A stretch of 64,000 nt of DNA from Ranitomeya imitator (Eukaryota): positions 72,354,001 through 72,418,000 of the forward strand of contig NC_091282.1 of assembly GCF_032444005.1 (NCBI RefSeq). The letters run 5' to 3'. Below the pieces are notes generated by a model. The model did no database searches and was not told the origin of the DNA. It was given only the letters and a program-made list of their open reading frames with translations. Each line of letters opens with the position of its first letter. The first letter of the stretch is position 1. A program made the translations under genes and the position numbers. Of this stretch, positions 1-64,000 are shown piece after piece.

Positions 1-23
1 TGAATACTTTGCAAGCCACTGTA
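1..23. mobile_element. Terminal inverted repeat end of a Tc1/mariner element extending left of the window
   Basis: tgaatactttgcaagccactg followed by TA resembles a typical Tc1 TIR end (...cactg|TA). The partner end is not in the window. Confidence 0.45.
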
Positions 24-617
24 TATTCCAAGTGCTACATTCCGCACCATTGAACTTATTTTTTTATATCTTGAGATTCACGCATGACTGTCGGCAATAC
101 TTAGAAAGTGGTTTGTGCTAATTGTATGTCTGATTAATAAAGGTCCAGCCCAGGTCCCGGACCAGGGCAGCGATTAATCTGTCGTTCTACAGCCATGATT
201 TCATTGCTTATTCTTGGTTTGCAAGCAGTTTACCTAGTTTGTGCCGGCGAGCACCTCTTGTGCAACATCTTACCACATGACAGTGACCTTCATCGTTTGG
301 TGGCTTTTGCACTTTATTGGGTAATGCACATTGTGTGTAGTTGCCAGCCAAACATTCGTGTTCAAAGTTATTGCCAAGAATTCATATAATTAATAACCAA
401 TAGATAAAAAGGAATAAAAGATTACAGAAATGAATACTACAATACTTCTGCTAAAAACACCATACTACATATCCAGCAATGTAGTAACCTCTATAACAAT
501 ACTACCTCTGTATGAGGAATACAAAATCTTAATATAGTGCCGATAGTGGTGCTCGGCTAATTGCCCAAACCACTCATCGCAATAGCTGTGGATATACTCC
601 CACCAGATTGTAGACAA

Positions 618-799
618 GCAAGAGAGAACAGAGTAATACATCCACCATGGAGTAAATTTATCACAAAATTTCATTATAAATAAAACAAAACAAAAAAAGC
701 ACTTACATATTAATGGCATAATTGTCAAGTGACAGAATTATAGCAAGGGAAACCAGGCGCAGCAAAGGTACAAACTCCACTAAAACAGTGCAAGAGGTA
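618..799 (+). repeat. Left arm of ~180-bp inverted repeat flanking the 244-bp array
   Basis: gcaagagagaacagagtaatacatccaccatggagtaaatttatcacaaaa...actaaaacagtgcaagaggta is the reverse complement of 1900-2075, with scattered mismatches. Confidence 0.9.
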
Positions 800-957
800 C
801 TATGCTGACGTGACCACACTGGGTTTTGGATCCATCATTGCACTGTCACTTTATTTTGATATGGATGGAGGTATTTGTCCAAAACTTAACATTAGGCCAC
901 AACCTAGTCACATAATATTAATCCTCTTACCCATGGCTGTAAGGAGTGCCGCACACG

Positions 958-1002
958 CCACCCCGACGCGCGTTTTGCGTGGGCTTCTTCCAGGGCTAGT
1001 GT
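958..1002 (-). ncRNA. Minimal type-I hammerhead ribozyme-like motif, unit 1 (G12A, extra G in core; probably inactive)
   Basis: Minus strand reads CC-CUGGAAGA-A-GC-CCAC-GC-AAAAC-GCGC-GUC-GG. The conserved GAAA is mutated to AAAA. Confidence 0.45.
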
Positions 1003-1201
1003 TCAGTTTTGGACAAATATCTCACTTGATGATACACTGTATCTATGCTGACCTGACCACACTGGGTTTTTAGATCCATCATTGCACTGTCACTTTATTT
1101 TGATATGGATGGAGGTATTTGTCCAAAACTGAACATTAGGCCACAACCTAGTCACATAATATTAATCCTCTTACCCATGGCTGTAAGGAGTGCCGCACAC
1201 G

Positions 1202-1246
1202 CCACCCCGACGCGCGTTTTGCGTGGGCTTCTTCCAGGGCTAGTGT
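1202..1246 (-). ncRNA. Minimal hammerhead-like motif, unit 2 (G12A, extra G in core)
   Basis: Same motif sequence as unit 1. Confidence 0.45.
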
Positions 1247-1445
1247 TCAGTTTTGGACAAATATCTCACTTGATGATACACTGTATCTATGCTGACCTGA
1301 CCACACTGGGTTTTTAGATCCATCATTGCACTGTCACTTTATTTTGATATGGATGGAGGTATTTGTCCAAAACTGAACATTAGGCCACAACCTAGTCACA
1401 TAATATTAATCCTCTTACCCATGGCTGTAAGGAGTGCCGCACACG

Positions 1446-1490
1446 CCACTCCGACGCGCGTTTCGCGTGGGCTTCTTCCAGGGCTAGTGT
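1446..1490 (-). ncRNA. Minimal type-I hammerhead ribozyme-like motif, unit 3
   Basis: Minus strand reads ACACUAGCC-CUGGAAGA-A-GC(CCAC)GC-GAAAC(GCGC)GUC-GGAGUGG. It has the GAAA box, a GUC cleavage triplet (predicted cut 1453/1452), a 2-bp stem II, a palindromic stem III (ACGCGCGU) and stem I CC/GG + CACU/AGUG. The core has one extra G versus CUGANGA. Confidence 0.6.
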
Positions 1491-1689
1491 TCAGTTTTGG
1501 ACAAATATCTCACTTGATGATACACTGTATCTATGCTGACCTGACCACACTGGGTTTTTAGATCCATCATTGCACTGTCACTTTATTTTGATATGGATGG
1601 AGGTATTTGTCCAAAACTGAACATTAGGCCACAACCTAGTCACATAATATTAATCCTCTTACCCATGGCTGTAAGGATTGCCGCACACG

Positions 1690-1734
1690 CCACTCCGACG
1701 CGCGTTTCGCGTGGGCTTCTTCCAGGGCTAATGT
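1690..1734 (-). ncRNA. Minimal type-I hammerhead ribozyme-like motif, unit 4
   Basis: Same core as unit 3, with intact GAAA and GUC. Confidence 0.6.
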
Positions 1735-1899
1735 TCAGTTTTGGACAAATACCTCACTTGATGATACACTGTATCTATGCTGACCTGACCACACTGGGTT
1801 TTTGGATCCATCATTGCACTGTCACTTTATTTTGATATGGATTGGACCCATTACTGCATTGTCACTTTATAGTGATATGTATGGAAACAAAAATATCCT

Positions 1900-2075
1900 T
1901 ACCTCTTGCACTGTTTTAGTGGTGTTGTACTTTTGCTGCACCTGTTTTCTCTTGCTATAATTCTGTCACTTGGCAATTATGCCATTAATATGTAAGCGCC
2001 TTTTTTGTTGTAATTATAATTCTATTTTGTGATAAATTTACTCCATGGTGGATGTATTACTCTATTCTCTCTTGC
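1900..2075 (-). repeat. Right arm of ~180-bp inverted repeat flanking the 244-bp array
   Basis: tacctcttgcactgttttagtgg...gatgtattactctattctctcttgc is the reverse complement of 618-799. Confidence 0.9.
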
Positions 2076-2156
2076 ATAGCTTCTGTATAATAAGTCCTGA
2101 AGGACAATGAATAGAATTCTCACCATACGCCATGCCAATGAACCATGTCACACACA

Positions 2157-2245
2157 GTGCCCTGGCCTATGTTTCGTGTAATGCTTCATCAGGGGGTCCC
2201 CTCATTCAGGGCTGACTAAGCAATATGCGAAACATGTCAGGGTAC
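2157..2245. ncRNA. Head-to-head pair of degenerate minimal hammerhead motifs
   Basis: The minus strand at 2195-2157 reads CUGAUGA-AGCAUUACAC-GAAAC-AUAGGC-CAGGGCAC. The plus strand at 2208-2245 reads CUGACUA-AGCAAUAUGC-GAAAC-AU-GUC-AGGGUAC. The two arms are diverged reverse complements. Confidence 0.5.
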
Positions 2246-3059
2246 TAGGCAGTGGGTATTATAAAGTCCTTATAACCAAGAATCTGTAATAGAAGCATTG
2301 TAATCATTATCTGTGTAGTCTTTTCTACCTTTTACTCACCTAGTCACTGTTGTATTTGCATTGATAGGTTTTGTATTATGCTATTGTTGGACCCCTATAA
2401 TGTGACCACACTGCCTTAATGTGTTTTTTGATGTGGCGATTTTAAATTTTTGTGGGCAGCTCTTCAGTATGAATTATTTTATGTTAACACAGTTGTAAAT
2501 TCTTTATAATCATGTTAATATTTAAAACAATTTTTCAGTCATAAAAACATTGTAGACATAACAGAAATTTCTATGTCTTGCAACCAGAGGCGGACACCAC
2601 GCAGAGGGCCTCTTGCTGCTAAATTGCACAATTCTACGGTTGTGGCCACTTGTGGTTTTCACATTGTGGCCATGATCCAATATACCAATTGGTCTGGTTA
2701 TAACTAGGAGACAGGATGAAGAGATTTTCACCCTCCTTTCCTATGCTTTCAGTTAATATAAGCAATAGTTTGCAATACCTATATACTGAATGATAGTTTA
2801 AATTACTGGTTATCATTAGGTACAGTGTAGGGTTTTCTAGGGCTGATTAGGGACAGCTACTGTGGAGCGGGGGCGCCATTTCTCAATTTTATCTAGGGTG
2901 CCAACCTCAAGCTGTCAGGTAGTTTTAAGGATAGGGATGCATTAGTATCTCAATAGGGATCAGCTTTAATTTGTATACGTTTTGTGTTCTTTTATTAAAT
3001 ATCAAATAAAGTAATTGTTTTTAGGGTTTTTTTCTGTTACAGCCCCGTCCTATTAGCTG

Positions 3060-3960
3060 CAACACAACCCAAAGCATGATAGATCCACCCCCATATTTAA
3101 TGGTTGGCGAGAGGTTCTTTTCCTGAAATTCTGTGCCCGTTTTCTCCACATATACCTTTGATCAATGTGGTCAAAGAGTTCTATTTTAACCTCATTGGTC
3201 CACAGGGCTTGCTTCCAAAATGCATCAGGTTTGTTTATATGTTCTTTTGCACACTATGGATGCTGAATTTTATGGTAAGGATGCAGGAGAGGTTTTCTTC
3301 CGATGACTGGTGTCTTTGAACAGTAGAACAATGTGACACACAACTCCAGAGTCTGATAAATCTTCCTGAAAGTCTTTTGCAGTCAACTGCGGGTTGCCTT
3401 TCTAGCAATCCTACGAGCAGATCTCACTGAAATTTTGCTTGGTTTTCCAGACCTTATCTTGATCTCCACTGTTCCTATTAGCTGCCATTTCTTAATTACA
3501 TTTTGAATGGAGGAAAGGGAAAACGCTTTGCTATCTTTTTATAGCCTTCTTCTTTGTGGGCCTCCACCATTTTTATTTTCAGAGTGCTAGGCACCTACTT
3601 AGAAGAATTCATGGCTGCTCTTTTTTTGCGTAAGGTTAAAGGAGTCTGAGTTTTTATAAAGCTGGGAAATTTGCATCACCTGGCCTTTCCTAATGATGGT
3701 GAACAAGCCATAACTAACAAGCAAATTGAGGTCTGAAACCTTGTCAAATTATCTGAGTACACAAATCTCCAAGGGTGGCCAAACTTTTGCTCATTTTCCT
3801 TTTTGTAATTTTTAAAATGTAAAAAAATGACATTTTTTGTTTGCCTAAAATACAAAGGAAATGTGTCTTTTAGGCTTTTAGAGATCATTTCATCTTCAAC
3901 TTAACTGTTCACAATAACAGTAGTTTTGACCAGTGGTACCAAAACTTTTACATGCCACTG
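3060..3960 (-). mobile_element. Degraded Tc1/mariner element (5' TIR plus N-terminal transposase remnant)
   Basis: TIR end ...aaaacttttacatgccactg|TA at 3960. The minus strand shows decayed Tc1 HTH-like coding (NVIKKWQLIGTVEIKIRSGKP). The left boundary is approximate. Confidence 0.7.
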
Positions 3961-4249
3961 TACATACAAGGATGGAGGGTGCATTTATTTATATATTAAT
4001 GACGGGGGGACTGTCCAAATCTTGAACAGAGGTCCATGAGACTCTAGTTACACCACTGCCAATATACCTTAGATTAGACATAAAGGAGGGCCCCATATAT
4101 GTTTGTTAAAATTGTTAGGTAGTGGGACTTGTAGATTCATAAAGCCTATGCACTAAACACAAGAAAATAAAAACATTTACTCCTGGGGGTATACATGTAA
4201 GAGAATTGTAGAGGTAGGCCTCATACACATCCTGTGAAAATTATGAAGG

Positions 4250-6600
4250 AGGGCTGCATGATGGAACATTTGAATTGGCTTTATGTTCCACTGATGCAAT
4301 CCGGAGGGGTTGAGAAGTCTGGGCAAATCCAGGCCTTGTTTATTTTGATAAGCGCCTGTCAGCATTTTCAGTTGACAGGTGGATGCACCTATCAGTTATG
4401 CCACCTGCGGCCCTAAAAATCCCCTTTGACAAAACACTAGAGGCAGGACAGGCCAGCACCTCCAAGGCATAAAGGGCAGTCCAGCTTGTATACCCAATAG
4501 TTGTACGGTGCAGAAGTATCATGGAGGACGCTGATACGGTCTGCTAGAAACTCCTTCACCATCTTCCAAAACTTTTCCCTCCTTGTCAGACCACACCACA
4601 ATCAGGGTCTGGAGGGTTTAATGAAACAGTCCCAGACCTTTGATAGTGTTCCTCTTGCTCTGTTGGATTTGGTGTGTGTCTCCCTCGTCTCTCCTCCCTA
4701 GTTGCCCAAGGATCTATTACCTCTGCTGCCAGCATTATCACATGGGAATTTTTGTACTAATTGTTCTATTACGGTCTTCTGGTACTGCACAATTTTACTA
4801 GCCCTCTCCACCACAGAAGGAGAGATGAAAAAAATTTCCTTGCAGCATCGGTCAAGAAGGATGAACAACCAGTAACTGTTAGCCAAAATCCATATAATGT
4901 GAGGGTCATAGGAAAGGCAGCAGAACATAGTCAGTCATGTGTGCGACACTCCCAACAAACAAGATTTCCCTGTCCTCACTCACCAGGACGACTCTCCATC
5001 TCCTCCTCTTCAGCCCATCCATGATGAACAGATGGGATGAAGCTGGTGTGGTTAGTACCCTCTGTAGAGCAGGCAACCATCTCCAGTTAATCCTCCTCAT
5101 TATCACCCAATCCGAGCTGAGAAGAGGAGATGCGGCTGGGCTTAGTATCACTGTGTACTTTCTTCCTCCTTCTTGACATCCAAAGCTTCCTCTTTGTGAG
5201 CAGCGAGAATTTGAGTAGACACTGAAGCGGGATGGTTACACGGATTATGGCGTCATCGCTGCTAAGCAACTTGGTTGACTCCTCAAAGTTTTATAGAACC
5301 TCACAAATAAAAGACATCCATGCCCACTAGTCGATTATGTGCAGAAGCTGACTAATACCGACAGGCATGTTGTAGCTCATATTCAACTACTGCCCTCTGC
5401 TGCTCACAAAGCCTTGCTAGAATGTGTGATGTGGAGTTCCAGTGCGTGGTCCCCACATCTGCATAGGTGATGTAATGGGACACGTGCTGATGTAAGGCGG
5501 GGACGGCGCACCAGAAAAATAGTGGTGGCAACTTTTAAAGGGCAAGCATTCTGGAAATGTGCCCATTTACTGATTAGGCCTGGGGGTGGGTGGCTGAGTA
5601 TTTCCATTTGCATTCCAAGGCCTGAAACAGGAACAGCTGAACACTGTCCTGGGACAAAGAATTGCACATGGTTGATTATGGTGCTTGCCAATGTTAACAG
5701 GTGCAGGACGGGTAGCATCTGCACTTTTGTCCTGGACATGAGATTGGCAAGCAATTGTGGACCCAGGAGTATGGTCCACCTAGTCGAGTGCTTTGATGAC
5801 ATGTGCCTGAATGAGTATGCTGGTGGTGGTCTGGCCCTTACTGATCTTGGTATGGCACAGGTTGCCAATGGCCTTTTGTTTATCATCTGCACTCTAAAAG
5901 TGTCAGACAGGGGAACACCTAACCAATCGCCTGGGAACTTGTAATGCATGGGTACTCTGGGAAACTACCGCCTTCTCCCTCTGACCACCCTACTGCCTCT
6001 CTCTTCCTGTTTCGGTGCTGCAGATCCTCCCCTTTGCACTGCTCTTCTTGCTTTGCATGGCACCTTCAAAGGTTGGGTCAGTGATTTCATCGTCCACATC
6101 TTCCACTTCCGCACACAGGTCCTCCTGACTTGTTGACTTAACAACATCACTTGTTGGCAACTGTGTCTCATAATCATCTAGCTCTTGTTCCGACCGGGGC
6201 TGCTCAAATACTTGGGCATCACTACACACGATCTCCTAATGTTCCTCTTGAAACAGGCAGGATGAGGGGCCAGAATCAATAAATGGTGTCCGAGTGTGGG
6301 ATCACTTGTCTCCTGGGACTTGCCATGGTGGAATGAAGGAGGATCAGGGTGAGGATTATGTGGTCCAAACTCTTGGCTAGTGAAAATGCATGATATGGAA
6401 GACAGGTTGGTATTGGAAAACATACTGGAAGCAATACCTACCATCGAAATGATCACCTGTTGGTACTGTTCCAGCTTCAAAAGCGGTGTCCCGCATCCCC
6501 CTTGCAAAGTGGGATAGAAAGCTAGGTCTTGTGGAAAGGTGTTTGATGTGTTCCCGCAATAGGTACAGTTTCACCTCGCCCTAAATTAGGTATATAATGT
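4250..6600 (-). pseudogene. Fragmented hAT-superfamily transposase (BED finger, catalytic region, dimerization domain)
   Basis: Minus-strand fragments include BED-like ...RHMSSKHSTRW (~5780-5900), T.WNST.HILARLCEQQRAV (~5380-5460) and the hATC motif ALYALEVLACPASSVLS...AAGGITDRCIHLSTENADR (4340-4480). There are many stops and frameshifts. Boundaries are approximate. Confidence 0.8.
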
Positions 6601-7674
6601 CTGACTTCAAAATTTCCATATTAATAGTGAAAAAAAATTGTGCAGCAGCAGTATACAAGTACTGCAATAGAAATATTAAACCCTGCCTATATACCTCTAG
6701 TCCAAAACTATCCCTCCTCTACGAGCTATGCCTACCCTAAATGCAGGTAATAGCGGTTTTACTAGAGAAAGGACAGTATGTAGCCCTGAAAATGACTTTT
6801 CTTTTAATGGTGCAGCAGCGGTATACATGTACTGCCAAGGCAATGTTAAACACTGCCTATATGCCTGCTCTAAAATACACTCTCCCTCCTATAACAACTC
6901 TACCTGAACAGCTTCCAGAGGACTGTGCCGACTATTGCAGGACCCGTTGAAGTGCCGTGGGCACGAAACGGCCGTCGTCCTTCCTTGTTCACATGCCTCC
7001 CTGCTGTCTTTTTATATATGTCCAAATAAAGTGGTGACTATTTTACCTAGGTAAGTGTGCTCCATTCCTTTTCATTTTTTCTACGAACATTGCGCACTTT
7101 TTTTTTGGATGCAGCACCCTATTGGTTTGAATAAAGGATATTATTGGCAATAGCACAAAAGGTTGGATTTTCCCAAGGGCCAGTTGATCGCAGCGGTGCG
7201 GGGGTGCATCTTTTTTGGTATATGCAAAATACAGGGTGCCCTGGGAAATTCGATAAAATATGGGACTTCTGGAACTTAACACCTGTCACAATCTAACAAG
7301 TGCCTAAGAATATCGACGTGGAGGGGGTGCCCAAACCATATTTACAGGTGTGTCGGATTTTCCATCAGAAATGCTAATTTTTAGTTATTGTTATGTAAAT
7401 AGTTATTGGGTATCGGTCTAGTTTCGAGGTCGATGTTATATGCAATCCAGTAGATGTATACTGAGATAAGTTAGAATGTGTGGTTAGATGTATGTGAAAT
7501 ATATAACCACAGTGTAACATTGCTGGAGACATGGGAATGAACACTACTAATTCATAAATTGTTCTAATTTTGTAAACCAGTGTAATAAAGTGTACTCCTG
7601 TTTATGGACATCGGAAATGTGTTTGTTCTTATGTATATTTTCAATAAACAAAGTAAAAAAAATAAATAATGCTT

Positions 7675-8463
7675 TCACAAGAAGGAATCAATATCACCAT
7701 TACACACTGAACGGGAAACCACTGGGTAAATCTGACAGGGAGAAGGACTTGGGGATCCTAGTTAATGATAAACTTACCTGGAGCAGCCAGTGCCAGGCAG
7801 CAACTGCCAAGGCAAACAGGATCATGGGGTGCATTAAAAGAGGTCTGGATACACATGATGAGAGCATTATACTGCCTCTGTACAAATCCCTAGTTAGACC
7901 GCACATGGAGTACTGTGTCCAGTTTTGGGCACCGGTGCTCAGGAAGGATATAATGGAACTAGAGAGAGTACAAATGAGGGCAACAAAATTAATAAAGGGG
8001 ATGGGAGAACTGCAATACCCAGATAGATTAGCGAAATTAGGATTATTTAGTCTAGAAAAAAGACGACTGAGGGGCGATCTAATAACCATGTATAAGTATA
8101 TAAGGGGACAATACAAATATCTCGCTGAGGATCTGTTTATACCAAGGAAGGTGACGGGCACAAGGGGGCATTCTTTGCGTCTGGAGGAGAGAAGGTTTTT
8201 CCACCAACATAGAAGAGGATTCTTTACTGTTAGGGCAGTGAGAATCTGGAATTGCTTGCCTGAGGAGGTGGTGATGGCGAACTCAGTCGAGGGGTTCAAG
8301 AGAGGCCTGGATGTCTTCCTGGAGCAGAACAATATTGTATCATACAATTATTAGGTTCTGTAGAAGGACGTAGATCTGGGTATTTATTATGATGGAATAT
8401 AGGCTGAACTGGATGGACAAATGTCTTTTTTCGGCCTTACTAACTATGTTACTATGTTACATA
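7675..8463 (+). mobile_element. 5'-truncated CR1-clade LINE (RT C-terminus, 3' UTR, microsatellite tail)
   Basis: The ORF portion EKDLGILV...KANRIMGCIKR...LYKSLVRPHMEYCVQFW...LEKRRLRGDLI...FFTVRAVRIWN is typical of the CR1 ORF2 C-terminus. A (ctatgtta)n tail lies at 8443-8463. Confidence 0.93.
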
Positions 8464-10446
8464 GGCATTTGTCATTTTTGGGTTTATCATCATCTCAACT
8501 AAAAAATTGCTGAGTTTGTGAAAAGTGACTTAAACAAGTATCCGGATGTGGCAGGTGAACCATGAAAAAGATCAGCCTAATCCAATTTCTGAAAGAATAT
8601 TTAAGATCTGCTCTGAAGAGCTGCATAAATGAAAAAAAACCCTCAATATTTTGTAGTGTAAAGTAAAAATAATAATTTAAGACACCAGTCACATGAAGGT
8701 TCAGAGGAGCGCATGAAAAAAAGGGGCTAATTTTAATTTGCATGGTCATCAGCATTTCACCCCTGCGTCATTCTTACGTCTGTATGAAATCCATGCAACA
8801 TCCATTTTTATACATCAGCAGGTAAGAAAATAATTTCAAGACCGAATCTATTTCCCTATGTTAATGATAGAAACTGTAGAAGTAAAAATCAGTTGCAATG
8901 CGGAAAAACATGGGATCAGATTTCTTTTGCGCACCAATAGACATGTTGAGCGAGTATCATCCAATACGCGGAAAATTATAGTCCATGCTGATATTTTTCC
9001 CACACGGACACTTAGGTCTGTGAAAAAAATTTTTATTTTTTTTTTAAAAACAACCCCATAGAGTTACATTGTTCCGAGTGCTGTCTGTTTGGTATCCAAT
9101 TTTGACAAGGACACCGCATCTACCATATAATTGTCTAAGGGGTACTTCCGTCTGTCCTTCTGTCACGGATATTCATTGGTCGTGGCCTCTATCATGGAAA
9201 TCCAAGTCGCTGATTGGTCGCCGCAAAACAGCCACGACCAATCAGCGACGGGCACAGTCCGGAAGAAAATGGCCACTCCTTACTCCCCGCAGTCAGTGGC
9301 CGGTGCCCGCTCCATACTCCCAGCTCCCCGCAGTGTCCCCGGCGCCCGCTCCATACTCCCAGCTCCCTGAAGTGTCCCCGGCGCCCGCTCCATACTCCCC
9401 GCAGTGTCCCCGGTGCTCCGCTATATACCCCCCGCAGTGTCCCCGGCGCTCCGCTCCATACTCCCCGCAGTCAGTGTCCCCGGCGCTCCGCTCCATGCTC
9501 CCCGCAGTCACTGTCCCCGGCGCTCTGCTCCATACTCTCCGCAGTCAGTGTCCGCTCCATACTCCCCGCAGTCACTGTCCCCAGCGTTCTGCTCCATACT
9601 CTCCGCAGTCAGTGTCCGCGGCGCTCCGGTCCATACTCCCCGCTCCATGCTTCCTGCAGTCACTGTCCCCGGCTCCATACTCCCCTCCGGTTACCGCTAA
9701 CACAGGGTTAATAGCGGCGGTAACGGACCGCGTTATGCCACGGGTAACGCACTCCGTTACCGCCGCTATTAACCCTGTGTGTCCCCAACCTTTTACTATT
9801 GATGCTGCCTATGCGGCATCAATAGTAAAAAAAAAAAGTAATGTTAAAAAAACCCAAAACCTGCTATACTCACCCTCCGTTGTCCGCTGAGGCGCTCGCC
9901 GCCATCTTCCTTTCCCAGCGATGCATTGCGAAATTACCCAGAAGACCTAGCGGTCTCGCGAGACCGCTAAGTCATCTGGGTAATTTCGCAATGCATCCTG
10001 GGAACGCAAGATGGCGGCAGCCGTGCGCCCATCGGCACAGAGCCGTTGGATCCCAGGAGGCCGAGAGACGGGACGCTGAGGAGCAGCGACCAGAATGGTG
10101 AGTATGTTAACCTACAAGGGGCCCTCGGATCGTTAGGTGAGTATGTTTATTTTTTAACCTGTGACATACGTGGCTGGGCAATATACGTCGCTGTGCAATA
10201 TACTACGTGGCTCTGTGCTGTATACTACGTCACTGGGCAATATACTACGTGGCTGGGCAATATACTACATGGCTCTGTGCTGTATACTACGTCACTGGGC
10301 AATATACTACGTGGGTGGACAATATACTACGTGGCTGGGCAATATACTACGTGGCTGGGCAATATTCTACGTGGCTGGGCAATATTCTACGTGGCTGGGC
10401 AATATTCTACGTGGCTAGGCAATATACTATGTGGCTGGGCAATATA

Positions 10447-12036
<1,590 letters not shown>

Positions 12037-13198
12037 TACTACGTGGCTGGGCAATATACTACGTGACTGGGCAATATACTACGTGGCTGGCCAATATACT
12101 ACGTGTCTGGGCAATATACTACGTGGCTGGGCAATGTACTACGTGGACGGGCAATATACTACGTGGACATGCATATACTAGAATACCCGATGCGTTAGAA
12201 TCGGGCCACCATCTAGTGTATGTATAATGCCCTTGTGTGAACGAGCCCTGGGTGGCCGTATTATACGGTCTGTATACGGACGACCCTCGCACACTTTACA
12301 TATTGTGGTCTGCATTTTGCATTATTACTTCTAAGACAATACCAGTATTGTGCCCAAATATACATAAAAGGGGCAAATCCTCCGTTTACCACTTTTCTGT
12401 TTCGTTTACACATCACAGCTTACAAACTCTACTGCAAAATACCGGCAGATTCAAACAAGTGTGAACGAGGTCATAAAAGGATCTGTACCTGCTTTCCCTT
12501 CTGACCCCATGACAGATGGAGACACCAGATCCCTGATGCGCATGCTTCCAAGTACTTTACTTGCCAGTAAGGGTTAAATCCTTTTAAACTACATCGCAAG
12601 CAGCGCCATCATTATCAGTGCAAGTACTGATTGATTTGCAAAAAACCCTAAAAAAAAAACTTTTTTGCTCCACCACATGTGGTAGAGGACCCCAAGATTG
12701 GAAGCTTTATCACTTTTTTAGGCCACAGTCCAAGCCCGGATTTTTGCAGCTTCTACCTGATCAGTTTCTCAGGCCGCACTGCTCTTTTTAAGAGCCAGGA
12801 ACAAAAATAAGGATTATTTGATCAGTTTTGCTAAGTTTAGTTGAGGCATAGCCAGCTGAACACTCACCGTTCTGCAGCCGCGGAGAATGCTATATTCAGC
12901 ACTGCTCTACAAAATCTCCTTCCTGGGGCCAAAGAACAGGGAGAGGCGAAGCCCGGCCCCTCTATCATTGCCAACTATTCACAGCTCCAGAGGCAAACAC
13001 GGGATATGTAATCTGCAGAGTAAAGGTCTCTGAAAGTGCGAAATCCTCAGTAGTTTTCCTGTCACCATGCAATGGTGCTGCTGTATCTAAGTCTAAAGTG
13101 AGATACTACCTGCTAATCTGATGCATCTAATCCTACCATGTGATTAACTGCAGTCTGGGTATCTGACCGTTTTTGTTTTGCTTTCACACTGTGGCACT

Positions 13199-13583
13199 GT
13201 GTGCACACGTTGTGAATTTTGAAGCGTTTCCGCAGAGTTTTTGGATGCGAGAAATTGCATCAAATCTGCCGTGTAGTACAGTAACAATGATAGTCAATGG
13301 GAATTTGAGAATTGCTTTGCACATGCTGTGGAAAAATCAGTGCAGATTCGCTGCATTTATTTTCCGCAGCATTTCTGCACCCATTGACTAAGGCACCCAT
13401 TGAGTAAGGCAAATCCGCACATCAAAAAAATGCATGACAATCTGCAACAAATCGGCAAGTAATCCGCAAGAAACCTGCATCAATTCCGCATTAAATCCGC
13501 AAGCATTTTGGCCTGCGTTTTCTGCCAAGAGATGCAGATTCTGTGCGGAAGATTCAGCAGGCCAATCCGCAACGTGTGCGCAT
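13199..13583. mobile_element. Palindromic MITE (tgtgcacacgttg...caacgtgtgcgca)
   Basis: Inverted termini and internal aatccgca repeats. Same family as 51806-52176 and 22510-22911. Confidence 0.6.
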
Positions 13584-13730
13584 ACCCTTACATCAGAGCA
13601 GATACACCCCAGGTGTCTGCAGACATCTTAATCCAAACCATAAGTTGCTCTCATGTGCCGTTACCTGATGAAGTCAAGGGTAATTCGCAAAAGCATCCAA
13701 ATCAGTTCTCCCCATAGACAAGGTGGGAGA

Positions 13731-14502
13731 TGTTGTGAATTCTGCTTTTGGGTTCCCTCCAGTGGTTGTAGGTGGTAATGCAGTTGTCCCTGGCTTGCAG
13801 TCCTGGTCAGGTGTATCTGCTGATTGCAGTTCTGACTGGGATACTTAGATGTGCAGGATTCATTAGTCCTTTCCAGTTGTCCATGGTTCTGGGAGGTTTT
13901 GGATGTTTGTCTGGTTCCTCCTGCCTTGCTGCCAATTCAGCAAAGATAAGTGTCTGGTTTTCGTTTCTGTGGCACACATGCTGTGTGCTTAATAATTCTG
14001 TGCTTTTCATTTATTTTCTCTTGTCCAGCTTAGATTGTGTCAGTGTTTTCTCAGTCTTGTTGGATTCTCAGGAGTTGCAGATATACGCTCCACATCTTTA
14101 GTTAGAGGGTGGAATTTTTTGTATTATCTGCTGTGGATATTTTTTGGAAGGGTTTTAATACTGACCGCTTAGTATTCTGTCCTATCCTTTCCTATCTAGC
14201 TAGAGTGGCCTCTTTTGCTAAATCCTGTTTCCTGCCTGCGTGTGTCTTTCTTCTACTACTCACAGTCAATATTTGTGGGGGGCTGCCTATCCTTTGGGGT
14301 TCTGCTCTGAGGCAAGGAAGAATTCCTACTTCCATCTATAGGGGTATTTAGTCCTCCGGCTGTGTCGAGTTGTCTGGGATTTGTTAGGCACACCCCACGG
14401 CTACTTCTAGTTGCAGTGTTAAGTTCAGGATTTGCGGTCAGTACAGTTTCCACCAACTCCAGAGAAAGTTCCATGCGGCTCCAAGGTCACCGGATCATAA
14501 CA
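13731..14502. mobile_element. Solo LTR (772 bp) of an LTR retrotransposon
   Basis: TGTT...AACA termini flanked by a perfect 6-bp direct repeat gggaga (13725-30, 14503-08). No internal coding sequence. Confidence 0.85.
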
Positions 14503-14783
14503 GGGAGACCACAATAACAGAATAGGAACACACGATATGGCGAAACAGATATAGACACCTGACAAACACTAATCCGCTCTTTGGACATCCCTTGTGTCTC
14601 TTTTGCAGCCATCACTCTACTGGGAAGACTGTTCACAAGATCTGAGTGGGTGCCAGAATTTGTGCCTATTTAGCCAAAAAAGCATTTGTGAGATCAGACA
14701 CTGGTGATAGAGGAGAAGGTCGGGCTACTAATCAGTGCTCCAGTTCAGGGGATCGAGTTTTTCCACTAATGACCCACACTTAA

Positions 14784-15083
14784 GGACCCCCATACACATT
14801 AGACTAATGTTGGCCGAACCCGCCGATATCAACAAGTTCACTTGACGGTGTAACGTGTACGGCAGCAATGACCGATTGATGGTCAGTAGATGTCGATCGC
14901 ACATGTCCGATTTCGGACTGGTGATCGCATTGTTCTCCCAGAGATAAGACGGCGGCTTTCTCATAGAGAACACAGGAGCGCTGGTCCGAACGAGAGCTCC
15001 CGTCTATGGAAGAGTCAACCAAGATGGCTGTAAGCTGAAGCACCATTTATTTGGCCGACAGACATCTAATGTATATGGCCGTC
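14784..15083. mobile_element. TTAA-flanked MITE
   Basis: TTAA at 14780-83 and 15084-87, with imperfect inverted ends (ccatacacattaga / tctaatgtatatgg). Confidence 0.65.
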
Positions 15084-15279
15084 TTAATGCCAATGTTCGC
15101 TTACAGAAGTTACGAGTGTTGGATATTATGCACCCGCTTCCAATGGTTGTGACCTAAACAGCTGAACTCAAGATATGGAAGAAGGAGGGTCACATACTTT
15201 TAGCCATACAGTGCAGGTATTTTTAGTCCCCCCCTACCACTTCATTCCCTTAAAGACAAGCCGTGAATCTGAACTGCAT

Positions 15280-15285
15280 TTTATT
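15280..15285 (-). terminator. Candidate polyadenylation signal for the THAP-transposase gene
   Basis: AATAAA on the minus strand at the end of an AU-rich, 3'UTR-like tract ~2.1 kb downstream of the stop. An ATTAAA variant lies nearer, at ~16265-16270. Confidence 0.4.
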
Positions 15286-16655
15286 TATCATTACATAAAG
15301 AAACTCAATTTACGTTGTACAATACAACTTTACAAATCAGATTGAATATTTTTGCACAAATTTTCTAACTTGTTTTGCATGAGCACACAAGTCACATCCA
15401 AAAGTCTCAGCCTTCTGCCATTACCCATTAGAGAACCATGGATCATAAGCCCTTAAACAGTTACACCGTTCAGAACTTTTTTGCTTTTGCTTTGGATGTA
15501 ACTGGAGGATAAAAGACAGACCTCCAGATCAGTGCACACTGAAGTCATGCAAAGTATCTCCAAAGTCAGTAGAAAGGGATTCTTCCGGTGAAAACAAGTC
15601 ATTCTCTATGTGGCACCCGCAAAGAAGCCAAGCACCGAGCTTTGCAGCCACATGGAGTTACTGTTGAGCTTGAGCACAGCCACTAACAGGACTAAAAAAA
15701 AAATATTTTTTGCTTTATAATCTTTTTACTGTTTCAAGGGAATATCCAGATTTTTCACATGTTACCAAATATGGAATGAAATGTTATAAAAATAAGAGTG
15801 GGAAAAAAACATTACCTACTTCTTAACCTACTCATGACCCTAGTGGTCCTTACTGTTCCTACAGTGACGTCCCATCTCGTACTCACGTGGCCCCTGCGAG
15901 GTATGACCGTTTTCAGATCCGAGTTTTCCATGCTACGTATACAGACCACAATACACTCCTGACCCGCTGTAGGTCCGTGCATTGAGGCCCGCACATGTAT
16001 CGTGAAAAACACTCATCTGAAAGCAGATCCAATGAGGCTCACTGTTATGAATGGAGTTAGAATTATGTAAATTTTGCACCCCAATATGAGCAGTAAATTA
16101 AAACCATCCAGCTTTCTCGAGCAACTACATTCGCGCTCTTCAGGGTTTGTGGGCACATTAGAGCAAGAAGAACAAACTTATTACATTTTAGTTTTAACAT
16201 ACAAAAACAAGTACAGAGCCTAAAATTTGGGGGCATACAAGTAGTATAATATAACGCATTTTTTTTTAATTGTACATCATTGACATAATTCGTAACTCCA
16301 CCAACTGGAGTGAGTAATAGAGGGGAAGTCTCTCACGGATCACTCAAGGGATTCAAAAGACAAGTTTTTTTTTCTTAAGATTTATATAACGCTGAGTAAC
16401 TTTACAAATACTTTGTTTTACTTTTCTAATACTGATCTTATGTTCCATTGTAGTCTTACATATCAGTAACATCTGGAGCAGCATCTACCGCTCTTCTGTT
16501 ACTACAATGCACAGTATTGCACAAAGAATTGATCAAGCATTTTGGTTGCATTTTTGGCAGATGGCTTTCTTTTGACAATAAAGAGGAATAGGATCCATGA
16601 GAAAAAGTGGTTTATAGTAGGAGGCCCCCTATAGTCAGTGACTGCTTAAAGTTAA

Positions 16656-17272
16656 AGGGAACCTGTCACCCCCAAAATCGAAGGGGAGCTAAGCCCACCG
16701 GCATCAGGGGCTTATCTAAAGCATTCTGTAATGCTGTAGATAAGCCCCCGATGTATCCTGAAAGGTGAGAAAAAGAGGTTAGATTATACTCACCCAGGGG
16801 CGGTCCTGCTGCGGTCTGGTCCGATGGGCATCGCGGTCCGGGGCCTCCCATCTTCTTAGGATGACGTCCTCTTCTGGTCTTCACGCTGTGGCTCCGGCAC
16901 AGACATACTTTGTCTTCCCTGTTGAGGGCAGAGCAAAATACTGCAGTGCGCAGGCGCGAAAGGTCAGAGAGGCCCAGCACCTGCGCACTGCAGTACTTTG
17001 CTCTGTCCTCAACAGAGCAGACAAAGTATGTCTGTGCCGGAGCCACAGTGTGAAGACCAGAAGAGGACGTCATCCTAAGAAGATGGGAGGCGCTGGACCA
17101 GACCGCAACGCCCATCGGATCAGACCGCCCCTGGGTGAGTATAATCTAACCTCTTTATCTCATCTTTCAGGATACATCGAGGGCTTATCTACAGCATTAC
17201 AGAATGCTGTAGCTAAGCCCCTGGTGCCGGTGGGCTTAGCTCACCTTCGATTTTGGGGGTGACAGGTTCCCT
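16656..17272. mobile_element. T2-type (Kolobok-related) palindromic MITE
   Basis: TTAA|AGGGAACCTGTCA...TGACAGGTTCCCT|TTAA. The two ~300-bp halves are near reverse complements. Confidence 0.92.
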
Positions 17273-17419
17273 TTAAGGATTGCTGCGAGTATGCAAACCC
17301 TACTCCAGTTTTTTTCTGGAGTGTCTATGACAAGAAGAATCAAGGGGTGTAATACAAAAAATAATTAGACTTTAAAAAAAAAAAAAAAAACTAACAACAT
17401 TTCAACATGAAACACAACA

Positions 17420-19645
17420 TCAAGTATTGTCCAAGTGTGGAAGGTCCCGGTCTCTTTGTGACAGCTTTAGTAGAGCAGCAGGCTGGGCTACACTCAGCTC
17501 CATCTTGCTTTTCTTGCGCACAGAAGTAACCACTTCTCGTAATAAGTCAAAAATAAAGTCCTGGCTTTTGCGCTCATAAAGAGCTTTTACCACCAGAGAT
17601 TTACGGCCCCTGGGAAATTTGGCACAAAGTCTAGGGGCACCGACCGTTGTTGAGTCCTTTAGGGCTGCTTGGACTCTAGTTACATTTTGGTTATGATCCA
17701 ATATTGCTAGCTGGGTCCTGGCCACCATTTCGTCCATGTAAAAACGAAGCCGACTAGGTCGGTATTTTCGACATGTGCTATGGAAGATCTCCAGAGAGTC
17801 TGAATGGCAATAGAAGGATACACGCTTTAAGTCTCTCTGCACAGAAGGGCTGAGCACAATTTCTTTAAGTCTACGGTAGGCCAAGGAACCCTTCGAAAGC
17901 CACCTGGTAGGTTTGGAGCCTACATTGTGCTGGCACTTCCAGTAGTCAGAACTGGAACGCCATTCGTGCACATTATTAACATGGTACTGCAACGCATTCC
18001 AGCGATCCAACAACTCTTCTTTGTTTTCATCGCAGGTCTTCACACACCACCACAAGTGCGATTTGACGGGCAATGACCAATCCAAGAGGACTTCACAGTG
18101 TTTTTTCTTGGCCTGGAAAAGTATTTTATTATTAATGGATCTTGCCAAGTGCCAAGGGTCAACGCGGTGAACAATATTGCTATAACTATCCTTCATTATT
18201 TTCCTAACTCCGACGCCACGGTCGGTGGTTACCATTTTAACATTGACCCCTTTTTCTAAGACGCAATTCAGCGCTTTCTTAAATGTTATGTTTTTGTGGT
18301 GAGCTTGAGATAAACTGGGCAGATGTTGCTGTATGTGAAATCCAAGAATCTTTTTAGTTTCTGCATCCATCATGACACAGGTATAATACTTAGTCAAGTG
18401 GTCGGGTCGGGCGGCTTGGTAGTCCCCTGCCAGGCATACGGGCTTCTCTCTAAGGCGGGTTATAATAGACTGCTGCTCCATGAGCCAGTGACGATTTAAG
18501 GTTGGAAACAAATGTGTTAACTGGTTTTTGTAATAGGTGGATTTTTTGACAAATTTCAAGTTCAACAATTTTACCATTTGAAGAATTTTGAGGAAACTTG
18601 TGCCGCTATATAAGACAGCAGCTGATGCCAAAACATCCCCCAATGGTTGTTTGCCCAGTCTTGGCTGGCTCTCCCATATGGTTTTGGTGTGGCCGCTTGC
18701 ACATTTGACTTCTACAATTACAGATGACCCCACGAAGCTCTTTCGAACATGTGTTACACGATCCTCACATTTACTCTGTGCCTGACATGGTATCATCCCA
18801 ATAAGTTTATTAAGGCAACTTTCAAACACTATAAACTTTTTGTCACGGACGGGACTCTTGGGACCCTCGTAGATGCATCTGAATTCTTCGTTATGGGTTT
18901 CATCCTCTGCATCTTCATCGCTTTCAACGTAGAATGATTCTTCTTCCTCCTCTTCGTAGTCAGATTCATGAAAGGTACAATCAACACGTTTTGGGCATCT
19001 TCTATCCTTTAGACCTTTGTGACTACTTTCCACTCGAGTCTCATTTTGCCCTTGAAACATTCGTACTGACGTTTGAGTTTGTGCATGTTTTTTTCCAAAC
19101 TTTGGTGTCATTCCGATTCTCTCAGAATCTGTATTGGTACCTCGATCAACCACAACTTTCCACACCCTACTCGGTTCTGTGGAGATGGAAGATGGATTAT
19201 CAAAAAGCAGTGGATTATCCTCTCCTATTTGGATAGTATGGTATAATAAAGGTTTACTTGAGGTGGACGGACCTTGATCCGCCACAACCCGATAAGTCTG
19301 AGATATTTTTCTTTTTTTCCTCTTTGGACCATCTTCTTTTGGAATTACACAGTTTGGTGGTGTTCGGACAAATAGAGTTGGTATAGAATTTCTTTTCAAA
19401 GTTCGACGAAAACCATCGTTCATGTAACAATCATCAGTAAAATGCTTGGAACACATGCGATAGATATCAGAACTCTTTCCTACGATGATCTTTTCAACTG
19501 AGGCGTCCAAGTCGTTATCAAATTGACCAGTTTGCTGTAACCATTGCCTTATAATCATTGGGTTGTTTGGGAAGGAGTGCATAATGATGCCTGTACCTCT
19601 GGACTTCCATGTGTAACCACATCCTTTAACGATACATGAAGGCAT
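17420..19645 (-). CDS. THAP-domain / Kolobok-type DDE transposase-derived protein (741 aa), candidate domesticated gene
   Basis: Uninterrupted ORF. N-terminal THAP C2CH (MPSCIVKGC...MCSKHF...SIPTLF), acidic linker, C..C..C..GH finger, LAGD, TTDR, DPWH, HLWWC, LEIFHS..KY.P.R and LAILDHNQN match Kolobok transposase motifs as I recall them. A splice acceptor (ttacag|G) lies 11 nt upstream of the ATG. Confidence 0.88.
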   Translation of the reverse strand: MPSCIVKGCGYTWKSRGTGIIMHSFPNNPMIIRQWLQQTGQFDNDLDASVEKIIVGKSSDIYRMCSKHFTDDCYMNDGFRRTLKRNSIPTLFVRTPPNCVIPKEDGPKRKKRKISQTYRVVADQGPSTSSKPLLYHTIQIGEDNPLLFDNPSSISTEPSRVWKVVVDRGTNTDSERIGMTPKFGKKHAQTQTSVRMFQGQNETRVESSHKGLKDRRCPKRVDCTFHESDYEEEEEESFYVESDEDAEDETHNEEFRCIYEGPKSPVRDKKFIVFESCLNKLIGMIPCQAQSKCEDRVTHVRKSFVGSSVIVEVKCASGHTKTIWESQPRLGKQPLGDVLASAAVLYSGTSFLKILQMVKLLNLKFVKKSTYYKNQLTHLFPTLNRHWLMEQQSIITRLREKPVCLAGDYQAARPDHLTKYYTCVMMDAETKKILGFHIQQHLPSLSQAHHKNITFKKALNCVLEKGVNVKMVTTDRGVGVRKIMKDSYSNIVHRVDPWHLARSINNKILFQAKKKHCEVLLDWSLPVKSHLWWCVKTCDENKEELLDRWNALQYHVNNVHEWRSSSDYWKCQHNVGSKPTRWLSKGSLAYRRLKEIVLSPSVQRDLKRVSFYCHSDSLEIFHSTCRKYRPSRLRFYMDEMVARTQLAILDHNQNVTRVQAALKDSTTVGAPRLCAKFPRGRKSLVVKALYERKSQDFIFDLLREVVTSVRKKSKMELSVAQPAALLKLSQRDRDLPHLDNT

Positions 19646-20970
19646 GATGGATCAACCTGTAATTAAAAATAATAATGCCAATTAATATAGCAATAAAAAA
19701 AGTACAGTGGAAATATGACAGCAGGATCAGACACGTAAGTATATTAAAAAATGTGACTTTTTCACATTTGGGTCTAGTAAAATCTATTTTAATAGGTTTC
19801 TTAAAAAAAATAAAAAATTATTAATTAAATTCAACACTGGTCTGTCTTTGCCAGTACAACTAGATATGCTACATCTAAAGAGTCACTGACTAGCGCTGTA
19901 TAATTAATAATCTACAGGCATATGACAAGTGCCCGTTTTCTTACAGCGGTCCACGCACTATGTGGCCGCTTTTTATATTACAGTAAAATTCACTTCACTT
20001 GGCATCAAGTATCAGATTATCAAGCATTCTGGATTATTGGCCGTCATAGATGAGCACCATAAGGACCAGGAGAGTTTTCACTTGTTTGTTTTTTTTCTCC
20101 CCTTCTTCCAAGAGCCATGACTTTTTTTCAACTTTTCCATCAAGACAGCTTATTTTTTGCGGGAAGAACGGACACCATTATTTTTACTATACAATGAATT
20201 GGAAGATGGAAAAAGAAAAAAAAAGTGCTGTGGAATTAAAAAGAAAAACAAAACAGCAACTCAGTGGCTTTTTTTGTGCGTTTTTGTGCTCGTGACGTTT
20301 GTAATAAAAATGAACTGGTAACTTTGCTCTAGGAGTATCTAGAGATTAACTCTGGAGCACCGGATAACAAAGCCAGCACCTGCAATAAATGTAGCAGGCT
20401 CCTGTAATCCCGCTTTATGTAAGGAGTGCACACGTCCGCCATACATGTATGGCGAGGTTCCTCGGGGGAGGGACTTCAGGCTGCTGTTAGCCACGCCCCC
20501 CTGTAAAGACCATAAAAATTAACACTACATAAAAAGGCCCAAATCTCTAGAACCATAGAATGGATTTTGAAAAGGAAAAATTCAGAAAAATCAGGGGAGC
20601 AGTGGGAATAAAGTAGAAGCAGGAACTGGCCACATTTTATCTGGTGACAAGTCCTCTGTCACACACTCGCTCTGTTAATTTCCAAGCATTTGACCACTGT
20701 ACAGCCAATTATTATACTTATGCATATTCCATATTTTGTACTTACCTAGATTTACACTCCTTTGCCATTTTTTCAGTGCACTATGGGAGGTATACCAGCT
20801 GCTCCGTACACGAAGCTTCCAGTTTCTGACTTTTCATTAGCACAAGTGAACCGAAGTCTTTTATATGTATTTCTTAACACATTTACCGTAATAAAAAAGA
20901 TTTCTTAACCCTTACATTGGTTCCAAGATATCTCTTTACATTTCCTGGCTGCATTTAGAGAACTATTTAA

Positions 20971-21371
20971 AGAGGTCTTGTAACCAGGTCAAACGTGTCC
21001 CACCTTTTGCTTTTATTTTATTCCCGATGCTTCTTTGATTGTGTACTTTATTCGTATTTCTTTTTTTAAAAGTCTTCCATTTTTCTCCAGAAATATTGGC
21101 TTTTTTACTTAGAGTTAATTCTTCTTGTCTTAGGAGGGGGCGAGTTCACAGGATCCTTTGGGGCATGTCTTGTAGTCAGCTTTGCATTATTACCCTGTGA
21201 GCCACGCCCCTTTGGTTAAGGGCCTAAAAATTGGTACTAAATAAAAAGGCCCATATCTCTGGAACCGTCTGGCAGATTATTAAAAAAAAAAAAAAAAAAG
21301 AGAGAATACTCAGGGGAGCAGTGGGGATAAAATGAGCAAAAATGGCAATTTTTGACCTGATGAAGGGTCCC
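20971..21371. mobile_element. TTAA-flanked T2-type MITE
   Basis: TTAA at 20967-70 and 21372-75, with imperfect inverted arms. A related right-half fragment lies at ~20450-20670. Confidence 0.65.
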
Positions 21372-22509
21372 TTAAAGTTTTCTTTCCGGGTTCCACAGCT
21401 GTGCCCAGGGTCATGTGTCCACTGCTAGGATTCTTTTTTATGCATTTTAGATAGAACTATGGGAATCAGAAAGAAACAAAACTTCCTTTCAGTACACGGC
21501 TAACTACATTGCCAGAAACAGAAAGTTATGAAAGCACAAGGGAAAAAAAAAAAATAAAAGTTTGTCTTAAACTCTTGAGAGTACATATTTGAGATTCCAC
21601 CAAAACCTCCCATACACATTAGATGAAAATTGGCCAAGCGGATGTGTATGGCGGCCTTCAGACTGTCCACCAACAGATAAGGATCAGGCAGCTGTCATTT
21701 CGGCCCCAATCTTTTTGTTCAGGGGCAATAAGCCGCTGACATGGGGAATTTCTCAGCGGCTTTCCCCACTGTTGCCTTTTAAAGTGCATTAACACAGTCA
21801 ATCCTAACGCTCATGTGTATGGGGGAGTCAGAAGAGAACGGTCTACAGAGAAATCGTGAAACAGCTCTCATCTACGAGGGCAGACTGAAGGTGAGGAGTA
21901 ATCCGGTTAAGGTGAAGATCTGGCGATCCTCCCCAGGTGCCCATCGCAGTGAGAGTATCAGCAGGTGTCAGCTAAGTCCTATTAGGTCTACATGAATGGA
22001 CGGCACTGGATCACCAACTATCAATAGGTGTCTACTAAGTACATACACGGTTAGGTAATCCCTGCATGTGTTGCAGGCGTATATTATTCAGCCGTGGGGA
22101 CACGAACATATTTTTTGAGCACGCCGAAGAAACTCGGTTAGCACATGAGCATATTCGTTCATTACTAATATCTAAAAAAAAGTTAATATTTTAATTGTAG
22201 TATTTTCTCTGTGCGCTATACCCATTGCAGAGCCTGGTCTCAGTGTTTTGGATAAAAGTAACAAACCCTTAAAAAAAAAAAAAAATCATAATTTGAGCCA
22301 GGTCATTTTAGAAGGCTTGATGGAAAATTCAGGATTTTCATTTATACTCCTATGCTGGGTCCATCACAGGTACCCAGATATATCACATACAGAATAAAAT
22401 AAAAAAATATATATTACCTTTGCCCCTAGGTAGATCCCTTTTCTCCACAGATATTACAGTGCTACATTAAGCCTCTGTATAAACCGCTAGACTTCACCAC
22501 ACAATGTAA

Positions 22510-22911
22510 GGCTATGTTCACACGTTGCATTTCTGCTGCGTTTTTTTTCTGCACGCAAAACCTGCTCTTTTGGCAGTAGAGAAGCGGCTTTAAAAAAAAA
22601 AAACAACAAAAAAAAAAACAGGTTTTGCTGCATGTTTCATGATACAGATTAGTGCCTGTTGTTCCTGAGTTTTCTGCAGCAAAACCTCATACCTGTGATT
22701 TTTAACTTTTTAATTGCTTTCTATGGGTGAAAAAACGCAGAAAGAAGTGACATGCCGCAGTTTTAAAAAACGCAGCAATTTCCCAATTCAGTCAGAAAAA
22801 AAGAGAAACATTGTGCGTGCATGAGATTATGGAAATCTCATAGCTTTTGCTAGTAATGCAGCTTTTAATTTGCATAAAAAAGTAGCAAAAACGCAACATG
22901 TGAGCGTAGCC
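22510..22911. mobile_element. PIF/Harbinger-like MITE
   Basis: Inverted termini taa|ggctatgttcacacg ... catgtgagcgtagcc|ta. Confidence 0.65.
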
Positions 22912-23796
22912 TACGTCCGCTCTTATATATTTATTTTGTAGGATGTGTGTACTTTTGTTCCCAAAAAAATAGTCTGCAAATACCGACTAAAAACCCAATT
23001 ACAGCAAAAGTGACCAACTCCAACATGTCAGATCGTTACAAAAATCAGAATTTTCTTTATAGTTCGCTTTCTTTCCTTAAGTTTATTTTTTTATTTTAAA
23101 GGTTCTTAACACGCTCTCATCGGAGCCAAATTTTATTATTGCACACTTTGTTTCCTTACTCTTCTTCTAAGGGCCATCTTTTTTTTTCAGTCAATATTAC
23201 CGTACAAGGGCTCATTGTTTGGGAGACGGTTTGTTGTTTGGAATGCTGAGATTTTTTTATTTTTTGTTTACCATTTAAGAAATTGAATAAATTAAAAGAT
23301 GAGGAGGAAAAAATAAGTAATTTAGCTATTGTTTTAGGCTTTGGTTTGTTTTATATGGGTAAACATTGTGGTGAGAATCACCTAGCTGTAAAATTACAGA
23401 TTACGGAGATACCAAAAAGACTTTTTATTTATTTATTTACATTTCAGTAGTTTAAAAAAAATAAAAAAAAATTCTAAAACTATGAAAAAATAAAACTCTT
23501 TGTGATCATTTTTCAACTACTGGCTGTGTAAATAATGGAGGGTTTTGTCGTGGTTGTCATGGATACGTCCACTGACTGACTTAATTCTCTTCTTTGTTTT
23601 CCTTTCCATTTAGGTTAGTAGTTGTAGCCACGGCAACCAGGATAAAAAAAAAACTCCATTGTTTACACCCCAGGCAGAAAACGGTTTTCCAGTATAAGGT
23701 GGTTTACAATGAAAACCTACAGGTATGTCATGGAGGACGTCATAGAAAGAGAAAAACATTACTCTCCCGGGTACCATACTGGTGAAGGGATCAGAT

Positions 23797-23810
23797 CCAC
23801 CAGAGGGCGC
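23797..23810 (+). promoter_or_regulatory. CTCF consensus motif
   Basis: CCACCAGAGGGCGC matches the CCASYAGRKGGCRS core exactly. Occupancy is unknown. Confidence 0.45.
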
Positions 23811-24586
23811 AGTGCGGCACCAGCTACATACAATTATTTTATCCATTAATTGCCGGTACAGGGAATGATCACGGAGAGACCCCGACGGTGTATATGCCCC
23901 CGATGTGCTGCGAGGGAAGAGGACTGTGTTACTAATCACAGTCACTGAGAGTTCAATATTCGCGCCAGTCTTGCCCATGGATCGTGTCCGGTGTCACAGC
24001 GGCGCGCCAACTAAATAAATAGCAGTTTCAGCTGCAATACCACACACAACCAGGGGACAGGTGTGGTGCTGTCTCCATGTTTTTACAATCCTACCCCATG
24101 AACTAAATCCAAATGACCGATCCCGTCCCTCCTTCCACCATTCATTCACCTCCATCAGAAGCCAGCGGCTTTTATCTAATGTGCATGGGTAGGAAGAAGC
24201 CAGCCACAGACGCAAGACTTTTTCTGCAGATTGTTGGCACATCCAGCTAAATTTGGCGAGATCTGGCTTCAATGCAAAATCGCCAACATGCCACCCCATC
24301 CAAAAAAATCATGGGCCCTTAACAGTCTTCTCACATGGCCCAAAGGGATCTTTTAAGGCCCCATAGGCTGTAGAGGTCCAGAAGCGACTTCAGCCTCGGC
24401 ACCCACTATAGTTCCGCCCTTGTGTGGTGGTTCTACACATACGAAGATAAGAGGTAAGTGACACCGATCTGCAGATAGATCCCTCATGTCTAAAGGGTCA
24501 TCGGACTATAAAAGATTTAGGTATCATTAAAAGGTGTCTCTCCCAGTCATGAGCTTGTCAACCTTGCTCCTGTGCAGAAACACTCG

Positions 24587-24796
24587 CTCCTGTGATAACA
24601 CATTTACTTACCTGTTTGTTTAATCACAGGAGCGAGTGTTTCTGCAGAGTCTCCAGCCCCCTGAACTTAATCAAGTCCGCGATGTAGGCCGCTGAGCTTA
24701 TAGGTCACTGACTTGATGAGTTCAGGGAGCTGGAGACGCTGCAGAAACACTCGCTCCTGTGACTAAACACACAGGCAAGTAAATGTGCCATCACAG
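24587..24796. repeat. ~210-bp imperfect palindrome (MITE-like)
   Basis: cacaggagcgagtgtttctgcag...ctgcagaaacactcgctcctgtg arms with extended complementarity. Confidence 0.75.
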
Positions 24797-25490
24797 AAAG
24801 CAGCAGCCCCAAGACCCTGACAGGAGCTGCGGTATGTGCCGACCATGAGCGGCAGCACCTCTGCATGGCAGGAGGCTGTACGGGACCTTGCTGGACACTA
24901 CAAGCTGTAGGTTTTTTGCATCGGTTTGGGATATATATGTTATCTATAGATATTTTTTTCTCTTAAATACAATATATTTAGGGATCAAATCAGTTTTGCA
25001 ATTGGGTTTCATACAAGATTTTGCACCGGCTTTTATCGGCTCTTTATTTCCCAGCGTGTTCAACTTGGATGTGGTCAGAAAAGTCAGCGAGGAACTAAAA
25101 CAAAAAAAAAAAGCTACAAACTCTCCTGTCAGACCCTCATAGTGACGAATCCTCAGCCAGGAATAGACGATGCAATGCGGCGACAGAGAGGGAACATTGT
25201 TAATGAAACCTAAATCGAAGAAAAAGAAACAAAAACGATTTTTGCCTTTAAATACATACACTTAGATGACAAAAAAAATAAAAAAAATTTGTCTCCAAAA
25301 GGTGGACAACCCCTGTAAAGGCCCATTCAGACCTGGCCTCAAAGGGGTTAAAGAAACGCAGGGTAAAAGGAAAAAAAAGAGCTGAGATTGAGGAAAATCA
25401 CAGATATATACAATCCACAGGGGGTGAGGCTGCCCTGAGTGTGCACAGTGCCGGCGGGTGGCACAGGGTAACGTACCCGCCGCTACTCAC

Positions 25491-25620
25491 CCGCTCCTCC
25501 CGGGCACACGTCAGCCGCTCCCGCTGCCCACACAGGCACTGACACCAAACACCAGAAGCGTCGGTCAAAACTGCGGGAGGAGCGTGAGCGCCATCTAGCG
25601 CCTGGTGGACCAAACTGGCC
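25491..25620 (-). promoter_or_regulatory. Candidate CpG-rich promoter and non-coding first exon of the THAP-transposase gene
   Basis: CpG-rich patch, a consensus donor CGG|GTGAGT at 25491/25490 on the minus strand, and a CTCF-like GCGCTAGATGGCGC at 25588-25601. Confidence 0.5.
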
Positions 25621-26499
25621 TTCCCTTAACTATTTCATGTCCAAAACCCCTCACTGTGAGCAGAGGTCTCCACAACCCCCACCAGGAAAGGTTCACACCC
25701 CCCTCAGGGGAGAAAATAATCATATTAATGATCTGATCCATCATTTGCATTTTTTAAAGTCATTTTCCTTGGTGTTTTTTTTTTTTTTTTTTGTTCGTCT
25801 TGCGGCATTCGATCACATAATGGCGCACGTGGTTTCCGAATTGTGCGCAAAATAAAAAAATGTTTTTTTAATCACGTTTTTAATATTTTTTGTTACATTC
25901 TTAGTGGAATCACCTAAAAAAAAAAAAATATTGCACCAAAATATCTGGGCGAATGTGAAAATCCCTCTAGGGTGAGAGAAATTTTGTTCATTTTTTATAA
26001 TTTAAAAAAAAAAAACGCTGATAAGGAATCAGCCGATAACATCTGGAAAACACAAAAGACCGTAAAAAAAAAAGAAAAAAAAAAAAAGGCATAAATGGAA
26101 AGGTAAATATAGTGCAAGAAAAAAAAAAAGCGCCAAACACTAAAGGGAATGTGCAAAGAATGAGCACATGCGATGTCGTCGCGGCTCGCTGCTCATATTT
26201 TAGTCTTCTCAGCTTTTTTTTTACCTCTTCAGGTCTCTGAATATATGAAGCATCTAAAAGAAGTGACCCGACCTTTCCTCTGGAGACTTCTGCTTGGGAG
26301 CTGCTCAATAGTTTATATCAAAATGTCTAAAAGAAAAAATGAAGGTGGAAAAAAAAAATGATCAAAATGATGCTTAAATGGGAAGTCCGGCCTCGGGCTA
26401 CAAGTCTGCAGTGACTCTGTGATTGGTGAATCCTTATAGCGCACACTACACGCTGTGAGGATTCCCCGGCGGTGGCGGTGCCATTTATGTACTTGTGGC

Positions 26500-26990
26500 C
26501 ACATTCAGACTAGACGTGTCCAGCCTCTCCCTATACACTTGCATCGAGTGTACGTCTAGTCGGCATGTGACTGCATGCAAATCACATTGTGGTCACACAC
26601 CCGCTGCCGGCCCCCGAGAATCCGTACAATGGAGCAATGGAAGGCGGCGGCCCGGCCTCACCAATCACCTTACTTCTTATGATGAGGTCGATCTGGTGTG
26701 TCCGTCACTTATCGGGGGAGGAGATGGCACCAGGAGGCTCTATAGGAAGAAGACCGGCTCAGATGTCCTGCTGGGAACCTTGTGTCCTGGCATCATGAGC
26801 ATATGACCTATACCACCCACCTAACCATTACATGGACCAAGTCCCCCTCTTCATGGCAGCGCCAACTTTCAGCAGGATAATGCCTCGGTCACAGGACTTG
26901 TTCAGGAACAGTTTGAGGAACATGAGATCACGGGGACGACTCGTCTCCAAACCCTGAGCTTCCACCCAGTCTGATCCATGGAGGAGGCAC
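26500..26990 (+). mobile_element. Degraded Tc1 transposase fragment
   Basis: Remnants RHLSGEEMAPGGSIGRRPA and FQQDNA...VQEQFEEH resemble a Tc1 catalytic region. Confidence 0.6.
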
Positions 26991-27267
26991 CGTCAAGGCC
27001 AGCAAGGCTTAACCCCCTTTTCACCAACGCCAATTTTCATTCTTACGCTTTTGTTTCTTCCTTTTCTTCTCGGAGTCATAACTTTACAGTGGGGATAATA
27101 AGTATTTGATAACTTGCAAAATCTGCAGTGTTTCCCACCTACAAAGAATAGATGTCTGTAATGTTTATCGTAGGTACACTTCACCTGTGAGACAGAATCT
27201 AAGAATAAAAACCAGAAAATCACATTGTATGATTATTACATGATTAAACTGCATTTTATTGCATTAA

Positions 27268-27906
27268 AGGAAACCTGTCACCCCGAAAATCGCGGGTGAG
27301 GTAAGCCCACCGGCATCAGGGGCTTATCTACAGCATTCTGTAATGCTGTAGATAAGCCCCCGATGTTACCTGAATGAGGAGAAAAAGACGTTATATTATA
27401 CTCACCCAGGGGCGGTCCCGCTGTTGGTCAGGTTGGATGGGTGTCTCTGGTCCGCTGCGGCGCCTCCCATCTTCATTACAAGACGTCCTCTTCTGATCTT
27501 CAGCCACGGCTCCGGCGCAGGCGTACTTTGCTCTGCCCTCTTGAGGACAGAGGATAGTACTGCAGTGCGCAGGCGCCGGAAAGGTCAGAGGCCCGGCGCC
27601 TGCGCACTGCAGTACTTTGTCTGCCCTCAACAGGGCAGAGCAAAGTACGCCTGCGCCGGAGCCGTGGCTGAAGATCAGAAGAGGACGTCTTGTAATGAAG
27701 ATGGGAGGCGCCGCAGCGGACCAGAGACGCCCATCCGACCTGACCAACAGCGGGACCGCCCCTGGGTGAGTATAATCTAACGTCTTTTTCTCCTCTTCTT
27801 TCAGGTAACATCGGGGGCTTATCTACAGCATTACAGAATGCTGCAGATAAGCCCCTGATGCCGGTGGGCTTACCTCACCCGCGATTTTCGGGGTGACAGG
27901 TTCCCT
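27268..27906. mobile_element. T2-type palindromic MITE (same family as 16656-17272)
   Basis: TTAA|AGGAAACCTGTCA...TGACAGGTTCCCT|TTAA, near-perfect palindrome. Confidence 0.92.
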
Positions 27907-28678
27907 TTAAATAAGTATTTGATCACCAACCAGCAAGAATTCTTATTCTCACAGACCTGCGCAGTATGCTTTGCCCAACTGCGGGCAAAGCCGAAAAGCA
28001 TTAGTGCTCATGCGCCGGCGCACTATATCCCAGAAGTATTTAGCTGTGTTCCGGTACATAGTGCGCTGGCGCATGCGCACTAATGCTTTTCGGCTTTGCC
28101 CGCAGTTGGGCAAAGCATACTGCGCGTGCACAAGGCAAGAATGCATTGCGCACGCATGTACTATGGAGGAAACCTAATCAAATTCAAGACAATATTGTGG
28201 CCAGCGGGAAAGGAAGGGGTGCATGAAAGAAAACACCGCCCATCGGACCGTAAACAGAGCCCGCCAAATTCAGGTGACAGGTTCCCTTTAAGAAGCTCTC
28301 CTACTCTGCACACATTACCTGTATTAGTTGTACCTGTTACCTGTATAAAAGACACCTGTCCACACACTCAATCACATCTAAACCTCTCCCCCATGGCCAA
28401 GACCAAAGAGCTGTCTAAGGACACCAGGAACAAAATTGTAGACCTGCACAAGGCTGGGATGGGCTACAGGACAGTAGGCCAGCAGCTTGGACAGAAGGCA
28501 GCAACTGTTGGCACAATTATTAGAAAGTGGAAGAAACACAAGATGATTGTCAATCTTCCTCGGTCTGGGGCTCCATGCTAGCTCTCACCTCGTGGGGTAA
28601 GGATGATTCCGAGAAAGGTCAAGAATCAGCCCAGAACTACACGGGTGGACCTGGTCAGTGACCTGAAGAGAGTTATTA

Positions 28679-28957
28679 CTAGAGTTGAATGAATTTGGGT
28701 TCCTGCTTATTCGGCAAGCTATAGCGCTTACTGAATAAGCTGCAGGGGGAACCCAGATACATGGAGCCAACACACACGGGCTCTTCATACATGTGCTGTG
28801 GCTGTGACTGTGACACAGCCGCGACACATGCAGCTGCAGCGCCGATCAGCCGGCGCGCTCCATGTATCCAGGTTCCCCCTGCAGCTTATTCGTTAAGCGC
28901 TATAGCTTGCCAAATAAGCAAATAAGCAGGGACCCATACAAATTCACTCAACTATAG
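28679..28957. mobile_element. Palindromic MITE inserted in the Tc1 transposase
   Basis: ctagagttga...tcaactatag termini and inverted arms gcaagctatagcgctta / taagcgctatagcttgc. Confidence 0.7.
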
Positions 28958-31185
28958 TCAGGGCCACAGTCTCAAACATTACCATCAGTAACACAGTATG
29001 CCATCATGGATTAAATCCTGCAGGGCATATAAGGTCCCCCTGCTCACTCCAGCACATGTCCAGACCCATTTGAAGTTCGGCAATGACCATCTGAATGATC
29101 CAGAGGAGGCATGGGAGAAGGGCATGTGGTCAGATGAGACCAAGATAGAACTTTTTGATATCAACTCCACTTGCCATGTTTGGAAGAAGAAGAGGGACAA
29201 GTACAAACCCAAGAACACCGTTCCAACTGTGAAGCATGGTGGGGAAACATTATACTTTGGGTGTGGCTTTCCTGTAAAGAGGACAGGAGGAATGCATTGT
29301 ATTAAAGGGAGGATGGATGGGGTCATGTATTGCGAGATTTTGGCCAACAACCTCCTTCCCTCAGTAAGAACATTAAAGATGGGTCATGGTTGGGTCTTCC
29401 AGAATGACAATGACCTGAAACACACAGCCAGGGCAACTAAGGAGCGGCTCCGTAAGAAGCATTTCAAGGTCCTGGAGTGGTCTAGCCAGTCTCCAGACCT
29501 GACCCCAATAGAAAATCTTTGGAGGGAGCTGAAACTCAATGTTGGCCAGCAACTGCACCGAAACCTGAAAGATCTGGAGATGATCTGTATGGAGGAGTGG
29601 GCCAAAAATCCCTGCAGCACTGTGTGCAAACTTGGTCAAGAACTACAGGAAATGTCTGACCTCTGTAATTGCAAACAAAGGTTTCTGTACCAAATATTAA
29701 GTTCAGATTTGATCAGATGTGGAGAAGAGGAAGAATAAAACAGTCTGTGAAAATCGCATCTCACTCGGATGTCTTCTCAGTGAGGTGCGACATTTTCATG
29801 GACTTGAATGGCCGAGTGCGATCCAATTTATGGAGGCAAATTGTGCATGTGGCAACATGTTTTGCCTCAGAACACCTGGACGGCGCCATAGTGTAACATT
29901 GATCTGAGTGCAATCAGTGTCGGATCGCACTCAGAATGGAAATATGGTTGTGTGTACGAGCCCATACTGTGCGGCACCATAGCTGTAAACATGGTCACCT
30001 GGTTAGGGACCCCCACACTAAGCCCAACCCCTAGCTACGTCTCTGCTCGACCTTAGTATTTTTTCATCATTTTTTTTAAATAAATTAGAACATGTACGAT
30101 ACCTGCCTACATACAGATCTGCCATGTGGCATGGGGCTAATGTTGGGTGGTCCTTCTATGTGGACATATAAAGAGATCTGGCTGGCACTAGCAAAGAAAA
30201 CAATTGGCACCACAACCACAAAACACAAAGTAAAAAAAAAAAGTTTATGCTTTATTAACTTCTTTGACAAACAGGATTAAAACAGATTTCACAGTATGAG
30301 AATTGCATTGGCAGCAGGAGAGGAGACAGCTCGTACGACAAATAGTACATCATCAGTGACTGCAGCGGTAATATCCACAGCACACACATCAGGATGGTGC
30401 AGGAGGCAAAAAAGGCAGAAAGTGTGAAGCTAAATAATGCAGACTGGGGGGAAATACATACCCAGATGTTCTCTGCTGTGATGGCAATTGCTCTCGTGCT
30501 TTTTGTTCACCTTGGGGTGTCGCCATCTCGGCAGGAAAGCGCTGCTATGCCCTATACTGCCGCATGTGTGCCCGCTAATAAGACCAGCACACCTGGGTGC
30601 CCGTGCGATGCCGCGCCCGACGCCAAGCACATGACCTGTGTCAATGCAGCCCTACAGTCAGAGGCCCAGTAGGAGTGCGACGCTCAGGACCGCGCATGTG
30701 CACCATGCCCGACTACACCATTCATTCCACCATAATCCACTTTTTTTAAGGTTTTCATTTTGACCTGGCAACACAATTCTCCAGATCACTACAATTACAA
30801 TATTTTTTAATATATATTAAAACACACTATAATGAGTTAAAAGAAATGGAGAACTTTGCAAAAAAAATAAAAAATGTATAACTACGGTATGTCTCGATGA
30901 TGGAGCTGTGTCACAGCTTGTTTTTTGTCGATTTTTATACCATTTTGGGGTGCATACGATGTTTTGAGAATTTTTTTTTCTCCGGTTTTTAGAGGGGAAA
31001 AAAAACAGCAATTCTGAAGCTTCACCTTTTTTTCCGTCCCGATGTTCACCTTATGGAATAAGTTATTTTATATGAGTGCGCGTGTTAACGCTCCACGTTT
31101 TGCTACTTACATTTCTACAAAAATGACAATGATTTAAGCATATATATTATTTTACATTTTTTGCCACTTTTCATCAGACCACTTA

Positions 31186-31583
31186 GGCTACTTTCACACT
31201 TCCGTCTTTTTAGATCCGTCACAAATGATCCTGCAAATGTGCCCGCAGGATGCGTTTTTTCCCCATAGACTTGTATTAGCGACTGATCGCGACATATGGC
31301 CACACGTCGCGTCTGTCGTGCACTGGATGCGTCGGTATTTGGCGGACCGTCGTAGCGAAAAAACGTTCAAGGGAACGTTTTTTCGAAGTTGTGTCCTGCA
31401 TTTTAAACTGCGCATGCGCAGCTGGAACTCCGCCCCCTCCTCCCTTGGAGTTTACTATGGGCAGCAGATGCGTTGAAACACTGCGTCCGCTGCCCACGTT
31501 GTGCAGAAAATCACCAATGTCCGTTGGTACGTTGCGCCGACGCTTTGTGACGACCCCGTACTGACGGAAGTGTGAAAGAAGCC
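31186..31583. mobile_element. PIF/Harbinger-like MITE
   Basis: TTA|ggctactttcacacttccgtc ... gacggaagtgtgaaagaagcc|TTA: a 3-bp TSD with TIRs. Confidence 0.85.
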
Positions 31584-31820
31584 TTAGGGCACTTGCCTAT
31601 GATAGGCTGCAGCGCTTACGTACTGCTCCATTTAAAAGGAACCTGACGGGGGCGTGTCCTAGCTGGCCATGTGAGCAGACGCAGGGAAGAGCGCTCCCGC
31701 TGCCAGAAGGACAAAAAATCCTGTTTTAACCCCGACTTGCGGGGATACTTACAATCCTCCGGCTGGCTGAAGGTCCGGAGAGGGCAGCGGTGAGGAACGG
31801 CGTGTCCGGAGTCGGCGGCG

Positions 31821-32870
31821 ATGACCAGGAGGCGGCAAAAAGACGCTGGCACCGGCGATGCAGGAGCCGATGTAAGGGAGGACGCCGAGAAGGAGAAAGC
31901 CGCATGTCAGCGGCGAATGGAGGTGGCCGCAAAGCTGCAGCAGTATGCCAGAGTGGAGGCTGCTGAGGAGGCAGAGGCAGGATCCGGAGCTGGAGCTGAT
32001 CAGGAGATGGTGGGAGCAAGCGCAGCCGAGCAGCATGAGGTACAGAGGGGGAAGGAGAGAGGCAGCATGGCTGGGGCTAGTGGGGGACCTGGAGGCATAC
32101 CGCAGGGAGAGGAGCCGACCCTTAGGGATGTAATCACCCTGATCTCCTCGTGTCAGCAATCCCTGAATTCCCTAGCCCAGCAGATGCAGGAAGTTAAAGG
32201 GGACACGGCACAGATTAATGCAGCTCTGCAGAAAATGGACAAACGTATAGGAGTGGTGGAGGAGAGGGTGAGCACGGCAGAAGATCACATAGTTAAGCTA
32301 CAAAAAGCTGAGAAGAAGTTCGCCCAAGCAATAGCCGAGCTCGCTGCCAAAAATGAGGATCTGGAAAATAGATCCAGAAGAAATAATATACGTATAGTGG
32401 GGCTGCCTGAAAAGACTGAGGGGAGAAATCCCACTGAGTTTGTTGAAAACTGGCTGCTGGAGAAGATTGGGAGCACAGTGCTGACAAAAGTCTTTGCTGT
32501 TGAACGTGCTCATAGGGTCCCGCCGCAGCCCCCTGCCCCAGGAGCGAATCCCCGTACCATGCTTGCTAAAATACTGAACTACAGGGACAGAGACATTATT
32601 CTCAGGAAGGCTAGAGAGATGGAGGATCTGACGGATGGAGGTCAGAAAATTGCCATTTATCCGGATTATTCCGCTGCAGTTCAGAAGCAGCGGATGAAGT
32701 TTACTGGAGTCAAGCGGCGACTGAGGGAGCTGGGAGTGCAGTACTCAGTGATGTTTCCTGCCAAGCTGAGACTGGTGGCTTTTAATAAGACACATTTCTT
32801 CCTGACACCGGAGGACGCTACCCAGTGGCTTGACACCAGTGAGAAAAAGTTGAAAGGAGTGGGAGACTGA
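31821..32870 (+). CDS. L1 ORF1p (coiled coil + RRM + CTD), intact, 349 aa
   Basis: DLENRSRRNNIRIVGLPE, ERAHRV, PRTMLAKILNYRDRDIILRKAR and IYPDYS...FPAKLR motifs of L1 ORF1p. Confidence 0.9.
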   Translation: MTRRRQKDAGTGDAGADVREDAEKEKAACQRRMEVAAKLQQYARVEAAEEAEAGSGAGADQEMVGASAAEQHEVQRGKERGSMAGASGGPGGIPQGEEPTLRDVITLISSCQQSLNSLAQQMQEVKGDTAQINAALQKMDKRIGVVEERVSTAEDHIVKLQKAEKKFAQAIAELAAKNEDLENRSRRNNIRIVGLPEKTEGRNPTEFVENWLLEKIGSTVLTKVFAVERAHRVPPQPPAPGANPRTMLAKILNYRDRDIILRKAREMEDLTDGGQKIAIYPDYSAAVQKQRMKFTGVKRRLRELGVQYSVMFPAKLRLVAFNKTHFFLTPEDATQWLDTSEKKLKGVGD

Positions 32871-33311
32871 CATGTCGACGAGATCTAGCTGGAAATTGGT
32901 TTCTCTGTTGCTGGCGGAGAGTTTTGCGCTTGTTAGCGTCGGTTAAAAAAGTTGAGCAACTGCTGAGGGTTCTGCTAGGCCATGTTGAGGACTGGCCGGA
33001 GGGGACAGTACTGTCTACTAAATGTGGGGGAGGAGGGCTATGGAGGGTACTGTAAATTGGTTTACTATTTTTCTTATATGTCATAGAAGTGCAATGTTAA
33101 GTTATAATAAAGTTAAAGTTAGGGGAAATTATGTTTAGTGTGGCAGTGGGACGCGAATGGAGAGGGTTAAGTGAGGGAGAGTGTTCGCAGTGGAGCCCCA
33201 CTCTTGCTGAGAGGAAGAATGCGTTACACTGGGGGGGTTAGGGGGGTAAGTTGGGAGGGGGCAGGGGGGGTGGGAGGGGTGGGGCAGCTCATACTTGGGA
33301 AATTGGATACT

Positions 33312-36300
33312 ATGAGAAATGATGAGCCACAGGGGGGGGGAGATTGTATTAAAATATTGAGTTGGAATGTGAGAGGTCTGGCGGATAAAACACGGCGAGC
33401 GGCAAGTCTACAGTATGTCCGAGAACAGAAGGTCTCAATGATATGTCTGCTGGAAACACATTTAGTGCGGGAGAGGGTGAACGTATTGAATAGGCGCTGG
33501 ATACAGAGGGCGTATCACTCTACTTTCTCGACGTACTCTAGGGGGGTGTCTGTGTTGATTCCTACTGGGGTGCAGTATGAGGAGGTAGCGGTAAAGGAAG
33601 ATGTGGATGGTCAGTATGTGGTGGTGAAATGTAAAATGAATGGAGTATTGATGTGTATAGTGGCAATGTATATTCCGCCCCCATACTCAAGCAAGAAGAT
33701 AAGAGAGGTGCTGGAGAGGGTAGAGCGCTGGGGACCGTTACTATTACTAATTATCGGCGACCTTAATAATATATGTGATGACTTTGGGATAAGAACAAAA
33801 ACCCCCAGAATAGGACGGCGGGACATATCACTACGTTTGGGACTTATGTCGGGGAAGTGGGCATGGTTGATTTATGGAGAGTTAGGCATGTCGGGGAAAG
33901 GGCGTATTCATGCTACTCACCAGCTCATGGTACGCTGTCTAGGATTGATCTGGCACTGGGTAACCGATTACTAGATACGATGGTAGGGGAGGTGAGATAT
34001 TTGCCTAGGGCTCTCTCAGACCATAGTCCAGTTGAAGTGGAATTTCGACCAGTGGGGACACGGAACGGGAGCAGAAGGGAGTGGAAAATTCACCCTAATT
34101 GGCTACACAGCATAGACTTGGAGAAGATTAAGAAGGAATTGGTGGAATATTTTGAGATAAATGAGGGAAGTGTAGACGTGCTTACTGTGTGGGAAGCCAT
34201 GAAGGCGTACTTGAGAGGGCTGTTTAGGGATATTAGCAGGTGTAAGCGGAAATCGAGAGAGGCAGAGAGGCTGGCGATAGATGGGCTGAGGGTGGCTGAA
34301 GATGAGATGGTAATAATGGGTACTCTGGAGGCTGGGAGGAGGTTAAAAGCGGCTCAAAACCAGCTAGAGGCGGTCTTGCTGAGTAAGGCTGAAAGGAAGA
34401 GGGAATTCATGAATCTGGCCTATTATCAGGAGGGTGAATCAGTGGGTCATTTGATGTCGCTGGTGGCATCTGCCCAGAGAAATACTTCCTTTGTTCACTC
34501 TCTGGTGACTGGGAGTGGTGTTACTGTTTCGGAGACTTCAGAGATTTTGGAGACTTTTGCAGATTTTTACGCAGACTTATACTCCTCTCGGGTAGATGGG
34601 TCAATGGAGGACACGGTGGCGTTCCTTGAGGAGTTGGAGCTCCCGAGGCTGAGTGACAGGGATAGGGAGGATTTGGAGGCTCCCATTACGGAGGAGGAAC
34701 TGGGACGGGCATTGCAGTCGATGGCTAATGGGAAGGCGCCTGGCGTAGACGGATTTCCTGCCGAAATTTATAAAAACTTGGGGGAAGTGTTGATCCCTAA
34801 ATTGAAGGTGGTCTTGGAGGAGGCTAGGAATGGCGGAAGGCTGCCGGCATCTATGAGGGAGGCCACAATAGTGGTAATTCCAAAGGAGGGGAAGGACCTG
34901 ACACAGCCGGACTCATACCGACCAATTTCTTTACTTACTATCGACGTTAAACTCCTGGCTAAGGTGTTGGCGATGAGGTTGACAAGTGTTATTTCTGGCC
35001 TGATACACTCAGATCAATCTGATAGGTCAACTGCGATCAACTTGCGAAGGCTGTATGTGAACTTGCAACTCAGAGCTGATAACTGTGGCCAGAGAGTTAT
35101 TGCATCTTTAGACGCTCACAAGGCGTTCGATAGTGTGGAGTGGGGATATCTCTGGCAGGTGTTGCGAAGAATGGGGTTTGGACCGCAGTTCATATCATGG
35201 ATTCAATTAATGTACTCGATGCCGATGGCCAGGGTTAGGGTAAACGGGGAGTTGTCACGGACCATACAATTGGCTAGAGGGACGAGGCAGGGATGTCCGC
35301 TCTCCCCCCTTTTGTTTGCTCTAGCAGTGGAACCGCTGGCCGCTACGCTTCGACGATCTGATGAGATGACGGGATTTAAATATGGGGTGATTGAAGAAAG
35401 GGTGGCGTTGTATGCGGATGATATTTTGTTGTTTCTGGCTGATCCAGTTGCATCCTTGGAGGGAGCCATTGGGATTATTGAACGATTTGGATCAGTGTCT
35501 GGGCTTAGGATAAATTGGAGTAAGTCTATCTTGTTTAAGGTGGCTGGAGGTGACGAGTAAATTTAAGTACCTGGGAATATGGGTATCTATGCCGGTAACT
35601 GATTATATACATGAGAATCTGACTCCAATCTTGGGTGCCCTCAAGGCAAAAGCGGATGCTTGGCTTAAGCTGCATTTGTCTGTGGTAGGTAGGGTGAATC
35701 TTATCAAAATGATTCTGATGCCGAAAATACTGTATATTCTTCACAATGCGCCGGTTTGGATACCACGTGGGAAATTTAGACAGATCAACTCTCTGTTTAG
35801 GAATTTGATTTGGGGGAGGCAGCATCCGCGTATCAAACTGGAGACACTTCAGCGACCCAAGGATGATGGGGGTCTGGCATTGCCTAACCCTGAGTTGTAC
35901 TTTCTTGCAGCCCAGAGTCAGCATCTAAGGGGCTGGGCGCATGAAGGGTCATCTGGAGCGGTACAGCGGTTGATGGAGGTGGTGACAAAAAGAAGGCCAG
36001 TGGTACAATGTTTGGAGGATGGATCCTTGGAGAGTTTGGGGAAGCTATATCTGACTTTGCTGTTGATACGCAAGCTGTGGAGTAGATTGAGGCACATACG
36101 TGGGATCACGGACTTGACTAGATACTCGCCGATATGGCATAATAACAATCTGAAAGAATTTGAGGCATTAGGGGTACTGATAGAGTGGTTGGGCAAAGGG
36201 ATTCAGTATGGGTACCAAATAATTGAACAAGGTGAACTGAAATCATTTCCCAATTGCAGGCGGAATTTGGCCTTGGGACTGCAGGGGAGTATCAATATTT

Positions 36301-37027
36301 GCGGATGAGGCATGCCTTTGGAGCTCAGAGTAGGAACGGAGGTATTAGGATTCAAAGGGATATAGTACTGGAGTATGTGTGTAATGACGGGACGACTGGA
36401 GGGGTCATATCCACGCTGTACAGGGATCTGTTGCGCACTTTCCTATTGGGGTTTCCAATAATGGCGAGAGCTAAATGGGAAAGGGATTTGGGCCCAATAG
36501 ATAACGAGACTTGGGAGTCGGTGTTGGAATGGATCCCAAGACTGTCGCTGAGTGAACCGTATAGACTGTCACAGCTCTATGTGATACACAGAGTTTACAG
36601 GTCTCCGATGGTGCTATATAAGGCAGGATTGCGTAATGACTCTGAATGTCCGAGGTGTAAGTCTACGGATGCAGACATTTTCCATATGATGTGGACATGT
36701 CCGAGGTTGGCTGCCTTCTGGGTGGTAGTTTTGAGTCGTATGGAAGGTGCGTATGGATGCACGGTGCCAAGGGATCCAGTTGTCTGTTTGTTGGGATGCG
36801 TGGATGAGATTGGAGTGGATAAACACCTAAAGATAGCTATAGCCAGATTGTTATACATGGCTAGGAAGGTGATAGCTAGAAACTGGATTAGGGAAGAGCC
36901 GCCGTCAAGAGGAGAGTTCCTCCAGTATGTGAAACAGGGCCTGACACTAGAAAAAGGGATTTATAAGAAGAAAGGGAAAACTGAAACGTTCAATAAAATG
37001 TGGTCTCCATGGATTGCTATGGGATAG
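33312..37027 (+). pseudogene. L1 ORF2 (APE endonuclease, reverse transcriptase, zinc finger), frameshifted
   Basis: SWNVRG, LLETH, IGDLN, SRID, SDH; YRPISLL, QGCPLSP, YADD; CPRC...HMMWTC. Split over 4 ORFs (shifts near 33790, 35550 and 36250) plus small deletions. Confidence 0.92.
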
Positions 37028-37268
37028 TAATGTGAAGTGTGGCTTATACGAATGGTTGAGGGATTAGATATTCTATCGTTTTAATGATGGTAGTAATTAA
37101 CAAGATGAGCTGCCTTGTGGGGTGGGGGCGGGGGGCTTTGGGATCTAAGGGGGTTGTTTGAAGGGGGAGGGGGGGAGGAAATACTCTATATTGAAAATGT
37201 AAATGAAACATGTTAATTGCCTTGTTATTCTTAATAAAAATTTATTTGAGTTAAAAAAAAAAAAAAAA

Positions 37269-37383
37269 GGAACCTGACGGCTGTGAATCTTGCTGCCCGA
37301 GCCCCCGAGCAGCATGCCGGCTGTATGACAAACATATGCTGCCCATGGATCGGGCACAGCATGGATCAGTTGTTATGTTTCCT
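37269..37383. mobile_element. Short T2-type MITE whose left terminus was the L1 target site
   Basis: The pre-insertion sequence ttaaaaggaacctgacggctg...cagttgttatgtttcc-ttaa is an imperfect palindrome with TTAA ends. Confidence 0.6.
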
Positions 37384-38587
37384 TAAAGAAGGGATTGTTC
37401 CAATTGGTGGATAACCCCTTAAAAATGCAATTGGGGTCTTTTCATACATTTTTTTTTCAAGTTTCCCAAGAAGTATAATAAAAAACCAACACAAAAAAAG
37501 CAGTTTTATCGTGATTTCAACGCACAGTGGACACATATTCTTCACAGAAAAAAAATGCAGCGGAGAGTGGATTGACAAAAAGAAAAAGTTAAGACTATGT
37601 TGGTGGTGTGTGGGGACAGTGTATACTAGTGGAGAGGATGGAGTAAAAATGACGATTAAAAAGAAATCAGTCAACTTGTGACGTGAGCAAATAAAAAAAC
37701 GAATAAAAACACACTGTGCTCCATTATAAGCCAGGTTGTCAATAACATTAATAAAGTGCATATTTGTGGTACTTAGTTTGGCAATTTGTGTTGTTTTTTT
37801 GGTTTCGAGTCCGACTTCTGCTAAAGAGCTGCCATAAGGGTTGGATGACTGGATTGTTCCAATCAGATTGTATGGAAGACGAGCGTCACCAGGTGTTTGT
37901 TTCACGCCGATCTTCGCTGCTGCACTGAATAACACAAATATTATGGCGCACTCAGACGGCGGTAGGAATCAGAACGCAATGCTCGGACGGGCCAGCGGCT
38001 CTTCTGACCGGAGCGGGACGCATGCATAGAAATATAAGCAGCTGTCGCGCTTAGGGCGGGAGAGCCACCGGCCCGTCCGAGCATTGCGGTCCGATCTCAG
38101 AGATTTAAATGCCCTTAGTTTGGCTAGCAGCTGTACCATATATACAGAATATACCCTGTTTGGACTCAGGGTCAAAGTTAAATTATCAAAGACAAACTTT
38201 TTTTTTTTTTTTTTTATAATCCTCAAATTGTAAAATCCTTGGCAATATTTTTCCATCCAGTCGAGGCAGCACGCACCTCCAGGATAATCCCTCCTACCTG
38301 TACTGTTCAGTGAGTTCTTTATAGGCTTAGGTCACATTGGTTGCACTGTTACACAGGATGCTGGGGCCATGGCGAGGTTCCCTGTAACCATTGTGCAGAA
38401 TGCAGCACCTCCATACTGATGTCTGGATATGATGTCTAAAAACAAAAGTTATTAGTAGTGCAACTCCGTCCGGACCCCCGATGCCAAAGCAGTCGACATC
38501 CTGGGGTGTGCGGGCACAAGCGTCCTCCAGGCACTGAGTGAATTCTAGTCTCTGTCCAAACTGCAACCGCCTCCATCTTCTCCAGCG

Positions 38588-41500
38588 CTACCTGTCCTGC
38601 TGCACAATCAGGTTCTTGAACCAGTTACTGACCGCACAGTCAACCCTTAAGACCAGAGCGATTCCGAAGAGGAGGAAGAGGCTGCTGACCACAAAGCCCA
38701 AACCTTCAAACAGGAACCTGGGGGAGACAGAAAAAGATGTGACGAGGGCGGCTGTCCCGCGTCTAGTGGTCACCTAAGCTCCGCCGCATTCTGCCTGCCT
38801 CCCATTACCGGCTTTCTAAGTGGTTTGTGCGGTATGGATTCCAATCAGCAGCAGGCAGAATTGTGAATGCAGCTCTGGAGGACTTGATCCATTAGCATGT
38901 ACCAATACTCTGCCCACATTTTTGGTGTCCCAATAAAGCTACAGTAGACAAATACATTGCAGACTATTACTCAGCACCATCACACTGCGTACAGTCTGCT
39001 GAAATCTTGGCAAAAATAAGATTAGTCATTAGAATTCATTTTAATATATTTTTGTCCTTATGAAAAAGAAAACCAGTTATATGTAAAGTCTTTAAAGGGA
39101 CTCTGCCATTTAATCTGAAAGGAGCATAATGTAGAGGGTGAAAGCCAGGGATGCGCCACTTGCTGTAGTTTCAATACAATAAGTATTTTATCAGCAGGAG
39201 ATTATCACTATAGGATTAGGTGTCTCGGGCAGGCCAGTCCAGCTCATCTGTGTAACCACCACCGATTGGCAGCTTGCTGACAGTGTACACAGGAAGCTGC
39301 CCAATCAGGGGTGTGGGCGGGGTTATACAGAGCTCAGCATTCTGAGCTCTGCTAGATCTGCAGAAGAGAAAACACGGATTCTATCAAAACTGCGCCAAGC
39401 AGCCCAGTAAAGCAGGGGTGTCAAACTGCATTCCTCGAGGGCCTCAAACCATGCGTGTTTTCAAGATTTCCTTAGCATTGCACAAGGTGCTGGAATCATT
39501 CTCTCTGCAGGTGATTAAGTTATCACCTGTGCAATACAAGGAAATCCTGAAAACATGACCTGTTTGCAGCCCTCTAGGAATGCAGTTTGACACTCCAGCA
39601 GTAAAAGATATATAGCTGGAATCGGGGTATCTGCCCCTACATTATGCTGCTCTCAGATTACGTAGAAAAACCTGCTGACAGATTGCCTTTAATTATATTA
39701 TATAACAGTAGATAATTATAAAAGTCTCATGTCGCACTTACTTTGGTGCAAATACTTTCCAGACCATTAGATGGCGACGGAGAATCATGGCAGCACAGAC
39801 GCAGGACAGCAGCTGGGAAGTCACAGACACACGTCACGTTAGAATTAAAGGCAATGTGTCATCAGAAAATTACCTTTTGTTTAGAACAGGTTTTTATGTT
39901 AAATGCATCTTTTTTTTTTTTTTACAAACGTTTGATGCATCTTTTTAGCTTTCCTATCAATAGCGATGGTTCAAAATACAAATTCGGAACGCTTGCAATT
40001 TTCACACTGGCCACTAGGACTAATACTGGACTCGCACTTCCTGTTCTGTACAGAAGCCTTTTCAGCAGTCTCGTTATCATCACAGGCAGGATCACAGTGA
40101 CAGGTAGGGCTTCTATATACAGTAGATAACACGGGATCCACCATTCACAATAGGCGATATCACAGCTCAAAAGGATTTCATTATTTTTCTTTATAAACAT
40201 TCCTGATTTTTTTCCCCCCATCACTAAATATAAAAAATAAGACTCCAGCAGCCTCTGTAAGCGCAATCATTGAATATATGAATTGTGGATGGCATTAGCT
40301 GCAATTGACTGACACAAGCGCTACTGAACTGAATTGGAAGTAAGCAAAAAAAAGCTGTTATTCATCAGAGCAAAAATCATTGGGAAGGAAGGAGGAGGAG
40401 GTGAGCTTTGATATCGCCTTTAGTGAATGGTGGAGCCCGTGTTATCTACTGCATATAGAAGCCTTACCTGTCACGGTCATCGTTGAGGAGAATCATGATG
40501 CCCGGTCATTTTTACCATAAGATGTACGCCATAAAAACAATTCCTACATGCTGGTGTGCTTTAAAAGGCCGTTATCAGAGGACGACAGCGGCATTTTATG
40601 CGCTAACAGTATACATATAATGGTGTGTGCAGAGAGGCAGGATACATGCCGGACAAGGGCACCTGATTTATTTGGGTTGTGTTCTGATAATACATGGATC
40701 TGAAGGTTTTCTTTAATATGTGCCGTGACATGTAACCCCGGGAATCCGGTACCTGCACTCCCTGGATGAAGAGATACTTGCTCCCAAGCTGCAGCAGAGC
40801 TCCAGAGAACCTGTCTGGGTCCTCCCGAAGCCTCATCTCCATCATGGGCATATCATCATCTTCAGTCTCCCCCTCTCGGCTCTCCTTTTTACCTTTCTTT
40901 CTTCGGGCAGAGGGGGCTTCACACAGAAATGGCCAAAGTAGTAACAGACATGATCCGGCTTCCTCAGGAGAGAGAAATAGAGTTCAATGAAAACGGTTAA
41001 TACAGGCATGTTCCCGATGTGATCCTTACGATCCGCACCGAGGCGCAGCAGAAATCCAATGTCTGCAGGATGGACGGCTACCTGAGAACAGGATGTTGGC
41101 GGAGAAGGTGTTCGCTGCCACCATCAGGGCCGGGACGATATTATTCGTGTGTCCGTCCTGAGTTCCCACAAAAGCCGAGTTCCAGTGGATGGCAGGGAAG
41201 ACTGGCTGGTGACCGGTGGAGTAGAAGTTCTGGCAGGAGGCCAGGGACCACGCCAGCACAGCGTACCAGGGGACACTAAACAATTCTGCAGGAGGAAAAT
41301 AGCAGAAAAAATCCAATCAATGACATATTCCGTAAGCTGTGATACCGGGCAATCAGCAAGCCAAAGCCTAGGAGATGGCAGCTATGAGGACAGGAAGGAC
41401 GTAGACCCCTGCATCCCAGATCAGACCCCAAAAAGTGCATATCTCAATCCAAATGTCCTCATTTCAGGCTACATTCATTGTACGCTCAGTGAATATGTCT

Positions 41501-44500
41501 GGAACTGCACCCGGAAAAGACACCGAACATCCCTATAATCTAAAATTGGCCAGATGTGCGCAAAAAAAAAACCGTTATTCTGCCCACATGAGCGGTAATG
41601 GTCACCATATTGGTTAACTCCCTGGTAGAAACATATCCCAACGTTATGTCTATGTAATATATGAAAATACAGTTTAAAGTGGTGGTCCAGATCAAGAAAT
41701 AGTGTCTTTAAATATGATTATTATAGCAAGATAAACAACTTACTCATACATTTCCAAAGATGTCCCAATGTATCAGCGTCAGGTGCAAATAAGGGTATAA
41801 TAGGGACAACTTGGAATTTTGGTTTCCTACCTCTCGGGAGTTTATTGGGGTCTGATAATCCCATTGTATAGACACATCTCTCATGTATTTTGCAATTGTG
41901 TGTTTCAGGTAGTAATTTAATAAACGTTATGTATTTTATGGGTTCAATATATGTTAATCTTGGTAGTTTTCTTTCTTCATCAGATGCTACAGAGAAGTGG
42001 GCTGGCTTAGCTATTGGAATGAGCCAGCCCCCTTCAAATGGTGACAAAAGGAACGCTGGAGAGAGTGAAGGACAAGTGAAAGGTTTAATTACAGGAGATA
42101 AGACACTGTGTCAGCACCTAAAAAGCAATTAGAGGGAAAGGGGACTGACTGCGCATTTCCAGAGCTAGGACACCCCTTCTCTTCTAATCAATGGGACATA
42201 AAGGAGAAGAGGGCTGTCTCGGCTACGGAAATGAGATAGCCGGTCATGCCCCGTTCCTTACAGATAGTGGGAGCGCTTGTGTTAATAATCACATTTAAAA
42301 AGAGAACTGTTTTAAGCTGGACAATCCCTTTAAATTCAGCAAATCCAGTAGCCACAATGCTGAACTCTATGATTACTTACCAACGCCGTCACTGTAAAGA
42401 TTGGCGACATGTCCGTGGATGTGCAAGATAACGAAGGCCTCCAATAAGAGCAGCAGGAAGGCCGGGGTCAGCCTCTCGCTGTGCAGCAATATCAGGAGCA
42501 GAGTCAGGATAGACAGGGTGATCACCATGCTGGCGGAGTACACACTGCCCAGACCATAGGCCTCAACCGCCGCTCCACTCTTCCTCTCCTCGCCTTCGCG
42601 CCCGTGCTGGAGGCGGCTCTTCAGCGTGCGCTGCATTTTCCTGTAGATCTGGGGGATTACGTGCTGCAGTTCAGCTGCAGAGCCAGGAGCTCCGCGGTAA
42701 GTGGTTACTGTGTGGTCATCATCAGAGGCCTTGCTCTTCACATAGACTGTCATAGGGCTCCACAAAGCCAGGAGGAGGCCCAGGCCGGCCATGGCGTAGA
42801 TAGCTCTGGGACAGGCCACCAGAGCGAGCTGTGTGAGCTCCCGCAGCTTGGCGAGACTATCCTCTGTCCCTGCGTTCAGGGCCCAGTAGCAAGCAATTCC
42901 TAGAACGATAAGAGAAAGGCCCCAGCGGACAAACAGCACCAGGGGAGAGGAGCTGTTCAGGTTTCCATAATGTTGCAGCCACTTTCTGATGAGGAAGACC
43001 ATGAAGCCAAGACACACGACACAGAAAACGTAGCAGAAGTTCTTCATCTGAGGGTCCTGAACGCTGGAGAGGGGGGACAGGAAGGAGGACGGCTGACAGT
43101 CTGGAGTCTCCTCCCGGCAATTATGGAAAAGTCCAGACAGACGAACAATAATTCCCAGTGCTGCCAGTAACCACATAAGTCTTGTGCCATCCTTCCTGTA
43201 AGCCGGGGTCAGGGAAGCTTTCCAAGACTCGCTCCCTAGAGGGGTAAACGTTGGCAGCGCTAGTTTGCCATCCCAATGTAGCTTCACCACGGTCACCGAG
43301 AGCAGAGACGTGAGAAGGAAAGGTGCCACGTACCCTTCCGCCACCACGTAACTGTCTGAAAACAAGGAACAGCAGCGGAAAAAAAGCACCACACAAGGGC
43401 CGGACAGCAGGAGATAAAACGGACGCGTCCTCCATCGCATCTGTGAACACTTCCTTCTCTGAAAGCTGAAGTAAAAACTGATCTGGGAAACCACAGTGGC
43501 TGCGGCACAAAGAGTTACTAGATCAAGAGCCACCAGGGACATCCATGTAGCCAGGCCCAGCACGGCAGTAACCATTAAAGAAGAGAGAAAAGGATATCCT
43601 AGAAGACACTTGTAAGGCAAAGCGACAGCTGCCCCAGCCTCTGCGATAATGTAACAGAGGAAACAGGAGGCCAGCAGGATGACGCAGCCCACGAGCATCT
43701 GTACAGGGTGGAAGCGAGCCCACGACTCCATGCAGACACTCCTGACTTGGGTCAGGTAGTCCTGGAGCCCGAGTATAGTCTTCTGCAGATGAGCGTCCAT
43801 CTCTTCCTCAGGCAGCTGATCCCACTGTGACAGAAGCTGCTCATATTCTGCTGTCAAGGAGGAAAACAGATCCGCCAAAGCGCGCAACTTCTCAGCGGGC
43901 AGGTCCCCCGCAACTCGAGAATAGGAGTCCAAGTAGCGAGCCACCTAAGAGAGAAAGAAAACGGCGGATGTAGGAAACAGATTCTCAACAAGTAGCCATC
44001 AGAAGGAAAATACAAGCCCCAGAGAGCAGTCAGAATGGGGTATTCTGGCTATAAATGAATTTGTGACCAGTAAAGCCGCTTGTCAGCAGGTGCATTAATG
44101 AAGAGAGCAAAACGCTAAGACTTTAACCTGACCAGGCTTAAAGTGCATTATCAGATGTAGCCCCCCTCAACACTTTCGGTATTTGCCAAGCAGGGCTGTG
44201 GAGTCGGTAACCAAACCTCCGACTCCACGACTCTGACTCCATAATACCAGGGCTGTGGCGTCGGTAAACCAAACCTATGACTCCTCAATTTCCATGACAC
44301 CGACTCCACGACTCTGACTCCCTGATACCAGGGCTGTGGAGACGGTAAGCCAAACCTCCAACTCCACAATTTCTATGACACTGACTCCGACTCCACGAAT
44401 CTGACTCCCTGATACCAGGGCTGTGGAGTCTGTAAACCAAACCTCCGACTCCTCAATTTCCATGACACCGACTCCACAACTCTGACTCCTTGATACCAGG

Positions 44501-47500
44501 GCTGCGGAGTCGGTAAGCCAAACCTCCGACTCCTCAATTTCCATGACACCGACTCCACAACTCTGACTCCTTGATACCAGGGCTGCGGAGTCAGTAAGCC
44601 AAACCTCCGACTCCACAATTTCTATGACACTGACTCCGACTCCACGACTCTGACTCCTTGATACCAGGGCTGTGGAGTCGGTAAACCAAACCTCCGACTC
44701 CTCAATTTCCATGACACCGACTCCACCAAAATGAGCTCCGACTCTGACTCCACAGCCCTGCTGCCAAGCCCATAAGAGAGTCTACAGAAGGGCTCACTGA
44801 AGGGTGAGATAAAAGCACACGCTGCACAAGGTGTGAATGTAGTATCTGCGGCCGTCAGGGCATACTATGCCAGCTGGTCTAAGGCTAGAATATCTTGTTG
44901 TAGTCTTGAATGCTTTTTTGCTTTCCATAATATTTCTTTCAGGATTTAGTCTTAGTTATGGCATTTAAGCATTACTATAATAAAAGGGTAGAGAAATGCA
45001 GGCAAACATGGGCAGCAGACACTATAGGAATATACACAGAGTATAAACGTACCTGCTGGGCATTGAGGTAGTAAGCGCTGGTCTTTGATAACTTATCTTC
45101 AGGGAACCCAAAGAGGTCGTCAATAACAGCTCCCAAGTTACTGTACGGAATGGGAAGACCGAGAAGCAGCGACAGGCTCGGCACCAGGTTCACTTGAGGA
45201 ACTGCTGCAGGGTCCTGAGAAATAAAAGTACTGTTCGCACGTTCTCTCCCGATGGGGTGATATTACTCATTATCTGCTACATGTAGTGTTAACCCTGCCC
45301 TAAAGTAATACCCTGTGTAGCTGGTCACCAAACAGAGGGGCCTTGCTGTACAAGAAGAGCGCTGCTGTCACTTCCTGCTCACTGTCTCCTCCGTGGTCTC
45401 CGGTGTCTGTCATCCCATGGTCTCCGGCCACCACCAGCAGCGTCCTGTCATCCAGATGCTCGATGAGTGACCTGTGGAACAAGACCACAACTTCTGTTAC
45501 CAGATATTCAGAACATCTGCAACATTTATTGTCGGTGATGGACCCAAACATTGGATCCTGGGGTCTGGAGAAAGTCTTAGAATATCTCAAATAGCAGATT
45601 CATTAAAATGTAACACAAGCAGCATAAAAAACAGTTGTGCTCACGTGATGACTTGATTCATCTGCATCAGTTTCTTGGCAGTCTCTGGGTGGTCCGGACC
45701 ATGCTTGTGCCCGCAATGATCAACACCAAGAAAATGGGCGATGACTACATCCCAGTCTCCTTCATCCACTGTTCAGACAAATCACAAGGTGTCTGGTTTA
45801 GAGAAGACGTCCTCCATTATAGAGCGAAGAACAGCTCCACACACAGGTTATTGTTGTGGAGGATTCAGAAGGCGAGTGGGCTACATGGACCGACAGATTA
45901 TCTCTAAGGTGCCATGTAAGGCTATGTTCACATGGGGCATTATTGCTATGTTTTCTGCATGCAAAACCTGCTCTCTTGGCAGTAAAGAATCTGCTTACAA
46001 AAAGCCTGTCCGACTAGTTTCCTGTGCACCTCTGTCCTCAGCGACTTAAATTATGCTTTATCCTAATACACAGCAGCATTTCAGATTACAGATAGCTCCT
46101 AAACTATGAAGACCAATGCTGACTACTCAATCCTCATAGCCCCTAGGGGTGTTTAAATGTAAAATGTGATTTTAACGTTGCACTCAGCTCCTCATGGCTG
46201 TGGTTGGGGAAGAACCAAAGGACCTACTTCTCTGCTCCAACGATCAGTGGGACTCATTCAGGCTGGTGATACTGGTGATTTTGTACGTTTTTACGTGTAT
46301 TAATATTATCAAAGCCTAACTCATGGGATCTGATGATGAGTTCTTCTTATATACCTCAATAATATATCACAAGATTTTTGGGGGCATTTCCCCTTGAAAT
46401 GTTTTCCTCAGACCAAATCTATTGACTATAATACAACCATTGCAGAACAAAAACATAAAGACGATGGGAGAATAGAAGAAGGTAAAACGGAAAACACTTT
46501 TTTTTTACCATATCTACAGGAGAGCAACTGACCTCCACCTTCCATGATCTGATCACGAAAAATGAAAATGTCCGACCCTAAAAGCTAAAATATTCATATA
46601 ATGTCACTCACCGGTTGGGTACAGATGCCGTAAGATCCCGTCATCCACAGTATGCAGATCCTTTACATTGAAGGATGGGAAGAAATAAGACTTGTAGAAC
46701 TTTCTGGGGAACAGCCCGTCCCAGGTGTCGTCCCCCATGAACACCACTCTCTTCCCTGTAAGTCAAGGACAGTAGCTCAGTGACGGCATAGTCATACCTT
46801 TCCAGAATATATTACATCTTACAATGGTAATTGGAGGGTAAATGGAAAGACATGCCAGAACCTAAAAAACAGAGGGATCAGGGAGCAACAACCATCCACT
46901 AATCTCCAGAACAAAAAAGATACAACTCTAAAGAGTGTACAGAGCTGATCACCGCTGATCGGTGGGGTCACAGACTTTAGACCACCACCAACCTATTTTA
47001 AGGTTCAGTCATTTATATCAAAGAGTGTACAGCCCATTTAAGTGCTATGTCCATCGTAATATTACCGTAATATACTGTCTATGGCCCATATTCAGCTCTC
47101 AGGACCAGAGCAGAATTATGAATGAAAATATCCCAGTGACAACACGCACCGTTTTGTACCATCTGATGGATCAAGTTGTCCTCCTGAATGGCATAACTGG
47201 CAAAGTTGCTACCCACATCCACAAACGTCGGCAGTGAACCAGTGGTGAATCCTTTAATCCTCTGCATGGTGGTGGTCGGAGGGTCTGCCCGAAAAGGGTA
47301 AAGCCTGGCATGCTGCGGTTGTGAAGCAGTGAGCTGGTGGATCACTCCCAGCTTGTTCTCATATGGCTTCGGGATGGCGTTTGCTGGGTTGTATCGGGCA
47401 AAGTCGTATTTGAGAGCATCGATAATGACTATAACGGCCTTATCAAATCTCTGCGGGAACCAACAGGGGCCGGCGTGGGGGTGGAGAGCAGGAGACGGCG

Positions 47501-47630
47501 GCAAGGAGCATTGACTCTGGTTATTAAGCTCAATTCTCATCAGAAGGAATCCGCTCATGAAAAGCCAAATGCCCGAGTAGAAGGAGAGCGAGAGCCAGGC
47601 CAGGAGGAGAAGCAGCGGCGCCCTCTTCAT
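38588..47630 (-). CDS. PIGO: GPI ethanolamine phosphate transferase 3 (PIG-O), 1081 aa
   Basis: Coding exons (minus): 47150-47630, 46612-46755, 45645-45768, 45312-45471, 45053-45214, 42381-43944, 41082-41285, 40753-40958, 39742-39812, 38588-38717. All GT-AG and phase-consistent, 3246 nt. Motifs [40 protein letters not shown] and [18 protein letters not shown]. Confidence 0.97.
39096..39688. mobile_element. T2-type MITE in the last PIGO intron
   Basis: TTAA|agggactctgcca ... tgacagattgcct|TTAA. Confidence 0.7.
39413..39598. mobile_element. hAT-type MITE nested in a T2 MITE
   Basis: caggggtgtcaaac / gtttgacactccag TIRs, with an 8-bp TSD cagtaaag/cagtaaaa. Confidence 0.8.
44191..44760. mobile_element. 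hAT-type MITE with tandemly amplified left end
   Basis: cagggctgtggagtc / gactccacagccctg TIRs and an 8-bp TSD ttgccaag/ctgccaag. The left TIR recurs at 44191, 44248, 44329, 44416, 44497, 44578 and 44665. Confidence 0.85.
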
Positions 47631-47856
47631 CCTGCAAGATCTAAACAAGAGACATATAACAATTAGCGACCGCATAAACACAGGGGTTCTTATTCATATA
47701 GTATACGAGCATGTGTTCACAAAGTGTCTACATAGCAATTCCTTAAAGGGGCTCTCCAGGCAAATGATACTGATAAATATCAGTCTGACACACAGCACCA
47801 GCTGTAATTGGCAGACCCTGTTGCCGATATCTGTAGTACCCAGATCTGTGCTCCTG

Positions 47857-48628
47857 CCTATGTGACGTAGACGGCAGAGTCTCAGCGTCTCCTATGAGAC
47901 GTAGACGGCAGAGTCTCAGCGTCTCCTATGTGACGTAGACGGCAGAGTCTCAGCGTCTCCTATGTGACGTAGACGGCAGAGTCTCAGCGTCTCCTATGTG
48001 ACGTAGACGGCAGAGTCTCAGCGTCTCCTATGTGACGTAGACGGCAGAGTCTCAGCGTCTCCTATGTGACGTAGACGGCAGAGTCTCAGCGTCTCCTATG
48101 TGACGTAGACGGCAGAGTCTCAGCGTCTCCTATGTGACGTAGACGGCAGAGTCTCAGCGTCTCCTATGTGACGTAGACGGCAGAGTCTCAGCGTCTCCTA
48201 TGTGACGTAGACGGCAGAGTCTCAGCGTCTCCTATGTGACGTAGACGGCAGAGTCTCAGCGTCTCCTATGTGACGTAGACGGCAGAGTCTCAGCGTCTCC
48301 TATGTGACGTAGACGGCAGAGTCTCAGCGTCTCCTATGTGACGTAGACGGCAGAGTCTCAGCGTCTCCTATGTGACGTAGACGGCAGAGTCTCAGCGTCT
48401 CCTATGTGACGTAGACGGCAGAGTCTCAGCGTCTCCTATGTGACGTAGACGGCAGAGTCTCAGCGTCTCCTATGTGACGTAGACGGCAGAGTCTCAGCGT
48501 CTCCTATGTGACGTAGACGGCAGAGTCTCAGCGTCTCCTATGTGACGTAGACGGCAGAGTCTCAGCGTCTCCTATGTGACGTAGACGGCAGAGTCTCAGC
48601 GTCTCCTATGTGACGTAGACGGCAGAGT
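47857..48628. repeat. 34-bp minisatellite, ~22.7 near-identical copies, in PIGO intron 1
   Basis: Unit cctatgtgacgtagacggcagagtctcagcgtct with an exact 34-bp period from 47857 to 48605. One visible variant (unit 2). Confidence 0.97.
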
Positions 48629-49860
48629 TTTTTGTGCAAATATCAGATGGGCTAGGATCTGACAACCAGAACCACCACCAATCGGCTGTTTTCACTGCTG
48701 GTCGCAGCCTGATATTAGTGGTTGTGGAGCTTAACCGCACACACACACAGCTCCATAAAACTGTGAAGTGGCAGCAGATAGTTACTGCAGATCCACTCCT
48801 AGCAATTGGATCTGCAGTACCCAGGCACGACCACTACACAGTTGACAGAGCTGATTGGTGGGTGTTTGTGGGTGTGGGGGGGGGGGGGGGTTTGGGGGGC
48901 GATCTGAAAATAGGCTGCTTAAAGGCTTATTTCACATCTCCATAGATGTATATTGTCAGATAGTGAGTGTAAATACAAGCACTTTTGCAATTCACCACTT
49001 ATTACAATATTGAGCCGTTTTTGAGACATTAGTCCTTTTTTTGTTTGTTTACAGCTCGCTGCCTTGGAGGCCGACCCCCGCTGCCAGGCAGCCGAACACA
49101 CAGCGCTTACATGCTCTTTTCCATTTGGCTTGTAAGCACTCATTTTGCTACAGCACACTGCTACTTCCTAATCTGACCAACTTCAAAACGGTGCTAACCA
49201 GCTAGATAGCGGCAGTGGTCGGTCTCCTGGGCAACTAGCTGTAAACAAAAGAAAACTTAATATCTCGAACGGCTGCACATTTTAATAAGCGGTAAATTGC
49301 AAAACGGCTTGATTTTTGACGCGCAATCAGAAAATATCCATCTATGAAGGTCGGAGCAATCCTCTAAAGGGATTTTCCCCACGAACAAAATTAATTTAAA
49401 AGTTGATTTTAATCAATAGATCTTGGAATAATAATAATTTCCACAATTGGATGTGTTAAATAAAATGTTCCTGTGCCGAGATAATCTTATACATGTGCCG
49501 CTGCTGTGTACCGTGTAATGGCCGTGTCTGACCGTTCCGAATCCGGTTTTTCATGCATTCTCCAGATCTCTCTCTCCGATTCCTCCCCCCAGGTTAATTT
49601 TAAAAAAAAGGGATATTAATTCATCTTTACTACAAACTCCAAAGACGCACCAAAGGGTACAAAACACAGCATGTGAATCCTGCCCGATCACAGACACTGG
49701 GTGCAGCACTGGCCTGTAATAACCCACAAGACCCAATCTGTGTCCTCCCCGGCTGTGCACAGGGCTGCAGGGGTTAACAGTGCGCGGAATAATAGAATGC
49801 AGTGAGACATAACCGTGGTCATTAGTAATAATGGCGGACAGTGGGCGCTCTCCGCTGTAC

Positions 49861-50190
49861 CTGGCACCTGCAGCTGCCGCGCTCCGTCCTCAGACTCCTC
49901 ACATTGATTCTGAGGTCAGGAGGACCCGGAAGAGCAGGACAGCGTCACCACGGCAACGCTACCACAGAGAGGAGGCCGCAACCACACAGAGAAGAGCTAA
50001 TAGAAGCGCCGCCTATCGACATCTACTGGCCGGAGGTAAGATTGCAGTCTTATGGCGCATGCTCAGTAGCATTTAGTTTGCACTTGTGCCTAGTAAGAAC
50101 TAACCGAAGCGCCGCCTATCGACATCTACTGGTTGTAGGTAGTATTGCAGCCTGCGGGCGCATGCTCAGTAGGATTTAGCTTGCTGTGGT
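49861..50190 (-). promoter_or_regulatory. Candidate PIGO promoter and non-coding exon 1
   Basis: CpG-rich; donor CAG|GTACAG at 49861/49860; ETS-type CCGGAAG at ~49926; duplicated module with cgacatctactgg and gcgcatgc. The coding exon starts 1 nt before the ATG after an acceptor, which implies an upstream non-coding exon. Confidence 0.6.
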
Positions 50191-50807
50191 TTTCACAGGT
50201 CGTGGACGGTTACAGCACGGAAAATGTGCTGAGACTTGTAGTGCAGGTTAAAGGTGTTTTTTTTTTCTCTTTTACTTCAATGCAATGTATTTAGGGCTTA
50301 AAACGTTTGGAATCCTTTTTGGCTTGTCAGGTCCTGATTCATTTTGGTCTTTGGCCCATTTTTTGGTGTATTTTTTGCGTTTTCATTATTCTATTTAATA
50401 TGTGATCGCCTCTTTTTCTTTCTTCCACTTTATTGGAGGAGTTTAGTGATTCCAGGTATTTATTGCAACAGATTAATCAATTGCAACTTTTAAAAATTAC
50501 CAAAAACCAACAATTTTGACCACGTCTCTCCCAGGGATTCAGTCCGCGGTCGCCCCTTCATCCTGAACCAGAGGCCATCTTTGCCCCCTTTATGGGGCTG
50601 TGCGCTGTCACCACCAACCTGCAGACACAGAGTGTCACCTTATGATCTGAGATTCTGCCCCTTCCCTCCAATTTGCACACAGAGAACCTCAGTGTCATGT
50701 CTTCCCCAAGTTCCCATTATTCCACCTCCTGATTATCCTTCGTTATCACAGATTGGAGACCTAATGGCCAGTGATCCCCTCCAATATTGCACTACAATGG
50801 GAAGATA

Positions 50808-52816
<2,009 letters not shown>

Positions 52817-54467
52817 CACTTGTATTCTCAGGATCCTTCCTAATGCATGGAATGAATTATGTGTATCCTGATTTTAAGGGGATGTCTCAGCTTATGAAAG
52901 GGGTACAATCGGACAGGGTTTGTATAAATGTGCAACTTTGCAATTTACTTTTTATTAAAAATTCTCAAGAATGAAGATATTTTTTATTCAATAGTTTACC
53001 AGCCACCACTGCAGGTGACCGGATTCTTAGGCAAACTTTGTAAAAAGCGCAGCTCCATAGCTCCCTAGATCACCGGATCTGGCCAGCTTCATTGTGCCAG
53101 CACTATCCCATGCTACAATGGCAAAGCTGGAGAGTGACCATGCCACTAGTCCGAACTGTCAATAATGAAGAGCGCACCGCTCCCGGCAGTGAGGAAGAGA
53201 AGTAGCGGTGCACTCCTGAAGATGGAAGAAGAGGAAACGCTTTAAGGTTCCAGTAATCAGACTATATTCGGCTGATAACGGGTATTGGGGCTTCCAGCCA
53301 CAAATCCTTTTGTTTTCCAAGGAGATGAGCCGCCAGGGGGTCTGGGAACGCTGCTCTCATAGAGGACACATGAGCCTTCATCTAATGTATGGGGAGTCGC
53401 AGAAATATCTACTGCCGAACATTTGTCGAAGGATGCGTTCACACGTCCAGGAGTGATCTGTTAGAACGGATTCAGCAGCAATTCATTGATAAAAAAGTGC
53501 AGACAACTTTCTAAATAACTGATCTCTGCTGGATCCAATTTTTCTTTTTACATTGAAGTCTATTAAAATGGATCCGTTAATCATCCATCTGTTTTTCTCT
53601 CTTTTGAGACAGGTAATTTTATGGATATAAAAAAAAAAAATCTTTTCAATCATTTTTGCTTTCTCAACCATTAGGGTTAGGACAAATGGTGTCATCGGTC
53701 TAAACCTCGTCCCACCGTGCTGACCAAAGTAGAAGAAAATCAACCGGCCATGGGGATGATGTCGCGGGTGGGCAGAGCTTTGGCCACGACCCTTATTTTT
53801 GGGTCACCTACCAGTGTCAAACTCTGCATGAATGCAGAATCACGTGACTGCTGTGTATGGAGACCCTCTCGTGTGTCCGCACGTTCCCAGTTAGAGGTTT
53901 ACAGCCCCTGACGTGTTGTCTGACCGCTGTATAAAGTCCCATATGCTGAGCTCCCCCTAGTGGTGGCTGCTGGTAGCCAGTTTTGTCAGCTGTACAGAGA
54001 CTTCCAGACGGACTCCTGAGGTCAGAAATGCTGCAATGTTCAGAGAATACATAACATTAAAAGCAAGCTGGGGAATAAGGGGGAAGAGTCTTCTGGATCA
54101 GTCCCGCAGGATTCTCCCGCTCTGTCGGGGTCTCTCCCTACAACATACACAAGGTGAGACCCTCCAATCAAGATGGACGGGGGAAAAACCCAAAAGGAGC
54201 CTCTGACCAGACACTTCTCCCTCTGCCCGGTTTTTTCTTCATGCTATGTTCTCTCTTGGGTCTGGGCAGCGTAAAAGCGATTACAGGACCCCTTTAAGAG
54301 AGCGGATTTCTGTACGAGTGTCACAGCCCTCAATCTATCGAGGCACAAAGAAATAATGGAATCCATCTTTGTTCGAAATCATATATTATGTGACAAATCG
54401 TAATTACAGTACAAAATCTCCCAATATCGAGCAGTGTCGTCAGCGTGCGGCCCGGCAGGAGCGGCCA

Positions 54468-57400
54468 TCAGGACCTCGGCTTCAGCTCCTCTGTATCCGG
54501 GAATCCGGCGGCTCCCGCTGGTCCTAATGGGGGACTGTTCTGTGGGAGGTTTTTCGTCAGTGTGCCGTATATTCCCATGGCCTGTGCGCAAAGGGAGAGA
54601 AACATTACCCAGAGGTGAAGAGAGATCCGATACCGTAGTGGTGTCCGATCCGGGGCTTTCCAAATCTACAACTCCAAGCATGCCTGCTCAGTACATAGTG
54701 GGAGTTGTAGTTTCCCCATGAGACTACTTGCACACACACCTGGGTCACCATGCTGCTGATGTCTCCAGTGTTCGAAGGCAGTAGGATCGTGTTGGATTCT
54801 TTCGCCAGTTTGGAGAAGGCGGTCACGTACTGTTCTGCTATGGAGAGCGATGCCGCAGCATTACCGTGCTGGAGAGAAACAAGACCAGTAAGGTTATTAT
54901 ACAGGACGCCATCCACAACCATCACCTGTGATTGGGAGAAACTGGGGACTCAATGTTACATGTCCCAATTGGGGCTCACAATCTAGATTCCCTATCAGGA
55001 TGTCTTTGGAGTGTGGTAGCAAAGTGGAGAACCCAGAGGAAACCCACACAAACATGAGGAGAACATACCAACTCTTTGCAGATGTTGTCTTTGGTGGGAT
55101 TAGCACCCAGAACCCAGCGCTGCAAAGCAACAGTGCTAACCACTGAGCCACCATGCTAACCACTGAGCCACCATGCTGCCCTTTAAGTACATATTATGAT
55201 TATTCTATTCTTATTTTAAGAGGAGGTGCTGGGTGTTTAGACCCTTCAAGCTTTCTTTGCATAAAACCCATTTCGTTACTGGTTGACCCCATTAAGGCTG
55301 GGCCTACATGGCCAATACTGTGTCATATGTCCATTCACCAAACCGGAGAGAGACACATCTGAAAAGAGCGGTCCATCCGGTGTAGCCTGCATGGTATTCA
55401 CACCCCTCCAAGAAAACGTTTCCATCATGTAAGTATGAAGCTGGATGGACAGATCCTATAGCACTGAAAGACAACAGGAAGCACAGGGAATATGTAACGT
55501 CAGGGAGGGCTCCAGAGACGTTACCTGCTGGGTGAGGGAATCTGCCACCACACGTATCGCCTCGCCCCGAGCCTTAGCCTTGGCTAGGATTGCATTTGCT
55601 TCACCTGATAGAAAAAAAAATGAATGAAAAAACATTAAAAAAAAAACAACTTACATGTCCATAAACTTTACAGTCTACAGATCCATCATATGTAAAATTG
55701 AGGGCAGAACAGGAAGAAATTTTCTTTAGGTCAAATGCACAGACCAAATCAACACAGAGTATCCGTCATTTAATCTTCATTTCATGAATAGCGCACATGA
55801 CAATAAGCAGCTTTGTAATGTATCTTAACTGAGAAATTTGCTGGTTTCACTCTCAGTTCAGGGGTAAAAGTGATATTCAGCGAAGATACGAGATGACAGT
55901 TGGTGATTTTAAAATTCTATGGAGGGGGAGGAGCTAAAGGCCGAAACATTCTGCTGCACGTTCTCCCAAGGAGATGACGGTTGGTGCTCAAAATTCTAGA
56001 ACTGTCAGGAGAACTTGCAGCAGAATGTCCGGCTCCGCCTCCAGCTCCTCCCCCTTCATGGCACCAACCGTCACCTTGTATCTTAGTAATGTGAACAATT
56101 GCCTTCACTGAATAGATTTACCCATGAACATGTGAATTAATGAAGCAGATTTCTTTGATCGGATACATCATAAAGTTGTTATTTCCATGTGTGTTATTGA
56201 TTTATTTGGGGAACAGTTCCCAAATGAAGTTGTCGTCATATATTACATCTGACAAGCCAATGATAGAGGTCAGAAGGGGAAACTGGGGACGGGCCGTAGT
56301 ACAGACATCTCCGCACATGAAGATGAATGTTTGACCAGACTCTGCCCATGTGCTGGGAGTTCTCCTCTGAAGTCTGGGGTGACCAATGGGCCATGGTGGG
56401 CGACTAGTTCAGCACAGACACTGACCTGCAGCTCTGTTAATCTGCTCTGCTCGCTCTGCCTCGGAGGCCAAGATCTGGGCCTGCTTTTGCCCCTCGGCCA
56501 CATTGATGGCAGATTCTCTGGTCCCTTCAGATTCTAACACCATCGCCCTCTTCCGACGTTCGGCTTCAACCTGAAGAGACATTAATCGTTTTATCGCATG
56601 ATCGACAATTCGATGATAGCGTTACACAGAAAAACAAGTTGCCCTAGGAAGAAGCCAACAGGCGAAACCCAGGGTCAAGTAGAAGCTGGCGTTCCGCGTG
56701 TTTTACATTTTTATGCGTTAACATATCTATACTTGGGGGTAAAACAAAAAAACTCAACTGCTCTGTCTATTGTTGGGGGTAATGGCTGGTGGAACTACTG
56801 GTCTCAGCAAGACTGACAGAACCATCACTGGAGGAAAACATTGATATTGGAAGTTTGATGAGGAGGAAGGATCCTGGATGTTGTGGATTCTGCACTAAAG
56901 ATCGTTGATTTGGTAAAGATGTGTTTTACTGTATGCAGTAATATAAGGCCTCCAAAGGTGGAACTGAATTTGGCTCCAGCGAAGTCTCCGCTCCCACGGG
57001 CGGAACCAGCGGAGTCTCCGCTCCCACGGGCGGAACCAGCGGAGTCTCCGCTCCCACGGGCGGAACCAGCGGAGTCTCCGCTCCCACGGGCGGAACCAGC
57101 GGAGTCTCCGCTCCCACGGGCGGAACCAGCGGAGTCTCCGCTCCCACGGGCGGAACCAGCGGAGTCTCCGCTCCCACGGGCGGAACCAGCGGAGTCTCCG
57201 CTCCCGCGGGCGGAACCAGCGGAGTCTCCGCTCCTACAGGCAGAACCAGCGGAGTCTCTGCTCCTATAGGCCATTCCTGCGGTATTTCCGCTCCTACAGG
57301 AGTTTCCTGTGGAGTATCTGCTTCTATAGGTGGGTCCTGCGGCGTTACTGGGTGAAAACTGTTTGTACTATTTTATATGAAGTTCTGTGGATAACAGGAC

Positions 57401-60400
57401 CCTGGTTGCGCACAATCTACATAGGATTGAATAAATGGAAACTTAAGCACCTGGGCACTAATAATCGATGGGCATCATATATTCTAGGGGAGAGTATAAC
57501 TAGGAGAGTCACTTGTAGAGAAGGATCTGGAAGTCAATCAGCGGCTTCTTGTGCCCCATAACTCATTCAATTCTATAGGAGGTAAAGAGTAGCTCAGCCG
57601 CAGTGTAAAGCATGGTGGCAGGACCAGCACTGTACAGGGAAATACTGTGAAGAAACCTCTTCATTTTTAGGATAGGCACGGGTCCTACAATTCGTACTCT
57701 GACCAATCATACATTGATAGCATGTCCTAGTTACATATTATCACATCGTAATACCTCTTAAAGGGAACCCATCAGCTGATCCTTGCTGCTTATGCCACTG
57801 GCAGCAAGAATCAGACCCCGGCCACGTAACTGCAGCCGTGTATATACTACTAGGACTAGGAGACCAAGACAGCGAGTTCAAAACTTCTCCTCGCCCTGTT
57901 CCTCTAATTAGAGAGATGAGTGTCAGTCTAGGGAAGGGGGACAGCGAGGAGCAGCCGGGGGTCTGCCTCCTGGACTACTTGCCCTAGTTGCATAGTGCTT
58001 AGCATCAAAGCATGTCCCATCTGAAAAGCAACAAATCATCATAGTAACACATACAAGGCGTCAATAGCACAGACCATGTCTGATTGATGATCAGGGTCTA
58101 CAATGTGTTCCCTTTATAACAGAAAACCCTCTATAGCTTTATGATAAAGCTGCGTGCAGCAGTTGCCGGCCAGGGGGCACAGGAGGACCTACCTGCATCT
58201 GCATGGCCTCTCTCACTTTTGGAGGCACGTGGATGTCCTTAATTTCATACCGCAGACACTTGATGCCCCAGTAATCAGAAGCCTGGTTAATTGCGTCCAC
58301 AATATTGGAGTTGAGCGATTCCCTCTCCTGATTCATTCCGAAACATGAAAAAACAAACAAATCGTTTTGCTGTCCAATTCCTAACCCAACTTTGGACATA
58401 AATATTATTTATGCTACATCTCCTTCAAAGGGTTTTCCGGTTTCGTAAAAACCACCATCTTGTTTAAAAAAACAAAACAAAAAAAACTGAACTTTACTCA
58501 CCCTCCCCAGGTCCGACGACGACTCTCCGCTGCTGCGCTTGGTGCCGGTTAATGTTTGCAATGACGACATCACGTTGACACTGCTGCAGCCGATCAGTGA
58601 GCTCAGCGTCTCATACCACCAACTGGGGAAGAGCTCACCGACTGGCATCAGTACTGTCGACGTGGCGTCAGCACTGCAGACAATACCAGACACCATAAGC
58701 TGCGGCATAGTCTCAGAGCCGGACCTGGGGAGGGTGAGTAAAGACCAATCCTGTATTACAAGGATGAGAAACTAGTGACAAAAGATAAACTTACCCGGAA
58801 AACCTTGTCTAATGTCAGTTTTCCAAGCTCAGATCGCATGGTGGTCTGTGCCAACTGAGTGACTGCGTATTCTGGATCTTCCACGCCGTAACTGGCCTGA
58901 ACACAAACCACAACACAATAAATGGATGCAGCTACAGATGCTATATATTAAGGGTCTAGCGTATAAAAAAATTTTTTTTATCATTATTAATGGAAACTCT
59001 GAAGCTAAAAACACATACTGATCTAGTCCTGCTCTCACATCTGTGGGCTTTATGCAATGTGTCAGTGTTGAAAATCCCATGTTGGTTTAAAGAGGACTTT
59101 TTCAAGCATGTTAAACTGGTCATAACCTGGAAGAATGGCTGCAGAGCCGAGTAAAACAGTTTTTATTGGGATAGAGCAGAGCTGAGGGCGATTACAAACA
59201 CTCCCAGATCTCCTGTCATGGCAGTCATTGTGGGGGGAGGAGAATACATACCTGAGTGTACAGCTGAGCGTCATTACAAACATTTCCAGATCTCCTCTAA
59301 CTGCAATCGGTGAAGGGGAGGAGAATACAAAGCTGACTGTATAACCAAATTTCATTACAAACATTTCCGGATATCCTTTCCTTGCAGTCAGTATGGGGAG
59401 AGAAGAATACATAACTGACTGTATGGCCAAGTGTAATTACAAACACTTCCAGATCTCCTCTCACCTTAGTCAACATAGGGGAAGGAATCTACGTAGCTGA
59501 GTGTATGGCAGAGCGTCATTACAAATTCTTCTAGATCGGCTCTCGCAGCAGTCAGTGTTGGGAGGAGGAGAATACATAGCTAAGTGTATAACCAATTGCC
59601 ATTACAAATACAGTTTGCTCTCACAGATCCACCCCTCCCCCACACTGTCCAGAGAGGAGATTTGGAAGCGTTTGTATTCGTACTCAGCTCTCCTATATCC
59701 CTTTCAGACAGACTGCTGTGACAGGAGGACTAAAAGTGTTTGCGATCACATTCAGCTCTGCTGCATTCTTCCTCCCTCCCCACTGACAGCCTTTTACAGG
59801 AGATTTGCATTATCACACTTGGCAATACCGTGATCAAATTCCCCACCCCCGTACCCCTCTACACACACACACACACACACACACTCAGCAATACTGTGTT
59901 CTCCTACCCCCGAATCTCTCTCTTTCCACAAACACACACAAAGATCTGGAATTTTTTGTAATCACACTTCGCTTTGATCTATACTACACAGTTGCTGCAG
60001 AGATCAGGGTTGGGAGTAGAGTTGTCTTTCAGAAGAACGCCTGTTCAGACCTTCTGAAGGAGGATTCTTTTTCCCCTGCATGACACTGACCAATCATTAG
60101 CAGGAGACGTCATGCAGGTGACAAAGTACACACCCCCAGAGAAAAATCTCTGGTAACGCCCCCTTTGACTTATCATAAACTATAAATATTTCTGCAATGG
60201 AGAAAAGAAATAAAAAAATAAAAACTATATTTTATTCAGCTCTACAGCTGCTACATTGCATTTTTTGATGAAAGTGCAAAAGCCTCCAATCACATCAAGG
60301 TGACCTATATGGATGGTCCCTAACCACTAAATGTCCTACCTCTCCATGTGCCAAACCAGCCTCATCTGAATGGGGAGTGAAAAGGAAACCAGGCTTACAA

Positions 60401-63266
60401 TGAAAACCTTGTGTGGGAAAGATGGGTGGAGGAGGGTGGTGGGTCTTTAGTGTTTAGGAACCATCCATATTTAGGTTCACCTTGACGTGGTTGGAAGGTT
60501 TTGCACTAAAAGTTATCACCTTACATTTTTAACGTTTGCAGCAACATTGGAGATCATTAATTCATTATTCGCCGTGTGCTGATGCACCGTGTCTCTATAT
60601 GTTCAGTGTTGCAGTTGTCGCATCCCCCAATATCATAGAAAGACGAGTGCGTAGAGAAGGAGATGTGAGGCTCACCTTATAAGGGTCCATGACACGTAGG
60701 TAAAGGACTCCATCTATCTGTAAGGTCACATTGTCTGTAGAGAGGGGACAACATCATTCGTCATCATTAGTAACCAGCACTGAGGGTCTGAGTACAGCAA
60801 TATCAGAGTCCTGCTCTTTACTGATGACTTAAAGGGAACCTGCCACCCCCTAGGGCCTATTAAGGTAAAAGAGCCACCTTCTGCAGCACTAAGGCTGCAT
60901 TCTGTGAAGGTGGCGCTTATGTTTTTGATCCCTAATAACGTTGAAATAGTCACTTTTATAAATTGCGCCCCATACCTGTATTGAGTCCGGGGGGAACGTT
61001 TTCTTCCCCTGACTCAGCCGTCCATCATCCCCTCACTGCACAGAGTGCCGCCTCCTCTATCAGCAGCTTCCTAGTCATCGTAACCCAATATACAGTGCAG
61101 AAGAGCAATTATTACAGCGGCTGCTCTCTTTACGGTGACTATATCTGCGTCGGCGCCGCCCCCGTGACTGACACTGGAACTTCAATTTCTCCCCATATCT
61201 GCAGATTAATAGCATTTTTTTCTAGCGACAGGTCCCCTTAACTTCATTGCGCTGTCCATATTAAAAAATGGGATCTGGGTTTGAACACTCTAACATAGCA
61301 AACATTCACCAGCACCAGAAATGGCTTCACGCCAGGGCTATGTGTAGCAGAAATCACGATTTCCTATGAACGTCGGTCACAAGCTGGCATTCACAGGAGA
61401 ATCATAATGACAGGTACGGGGATCATCAGCAGATCCCCAGCTTTCATGAAAACCTATCGGCGTACCTCGATCACATGACGTGGAAACCCGCTGGGTAGGA
61501 TTTATGATGCGCTTCTGGCCGACAAGTGTTAATGCCGGGTTTAGTGATTAACAGTGGAACTTAACTGATTAACAACCACAGTTGGAAGTGGAACACAGAT
61601 CCACCCGCGGCTGTTAAAGGCATATCACGATTAAATCCGTTGTCATGTGCGGGAAAAAACACGAGCTCAGCGTCACAGCCCACATCAAAATCAGGGACCG
61701 GACATATGATGTAAATATACGGATAAGGCAGGGGATGATAACTTTAGAAGATTATGACTCCATTAGGGTATGGCATTAAAAACATATCCAGTATATTGAA
61801 CAATATTGACCAGTCCAGCGTCAAAACCGCACGAAATTGGTCTCTGTCACAGAAAATAAAATGAAAAGATCCAAAGATATCAGGAGACTGACCCAGGCTG
61901 ACGGCGGACTGCTCAGGAACGTTGATCACGATCTCCTTCAGGCTCTGTACATATCGGATACGATCTAGAAATGGAATGAGGATGTTCAGACCCTGAAAAG
62001 ACAAAAGCAAAACTGTAACACATGTAACACCAGTGACATTCTGTATAAGACACATTAGTGCACAAGACCAGTGGAGCACAGGACAATGGGGGGAGGGGTA
62101 AGGCGGCGATGACATAAACAGGGAACAAACCCAAAATAACCCAGATTAAAAATGAATGGTGGCAACATAAAAAAAAAAAAATTCAAGCAGGAGAATACTT
62201 TTACAAAGTCTGTGTTACAGGGAACATGTACAGGCAATATGTACCTACACTAAAATCCAAAGGGGTAAATCATTTTAAGGCAAGCCCGGCAGGGGATGTT
62301 GTATGGCTAATGTGCCCACTTACAGGTCTATAGAGTAATCCACAAGGATGAATACTTTTTGCACGCGTTCATATTCTGTCTAGAGCCTACATAAGGGGTA
62401 CTTTGGGAGGGGATCCAGATAGACCCCTGACAGGGGCCGAGATGTAGGCGATTATATAGGCACATGGTGACCAATGCTGGGCGATTAGAGCGCTATAGAT
62501 ACATCTGGCTTCTCGGCCGGGAGATTCTCTTAGTTTACACTTGATACGTGATGTGAACGCGCTCTTAGTCGCACCACAACTTCTTTTCTGAATACAGATA
62601 ATCTAGACGCAAATCCTGCACCAACCGGCTCCAAAATGCGGTGGAATCTGCCCATGCGCTCCACCACCCAGGCCTCCTGCTGGGGGACAAACAGGACCAC
62701 CGTGTTCATTGGAAGTCCAGATGAGGCGTAACGCTGCACCTCAACGTTCCAGGCTCTTGGACCACTGATTTGGGAGCCCTGCGGAAAATAAGAAATGGCA
62801 GGAGATCAGAGAAATAAAAGAAACCCGAACCATATAAATACTGCAAACTCCTGGGGGCCTCATCAAATGCAACAGCGCCTGTAATATAAAGTGCACACGC
62901 ACCAGCCAGAGCTACACGACTCGCCTGTGCTCTACTTCTGCTGTAGGGCAGCCACTATTTCCTGATGGGCTTGTATACACAGAAAACAAAATCAGTGCTG
63001 CAGTGTAAAGCATGGGGGACAGAGGAATGGAAAACCTGATCTGGCCAGACAAGATGGCCAAAAATAATGCAGCCCAGCCCCCACACCTGTCCCTGCACAG
63101 TCACCCCGCGCTATACATCCCCAGTACACAGCAATAGTCAGAGGGCAGGTCACAGATCAGCATACACAGGAGGACAATCAAAGGGTTAATGTTTGCCACT
63201 ACAGCCCCCAGTGTCCGTCCTCACCCTCAGCAGGGCGCCCCCGGCCCGGCTCACTGCCCGCAGCAT
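54468..63266 (-). CDS. STOML2: Stomatin-like protein 2, mitochondrial (SLP-2), 352 aa
   Basis: Coding exons (minus): 63225-63266, 62626-62778, 61893-61992, 60676-60734, 58795-58896, 58193-58327, 56426-56570, 55525-55604, 54740-54868, 54468-54581. GT-AG and phase-consistent, 1059 nt. SPFH motifs FVPQQEAWVVERMGRF, AVTQLAQTTMRSELGKL, CLRYEIKDI and VEAERRKRA. Confidence 0.97.
56976..57335. repeat. 30-bp GC-rich minisatellite (~9 near-perfect plus ~3 degenerate copies) in STOML2 intron 6
   Basis: Unit ccagcggagtctccgctcccacgggcggaa, period 30. Confidence 0.95.
57762..58113. mobile_element. T2-type MITE
   Basis: TTAA|agggaaccc ... tgtgttccct|TTAT. Confidence 0.6.
59150..59830. repeat. Degenerate ~82-bp tandem repeats followed by inverted copies
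   Basis: attacaaaca...agatctcc recurs near 59191, 59274, 59353, 59436, 59517 and 59600. Reverse-oriented remnants follow after ~59650. Confidence 0.65.
60833..61237. mobile_element. T2-type MITE
   Basis: TTAA|agggaacctgcca ... gacaggtcccc|TTAA, with inverted arms. Confidence 0.75.
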
Positions 63267-63269
63267 GTC

Positions 63270-63480
63270 CCCGGTCTGATCCTGCACTTTCTTCTACTGC
63301 AACCAGTGTGCAATCTCTCCAGCGGCGCCGGATAATGACGTCACTGTCAGCCGCGGACTGTCATGCAGAACGAAGAGACGCACAGTGATGACGACATGGA
63401 GGTGAAGCCGGCGCCATACTGATAAGGTCACAATCACGAAAAGAATTAGTATGACGCCATCTTGGGAGTGGCAAACGTAG
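63270..63480 (-). promoter_or_regulatory. STOML2 promoter / 5' UTR
   Basis: CpG-rich region directly upstream of the ATG. Full CRE TGACGTCA at 63336-43, AAGGTCA nuclear-receptor half-site at ~63424-30 and YY1-type CGCCATCTT at 63455-63. Confidence 0.65.
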
Positions 63481-63667
63481 ACTCTTGTTCAACGTTCAGG
63501 TTTTTCGTCTAAAGAAAATGAACTTATTAAAAGATTTCTCCCAACAGACAAGAATATGTGTCCGCATCCAGTCATGGGAACCTCAGGATACTGGTTTGAA
63601 AAATACAATTCAGACATAACCATTGATCATGTGTCCATGAGCTGTCCCCGTGTGTTTTCATTCTTGA

Positions 63668-64000
63668 GCAGAACAGTGAGTGCAGCTCTGGGGTATAATA
63701 CAGGATGTAACTCAGGATCAGTAATGTATGTACACAGTGACTGCACCAGCAGAATAGTGAGTGCAGCTCTGGGGTATAATACAGGATGTAACTCGGGATC
63801 AGTAATGTATGTACACAGTGACTGCACCAGCAGAATAGTGAGTGCAGCTCTGGGGTATAATACAGGATGTAACTCGGGATCAGTAATGTATGTACACAGT
63901 GACTGCACCAGCAGAATAGTGAGTGCAGCTCTGGGGTATAATACAGGATGTAACTCGGGATCAGTAATGTATGTACACAGTGACTGCACCAGCAGAATAG
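63668..64000. repeat. 81-bp tandem satellite running off the window end
   Basis: tgcagctctggggtataatacaggatgtaac recurs at 63681, 63762, 63843 and 63924. Confidence 0.95.

What the first reader, a model, noticed from the sequence alone, without database searches (positions are those of the whole stretch)
801..1885. 244-bp tandem array with one minimal hammerhead-ribozyme motif per unit: retrozyme-like locus
Seen: each 244-bp unit carries, on the minus strand, CC-CUG(G)AAGA-A-GC(CCAC)GC-GAAAC(GCGC)GUC-GG with a flanking stem I. Stem III is the palindrome ACGCGCGU. Known: minimal type-I hammerheads with a short stem II and palindromic stem III occur in Penelope-like element terminal repeats, newt satellite 2 and metazoan non-LTR retrozymes. 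They act as dimers across tandem units and release monomers that can circularise. Inference: a minus-strand transcript through this array could self-process into 244-nt linear or circular RNAs, so this may be a frog retrozyme family hidden as an ordinary satellite.
Basis: partly seen in the sequence, partly recalled or inferred. Interest (0 to 1): 0.82.

Follow-up and report, generated by a model that had tools for sequence, protein, structure and literature searches.

The report
Degenerate hammerhead-like module in frog repeat
A real 244-base tandem repeat in a frog genome carries, in each unit, a short CpG-rich piece that most likely descends from a hammerhead ribozyme of the kind found in frog jumping elements. 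Its catalytic core is off-pattern and partly mutated, so this copy is probably a dead relic, not a working self-cutting RNA.

Summary
The array is real: 800-1842, 244 bp x 4.3, units 96-99% alike. The motif is only partly as described. The 5' box is CUGGAAGA, not CUGANGA. Helix II has 2 bp. Helix I is 2 bp, a 2-nt bulge, then 4 bp. Units 1-2 read AAAA where G12, the general base, should be.

Rfam gives no hit at gathering or at E<=10 on 1.6 kb. On 66 nt alone, Hammerhead_1 is the only family listed, at 10.3 bits against a cut-off of 34. Near-misses of this quality occur about twice per window by chance.

Hammerhead ancestry is still likely:
- The 3' half, GAAACGCGCGUC, equals the Rfam consensus and a mussel retrozyme; 0.0009 expected per window.
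- All 8 CpGs of the unit sit in this module.
- In contigs of three species the ~35-nt module is by far the deepest part, with varied flanks. Read-outs suggest a 5-bp closing helix in relatives.

The array lies between older inverted ~180-bp arms (89.6% alike). Its ends are not at the predicted cut site, and no convincing target duplication was found. RNA was not shown.

Verdict: a hammerhead-derived relic amplified locally at DNA level. This scan already reported canonical 353/384-bp retrozymes elsewhere in this genome. Low interest.

The parts
800..1842 (.). Tandem array, 244-bp unit x 4.3 (units start at 800, 1044, 1288, 1532; partial fifth unit 1776-1842)
   Evidence: TRF; unit table; blastn; pairwise identities
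1843..1899 (.). Tail: diverged copy of unit positions 27-70 (40-bp duplication) plus 14 bases. It is contiguous with the right arm in contigs of another species.
   Evidence: contigs X7 records 16-18 and X1 records 5-7
618..799 (+). Left arm of the long inverted repeat. It is a member of a dispersed repeat family that runs on leftwards past 560.
   Evidence: 163 of 182 columns identical to the right arm; contigs crossing 617/618
1900..2075 (-). Right arm of the long inverted repeat
1451..1483 (-). Hammerhead-like module, unit 3: off-pattern 5' box CUGGAAGA, bulged A, 2-bp helix II, GAAA, palindromic helix III, GUC. Predicted cut between 1453 and 1452.
   Evidence: RF00163 10.3 bits (gathering 34)
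1695..1727 (-). Hammerhead-like module, unit 4, with the same letters as unit 3
963..995 (-). Hammerhead-like module, unit 1, with A at the G12 position (plus strand T976)
1207..1239 (-). Hammerhead-like module, unit 2, with A at the G12 position (plus strand T1220)
1112..1267 (.). Example of the 31-nt inverted repeat inside every unit (1112-1142 / 1237-1267), enclosing the 94-nt spacer that holds the module. As RNA it forms a long helix that takes up the 5' strand of helix I.
   Evidence: I3-I18; fold
2152..2250 (.). Right flank: two diverged, inverted copies of another hammerhead-like motif. The minus-strand copy has CUGAUGA and GAAAC. The plus-strand copy has helix II, GAAAC-AU-GUC and an off-pattern box.
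   Evidence: no hammerhead hit in Rfam

Best explanation
The locus is a young, locally amplified 244-bp tandem repeat. It lies between two older inverted copies (~180 bp) of a dispersed frog repeat. Each unit contains a ~35-nt CpG-rich module that most likely descends from a type-I hammerhead of the kind carried by Penelope-like elements and amphibian non-LTR retrozymes.

In this copy the motif is not a canonical ribozyme:
- The uridine-turn box has one nucleotide too many.
- Helix II has only 2 bp.
- Helix I is eroded.
- Two units have lost the general base G12.

A minus-strand transcript would mostly fold into the competing ACGCG/CGCGU hairpin and the 31-bp unit helix, and would not self-cleave appreciably. 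The array grew by DNA-level duplication (unequal exchange or slippage), not by insertion of a rolling-circle cDNA.

Shown: array, arms, motif letters, model scores, fold energies, high-copy module. Inferred: hammerhead ancestry, inactivity, mode of amplification.
For: Hammerhead ancestry:
- RF00163 is the only Rfam family listed on the 66-nt module, and its consensus 3' half GAAACGcgCGUC is identical to ours.
- The same 12-mer occurs in the mussel retrozyme construct. It is expected 0.0009 times per window.
- All 8 CpGs of the unit lie at unit positions 151-180.
- The module has the bulged nucleotide between 9 and 10.1, the G10.1-C11.1 pair and the palindromic 15.2-16.2 that are listed as non-descriptor hallmarks of PLE hammerheads.
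- In contigs of organisms A, C and D the module is the deepest part: about 1860 against 20-200 in X1. Many contigs match it alone. Loose ends beginning GGC, with A>G at 960/1204 and T>C at 1450/1694, imply a GCCCC...GGGGC closing helix in relatives.

Inactivity:
- The box CUGGAAGA fails the CUGANGA criterion.
- G12 is the general base and is A in units 1-2.
- The model score is 10.3 bits against a gathering score of 34.
- The hammerhead-constrained fold is -1.1 kcal/mol against an MFE of -16.5, a gap of 15.4. Published hammerheads give gaps of 4.5-11.8.
- Even canonical Xenopus retrozyme dimers cleaved in only 1 of 9 cases.

Local DNA amplification:
- Units are 96-99% alike, while the arms are 89.6% alike.
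- The array ends fall at unit positions 1 and 67, and the predicted cut is at 164/165.
- The right junction (arm, tail, unit) is shared with another species.
Against: - The descriptor and CM matches alone are at chance level, about 2 per window. Ancestry therefore rests on the 12-mer, the CpG cluster and the contig depth.
- The letters of the relatives were not seen directly. 171 substitution rows and 23 indel rows were hidden.
- The off-pattern box seems shared by most relatives, since alignments run through 990-995 without a listed deletion. That is odd for a dead motif and could mean the module is kept for a function.
- Gene conversion could make units look younger than the arms.
Confidence: 0.6

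Rival explanations
1. One reading: an active, dimer-dependent minimal hammerhead. Minus-strand transcripts of the array cut themselves at each unit and give 244-nt linear or circular RNAs, which would make this a working frog retrozyme family.
For: - Tandem units of retrozyme size and GC content.
- A palindromic helix III that could pair between units.
- A bulged A and a G10.1-C11.1 pair, as in PLE hammerheads.
- A high-copy conserved module in three species.
- An exact 163-nt contig of the array in a run guessed to be RNA (X3 record 12).
- Retrozymes and PLEs are reported elsewhere in this genome (unchecked notes).
Against: - One extra nucleotide inside the CUGA turn, and a 2-bp helix II.
- G12 is lost in two units.
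- No model hit near threshold.
- The imposed dimeric fold is -15.3 kcal/mol against a dimer MFE of -37.6. The monomer gap is 15.4 kcal/mol.
- The array ends are not at the cut site.
- No holder on record as RNA.
- 8 of 9 canonical Xenopus dimers were inactive in vitro.
Confidence: 0.07
2. An ordinary satellite inside a dispersed repeat. The hammerhead resemblance is chance, helped by a CG-rich palindrome.
For: - Near-miss motifs of this quality occur about 1.9 times per 128 kb in shuffles and twice elsewhere in this window.
- The Rfam score is 10.3 bits, E 7.9, even on 66 nt.
- The module folds best as a plain hairpin.
- Two of about eight variable sites among the units fall in the module, so the array shows no constraint.
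Against: - The exact 12-mer shared with the RF00163 consensus is expected 0.0009 times per window.
- Several independent hallmarks are in register: the bulged nucleotide, G10.1-C11.1, GUC and the closing helix in relatives.
- The module is the most abundant and most conserved part of the family across species, despite 6 CpGs.
- A second hammerhead-like inverted pair lies 80 bp beyond the right arm.
Confidence: 0.18
3. The module is kept for a function other than self-cleavage. It might be a structured recognition or priming site for a Penelope-like reverse transcriptase, or a promoter element. The family would then spread through RNA without needing a ribozyme.
For: - The off-pattern box and 2-bp helix II appear to be family-wide, yet the module is the conserved high-copy core with varied flanks.
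- It is closed by a 5-bp GC helix in relatives.
- The stable internal hairpin is an alternative structure.
- Retrozymes are thought to depend on PLEs.
Against: - No direct evidence of transcription or of retro-insertion hallmarks at this locus.
- No target duplication that survives the contig evidence.
- No PLE in the window.
- High depth could simply reflect recent bursts.
Confidence: 0.15

Closest known systems
Metazoan non-LTR retrozymes (Cervera and de la Pena 2020, PMC7229834; Li, Clavereau and Pollet 2026 preprint)
   Same: Non-coding tandem repeats of 150-450 bp with GC below 50%. One type-I hammerhead-like motif per unit with a short palindromic helix III. Found in an amphibian genome that also holds PLEs.
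   Different: The catalytic box is not CUGANGA, and helix II is 2 bp instead of about 4. There are no loop 1-loop 2 contacts, and two units lack G12. The array ends are not at the cut site, no target duplication was found, and the array is framed by older inverted arms. RNA was not shown.
Minimal hammerheads of Penelope-like element terminal repeats (Cervera and de la Pena 2014, PMC4209133)
   Same: [quoted passage not shown]
   Different: Helix II is 2 bp here, against 6-8 bp there. The 5' box has an extra nucleotide. No PLE reverse transcriptase or GIY-YIG gene, and no terminal-repeat context, was found in the window.
Rfam RF00163 Hammerhead_1 (newt satellite 2, Schistosoma and cricket type)
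   Same: The 3' half GAAACGCGCGUC is identical to the model consensus. It is the only Rfam family that aligns to the module.
   Different: The score is 10.3 bits against a gathering score of 34. The model has to delete CUG of the box and most of helix II.

Membership tests
Hammerhead ribozyme, type I | Conserved 5' box CUGANGA | tested here: not met
   All four units read CUGGAAGA, 8 nt. No canonical match anywhere in the window.
Hammerhead ribozyme, type I | GAAAY box with G12, and RUH at the cut site | tested here: inconclusive
   Units 3-4 have GAAAC and GUC. Units 1-2 have AAAAC, so G12 is lost. G12 is the general base.
Hammerhead ribozyme, type I | Covariance-model score at or above the family threshold | tested here: not met
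   No hit at gathering on the window, and none at E<=10 on 1.6 kb. 10.3 bits against 34 on 66 nt.
Hammerhead ribozyme, type I | Three helices around the core that can form | tested here: inconclusive
   Helix III is fine as a dimer (8-bp palindrome). Helix II has 2 bp, and helix I has 2 bp, a bulge, then 4 bp. The constrained fold is -1.1 kcal/mol against an MFE of -16.5.
Hammerhead ribozyme, type I | Self-cleavage | not testable with these tools
   Needs in vitro transcription or RNA end mapping.
Non-LTR retrozyme | Tandem non-coding repeats of 150-450 bp with low GC | tested here: met
   244 bp x 4.3, GC 45%. Only 70-87 aa ORFs, with no homologues found.
Non-LTR retrozyme | [quoted passage not shown] 2026 criterion) | tested here: not met
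   No unit has a complete canonical motif.
Non-LTR retrozyme | Insertion hallmarks: target-site duplication, or ends or junctions at the cut site | tested here: not met
   The array ends fall at unit positions 1 and 67, and the predicted cut is at 164/165. The only flanking direct repeat is 10 bp, at 607-616 and 2549-2558. It is contradicted by contigs of other copies that cross 617/618.
Non-LTR retrozyme | Linear and circular monomer RNAs | not testable with these tools
   No holder on record as RNA. All runs laid were contigs, which cannot show RNA ends.
PLE minimal hammerhead | Unpaired nucleotide between 9 and 10.1, a G10.1-C11.1 pair, palindromic 15.2-16.2 | tested here: met
   A, then GC...GC, then the palindrome ACGCGCGU. 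Criteria.
PLE minimal hammerhead | Long helix II (6-8 bp) and location in a PLE terminal repeat | tested here: not met
   Helix II has 2 bp. The large ORFs of the window are THAP/integrase-like, Tc1 and LINE (endonuclease plus RVT_1), with no PLE.

The most novel reading that the evidence does not exclude
The module with an 8-nt CUGGAAGA box and a 2-bp helix II is not a broken copy. On this reading it is the family-wide form, kept in very many copies in several frog species because it works. It could be a new hammerhead core variant that cleaves only in a dimer or with host factors, or a hammerhead-derived structure re-used as a recognition site by Penelope-like reverse transcriptases.
Probability: 0.08. 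Interest if true: 0.6.

Novelty: new member of a known kind. Interest (0 to 1): 0.25.

Why it matters
As it stands, not much. Hammerhead-bearing repeats and their decayed relatives are already described in amphibians, and this scan has found canonical ones elsewhere in the same genome.

The locus is a useful warning. A hammerhead-like string in a tandem repeat does not make a retrozyme, and near-misses of this quality arise about twice per 64 kb by chance.

One point deserves a look. The off-pattern module appears to be the most abundant and best conserved piece of a repeat family in three species. If that holds genome-wide, it would show either how hammerheads die while their carriers keep spreading, or that an unusual core is tolerated.

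Tried and rejected
- Rfam at gathering on the whole window, and at E<=10 on 600-2200, 2050-2700 and 2140-2262. No hammerhead was found; only noise such as snoRNA and miRNA-like hairpins.
- Fetching relatives through a 70-aa ORF that spans the module. No protein homologue was found.
- Pattern scans: viral contigs gave none. Metagenome contigs gave one GC-rich bacterial chance match.
- Full-text search for the 12-mer gave none. Supplements of the 2014 paper are not held. Supplements of the 2026 preprint hold primers only.
- The search of earlier findings by sequence was blank.
- Target duplication: ATTGTAGACA at 607-616 and 2549-2558 abuts the left arm. I rejected it as an insertion mark because contigs of other copies in two species run across 617/618.
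- DNA transposon with terminal inverted repeats: no matching target duplication at 617/2076, and the repeat family continues left of 618. Not supported.
- Canonical-looking site on the minus strand near 46021 (CUGAGGA ... GAAAC-UA-GUC): helices I and II do not form, so I judge it a chance match.
- Joints on opposite strands (645>2003 and others) arise because the two arms are inverted copies of each other. They are not rearrangements.

Full report
**Observation**

TRF finds one array at 800-1842, with period 244, 4.3 copies, 98% matches and no indels. Units start at 800, 1044, 1288 and 1532, and a partial fifth unit covers 1776-1842. Unit pairs share 235-242 of 244 columns. A diverged 40-bp duplication of unit positions 27-70 plus 14 bases (1843-1899) follows the array. 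No other copy of the unit exists in the window.

On the minus strand, units 3 and 4 read CC-CUGGAAGA-A-GC(CCAC)GC-GAAA-CGCGCG-UC-GG at 1483-1451 and 1727-1695. Units 1 and 2 have A in place of G12: plus strand T at 976/1220 against C at 1464/1708, a CpG-to-TpG change. Units 3 and 4 carry GGAG where units 1-2 and most relatives have GGGG in the 3' strand of helix I. Every unit therefore carries at least one change in the module compared with the state commonest in relatives (position 163), or with the state expected before CpG decay (position 177).

**Is it a hammerhead?**

The published criterion for the catalytic centre is CUGANGA / GAAAY / RUH (supplement of PMC7229834).
- The first box is not met: all units have 8 nt (CUGGAAGA).
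- Helix II has 2 bp.
- Helix I has 2 bp, a 2-nt bulge, then 4 bp.

Rfam gives nothing at gathering on the window and nothing at E<=10 on 600-2200. When only 66 nt are searched, the single family listed is RF00163 Hammerhead_1, at 10.3 bits (gathering 34, E 7.9). The model deletes CUG of the box. Scaled to the window, that score corresponds to about two chance hits.

My own descriptor gives the same picture. It asks for a box within one edit of CUGANGA, helices I and II of at least 2 bp, and a palindromic helix III. It finds 2 matches outside the array, and dinucleotide shuffles give a mean of 1.9 per 128 kb. The motif match on its own is therefore not evidence.

**Why I still think it descends from a hammerhead**

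1. The 3' half, GAAACGCGCGUC, is letter for letter the RF00163 consensus and the helix III region of the mussel retrozyme construct. Under a first-order Markov model of this CpG-depleted window (CpG o/e 0.57), it is expected 0.0009 times per window.
2. All 8 CpGs of the unit lie at unit positions 151-180, which is the module.
3. The module shows features that Cervera and de la Pena list as emerging beyond their descriptor in PLE hammerheads:
   - an unpaired nucleotide between 9 and 10.1;
   - a G10.1-C11.1 pair;
   - palindromic 15.2-16.2.
4. I laid Logan contigs of four runs on 560-2140: organism A twice, plus organisms C and D.
   - The ~35 nt at 961-995 (and their equivalents 1204-1239, 1448-1483 and 1695-1727) are by far the deepest part: all-contig depth about 1860 in X1, against about 20 for 825-930 and 206 for the exact contig 977-1110.
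   - Many contigs in all four runs match this stretch alone, with loose ends on both sides.
   - Most of the listed loose ends (6 of 10) behind 995, 1239 and 1727 begin with GGC or GGT.
   - The commonest other letters are A>G at 960/1204 and T>C at 1450/1694.
   - Read on the minus strand, relatives therefore carry GCCCC before the box and GGGGC after the cut site. That is a 5-bp closing helix exactly where helix I belongs. The window's copy has lost it.
5. About 80 bp beyond the right arm, at 2152-2250, lie two diverged inverted copies of another hammerhead-like motif. One keeps CUGAUGA and GAAAC. The other keeps helix II and GAAAC-AU-GUC. Neither scores in Rfam.
6. Unchecked notes of this scan report canonical 353/384-bp retrozymes and Penelope-like elements elsewhere in this poison-frog genome.

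**Why I think this copy does not work**

- The extra nucleotide sits inside the uridine turn.
- G12, the general base (PMC6155905), is missing in two units.
- The module alone prefers the hairpin ACGCG-AAACG-CGCGU, which pairs G12 (MFE -16.5 kcal/mol).
- The fold constrained to hammerhead helices reaches only -1.1 kcal/mol, a gap of 15.4. Published mussel and axolotl hammerheads treated the same way give gaps of 7.4, 4.5 and 11.8.
- A dimer with an intermolecular helix III and both helices II scores -15.3 kcal/mol, against a dimer MFE of -37.6.
- In the full 244-nt RNA, the 31-nt inverted repeat present in every unit forms a long helix that includes the 5' strand of helix I.
- In the 2026 preprint, only 1 of 9 canonical Xenopus retrozyme dimers cleaved in vitro.

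One caveat applies. Contig alignments mostly run through 990-995 without a listed deletion, so the extra G may be the family's usual state. However, 171 substitution rows and 23 indel rows were not shown, so I cannot be sure.

**Setting and origin of the array**

The array and tail sit between inverted arms at 618-799 and 1900-2075, which share 163 of 182 columns, or 89.6%. The arms are members of a dispersed repeat.
- Contigs about 10% divergent cover them in organisms A and C.
- Some of these contigs run on leftwards across 617/618 to 560 and rightwards to 2140.
- Others run from the right arm through the tail into the last unit as far as 1730.

The right junction is therefore ancestral, and the left junction (799/800) is the novel one.

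The units are much more alike than the arms. The array ends at unit positions 1 and 67, far from the predicted cut at 164/165. A 10-bp direct repeat (607-616 and 2549-2558) abuts the left arm, but the contigs crossing 617/618 speak against it. Contigs of organisms C and D also show fold-back variants of the unit built around the 31-nt arms (joints and records 22 and 24).

I read this as in-situ DNA-level amplification of a unit that belonged to a hammerhead-carrying repeat. I do not read it as a fresh retrozyme insertion.

**RNA**

No run on record as RNA holds the unit. X3, guessed to be RNA, has an exact 163-nt contig (1036-1198). Contigs cannot show transcription, strand or ends.

**Comparison and verdict**

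The locus works like, and probably descends from, the hammerhead repeats of PLEs and amphibian non-LTR retrozymes (PMC4209133, PMC7229834, the 2026 preprint). It fails their defining tests: the box, the model score, a complete motif in two consecutive units, and insertion hallmarks.

It is best filed as a degenerate, hammerhead-derived repeat. The kind is known, the interest is low, and one open point remains: the apparently family-wide off-pattern core.

Noticed in passing
window 2152-2250: Two diverged inverted copies of a second hammerhead-like motif, head to head. Each keeps canonical letters where the other has lost them. No Rfam hammerhead hit. It may be a decayed PLE- or retrozyme-type fold-back next to the array.
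   Followed up: partly
window 17420-19645 (minus strand): A 741-aa ORF with an N-terminal THAP domain (E 4e-13) and a weak integrase-core match (E 8e-4, below the Pfam cut-off).
   Followed up: partly
window 10804-11682 and 28998-29738: Tc1/Sleeping-Beauty-type transposase pieces: HTH_Tnp_Tc3_2, HTH_SB and DDE_3.
   Followed up: partly
window 33171-35560: LINE-type ORF2 in pieces: an Exo_endo_phos endonuclease followed by RVT_1 (E 3e-34). It is not a Penelope-like element.
   Followed up: partly
window 47857-48628, 56976-57342, 63667-64000, 44219-44726, 9276-9643, 10167-10447: Several other tandem arrays: 34 bp x 22.7 at 99%, 30 bp x 9.6, 81 bp x 4.1 running off the window end, 81/249 bp, 37 bp and 20 bp. 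None was examined.
   Followed up: no
window 607-616 and 2549-2558: An exact 10-bp direct repeat, ATTGTAGACA. The left copy abuts the outer end of the left arm. It could bound a 1.9-kb insertion, but contigs of other copies cross the left boundary.
   Followed up: partly
window 46021 region (minus strand): CUGAGGA ... GAAAC-UA-GUC with correct spacing but no helix I or II. Judged a chance hammerhead look-alike.
   Followed up: partly

What the first reader, a model, noticed from the sequence alone, without database searches (positions are those of the whole stretch)
17420..19657. Candidate domesticated Kolobok transposase gene with a THAP DNA-binding domain
Seen: a 741-codon ORF with no lesions, in a region where every other transposase is broken. 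A splice acceptor lies 11 nt before the ATG. I found no TIR/TTAA pair and no second convergent ORF framing it, and it has an AU-rich 3' tract with AATAAA. Known: Kolobok transposases carry THAP, zinc-finger and DDE modules, and domesticated Kolobok transposase genes have been reported in Xenopus. Inference: this is a host gene derived from Kolobok, possibly lineage-specific and uncharacterised, acting as a DNA-binding regulator or nuclease.
Basis: partly seen in the sequence, partly recalled or inferred. Interest (0 to 1): 0.8.

Follow-up and report, generated by a model that had tools for sequence, protein, structure and literature searches.

The report
Domesticated Kolobok transposase gene in frogs
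This is an intact frog gene that began as the cutting enzyme of a Kolobok "jumping gene"; it has been kept as one copy, at the same chromosomal place and under purifying selection, across hyloid frogs, making it an undescribed relative of the tamed Kolobok genes already known in Xenopus.

Summary
An unbroken 741-codon ORF lies at 17420-19645 (-), with a THAP domain (Pfam E=4e-13) and a splice acceptor 11 nt before the ATG.

The Kolobok assignment is supported:
- The protein has D408/D475/E619, a DxxH motif, and the Kolobok-specific H2CH zinc finger between DxxH and E.
- It aligns over its full length (E=9e-107) with the X. laevis protein at the exact coordinates of XKol-Tpase Lv6 in Hikosaka & Konishi 2018.
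- The modelled core has an RNase H fold nearest to ISCth4, Hermes and P-element transposases.

Domestication is supported:
- There is one orthologue per species in ten hyloid frogs, and the gene tree follows the species tree.
- dN/dS is 0.15-0.27; the codon model gives omega 0.26, and omega=1 is rejected (p~5e-131).
- No TIRs or TTAA duplications frame the ORF.
- A conserved block lies 4-5 kb downstream in four species.
- A non-coding first exon, the acceptor, and 15 nt of 3' UTR are conserved.

One detail was not confirmed: no AATAAA lies near the stop on the coding strand.

The most likely function is a nuclear, THAP-guided DNA-binding protein. Whether it still cuts DNA is open, because two leptodactylids have changed the triad.

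The kind is known from Xenopus; this hyloid gene is a new member. A scan note 680 Mb further on this sequence piece probably marks a paralogue.

The parts
17420..19645 (-). Coding sequence, 741 codons plus TGA stop (17420-17422), all within exon 2
   Evidence: ORF; orthologues at 61-92% identity; omega 0.26
19370..19636 (-). THAP zinc-finger DNA-binding domain (residues 4-92; C4, C9, C65, H68; P26, W35, F69; SIPTLF box)
   Evidence: Pfam PF05485, E=4.1e-13; THAP1/THAP2 structures; motif table
19304..19327 (-). Basic cluster PKRKKRKI (residues 107-114), a likely nuclear localisation signal, conserved in all group A orthologues
   Evidence: the NLS role is inferred
18899..18967 (-). Conserved acidic tract (ESDYEEEEEESFYVESDEDAEDE, residues 227-249)
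   Evidence: alignment
18656..18838 (-). Cys/His-rich beta module preceding the catalytic core (KFIVFESC...C...C...C.SGH..W.SQP; invariant C277, C287, C293, C315, H319)
   Evidence: invariant columns; three beta strands in the model; matches the N-terminal part of Pfam PF20700 in relatives
17789..18424 (-). RNase H-like DDE catalytic core from D408 to E619 (D408, D475, DPWH 496-499, alpha-helical insertion, E619)
   Evidence: residues; beta1-3/alpha/beta4/alpha/beta5 topology with D, D and E in canonical places; Foldseek: ISCth4 2.7e-7, Hermes 3.6e-6, P element 5.6e-5
17927..17983 (-). H2CH zinc finger (H555, H560, C571, H573) between DxxH and the last E; this is the Kolobok-specific feature
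   Evidence: invariant in all sequences; definition in PMC9587614 and PMC6004289
19646..19656 (-). 11-nt 5' UTR part of exon 2, containing an in-frame TGA
19657..19680 (-). Polypyrimidine tract and AG splice acceptor (AG = 19658-19657), conserved in Rhinoderma and E. coqui
   Evidence: A2; the X15 contig matches 19596-19657 and then runs on unlike the window; no coverage just upstream in X1 and X2
19657..23853 (-). Inferred intron 1 (about 4.2 kb)
   Evidence: inferred
23854..24077 (-). Putative non-coding exon 1. It is homologous to the 5' UTR of mRNA-like contig L003 and to collinear blocks upstream of the gene in Leptodactylus and Engystomops. The homologous donor position in the window reads CCG|GCAATT (a GC donor), whereas Engystomops has CAG|GTAAGT. 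The 5' limit is not determined.
   Evidence: Part of the block is a dispersed small repeat, so the exon is inferred, not shown.
17400..17414 (-). 3' UTR motif TGTTTCATGTTGAAA, invariant in six species just after the stop
   Evidence: A6
16656..17272 (.). T2/Kolobok-type palindromic MITE inserted in the 3' UTR region. It has TTAA duplications at 16652-16655 and 17273-17276 and AGGGA...TCCCT termini, and it is high copy in sequencing runs. It is specific to this lineage (absent at this place in the other loci).
   Evidence: (depth in the thousands, against 3-18 for the ORF); T2-MITE definition in PMC6004289
12861..13031 (-). Conserved block ending in a splice donor (ACG|GTGAGTG; last exon base 12868), 4.4 kb downstream of the stop. 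The same block lies 4-5 kb downstream, in the same orientation, in E. coqui, Dendropsophus and Leptodactylus. It serves as a positional (synteny) marker and is probably the promoter and first exon of the next gene.

Best explanation
This is a host gene of hyloid frogs that descends from the transposase of a Kolobok DNA transposon. The window comes from a dendrobatid poison frog; the closest protein is from Dendrobates tinctorius (91-92% identity).

The mobile element around the gene is gone: there are no terminal inverted repeats and no TTAA duplication. The gene now has a host-type structure. A short non-coding first exon lies about 4.2 kb upstream and is spliced to one large exon that holds the whole 741-codon reading frame and a conserved 3' UTR start.

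The gene has been inherited vertically as a single copy since at least the common ancestor of Dendrobatidae, Aromobatidae, Rhinodermatidae, Eleutherodactylidae, Leptodactylidae and Hylidae. It has been under purifying selection along its whole length.

Most likely mechanism (inferred, about 55%): the protein enters the nucleus through its KRKKRK cluster and binds specific DNA sites through the N-terminal THAP zinc finger. It uses the zinc-bearing RNase H-like core as a DNA- or protein-binding platform, acting as a regulator or chromatin factor rather than as a mobile-element enzyme.

The catalytic triad D408/D475/E619 is intact in this species and in 8 of 10 orthologues, so residual DNA cleavage or strand transfer is possible. 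It is not required everywhere: Leptodactylus has D-D-D and Engystomops has D-N-D.
For: Shown:
- The ORF is intact and has a THAP domain.
- The Kolobok signature is present in the correct order: D...D...DxxH...H2CH...E. The diagnostic comes from PMC9587614 and PMC6004289.
- The window protein aligns over its full length with P0124, BLASTP E=9e-107. The P0124 gene lies at X. laevis chr8L:99349197..99351548(-), exactly the Lv6 entry of Table 1 in PMC6004289.
- The AF2 core model (pLDDT 76, pTM 0.74) has RNase H topology, and its best PDB matches are ISCth4, Hermes and P-element transposases.
- There is one orthologue per species, each on one contig.
- Group A is monophyletic (100/100) and its topology matches the species tree.
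- All seven available CDSs are open at dS 0.45-1.05. Pairwise dN/dS is 0.15-0.27. Under GY94, omega is 0.26, with 2dlnL=593 against omega=1.
- A conserved downstream block sits at the same distance and orientation in four species.
- Groups A and C share a chromosome in four species (contig lengths), and probably in this genome too.
- The acceptor is conserved, and mRNA-like contig L003 breaks at it. The exon-1 homologue is collinear in three genomes.
- Contigs in four runs cover the ORF at a flat, low depth and stop at or before 19657.
- No TIRs frame the ORF.
Against: - No function has been tested.
- The sequencing runs are only guessed to be RNA, and they are contigs rather than reads. Expression in this species is therefore suggested, not proven.
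- The exon-1 donor in the window would be a non-canonical GC donor, and part of exon 1 is a dispersed repeat.
- Gene-level synteny (PIGO and MOSC neighbours) could not be followed, because fetched flanks are limited to 10 kb. No MOSC coding sequence is present in the window.
- Copy number in the window's own genome was not counted directly.
- The intact triad in most species fits a catalytic role as well as it fits a structural one.
- No group A orthologue was returned for Bufo. This may be a loss or a gap in annotation.
Confidence: 0.85

Rival explanations
1. The gene is domesticated but still works as an enzyme. In this reading the host keeps it because it cuts or joins DNA. It might mobilise the abundant T2/Kolobok-type MITEs, as Hikosaka and Konishi proposed for Xenopus, or it might act as a site-specific nuclease guided by THAP.
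For: - D408/D475/E619, DxxH and H2CH are all intact here and in 8 of 10 orthologues after dS of up to about 1.
- The core has the lowest dN/dS of the three regions (0.18-0.21).
- Two T2-type MITEs with clean TTAA duplications lie in the window, one of them in this gene's own 3' UTR region, and the family is very high copy in the runs.
- The MITE terminus AGGGAACCTGTCACCCC resembles the TIR of Xenopus XKol subfamily A3, AGGACATGTCAACCCC.
Against: - Engystomops has D475N and E619D, and Leptodactylus has E619D, yet the gene stays under the same constraint there.
- The sister paralogue group C has lost the first D and the H of DxxH but is also conserved.
- The two MITE copies in the window are only 82-87% alike, so they are not recent.
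- No activity data exist.
Confidence: 0.2
2. It is the transposase gene of a still mobile, autonomous Kolobok transposon that happens to be intact.
For: The ORF is intact with all catalytic and DNA-binding motifs. Kolobok-type MITEs are present nearby.
Against: - There are no TIRs or TTAA duplications around the ORF.
- There is a single orthologue per species, and the gene tree equals the species tree.
- Flanking blocks, the intron acceptor and the UTR are conserved across species.
- Omega is 0.26 between species.
- The depth in sequencing runs is low and flat.
Confidence: 0.02
3. The protein derives from a different C/DxxH superfamily (MuDR/Mutator, P or hAT) rather than Kolobok, and the THAP domain is shared only by convergence, as in P element/THAP9.
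For: - Pfam labels relatives with PF20700, 'Mutator-like transposase' (P0032 E=7.8e-12).
- The best structural match is ISCth4, an IS256-family transposase (the bacterial kin of Mutator), followed by Hermes (hAT) and the P element.
- No Kolobok structure appeared among the matches for comparison.
Against: - A zinc finger between C/DxxH and the last E is reported to be absent from MuDR, P and hAT and present in nearly all Kolobok transposases (PMC9587614). It is invariant here.
- There is full-length collinear homology to a protein catalogued as a Xenopus Kolobok transposase, matched by exact coordinates.
- The window protein itself does not reach PF20700 at E<=1.
Confidence: 0.04

Closest known systems
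Domesticated XKol (Kolobok) transposase genes of Xenopus, subfamilies D1-D9 (Hikosaka & Konishi 2018, PMC6004289)
   Same: - The architecture is the same: THAP, then the DDE core, with an H2CH zinc finger.
- The genes are non-repetitive, syntenic between species, and under purifying selection.
- Some members keep DDE and others have lost it.
- The host (a frog) also carries T2-type MITEs.
- The window protein shows direct full-length homology (E=9e-107) to the protein at the paper's Lv6 coordinates.
   Different: - It is not one of the Xenopus genes. The nearest Xenopus protein returned is only 35% identical (P0025).
- This clade is found in hyloid neobatrachians and is traced over six families, whereas the Xenopus cases were dated only to before the X. 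laevis/X. tropicalis split.
- It has a conserved two-exon structure and a hyloid-specific sister family (group B, about 1,120-1,270 aa, in tandem clusters).
Autonomous Kolobok transposons (Kapitonov & Jurka; Repbase Kolobok-1_XT/2_XT; XKol subfamilies A1-A6)
   Same: The transposase motifs are the same and occur in the same order.
   Different: There are no AG...CT inverted repeats, no TTAA duplication and no dispersed copies. The gene is inherited vertically.
THAP9, the domesticated P-element transposase of vertebrates
   Same: It has an N-terminal THAP domain fused to an RNase H-like DDE core of the C/DxxH group, it is a single-copy host gene, and its catalytic residues are retained. The P-element transposase is a structural match (E=5.6e-5).
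   Different: It belongs to a different superfamily. The window protein has the H2CH finger between DxxH and E, and by sequence it matches XKol, not P. Statements about THAP9 activity rest on the literature (bioRxiv 10.1101/2021.08.01.454642 abstract) and were not tested here.
Cellular THAP-domain proteins (THAP1, THAP2 and others)
   Same: The THAP zinc finger has a C2CH core and the AVPTIF-like box. The sequence matches the THAP1 and THAP2 structures.
   Different: Those proteins lack a transposase core. The HCF-1-binding motif [DE]HxY, typical of many THAP proteins (from my own knowledge), is present at the homologous place in group C and in the Xenopus, Rana, Rhinophrynus, Leptobrachium and Ciona relatives. 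It is replaced by KKHAQT in this gene's clade.

Membership tests
Kolobok superfamily transposase (protein) | N-terminal THAP domain (C2CH, P/W/F, AVPTIF-like box) | tested here: met
   Pfam THAP E=4.1e-13; C4, C9, C65, H68, P26, W35, F69 and SIPTLF are present; feature list from PMC6004289
Kolobok superfamily transposase (protein) | DDE triad on an RNase H-like fold | tested here: met
   D408 lies on beta1, D475 after beta4, and E619 on a helix after the insertion domain in the AF2 model. Foldseek hits are to DDE transposases. Catalysis itself was not tested.
Kolobok superfamily transposase (protein) | [quoted passage not shown] | tested here: met
   D496-P-W-H499, conserved in group A, group B and X. 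tropicalis P0025; definition in PMC9587614
Kolobok superfamily transposase (protein) | Zinc finger (H2CH) downstream of C/DxxH and upstream of the last E; absent in MuDR, P and hAT | tested here: met
   H555, H560, C571 and H573 are invariant in all 14 aligned sequences; definition in PMC9587614 and PMC6004289
Kolobok superfamily transposase (protein) | Sequence homology to a catalogued Kolobok transposase | tested here: met
   BLASTP E=9e-107 over residues 1-711 against P0124. P0124 is encoded at chr8L:99349197..99351548(-) of GCA_001663975.1, which matches Lv6 in Table 1 of PMC6004289. Repbase sequences themselves were not available.
Kolobok transposon (mobile element) | Terminal inverted repeats with 5'-RR...YY-3' ends framing the transposase gene | tested here: not met
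   No significant inverted repeat frames the ORF. Blastn of 14600-15300 against 21400-22000 finds nothing.
Kolobok transposon (mobile element) | TTAA target-site duplication at the element ends | tested here: not met
   No element ends exist around the ORF. TTAA duplications are found only at the separate MITEs.
Kolobok transposon (mobile element) | Multiple dispersed copies in the genome | tested here: not met
   There is one group A protein per annotated species, each on one contig. The contig depth is flat at 3-18 for the ORF, against thousands for the MITE. There is no second copy in the window. A whole-genome count in the window's own assembly was not possible.
Domesticated (exapted) transposase gene | Single-copy orthologues whose tree follows the species tree | tested here: met
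   Group A is monophyletic at 100/100. It resolves (window, Dendrobates) plus Anomaloglossus at 100/100 and 100/99, Leptodactylus+Engystomops at 89/94, and Hyla+Dendropsophus at 90/87.
Domesticated (exapted) transposase gene | Purifying selection on the coding sequence | tested here: met
   NG86 dN/dS is 0.15-0.27 in 21 pairs. Under GY94+F3X4, omega is 0.26 and the LRT against omega=1 gives 2dlnL=593, p~5e-131.
Domesticated (exapted) transposase gene | Conserved genomic position (synteny) | tested here: met
   A block of about 180 bp with a splice donor lies 4-5 kb downstream, in the same orientation, in the window, E. coqui, Dendropsophus and Leptodactylus. An upstream exon-1 block is collinear in the window, Leptodactylus and Engystomops. 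Groups A and C share a chromosome in four species. Named-gene synteny (PIGO, MOSC) could not be followed across species.
Domesticated (exapted) transposase gene | Transcription as a host gene | tested here: inconclusive
   Spliced mRNA-like Logan contig L003 comes from another hyloid. In the window's species, contigs of four runs cover the ORF and stop at the acceptor, and one contig breaks at 19657. However, the runs are only guessed to be RNA, and no raw reads were available.
THAP proteins that recruit HCF-1 | HCF-1-binding motif [DE]HxY between THAP and the C-terminal part (definition from my own knowledge) | tested here: not met
   No [DE]HxY lies before the core in any group A or B protein. 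It is present in group C and in the Xenopus, Rana, Rhinophrynus, Leptobrachium and Ciona relatives.
T2-MITE family (for the neighbouring repeat 16656-17272) | TTAA target site and terminal AGGRR motif in the TIR | tested here: met
   The ends read TTAA|AGGGAACC...GGTTCCCT|TTAA. The second copy at 27268-27906 reads TTAA|AGGAAACC...GGTTCCCT|TTAA. Definition in PMC6004289 Background.

The most novel reading that the evidence does not exclude
A transposase that the host has kept for tens of millions of years because it is still catalytically active. It would be a single-copy, THAP-guided Kolobok enzyme that cuts DNA in hyloid frogs. It might be the standing source of transposase that keeps T2-type MITEs mobile, or it might be a programmed site-specific nuclease. 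Its sister family (group B) would have expanded in tandem, and a third paralogue (group C) would have been converted to a catalytically dead binder.
Probability: 0.12. Interest if true: 0.8.

Novelty: new member of a known kind. Interest (0 to 1): 0.5.

Why it matters
Domestication of Kolobok transposases has so far been documented only in Xenopus; in the paper library searched here, nothing covers other frogs.

This gene shows that the phenomenon extends to Hyloidea, the largest frog radiation. It provides a clean case that combines one copy per genome, a conserved position, strong purifying selection, a host-type intron, and a catalytic triad still intact in most lineages but altered in one family.

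That natural contrast makes an old question testable: are such genes kept for DNA binding or for DNA cutting? The contrast is intact DDE in dendrobatids, hylids and others, against D-N-D and D-D-D in leptodactylids and a dead triad in paralogue group C.

It also flags three uncharacterised gene groups that are currently annotated only as 'uncharacterized protein' in frog genomes.

Tried and rejected
- **MOSC neighbour.** I tried to follow named-gene synteny. A MOSC-domain gene lies next to or around the orthologue in Leptodactylus and Engystomops. tblastn found no MOSC coding sequence in the window or in the other 22-kb loci, so this marker could not be used.
- **PIGO neighbour.** The PIGO-like exon of the window has no match in the other loci, whose flanks are too short.
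- **Missing DNA.** DNA for the Dendrobates, Anomaloglossus and Hyla sarda loci could not be fetched because the files are too large. The closest relatives are therefore missing from the dN/dS analysis.
- **Possible TIRs.** Inverted matches at 14787-15078 and 21610-21825 (I4 and I13) were checked as possible TIRs and rejected, because the two regions share no significant similarity.
- **Pfam rve hit.** The hit (E=8e-4, below the cut-off) was used only as a hint of an RNase H fold.
- **Read laying limits.** The one read-laying run did not include exon 1, and it did not print the 27 unmatched letters of the junction contig. The exon1-exon2 join in this species is therefore not shown directly.
- **Paper supplements.** They hold no usable protein sequences of the XKol set. 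The link to the paper was made by genome coordinates instead.
- **Polymorphism.** The six SNPs seen in the runs are 3 synonymous and 3 non-synonymous, too few to say anything.
- **Not attempted.** No complex-prediction job was run, because no binding claim is made.


Full report
**Observation.** The ORF is real. It runs from 17420 to 19645 on the minus strand, has 741 codons with an ATG start, and has no stops or frameshifts. Pfam finds a THAP domain at residues 4-92 (E=4.1e-13) and a sub-threshold integrase-core (RNase H) hint at 414-478. The THAP1 and THAP2 structures match by sequence.

A polypyrimidine tract and TTACAG end at 19657, so exon sequence begins at 19656, 11 nt before the ATG. 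An in-frame TGA lies within those 11 nt, which fixes the start codon.

No inverted repeat or TTAA pair frames the ORF. The only bracketing inverted matches, near 14.8-15.1 kb and 21.6-21.8 kb, share no significant similarity when compared directly.

The other transposase-like ORFs in the window are fragments of Tc1/mariner and a LINE. An ORF at 42376-43944 (-) resembles PIGO.

The one detail I could not confirm is the AATAAA. On the coding strand, the first A[AT]TAAA after the stop is ATTAAA at 16265-16270.

**What family it is.** Two papers give testable definitions.
- Hikosaka & Konishi 2018 (PMC6004289) list THAP (C2CH, P/W/F, AVPTIF box), DDE and H2CH as the Kolobok transposase motifs.
[quoted passage not shown] The window protein has the following, in that order:
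- C4/C9/C65/H68, P26, W35, F69 and SIPTLF;
- D408, D475 and D496-P-W-H499;
- H555/H560/C571/H573;
- E619.

An AlphaFold2 model of residues 266-741 (pLDDT 76, pTM 0.74) shows the beta1-beta2-beta3-alpha-beta4-alpha-beta5 RNase H topology. D408 lies on beta1, D475 lies just after beta4, DxxH lies at the start of the next helix, an all-alpha insertion carries the zinc ligands, and E619 lies on the following helix. Foldseek against the PDB returns ISCth4 (IS256 family), Hermes (hAT) and P-element transposases, followed by retroviral integrases.

A profile of the core finds 9,854 representative clusters at E<=1e-3 among 1.84 billion proteins, so this is a very large transposase family.

One of those hits, P0124, is encoded at X. 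laevis chr8L:99349197..99351548(-) in GCA_001663975.1. These are exactly the coordinates of XKol-Tpase Lv6 in Table 1 of the paper. The window protein aligns with it from residue 1 to 711 at 30% identity, E=9e-107.

Pfam's label for relatives, PF20700 'Mutator-like transposase', reflects the kinship of these superfamilies. It does not outweigh the Kolobok-specific zinc finger.

**Why it is a host gene and not a transposon.**

*Copy number and phylogeny.* A search of 5.8 billion proteins returns exactly one close relative per species, each on a single contig:

| Species | Identity to window protein |
|---|---|
| Dendrobates tinctorius | 91% |
| Anomaloglossus | 83% |
| Rhinoderma | 72% |
| Eleutherodactylus coqui | 70% |
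| Hyla sarda | 68% |
| Leptodactylus | 66% |
| Dendropsophus | 66% |
| Engystomops | 61% |

A maximum-likelihood tree of the core domain gives this group 100/100 support. Its internal topology follows the species tree: (window, Dendrobates) with Anomaloglossus, Leptodactylus with Engystomops, and Hyla with Dendropsophus.

*Selection.* For the seven CDSs whose DNA could be fetched, all frames are open although synonymous divergence is 0.45-1.05. Pairwise dN/dS is 0.15-0.27, broken down as core 0.18-0.21, linker 0.29-0.37 and THAP 0.11-0.46. A codon model gives omega 0.26 and rejects omega=1 with 2dlnL=593.

*Position.* A block of about 180 bp ending in a splice donor lies 4.4 kb downstream of the stop in the window (12861-13031). 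It lies 4-5 kb downstream, in the same orientation, in E. coqui, Dendropsophus and Leptodactylus. The third paralogue group (C) lies on the same chromosome as this gene in Anomaloglossus, Rhinoderma, E. coqui and Dendropsophus (contig lengths). The scan noted a 'THAP + catalytically dead DDE' gene 680 Mb further along this same sequence piece.

**Gene structure and expression.** The acceptor and its pyrimidine tract are conserved in Rhinoderma and E. coqui. A 3.5-kb Logan contig from another hyloid (L003, run SRR32581850) carries the full ORF and diverges from the genomic loci exactly at the AG, as a spliced mRNA would.

The 5' UTR of that contig matches collinear, same-strand blocks at three places: 4.3 kb upstream in the window (23922-24077), 6.1 kb upstream in Leptodactylus, and 9.2 kb upstream in Engystomops. 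Engystomops has CAG|GTAAGT exactly at the junction. The homologous window position, after 23854, reads CCG|GCAATT, which would be a GC donor. Part of this block is a small dispersed repeat, so exon 1 is inferred rather than shown.

The Hyla sarda gene model spans 4.6 kb and adds an N-terminal extension from an upstream exon.

In the window's species, contigs from four runs of at least four studies cover the ORF at a flat, low depth. They reach 152 nt into the 3' UTR and stop at or before 19657. One 89-nt contig matches 19596-19657 perfectly and then continues with 27 unlike letters. These runs are only guessed to be RNA.

The first 15-20 nt of 3' UTR (TGTTTCATGTTGAAA, 17400-17414) are invariant in six species.

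**Mechanism.** The following are shown:
- a THAP DNA-binding domain;
- a conserved basic cluster, PKRKKRKI;
- a conserved acidic tract;
- a Cys/His-rich beta module;
- a complete Kolobok catalytic core.

I infer that the protein is nuclear and binds specific DNA through THAP.

The catalytic triad is D-D-E in 8 of 10 orthologues, including this one. It is D-D-D in Leptodactylus and D-N-D in Engystomops, yet constraint is unchanged there. Paralogue group C has lost the first D and the H of DxxH.

This pattern favours a function that does not need catalysis, such as a regulator or chromatin factor (about 55%). A retained nuclease or transposase activity in lineages with the full triad remains possible (about 20%).

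The HCF-1-binding motif [DE]HxY (definition from my own knowledge) is present at the homologous place in group C and in the Xenopus, Rana, Rhinophrynus, Leptobrachium and Ciona relatives. It is replaced by a conserved KKHAQT in this clade and by AHTQT in group B. Partner use therefore probably changed at the origin of the A+B clade.

**Wider family.** Group B is sister to this gene (99/99). It comprises proteins of about 1,120-1,270 aa, several per species on one chromosome, with lineage-specific duplications. Rana, Leptobrachium and X. tropicalis proteins branch outside in species-tree order, but on long branches. An origin older than Hyloidea is therefore possible but not shown.

**Comparison and novelty.** The kind is known, because Hikosaka & Konishi described at least 10-14 domesticated Kolobok transposase genes in Xenopus. 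This gene is not one of them: the nearest Xenopus protein returned is 35% identical. It is annotated only as 'uncharacterized protein' in hyloid genomes, and no paper in the searchable library describes Kolobok domestication outside Xenopus. I therefore rate it a new member of a known kind, of moderate interest. The main open question is whether the intact triad is still used.

Noticed in passing
window 16656-17272 and 27268-27906: Two copies (82-87% alike) of a palindromic MITE of about 620-640 bp, with TTAA target-site duplications and AGGRR termini. This is the T2/Kolobok-type signature described for Xenopus. The first copy sits in the 3' UTR region of the domesticated Kolobok gene, and the family is very high copy in the sequencing runs. 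Its terminus resembles the TIR of Xenopus XKol subfamily A3.
   Followed up: partly
window 12861-13031 (-): A conserved non-coding block ending in ACG|GTGAGTG, shared with E. coqui, Dendropsophus and Leptodactylus at the same distance downstream of the gene. It is probably the promoter and first exon of the next gene, possibly the MOSC/MTARC-like gene annotated beside the orthologue in Leptodactylus (L006:20330-21361). No MOSC coding sequence is present in the window.
   Followed up: partly
window 42376-43944 (-): A 523-codon ORF rich in transmembrane segments that resembles GPI ethanolamine phosphate transferase 3 (PIGO). It is probably a large PIGO exon upstream of the gene on the same strand.
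   Followed up: partly
proteins P0010-P0023 (other hyloid genomes): Sister family 'group B': THAP plus a long Ser/Pro-rich linker plus a Kolobok core, about 1,120-1,270 aa. There are two to four copies per species on one chromosome, with species-specific duplications, and most keep DDE. All are annotated as uncharacterised. This may be a tandemly expanding domesticated family.
   Followed up: partly
proteins P0028-P0031, P0033; same genome about 680 Mb beyond the window (scan note s1-294740): Paralogue 'group C' (about 700-717 aa, one per species). It has the first catalytic D replaced by S and DxxH changed to DxxQ, but it retains the [DE]HxY motif. It lies on the same chromosome as this gene in four species.
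   Followed up: partly
L005:150-202 and L005:10001-12205 (Engystomops): The annotated MOSC-domain gene model starts with a 3-codon exon (ATGCTGCAG|GTAAGT) about 560 bp upstream of the THAP gene's putative exon 1 and spans the whole THAP gene on the same strand. The THAP gene is either nested in its first intron, or the annotation has joined exons of two genes.
   Followed up: no
PMC6004289 Tables 1 and 2 against P0124 / L007: The protein at the coordinates listed for Lv6 has AFPTLF and K in place of the last E. These are the motifs that Table 2 gives for Lv5, not Lv6. Both CDSs are 2352 bp, so the two rows may be swapped in one of the tables.
   Followed up: no
window 32000-38000: Strong positive GC skew (+0.29 to +0.33) over a LINE-like element with a reverse-transcriptase ORF (33857-35557) and a zf-RVT hint (36254-37024).
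   Followed up: no
codon tree; pairwise dN: The branch leading to the window sequence (dendrobatoid stem plus tip) carries about twice the non-synonymous change of the other lineages. dN is 0.14-0.15 to Rhinoderma and E. coqui, against 0.08 between those two. Many of the changes are in the THAP domain.
   Followed up: no
one search hit list: No group A orthologue was returned for Bufo gargarizans or Ranitomeya imitator, although both have group B proteins. This could be loss, missing annotation, or (for Ranitomeya) an unannotated gene.
   Followed up: no
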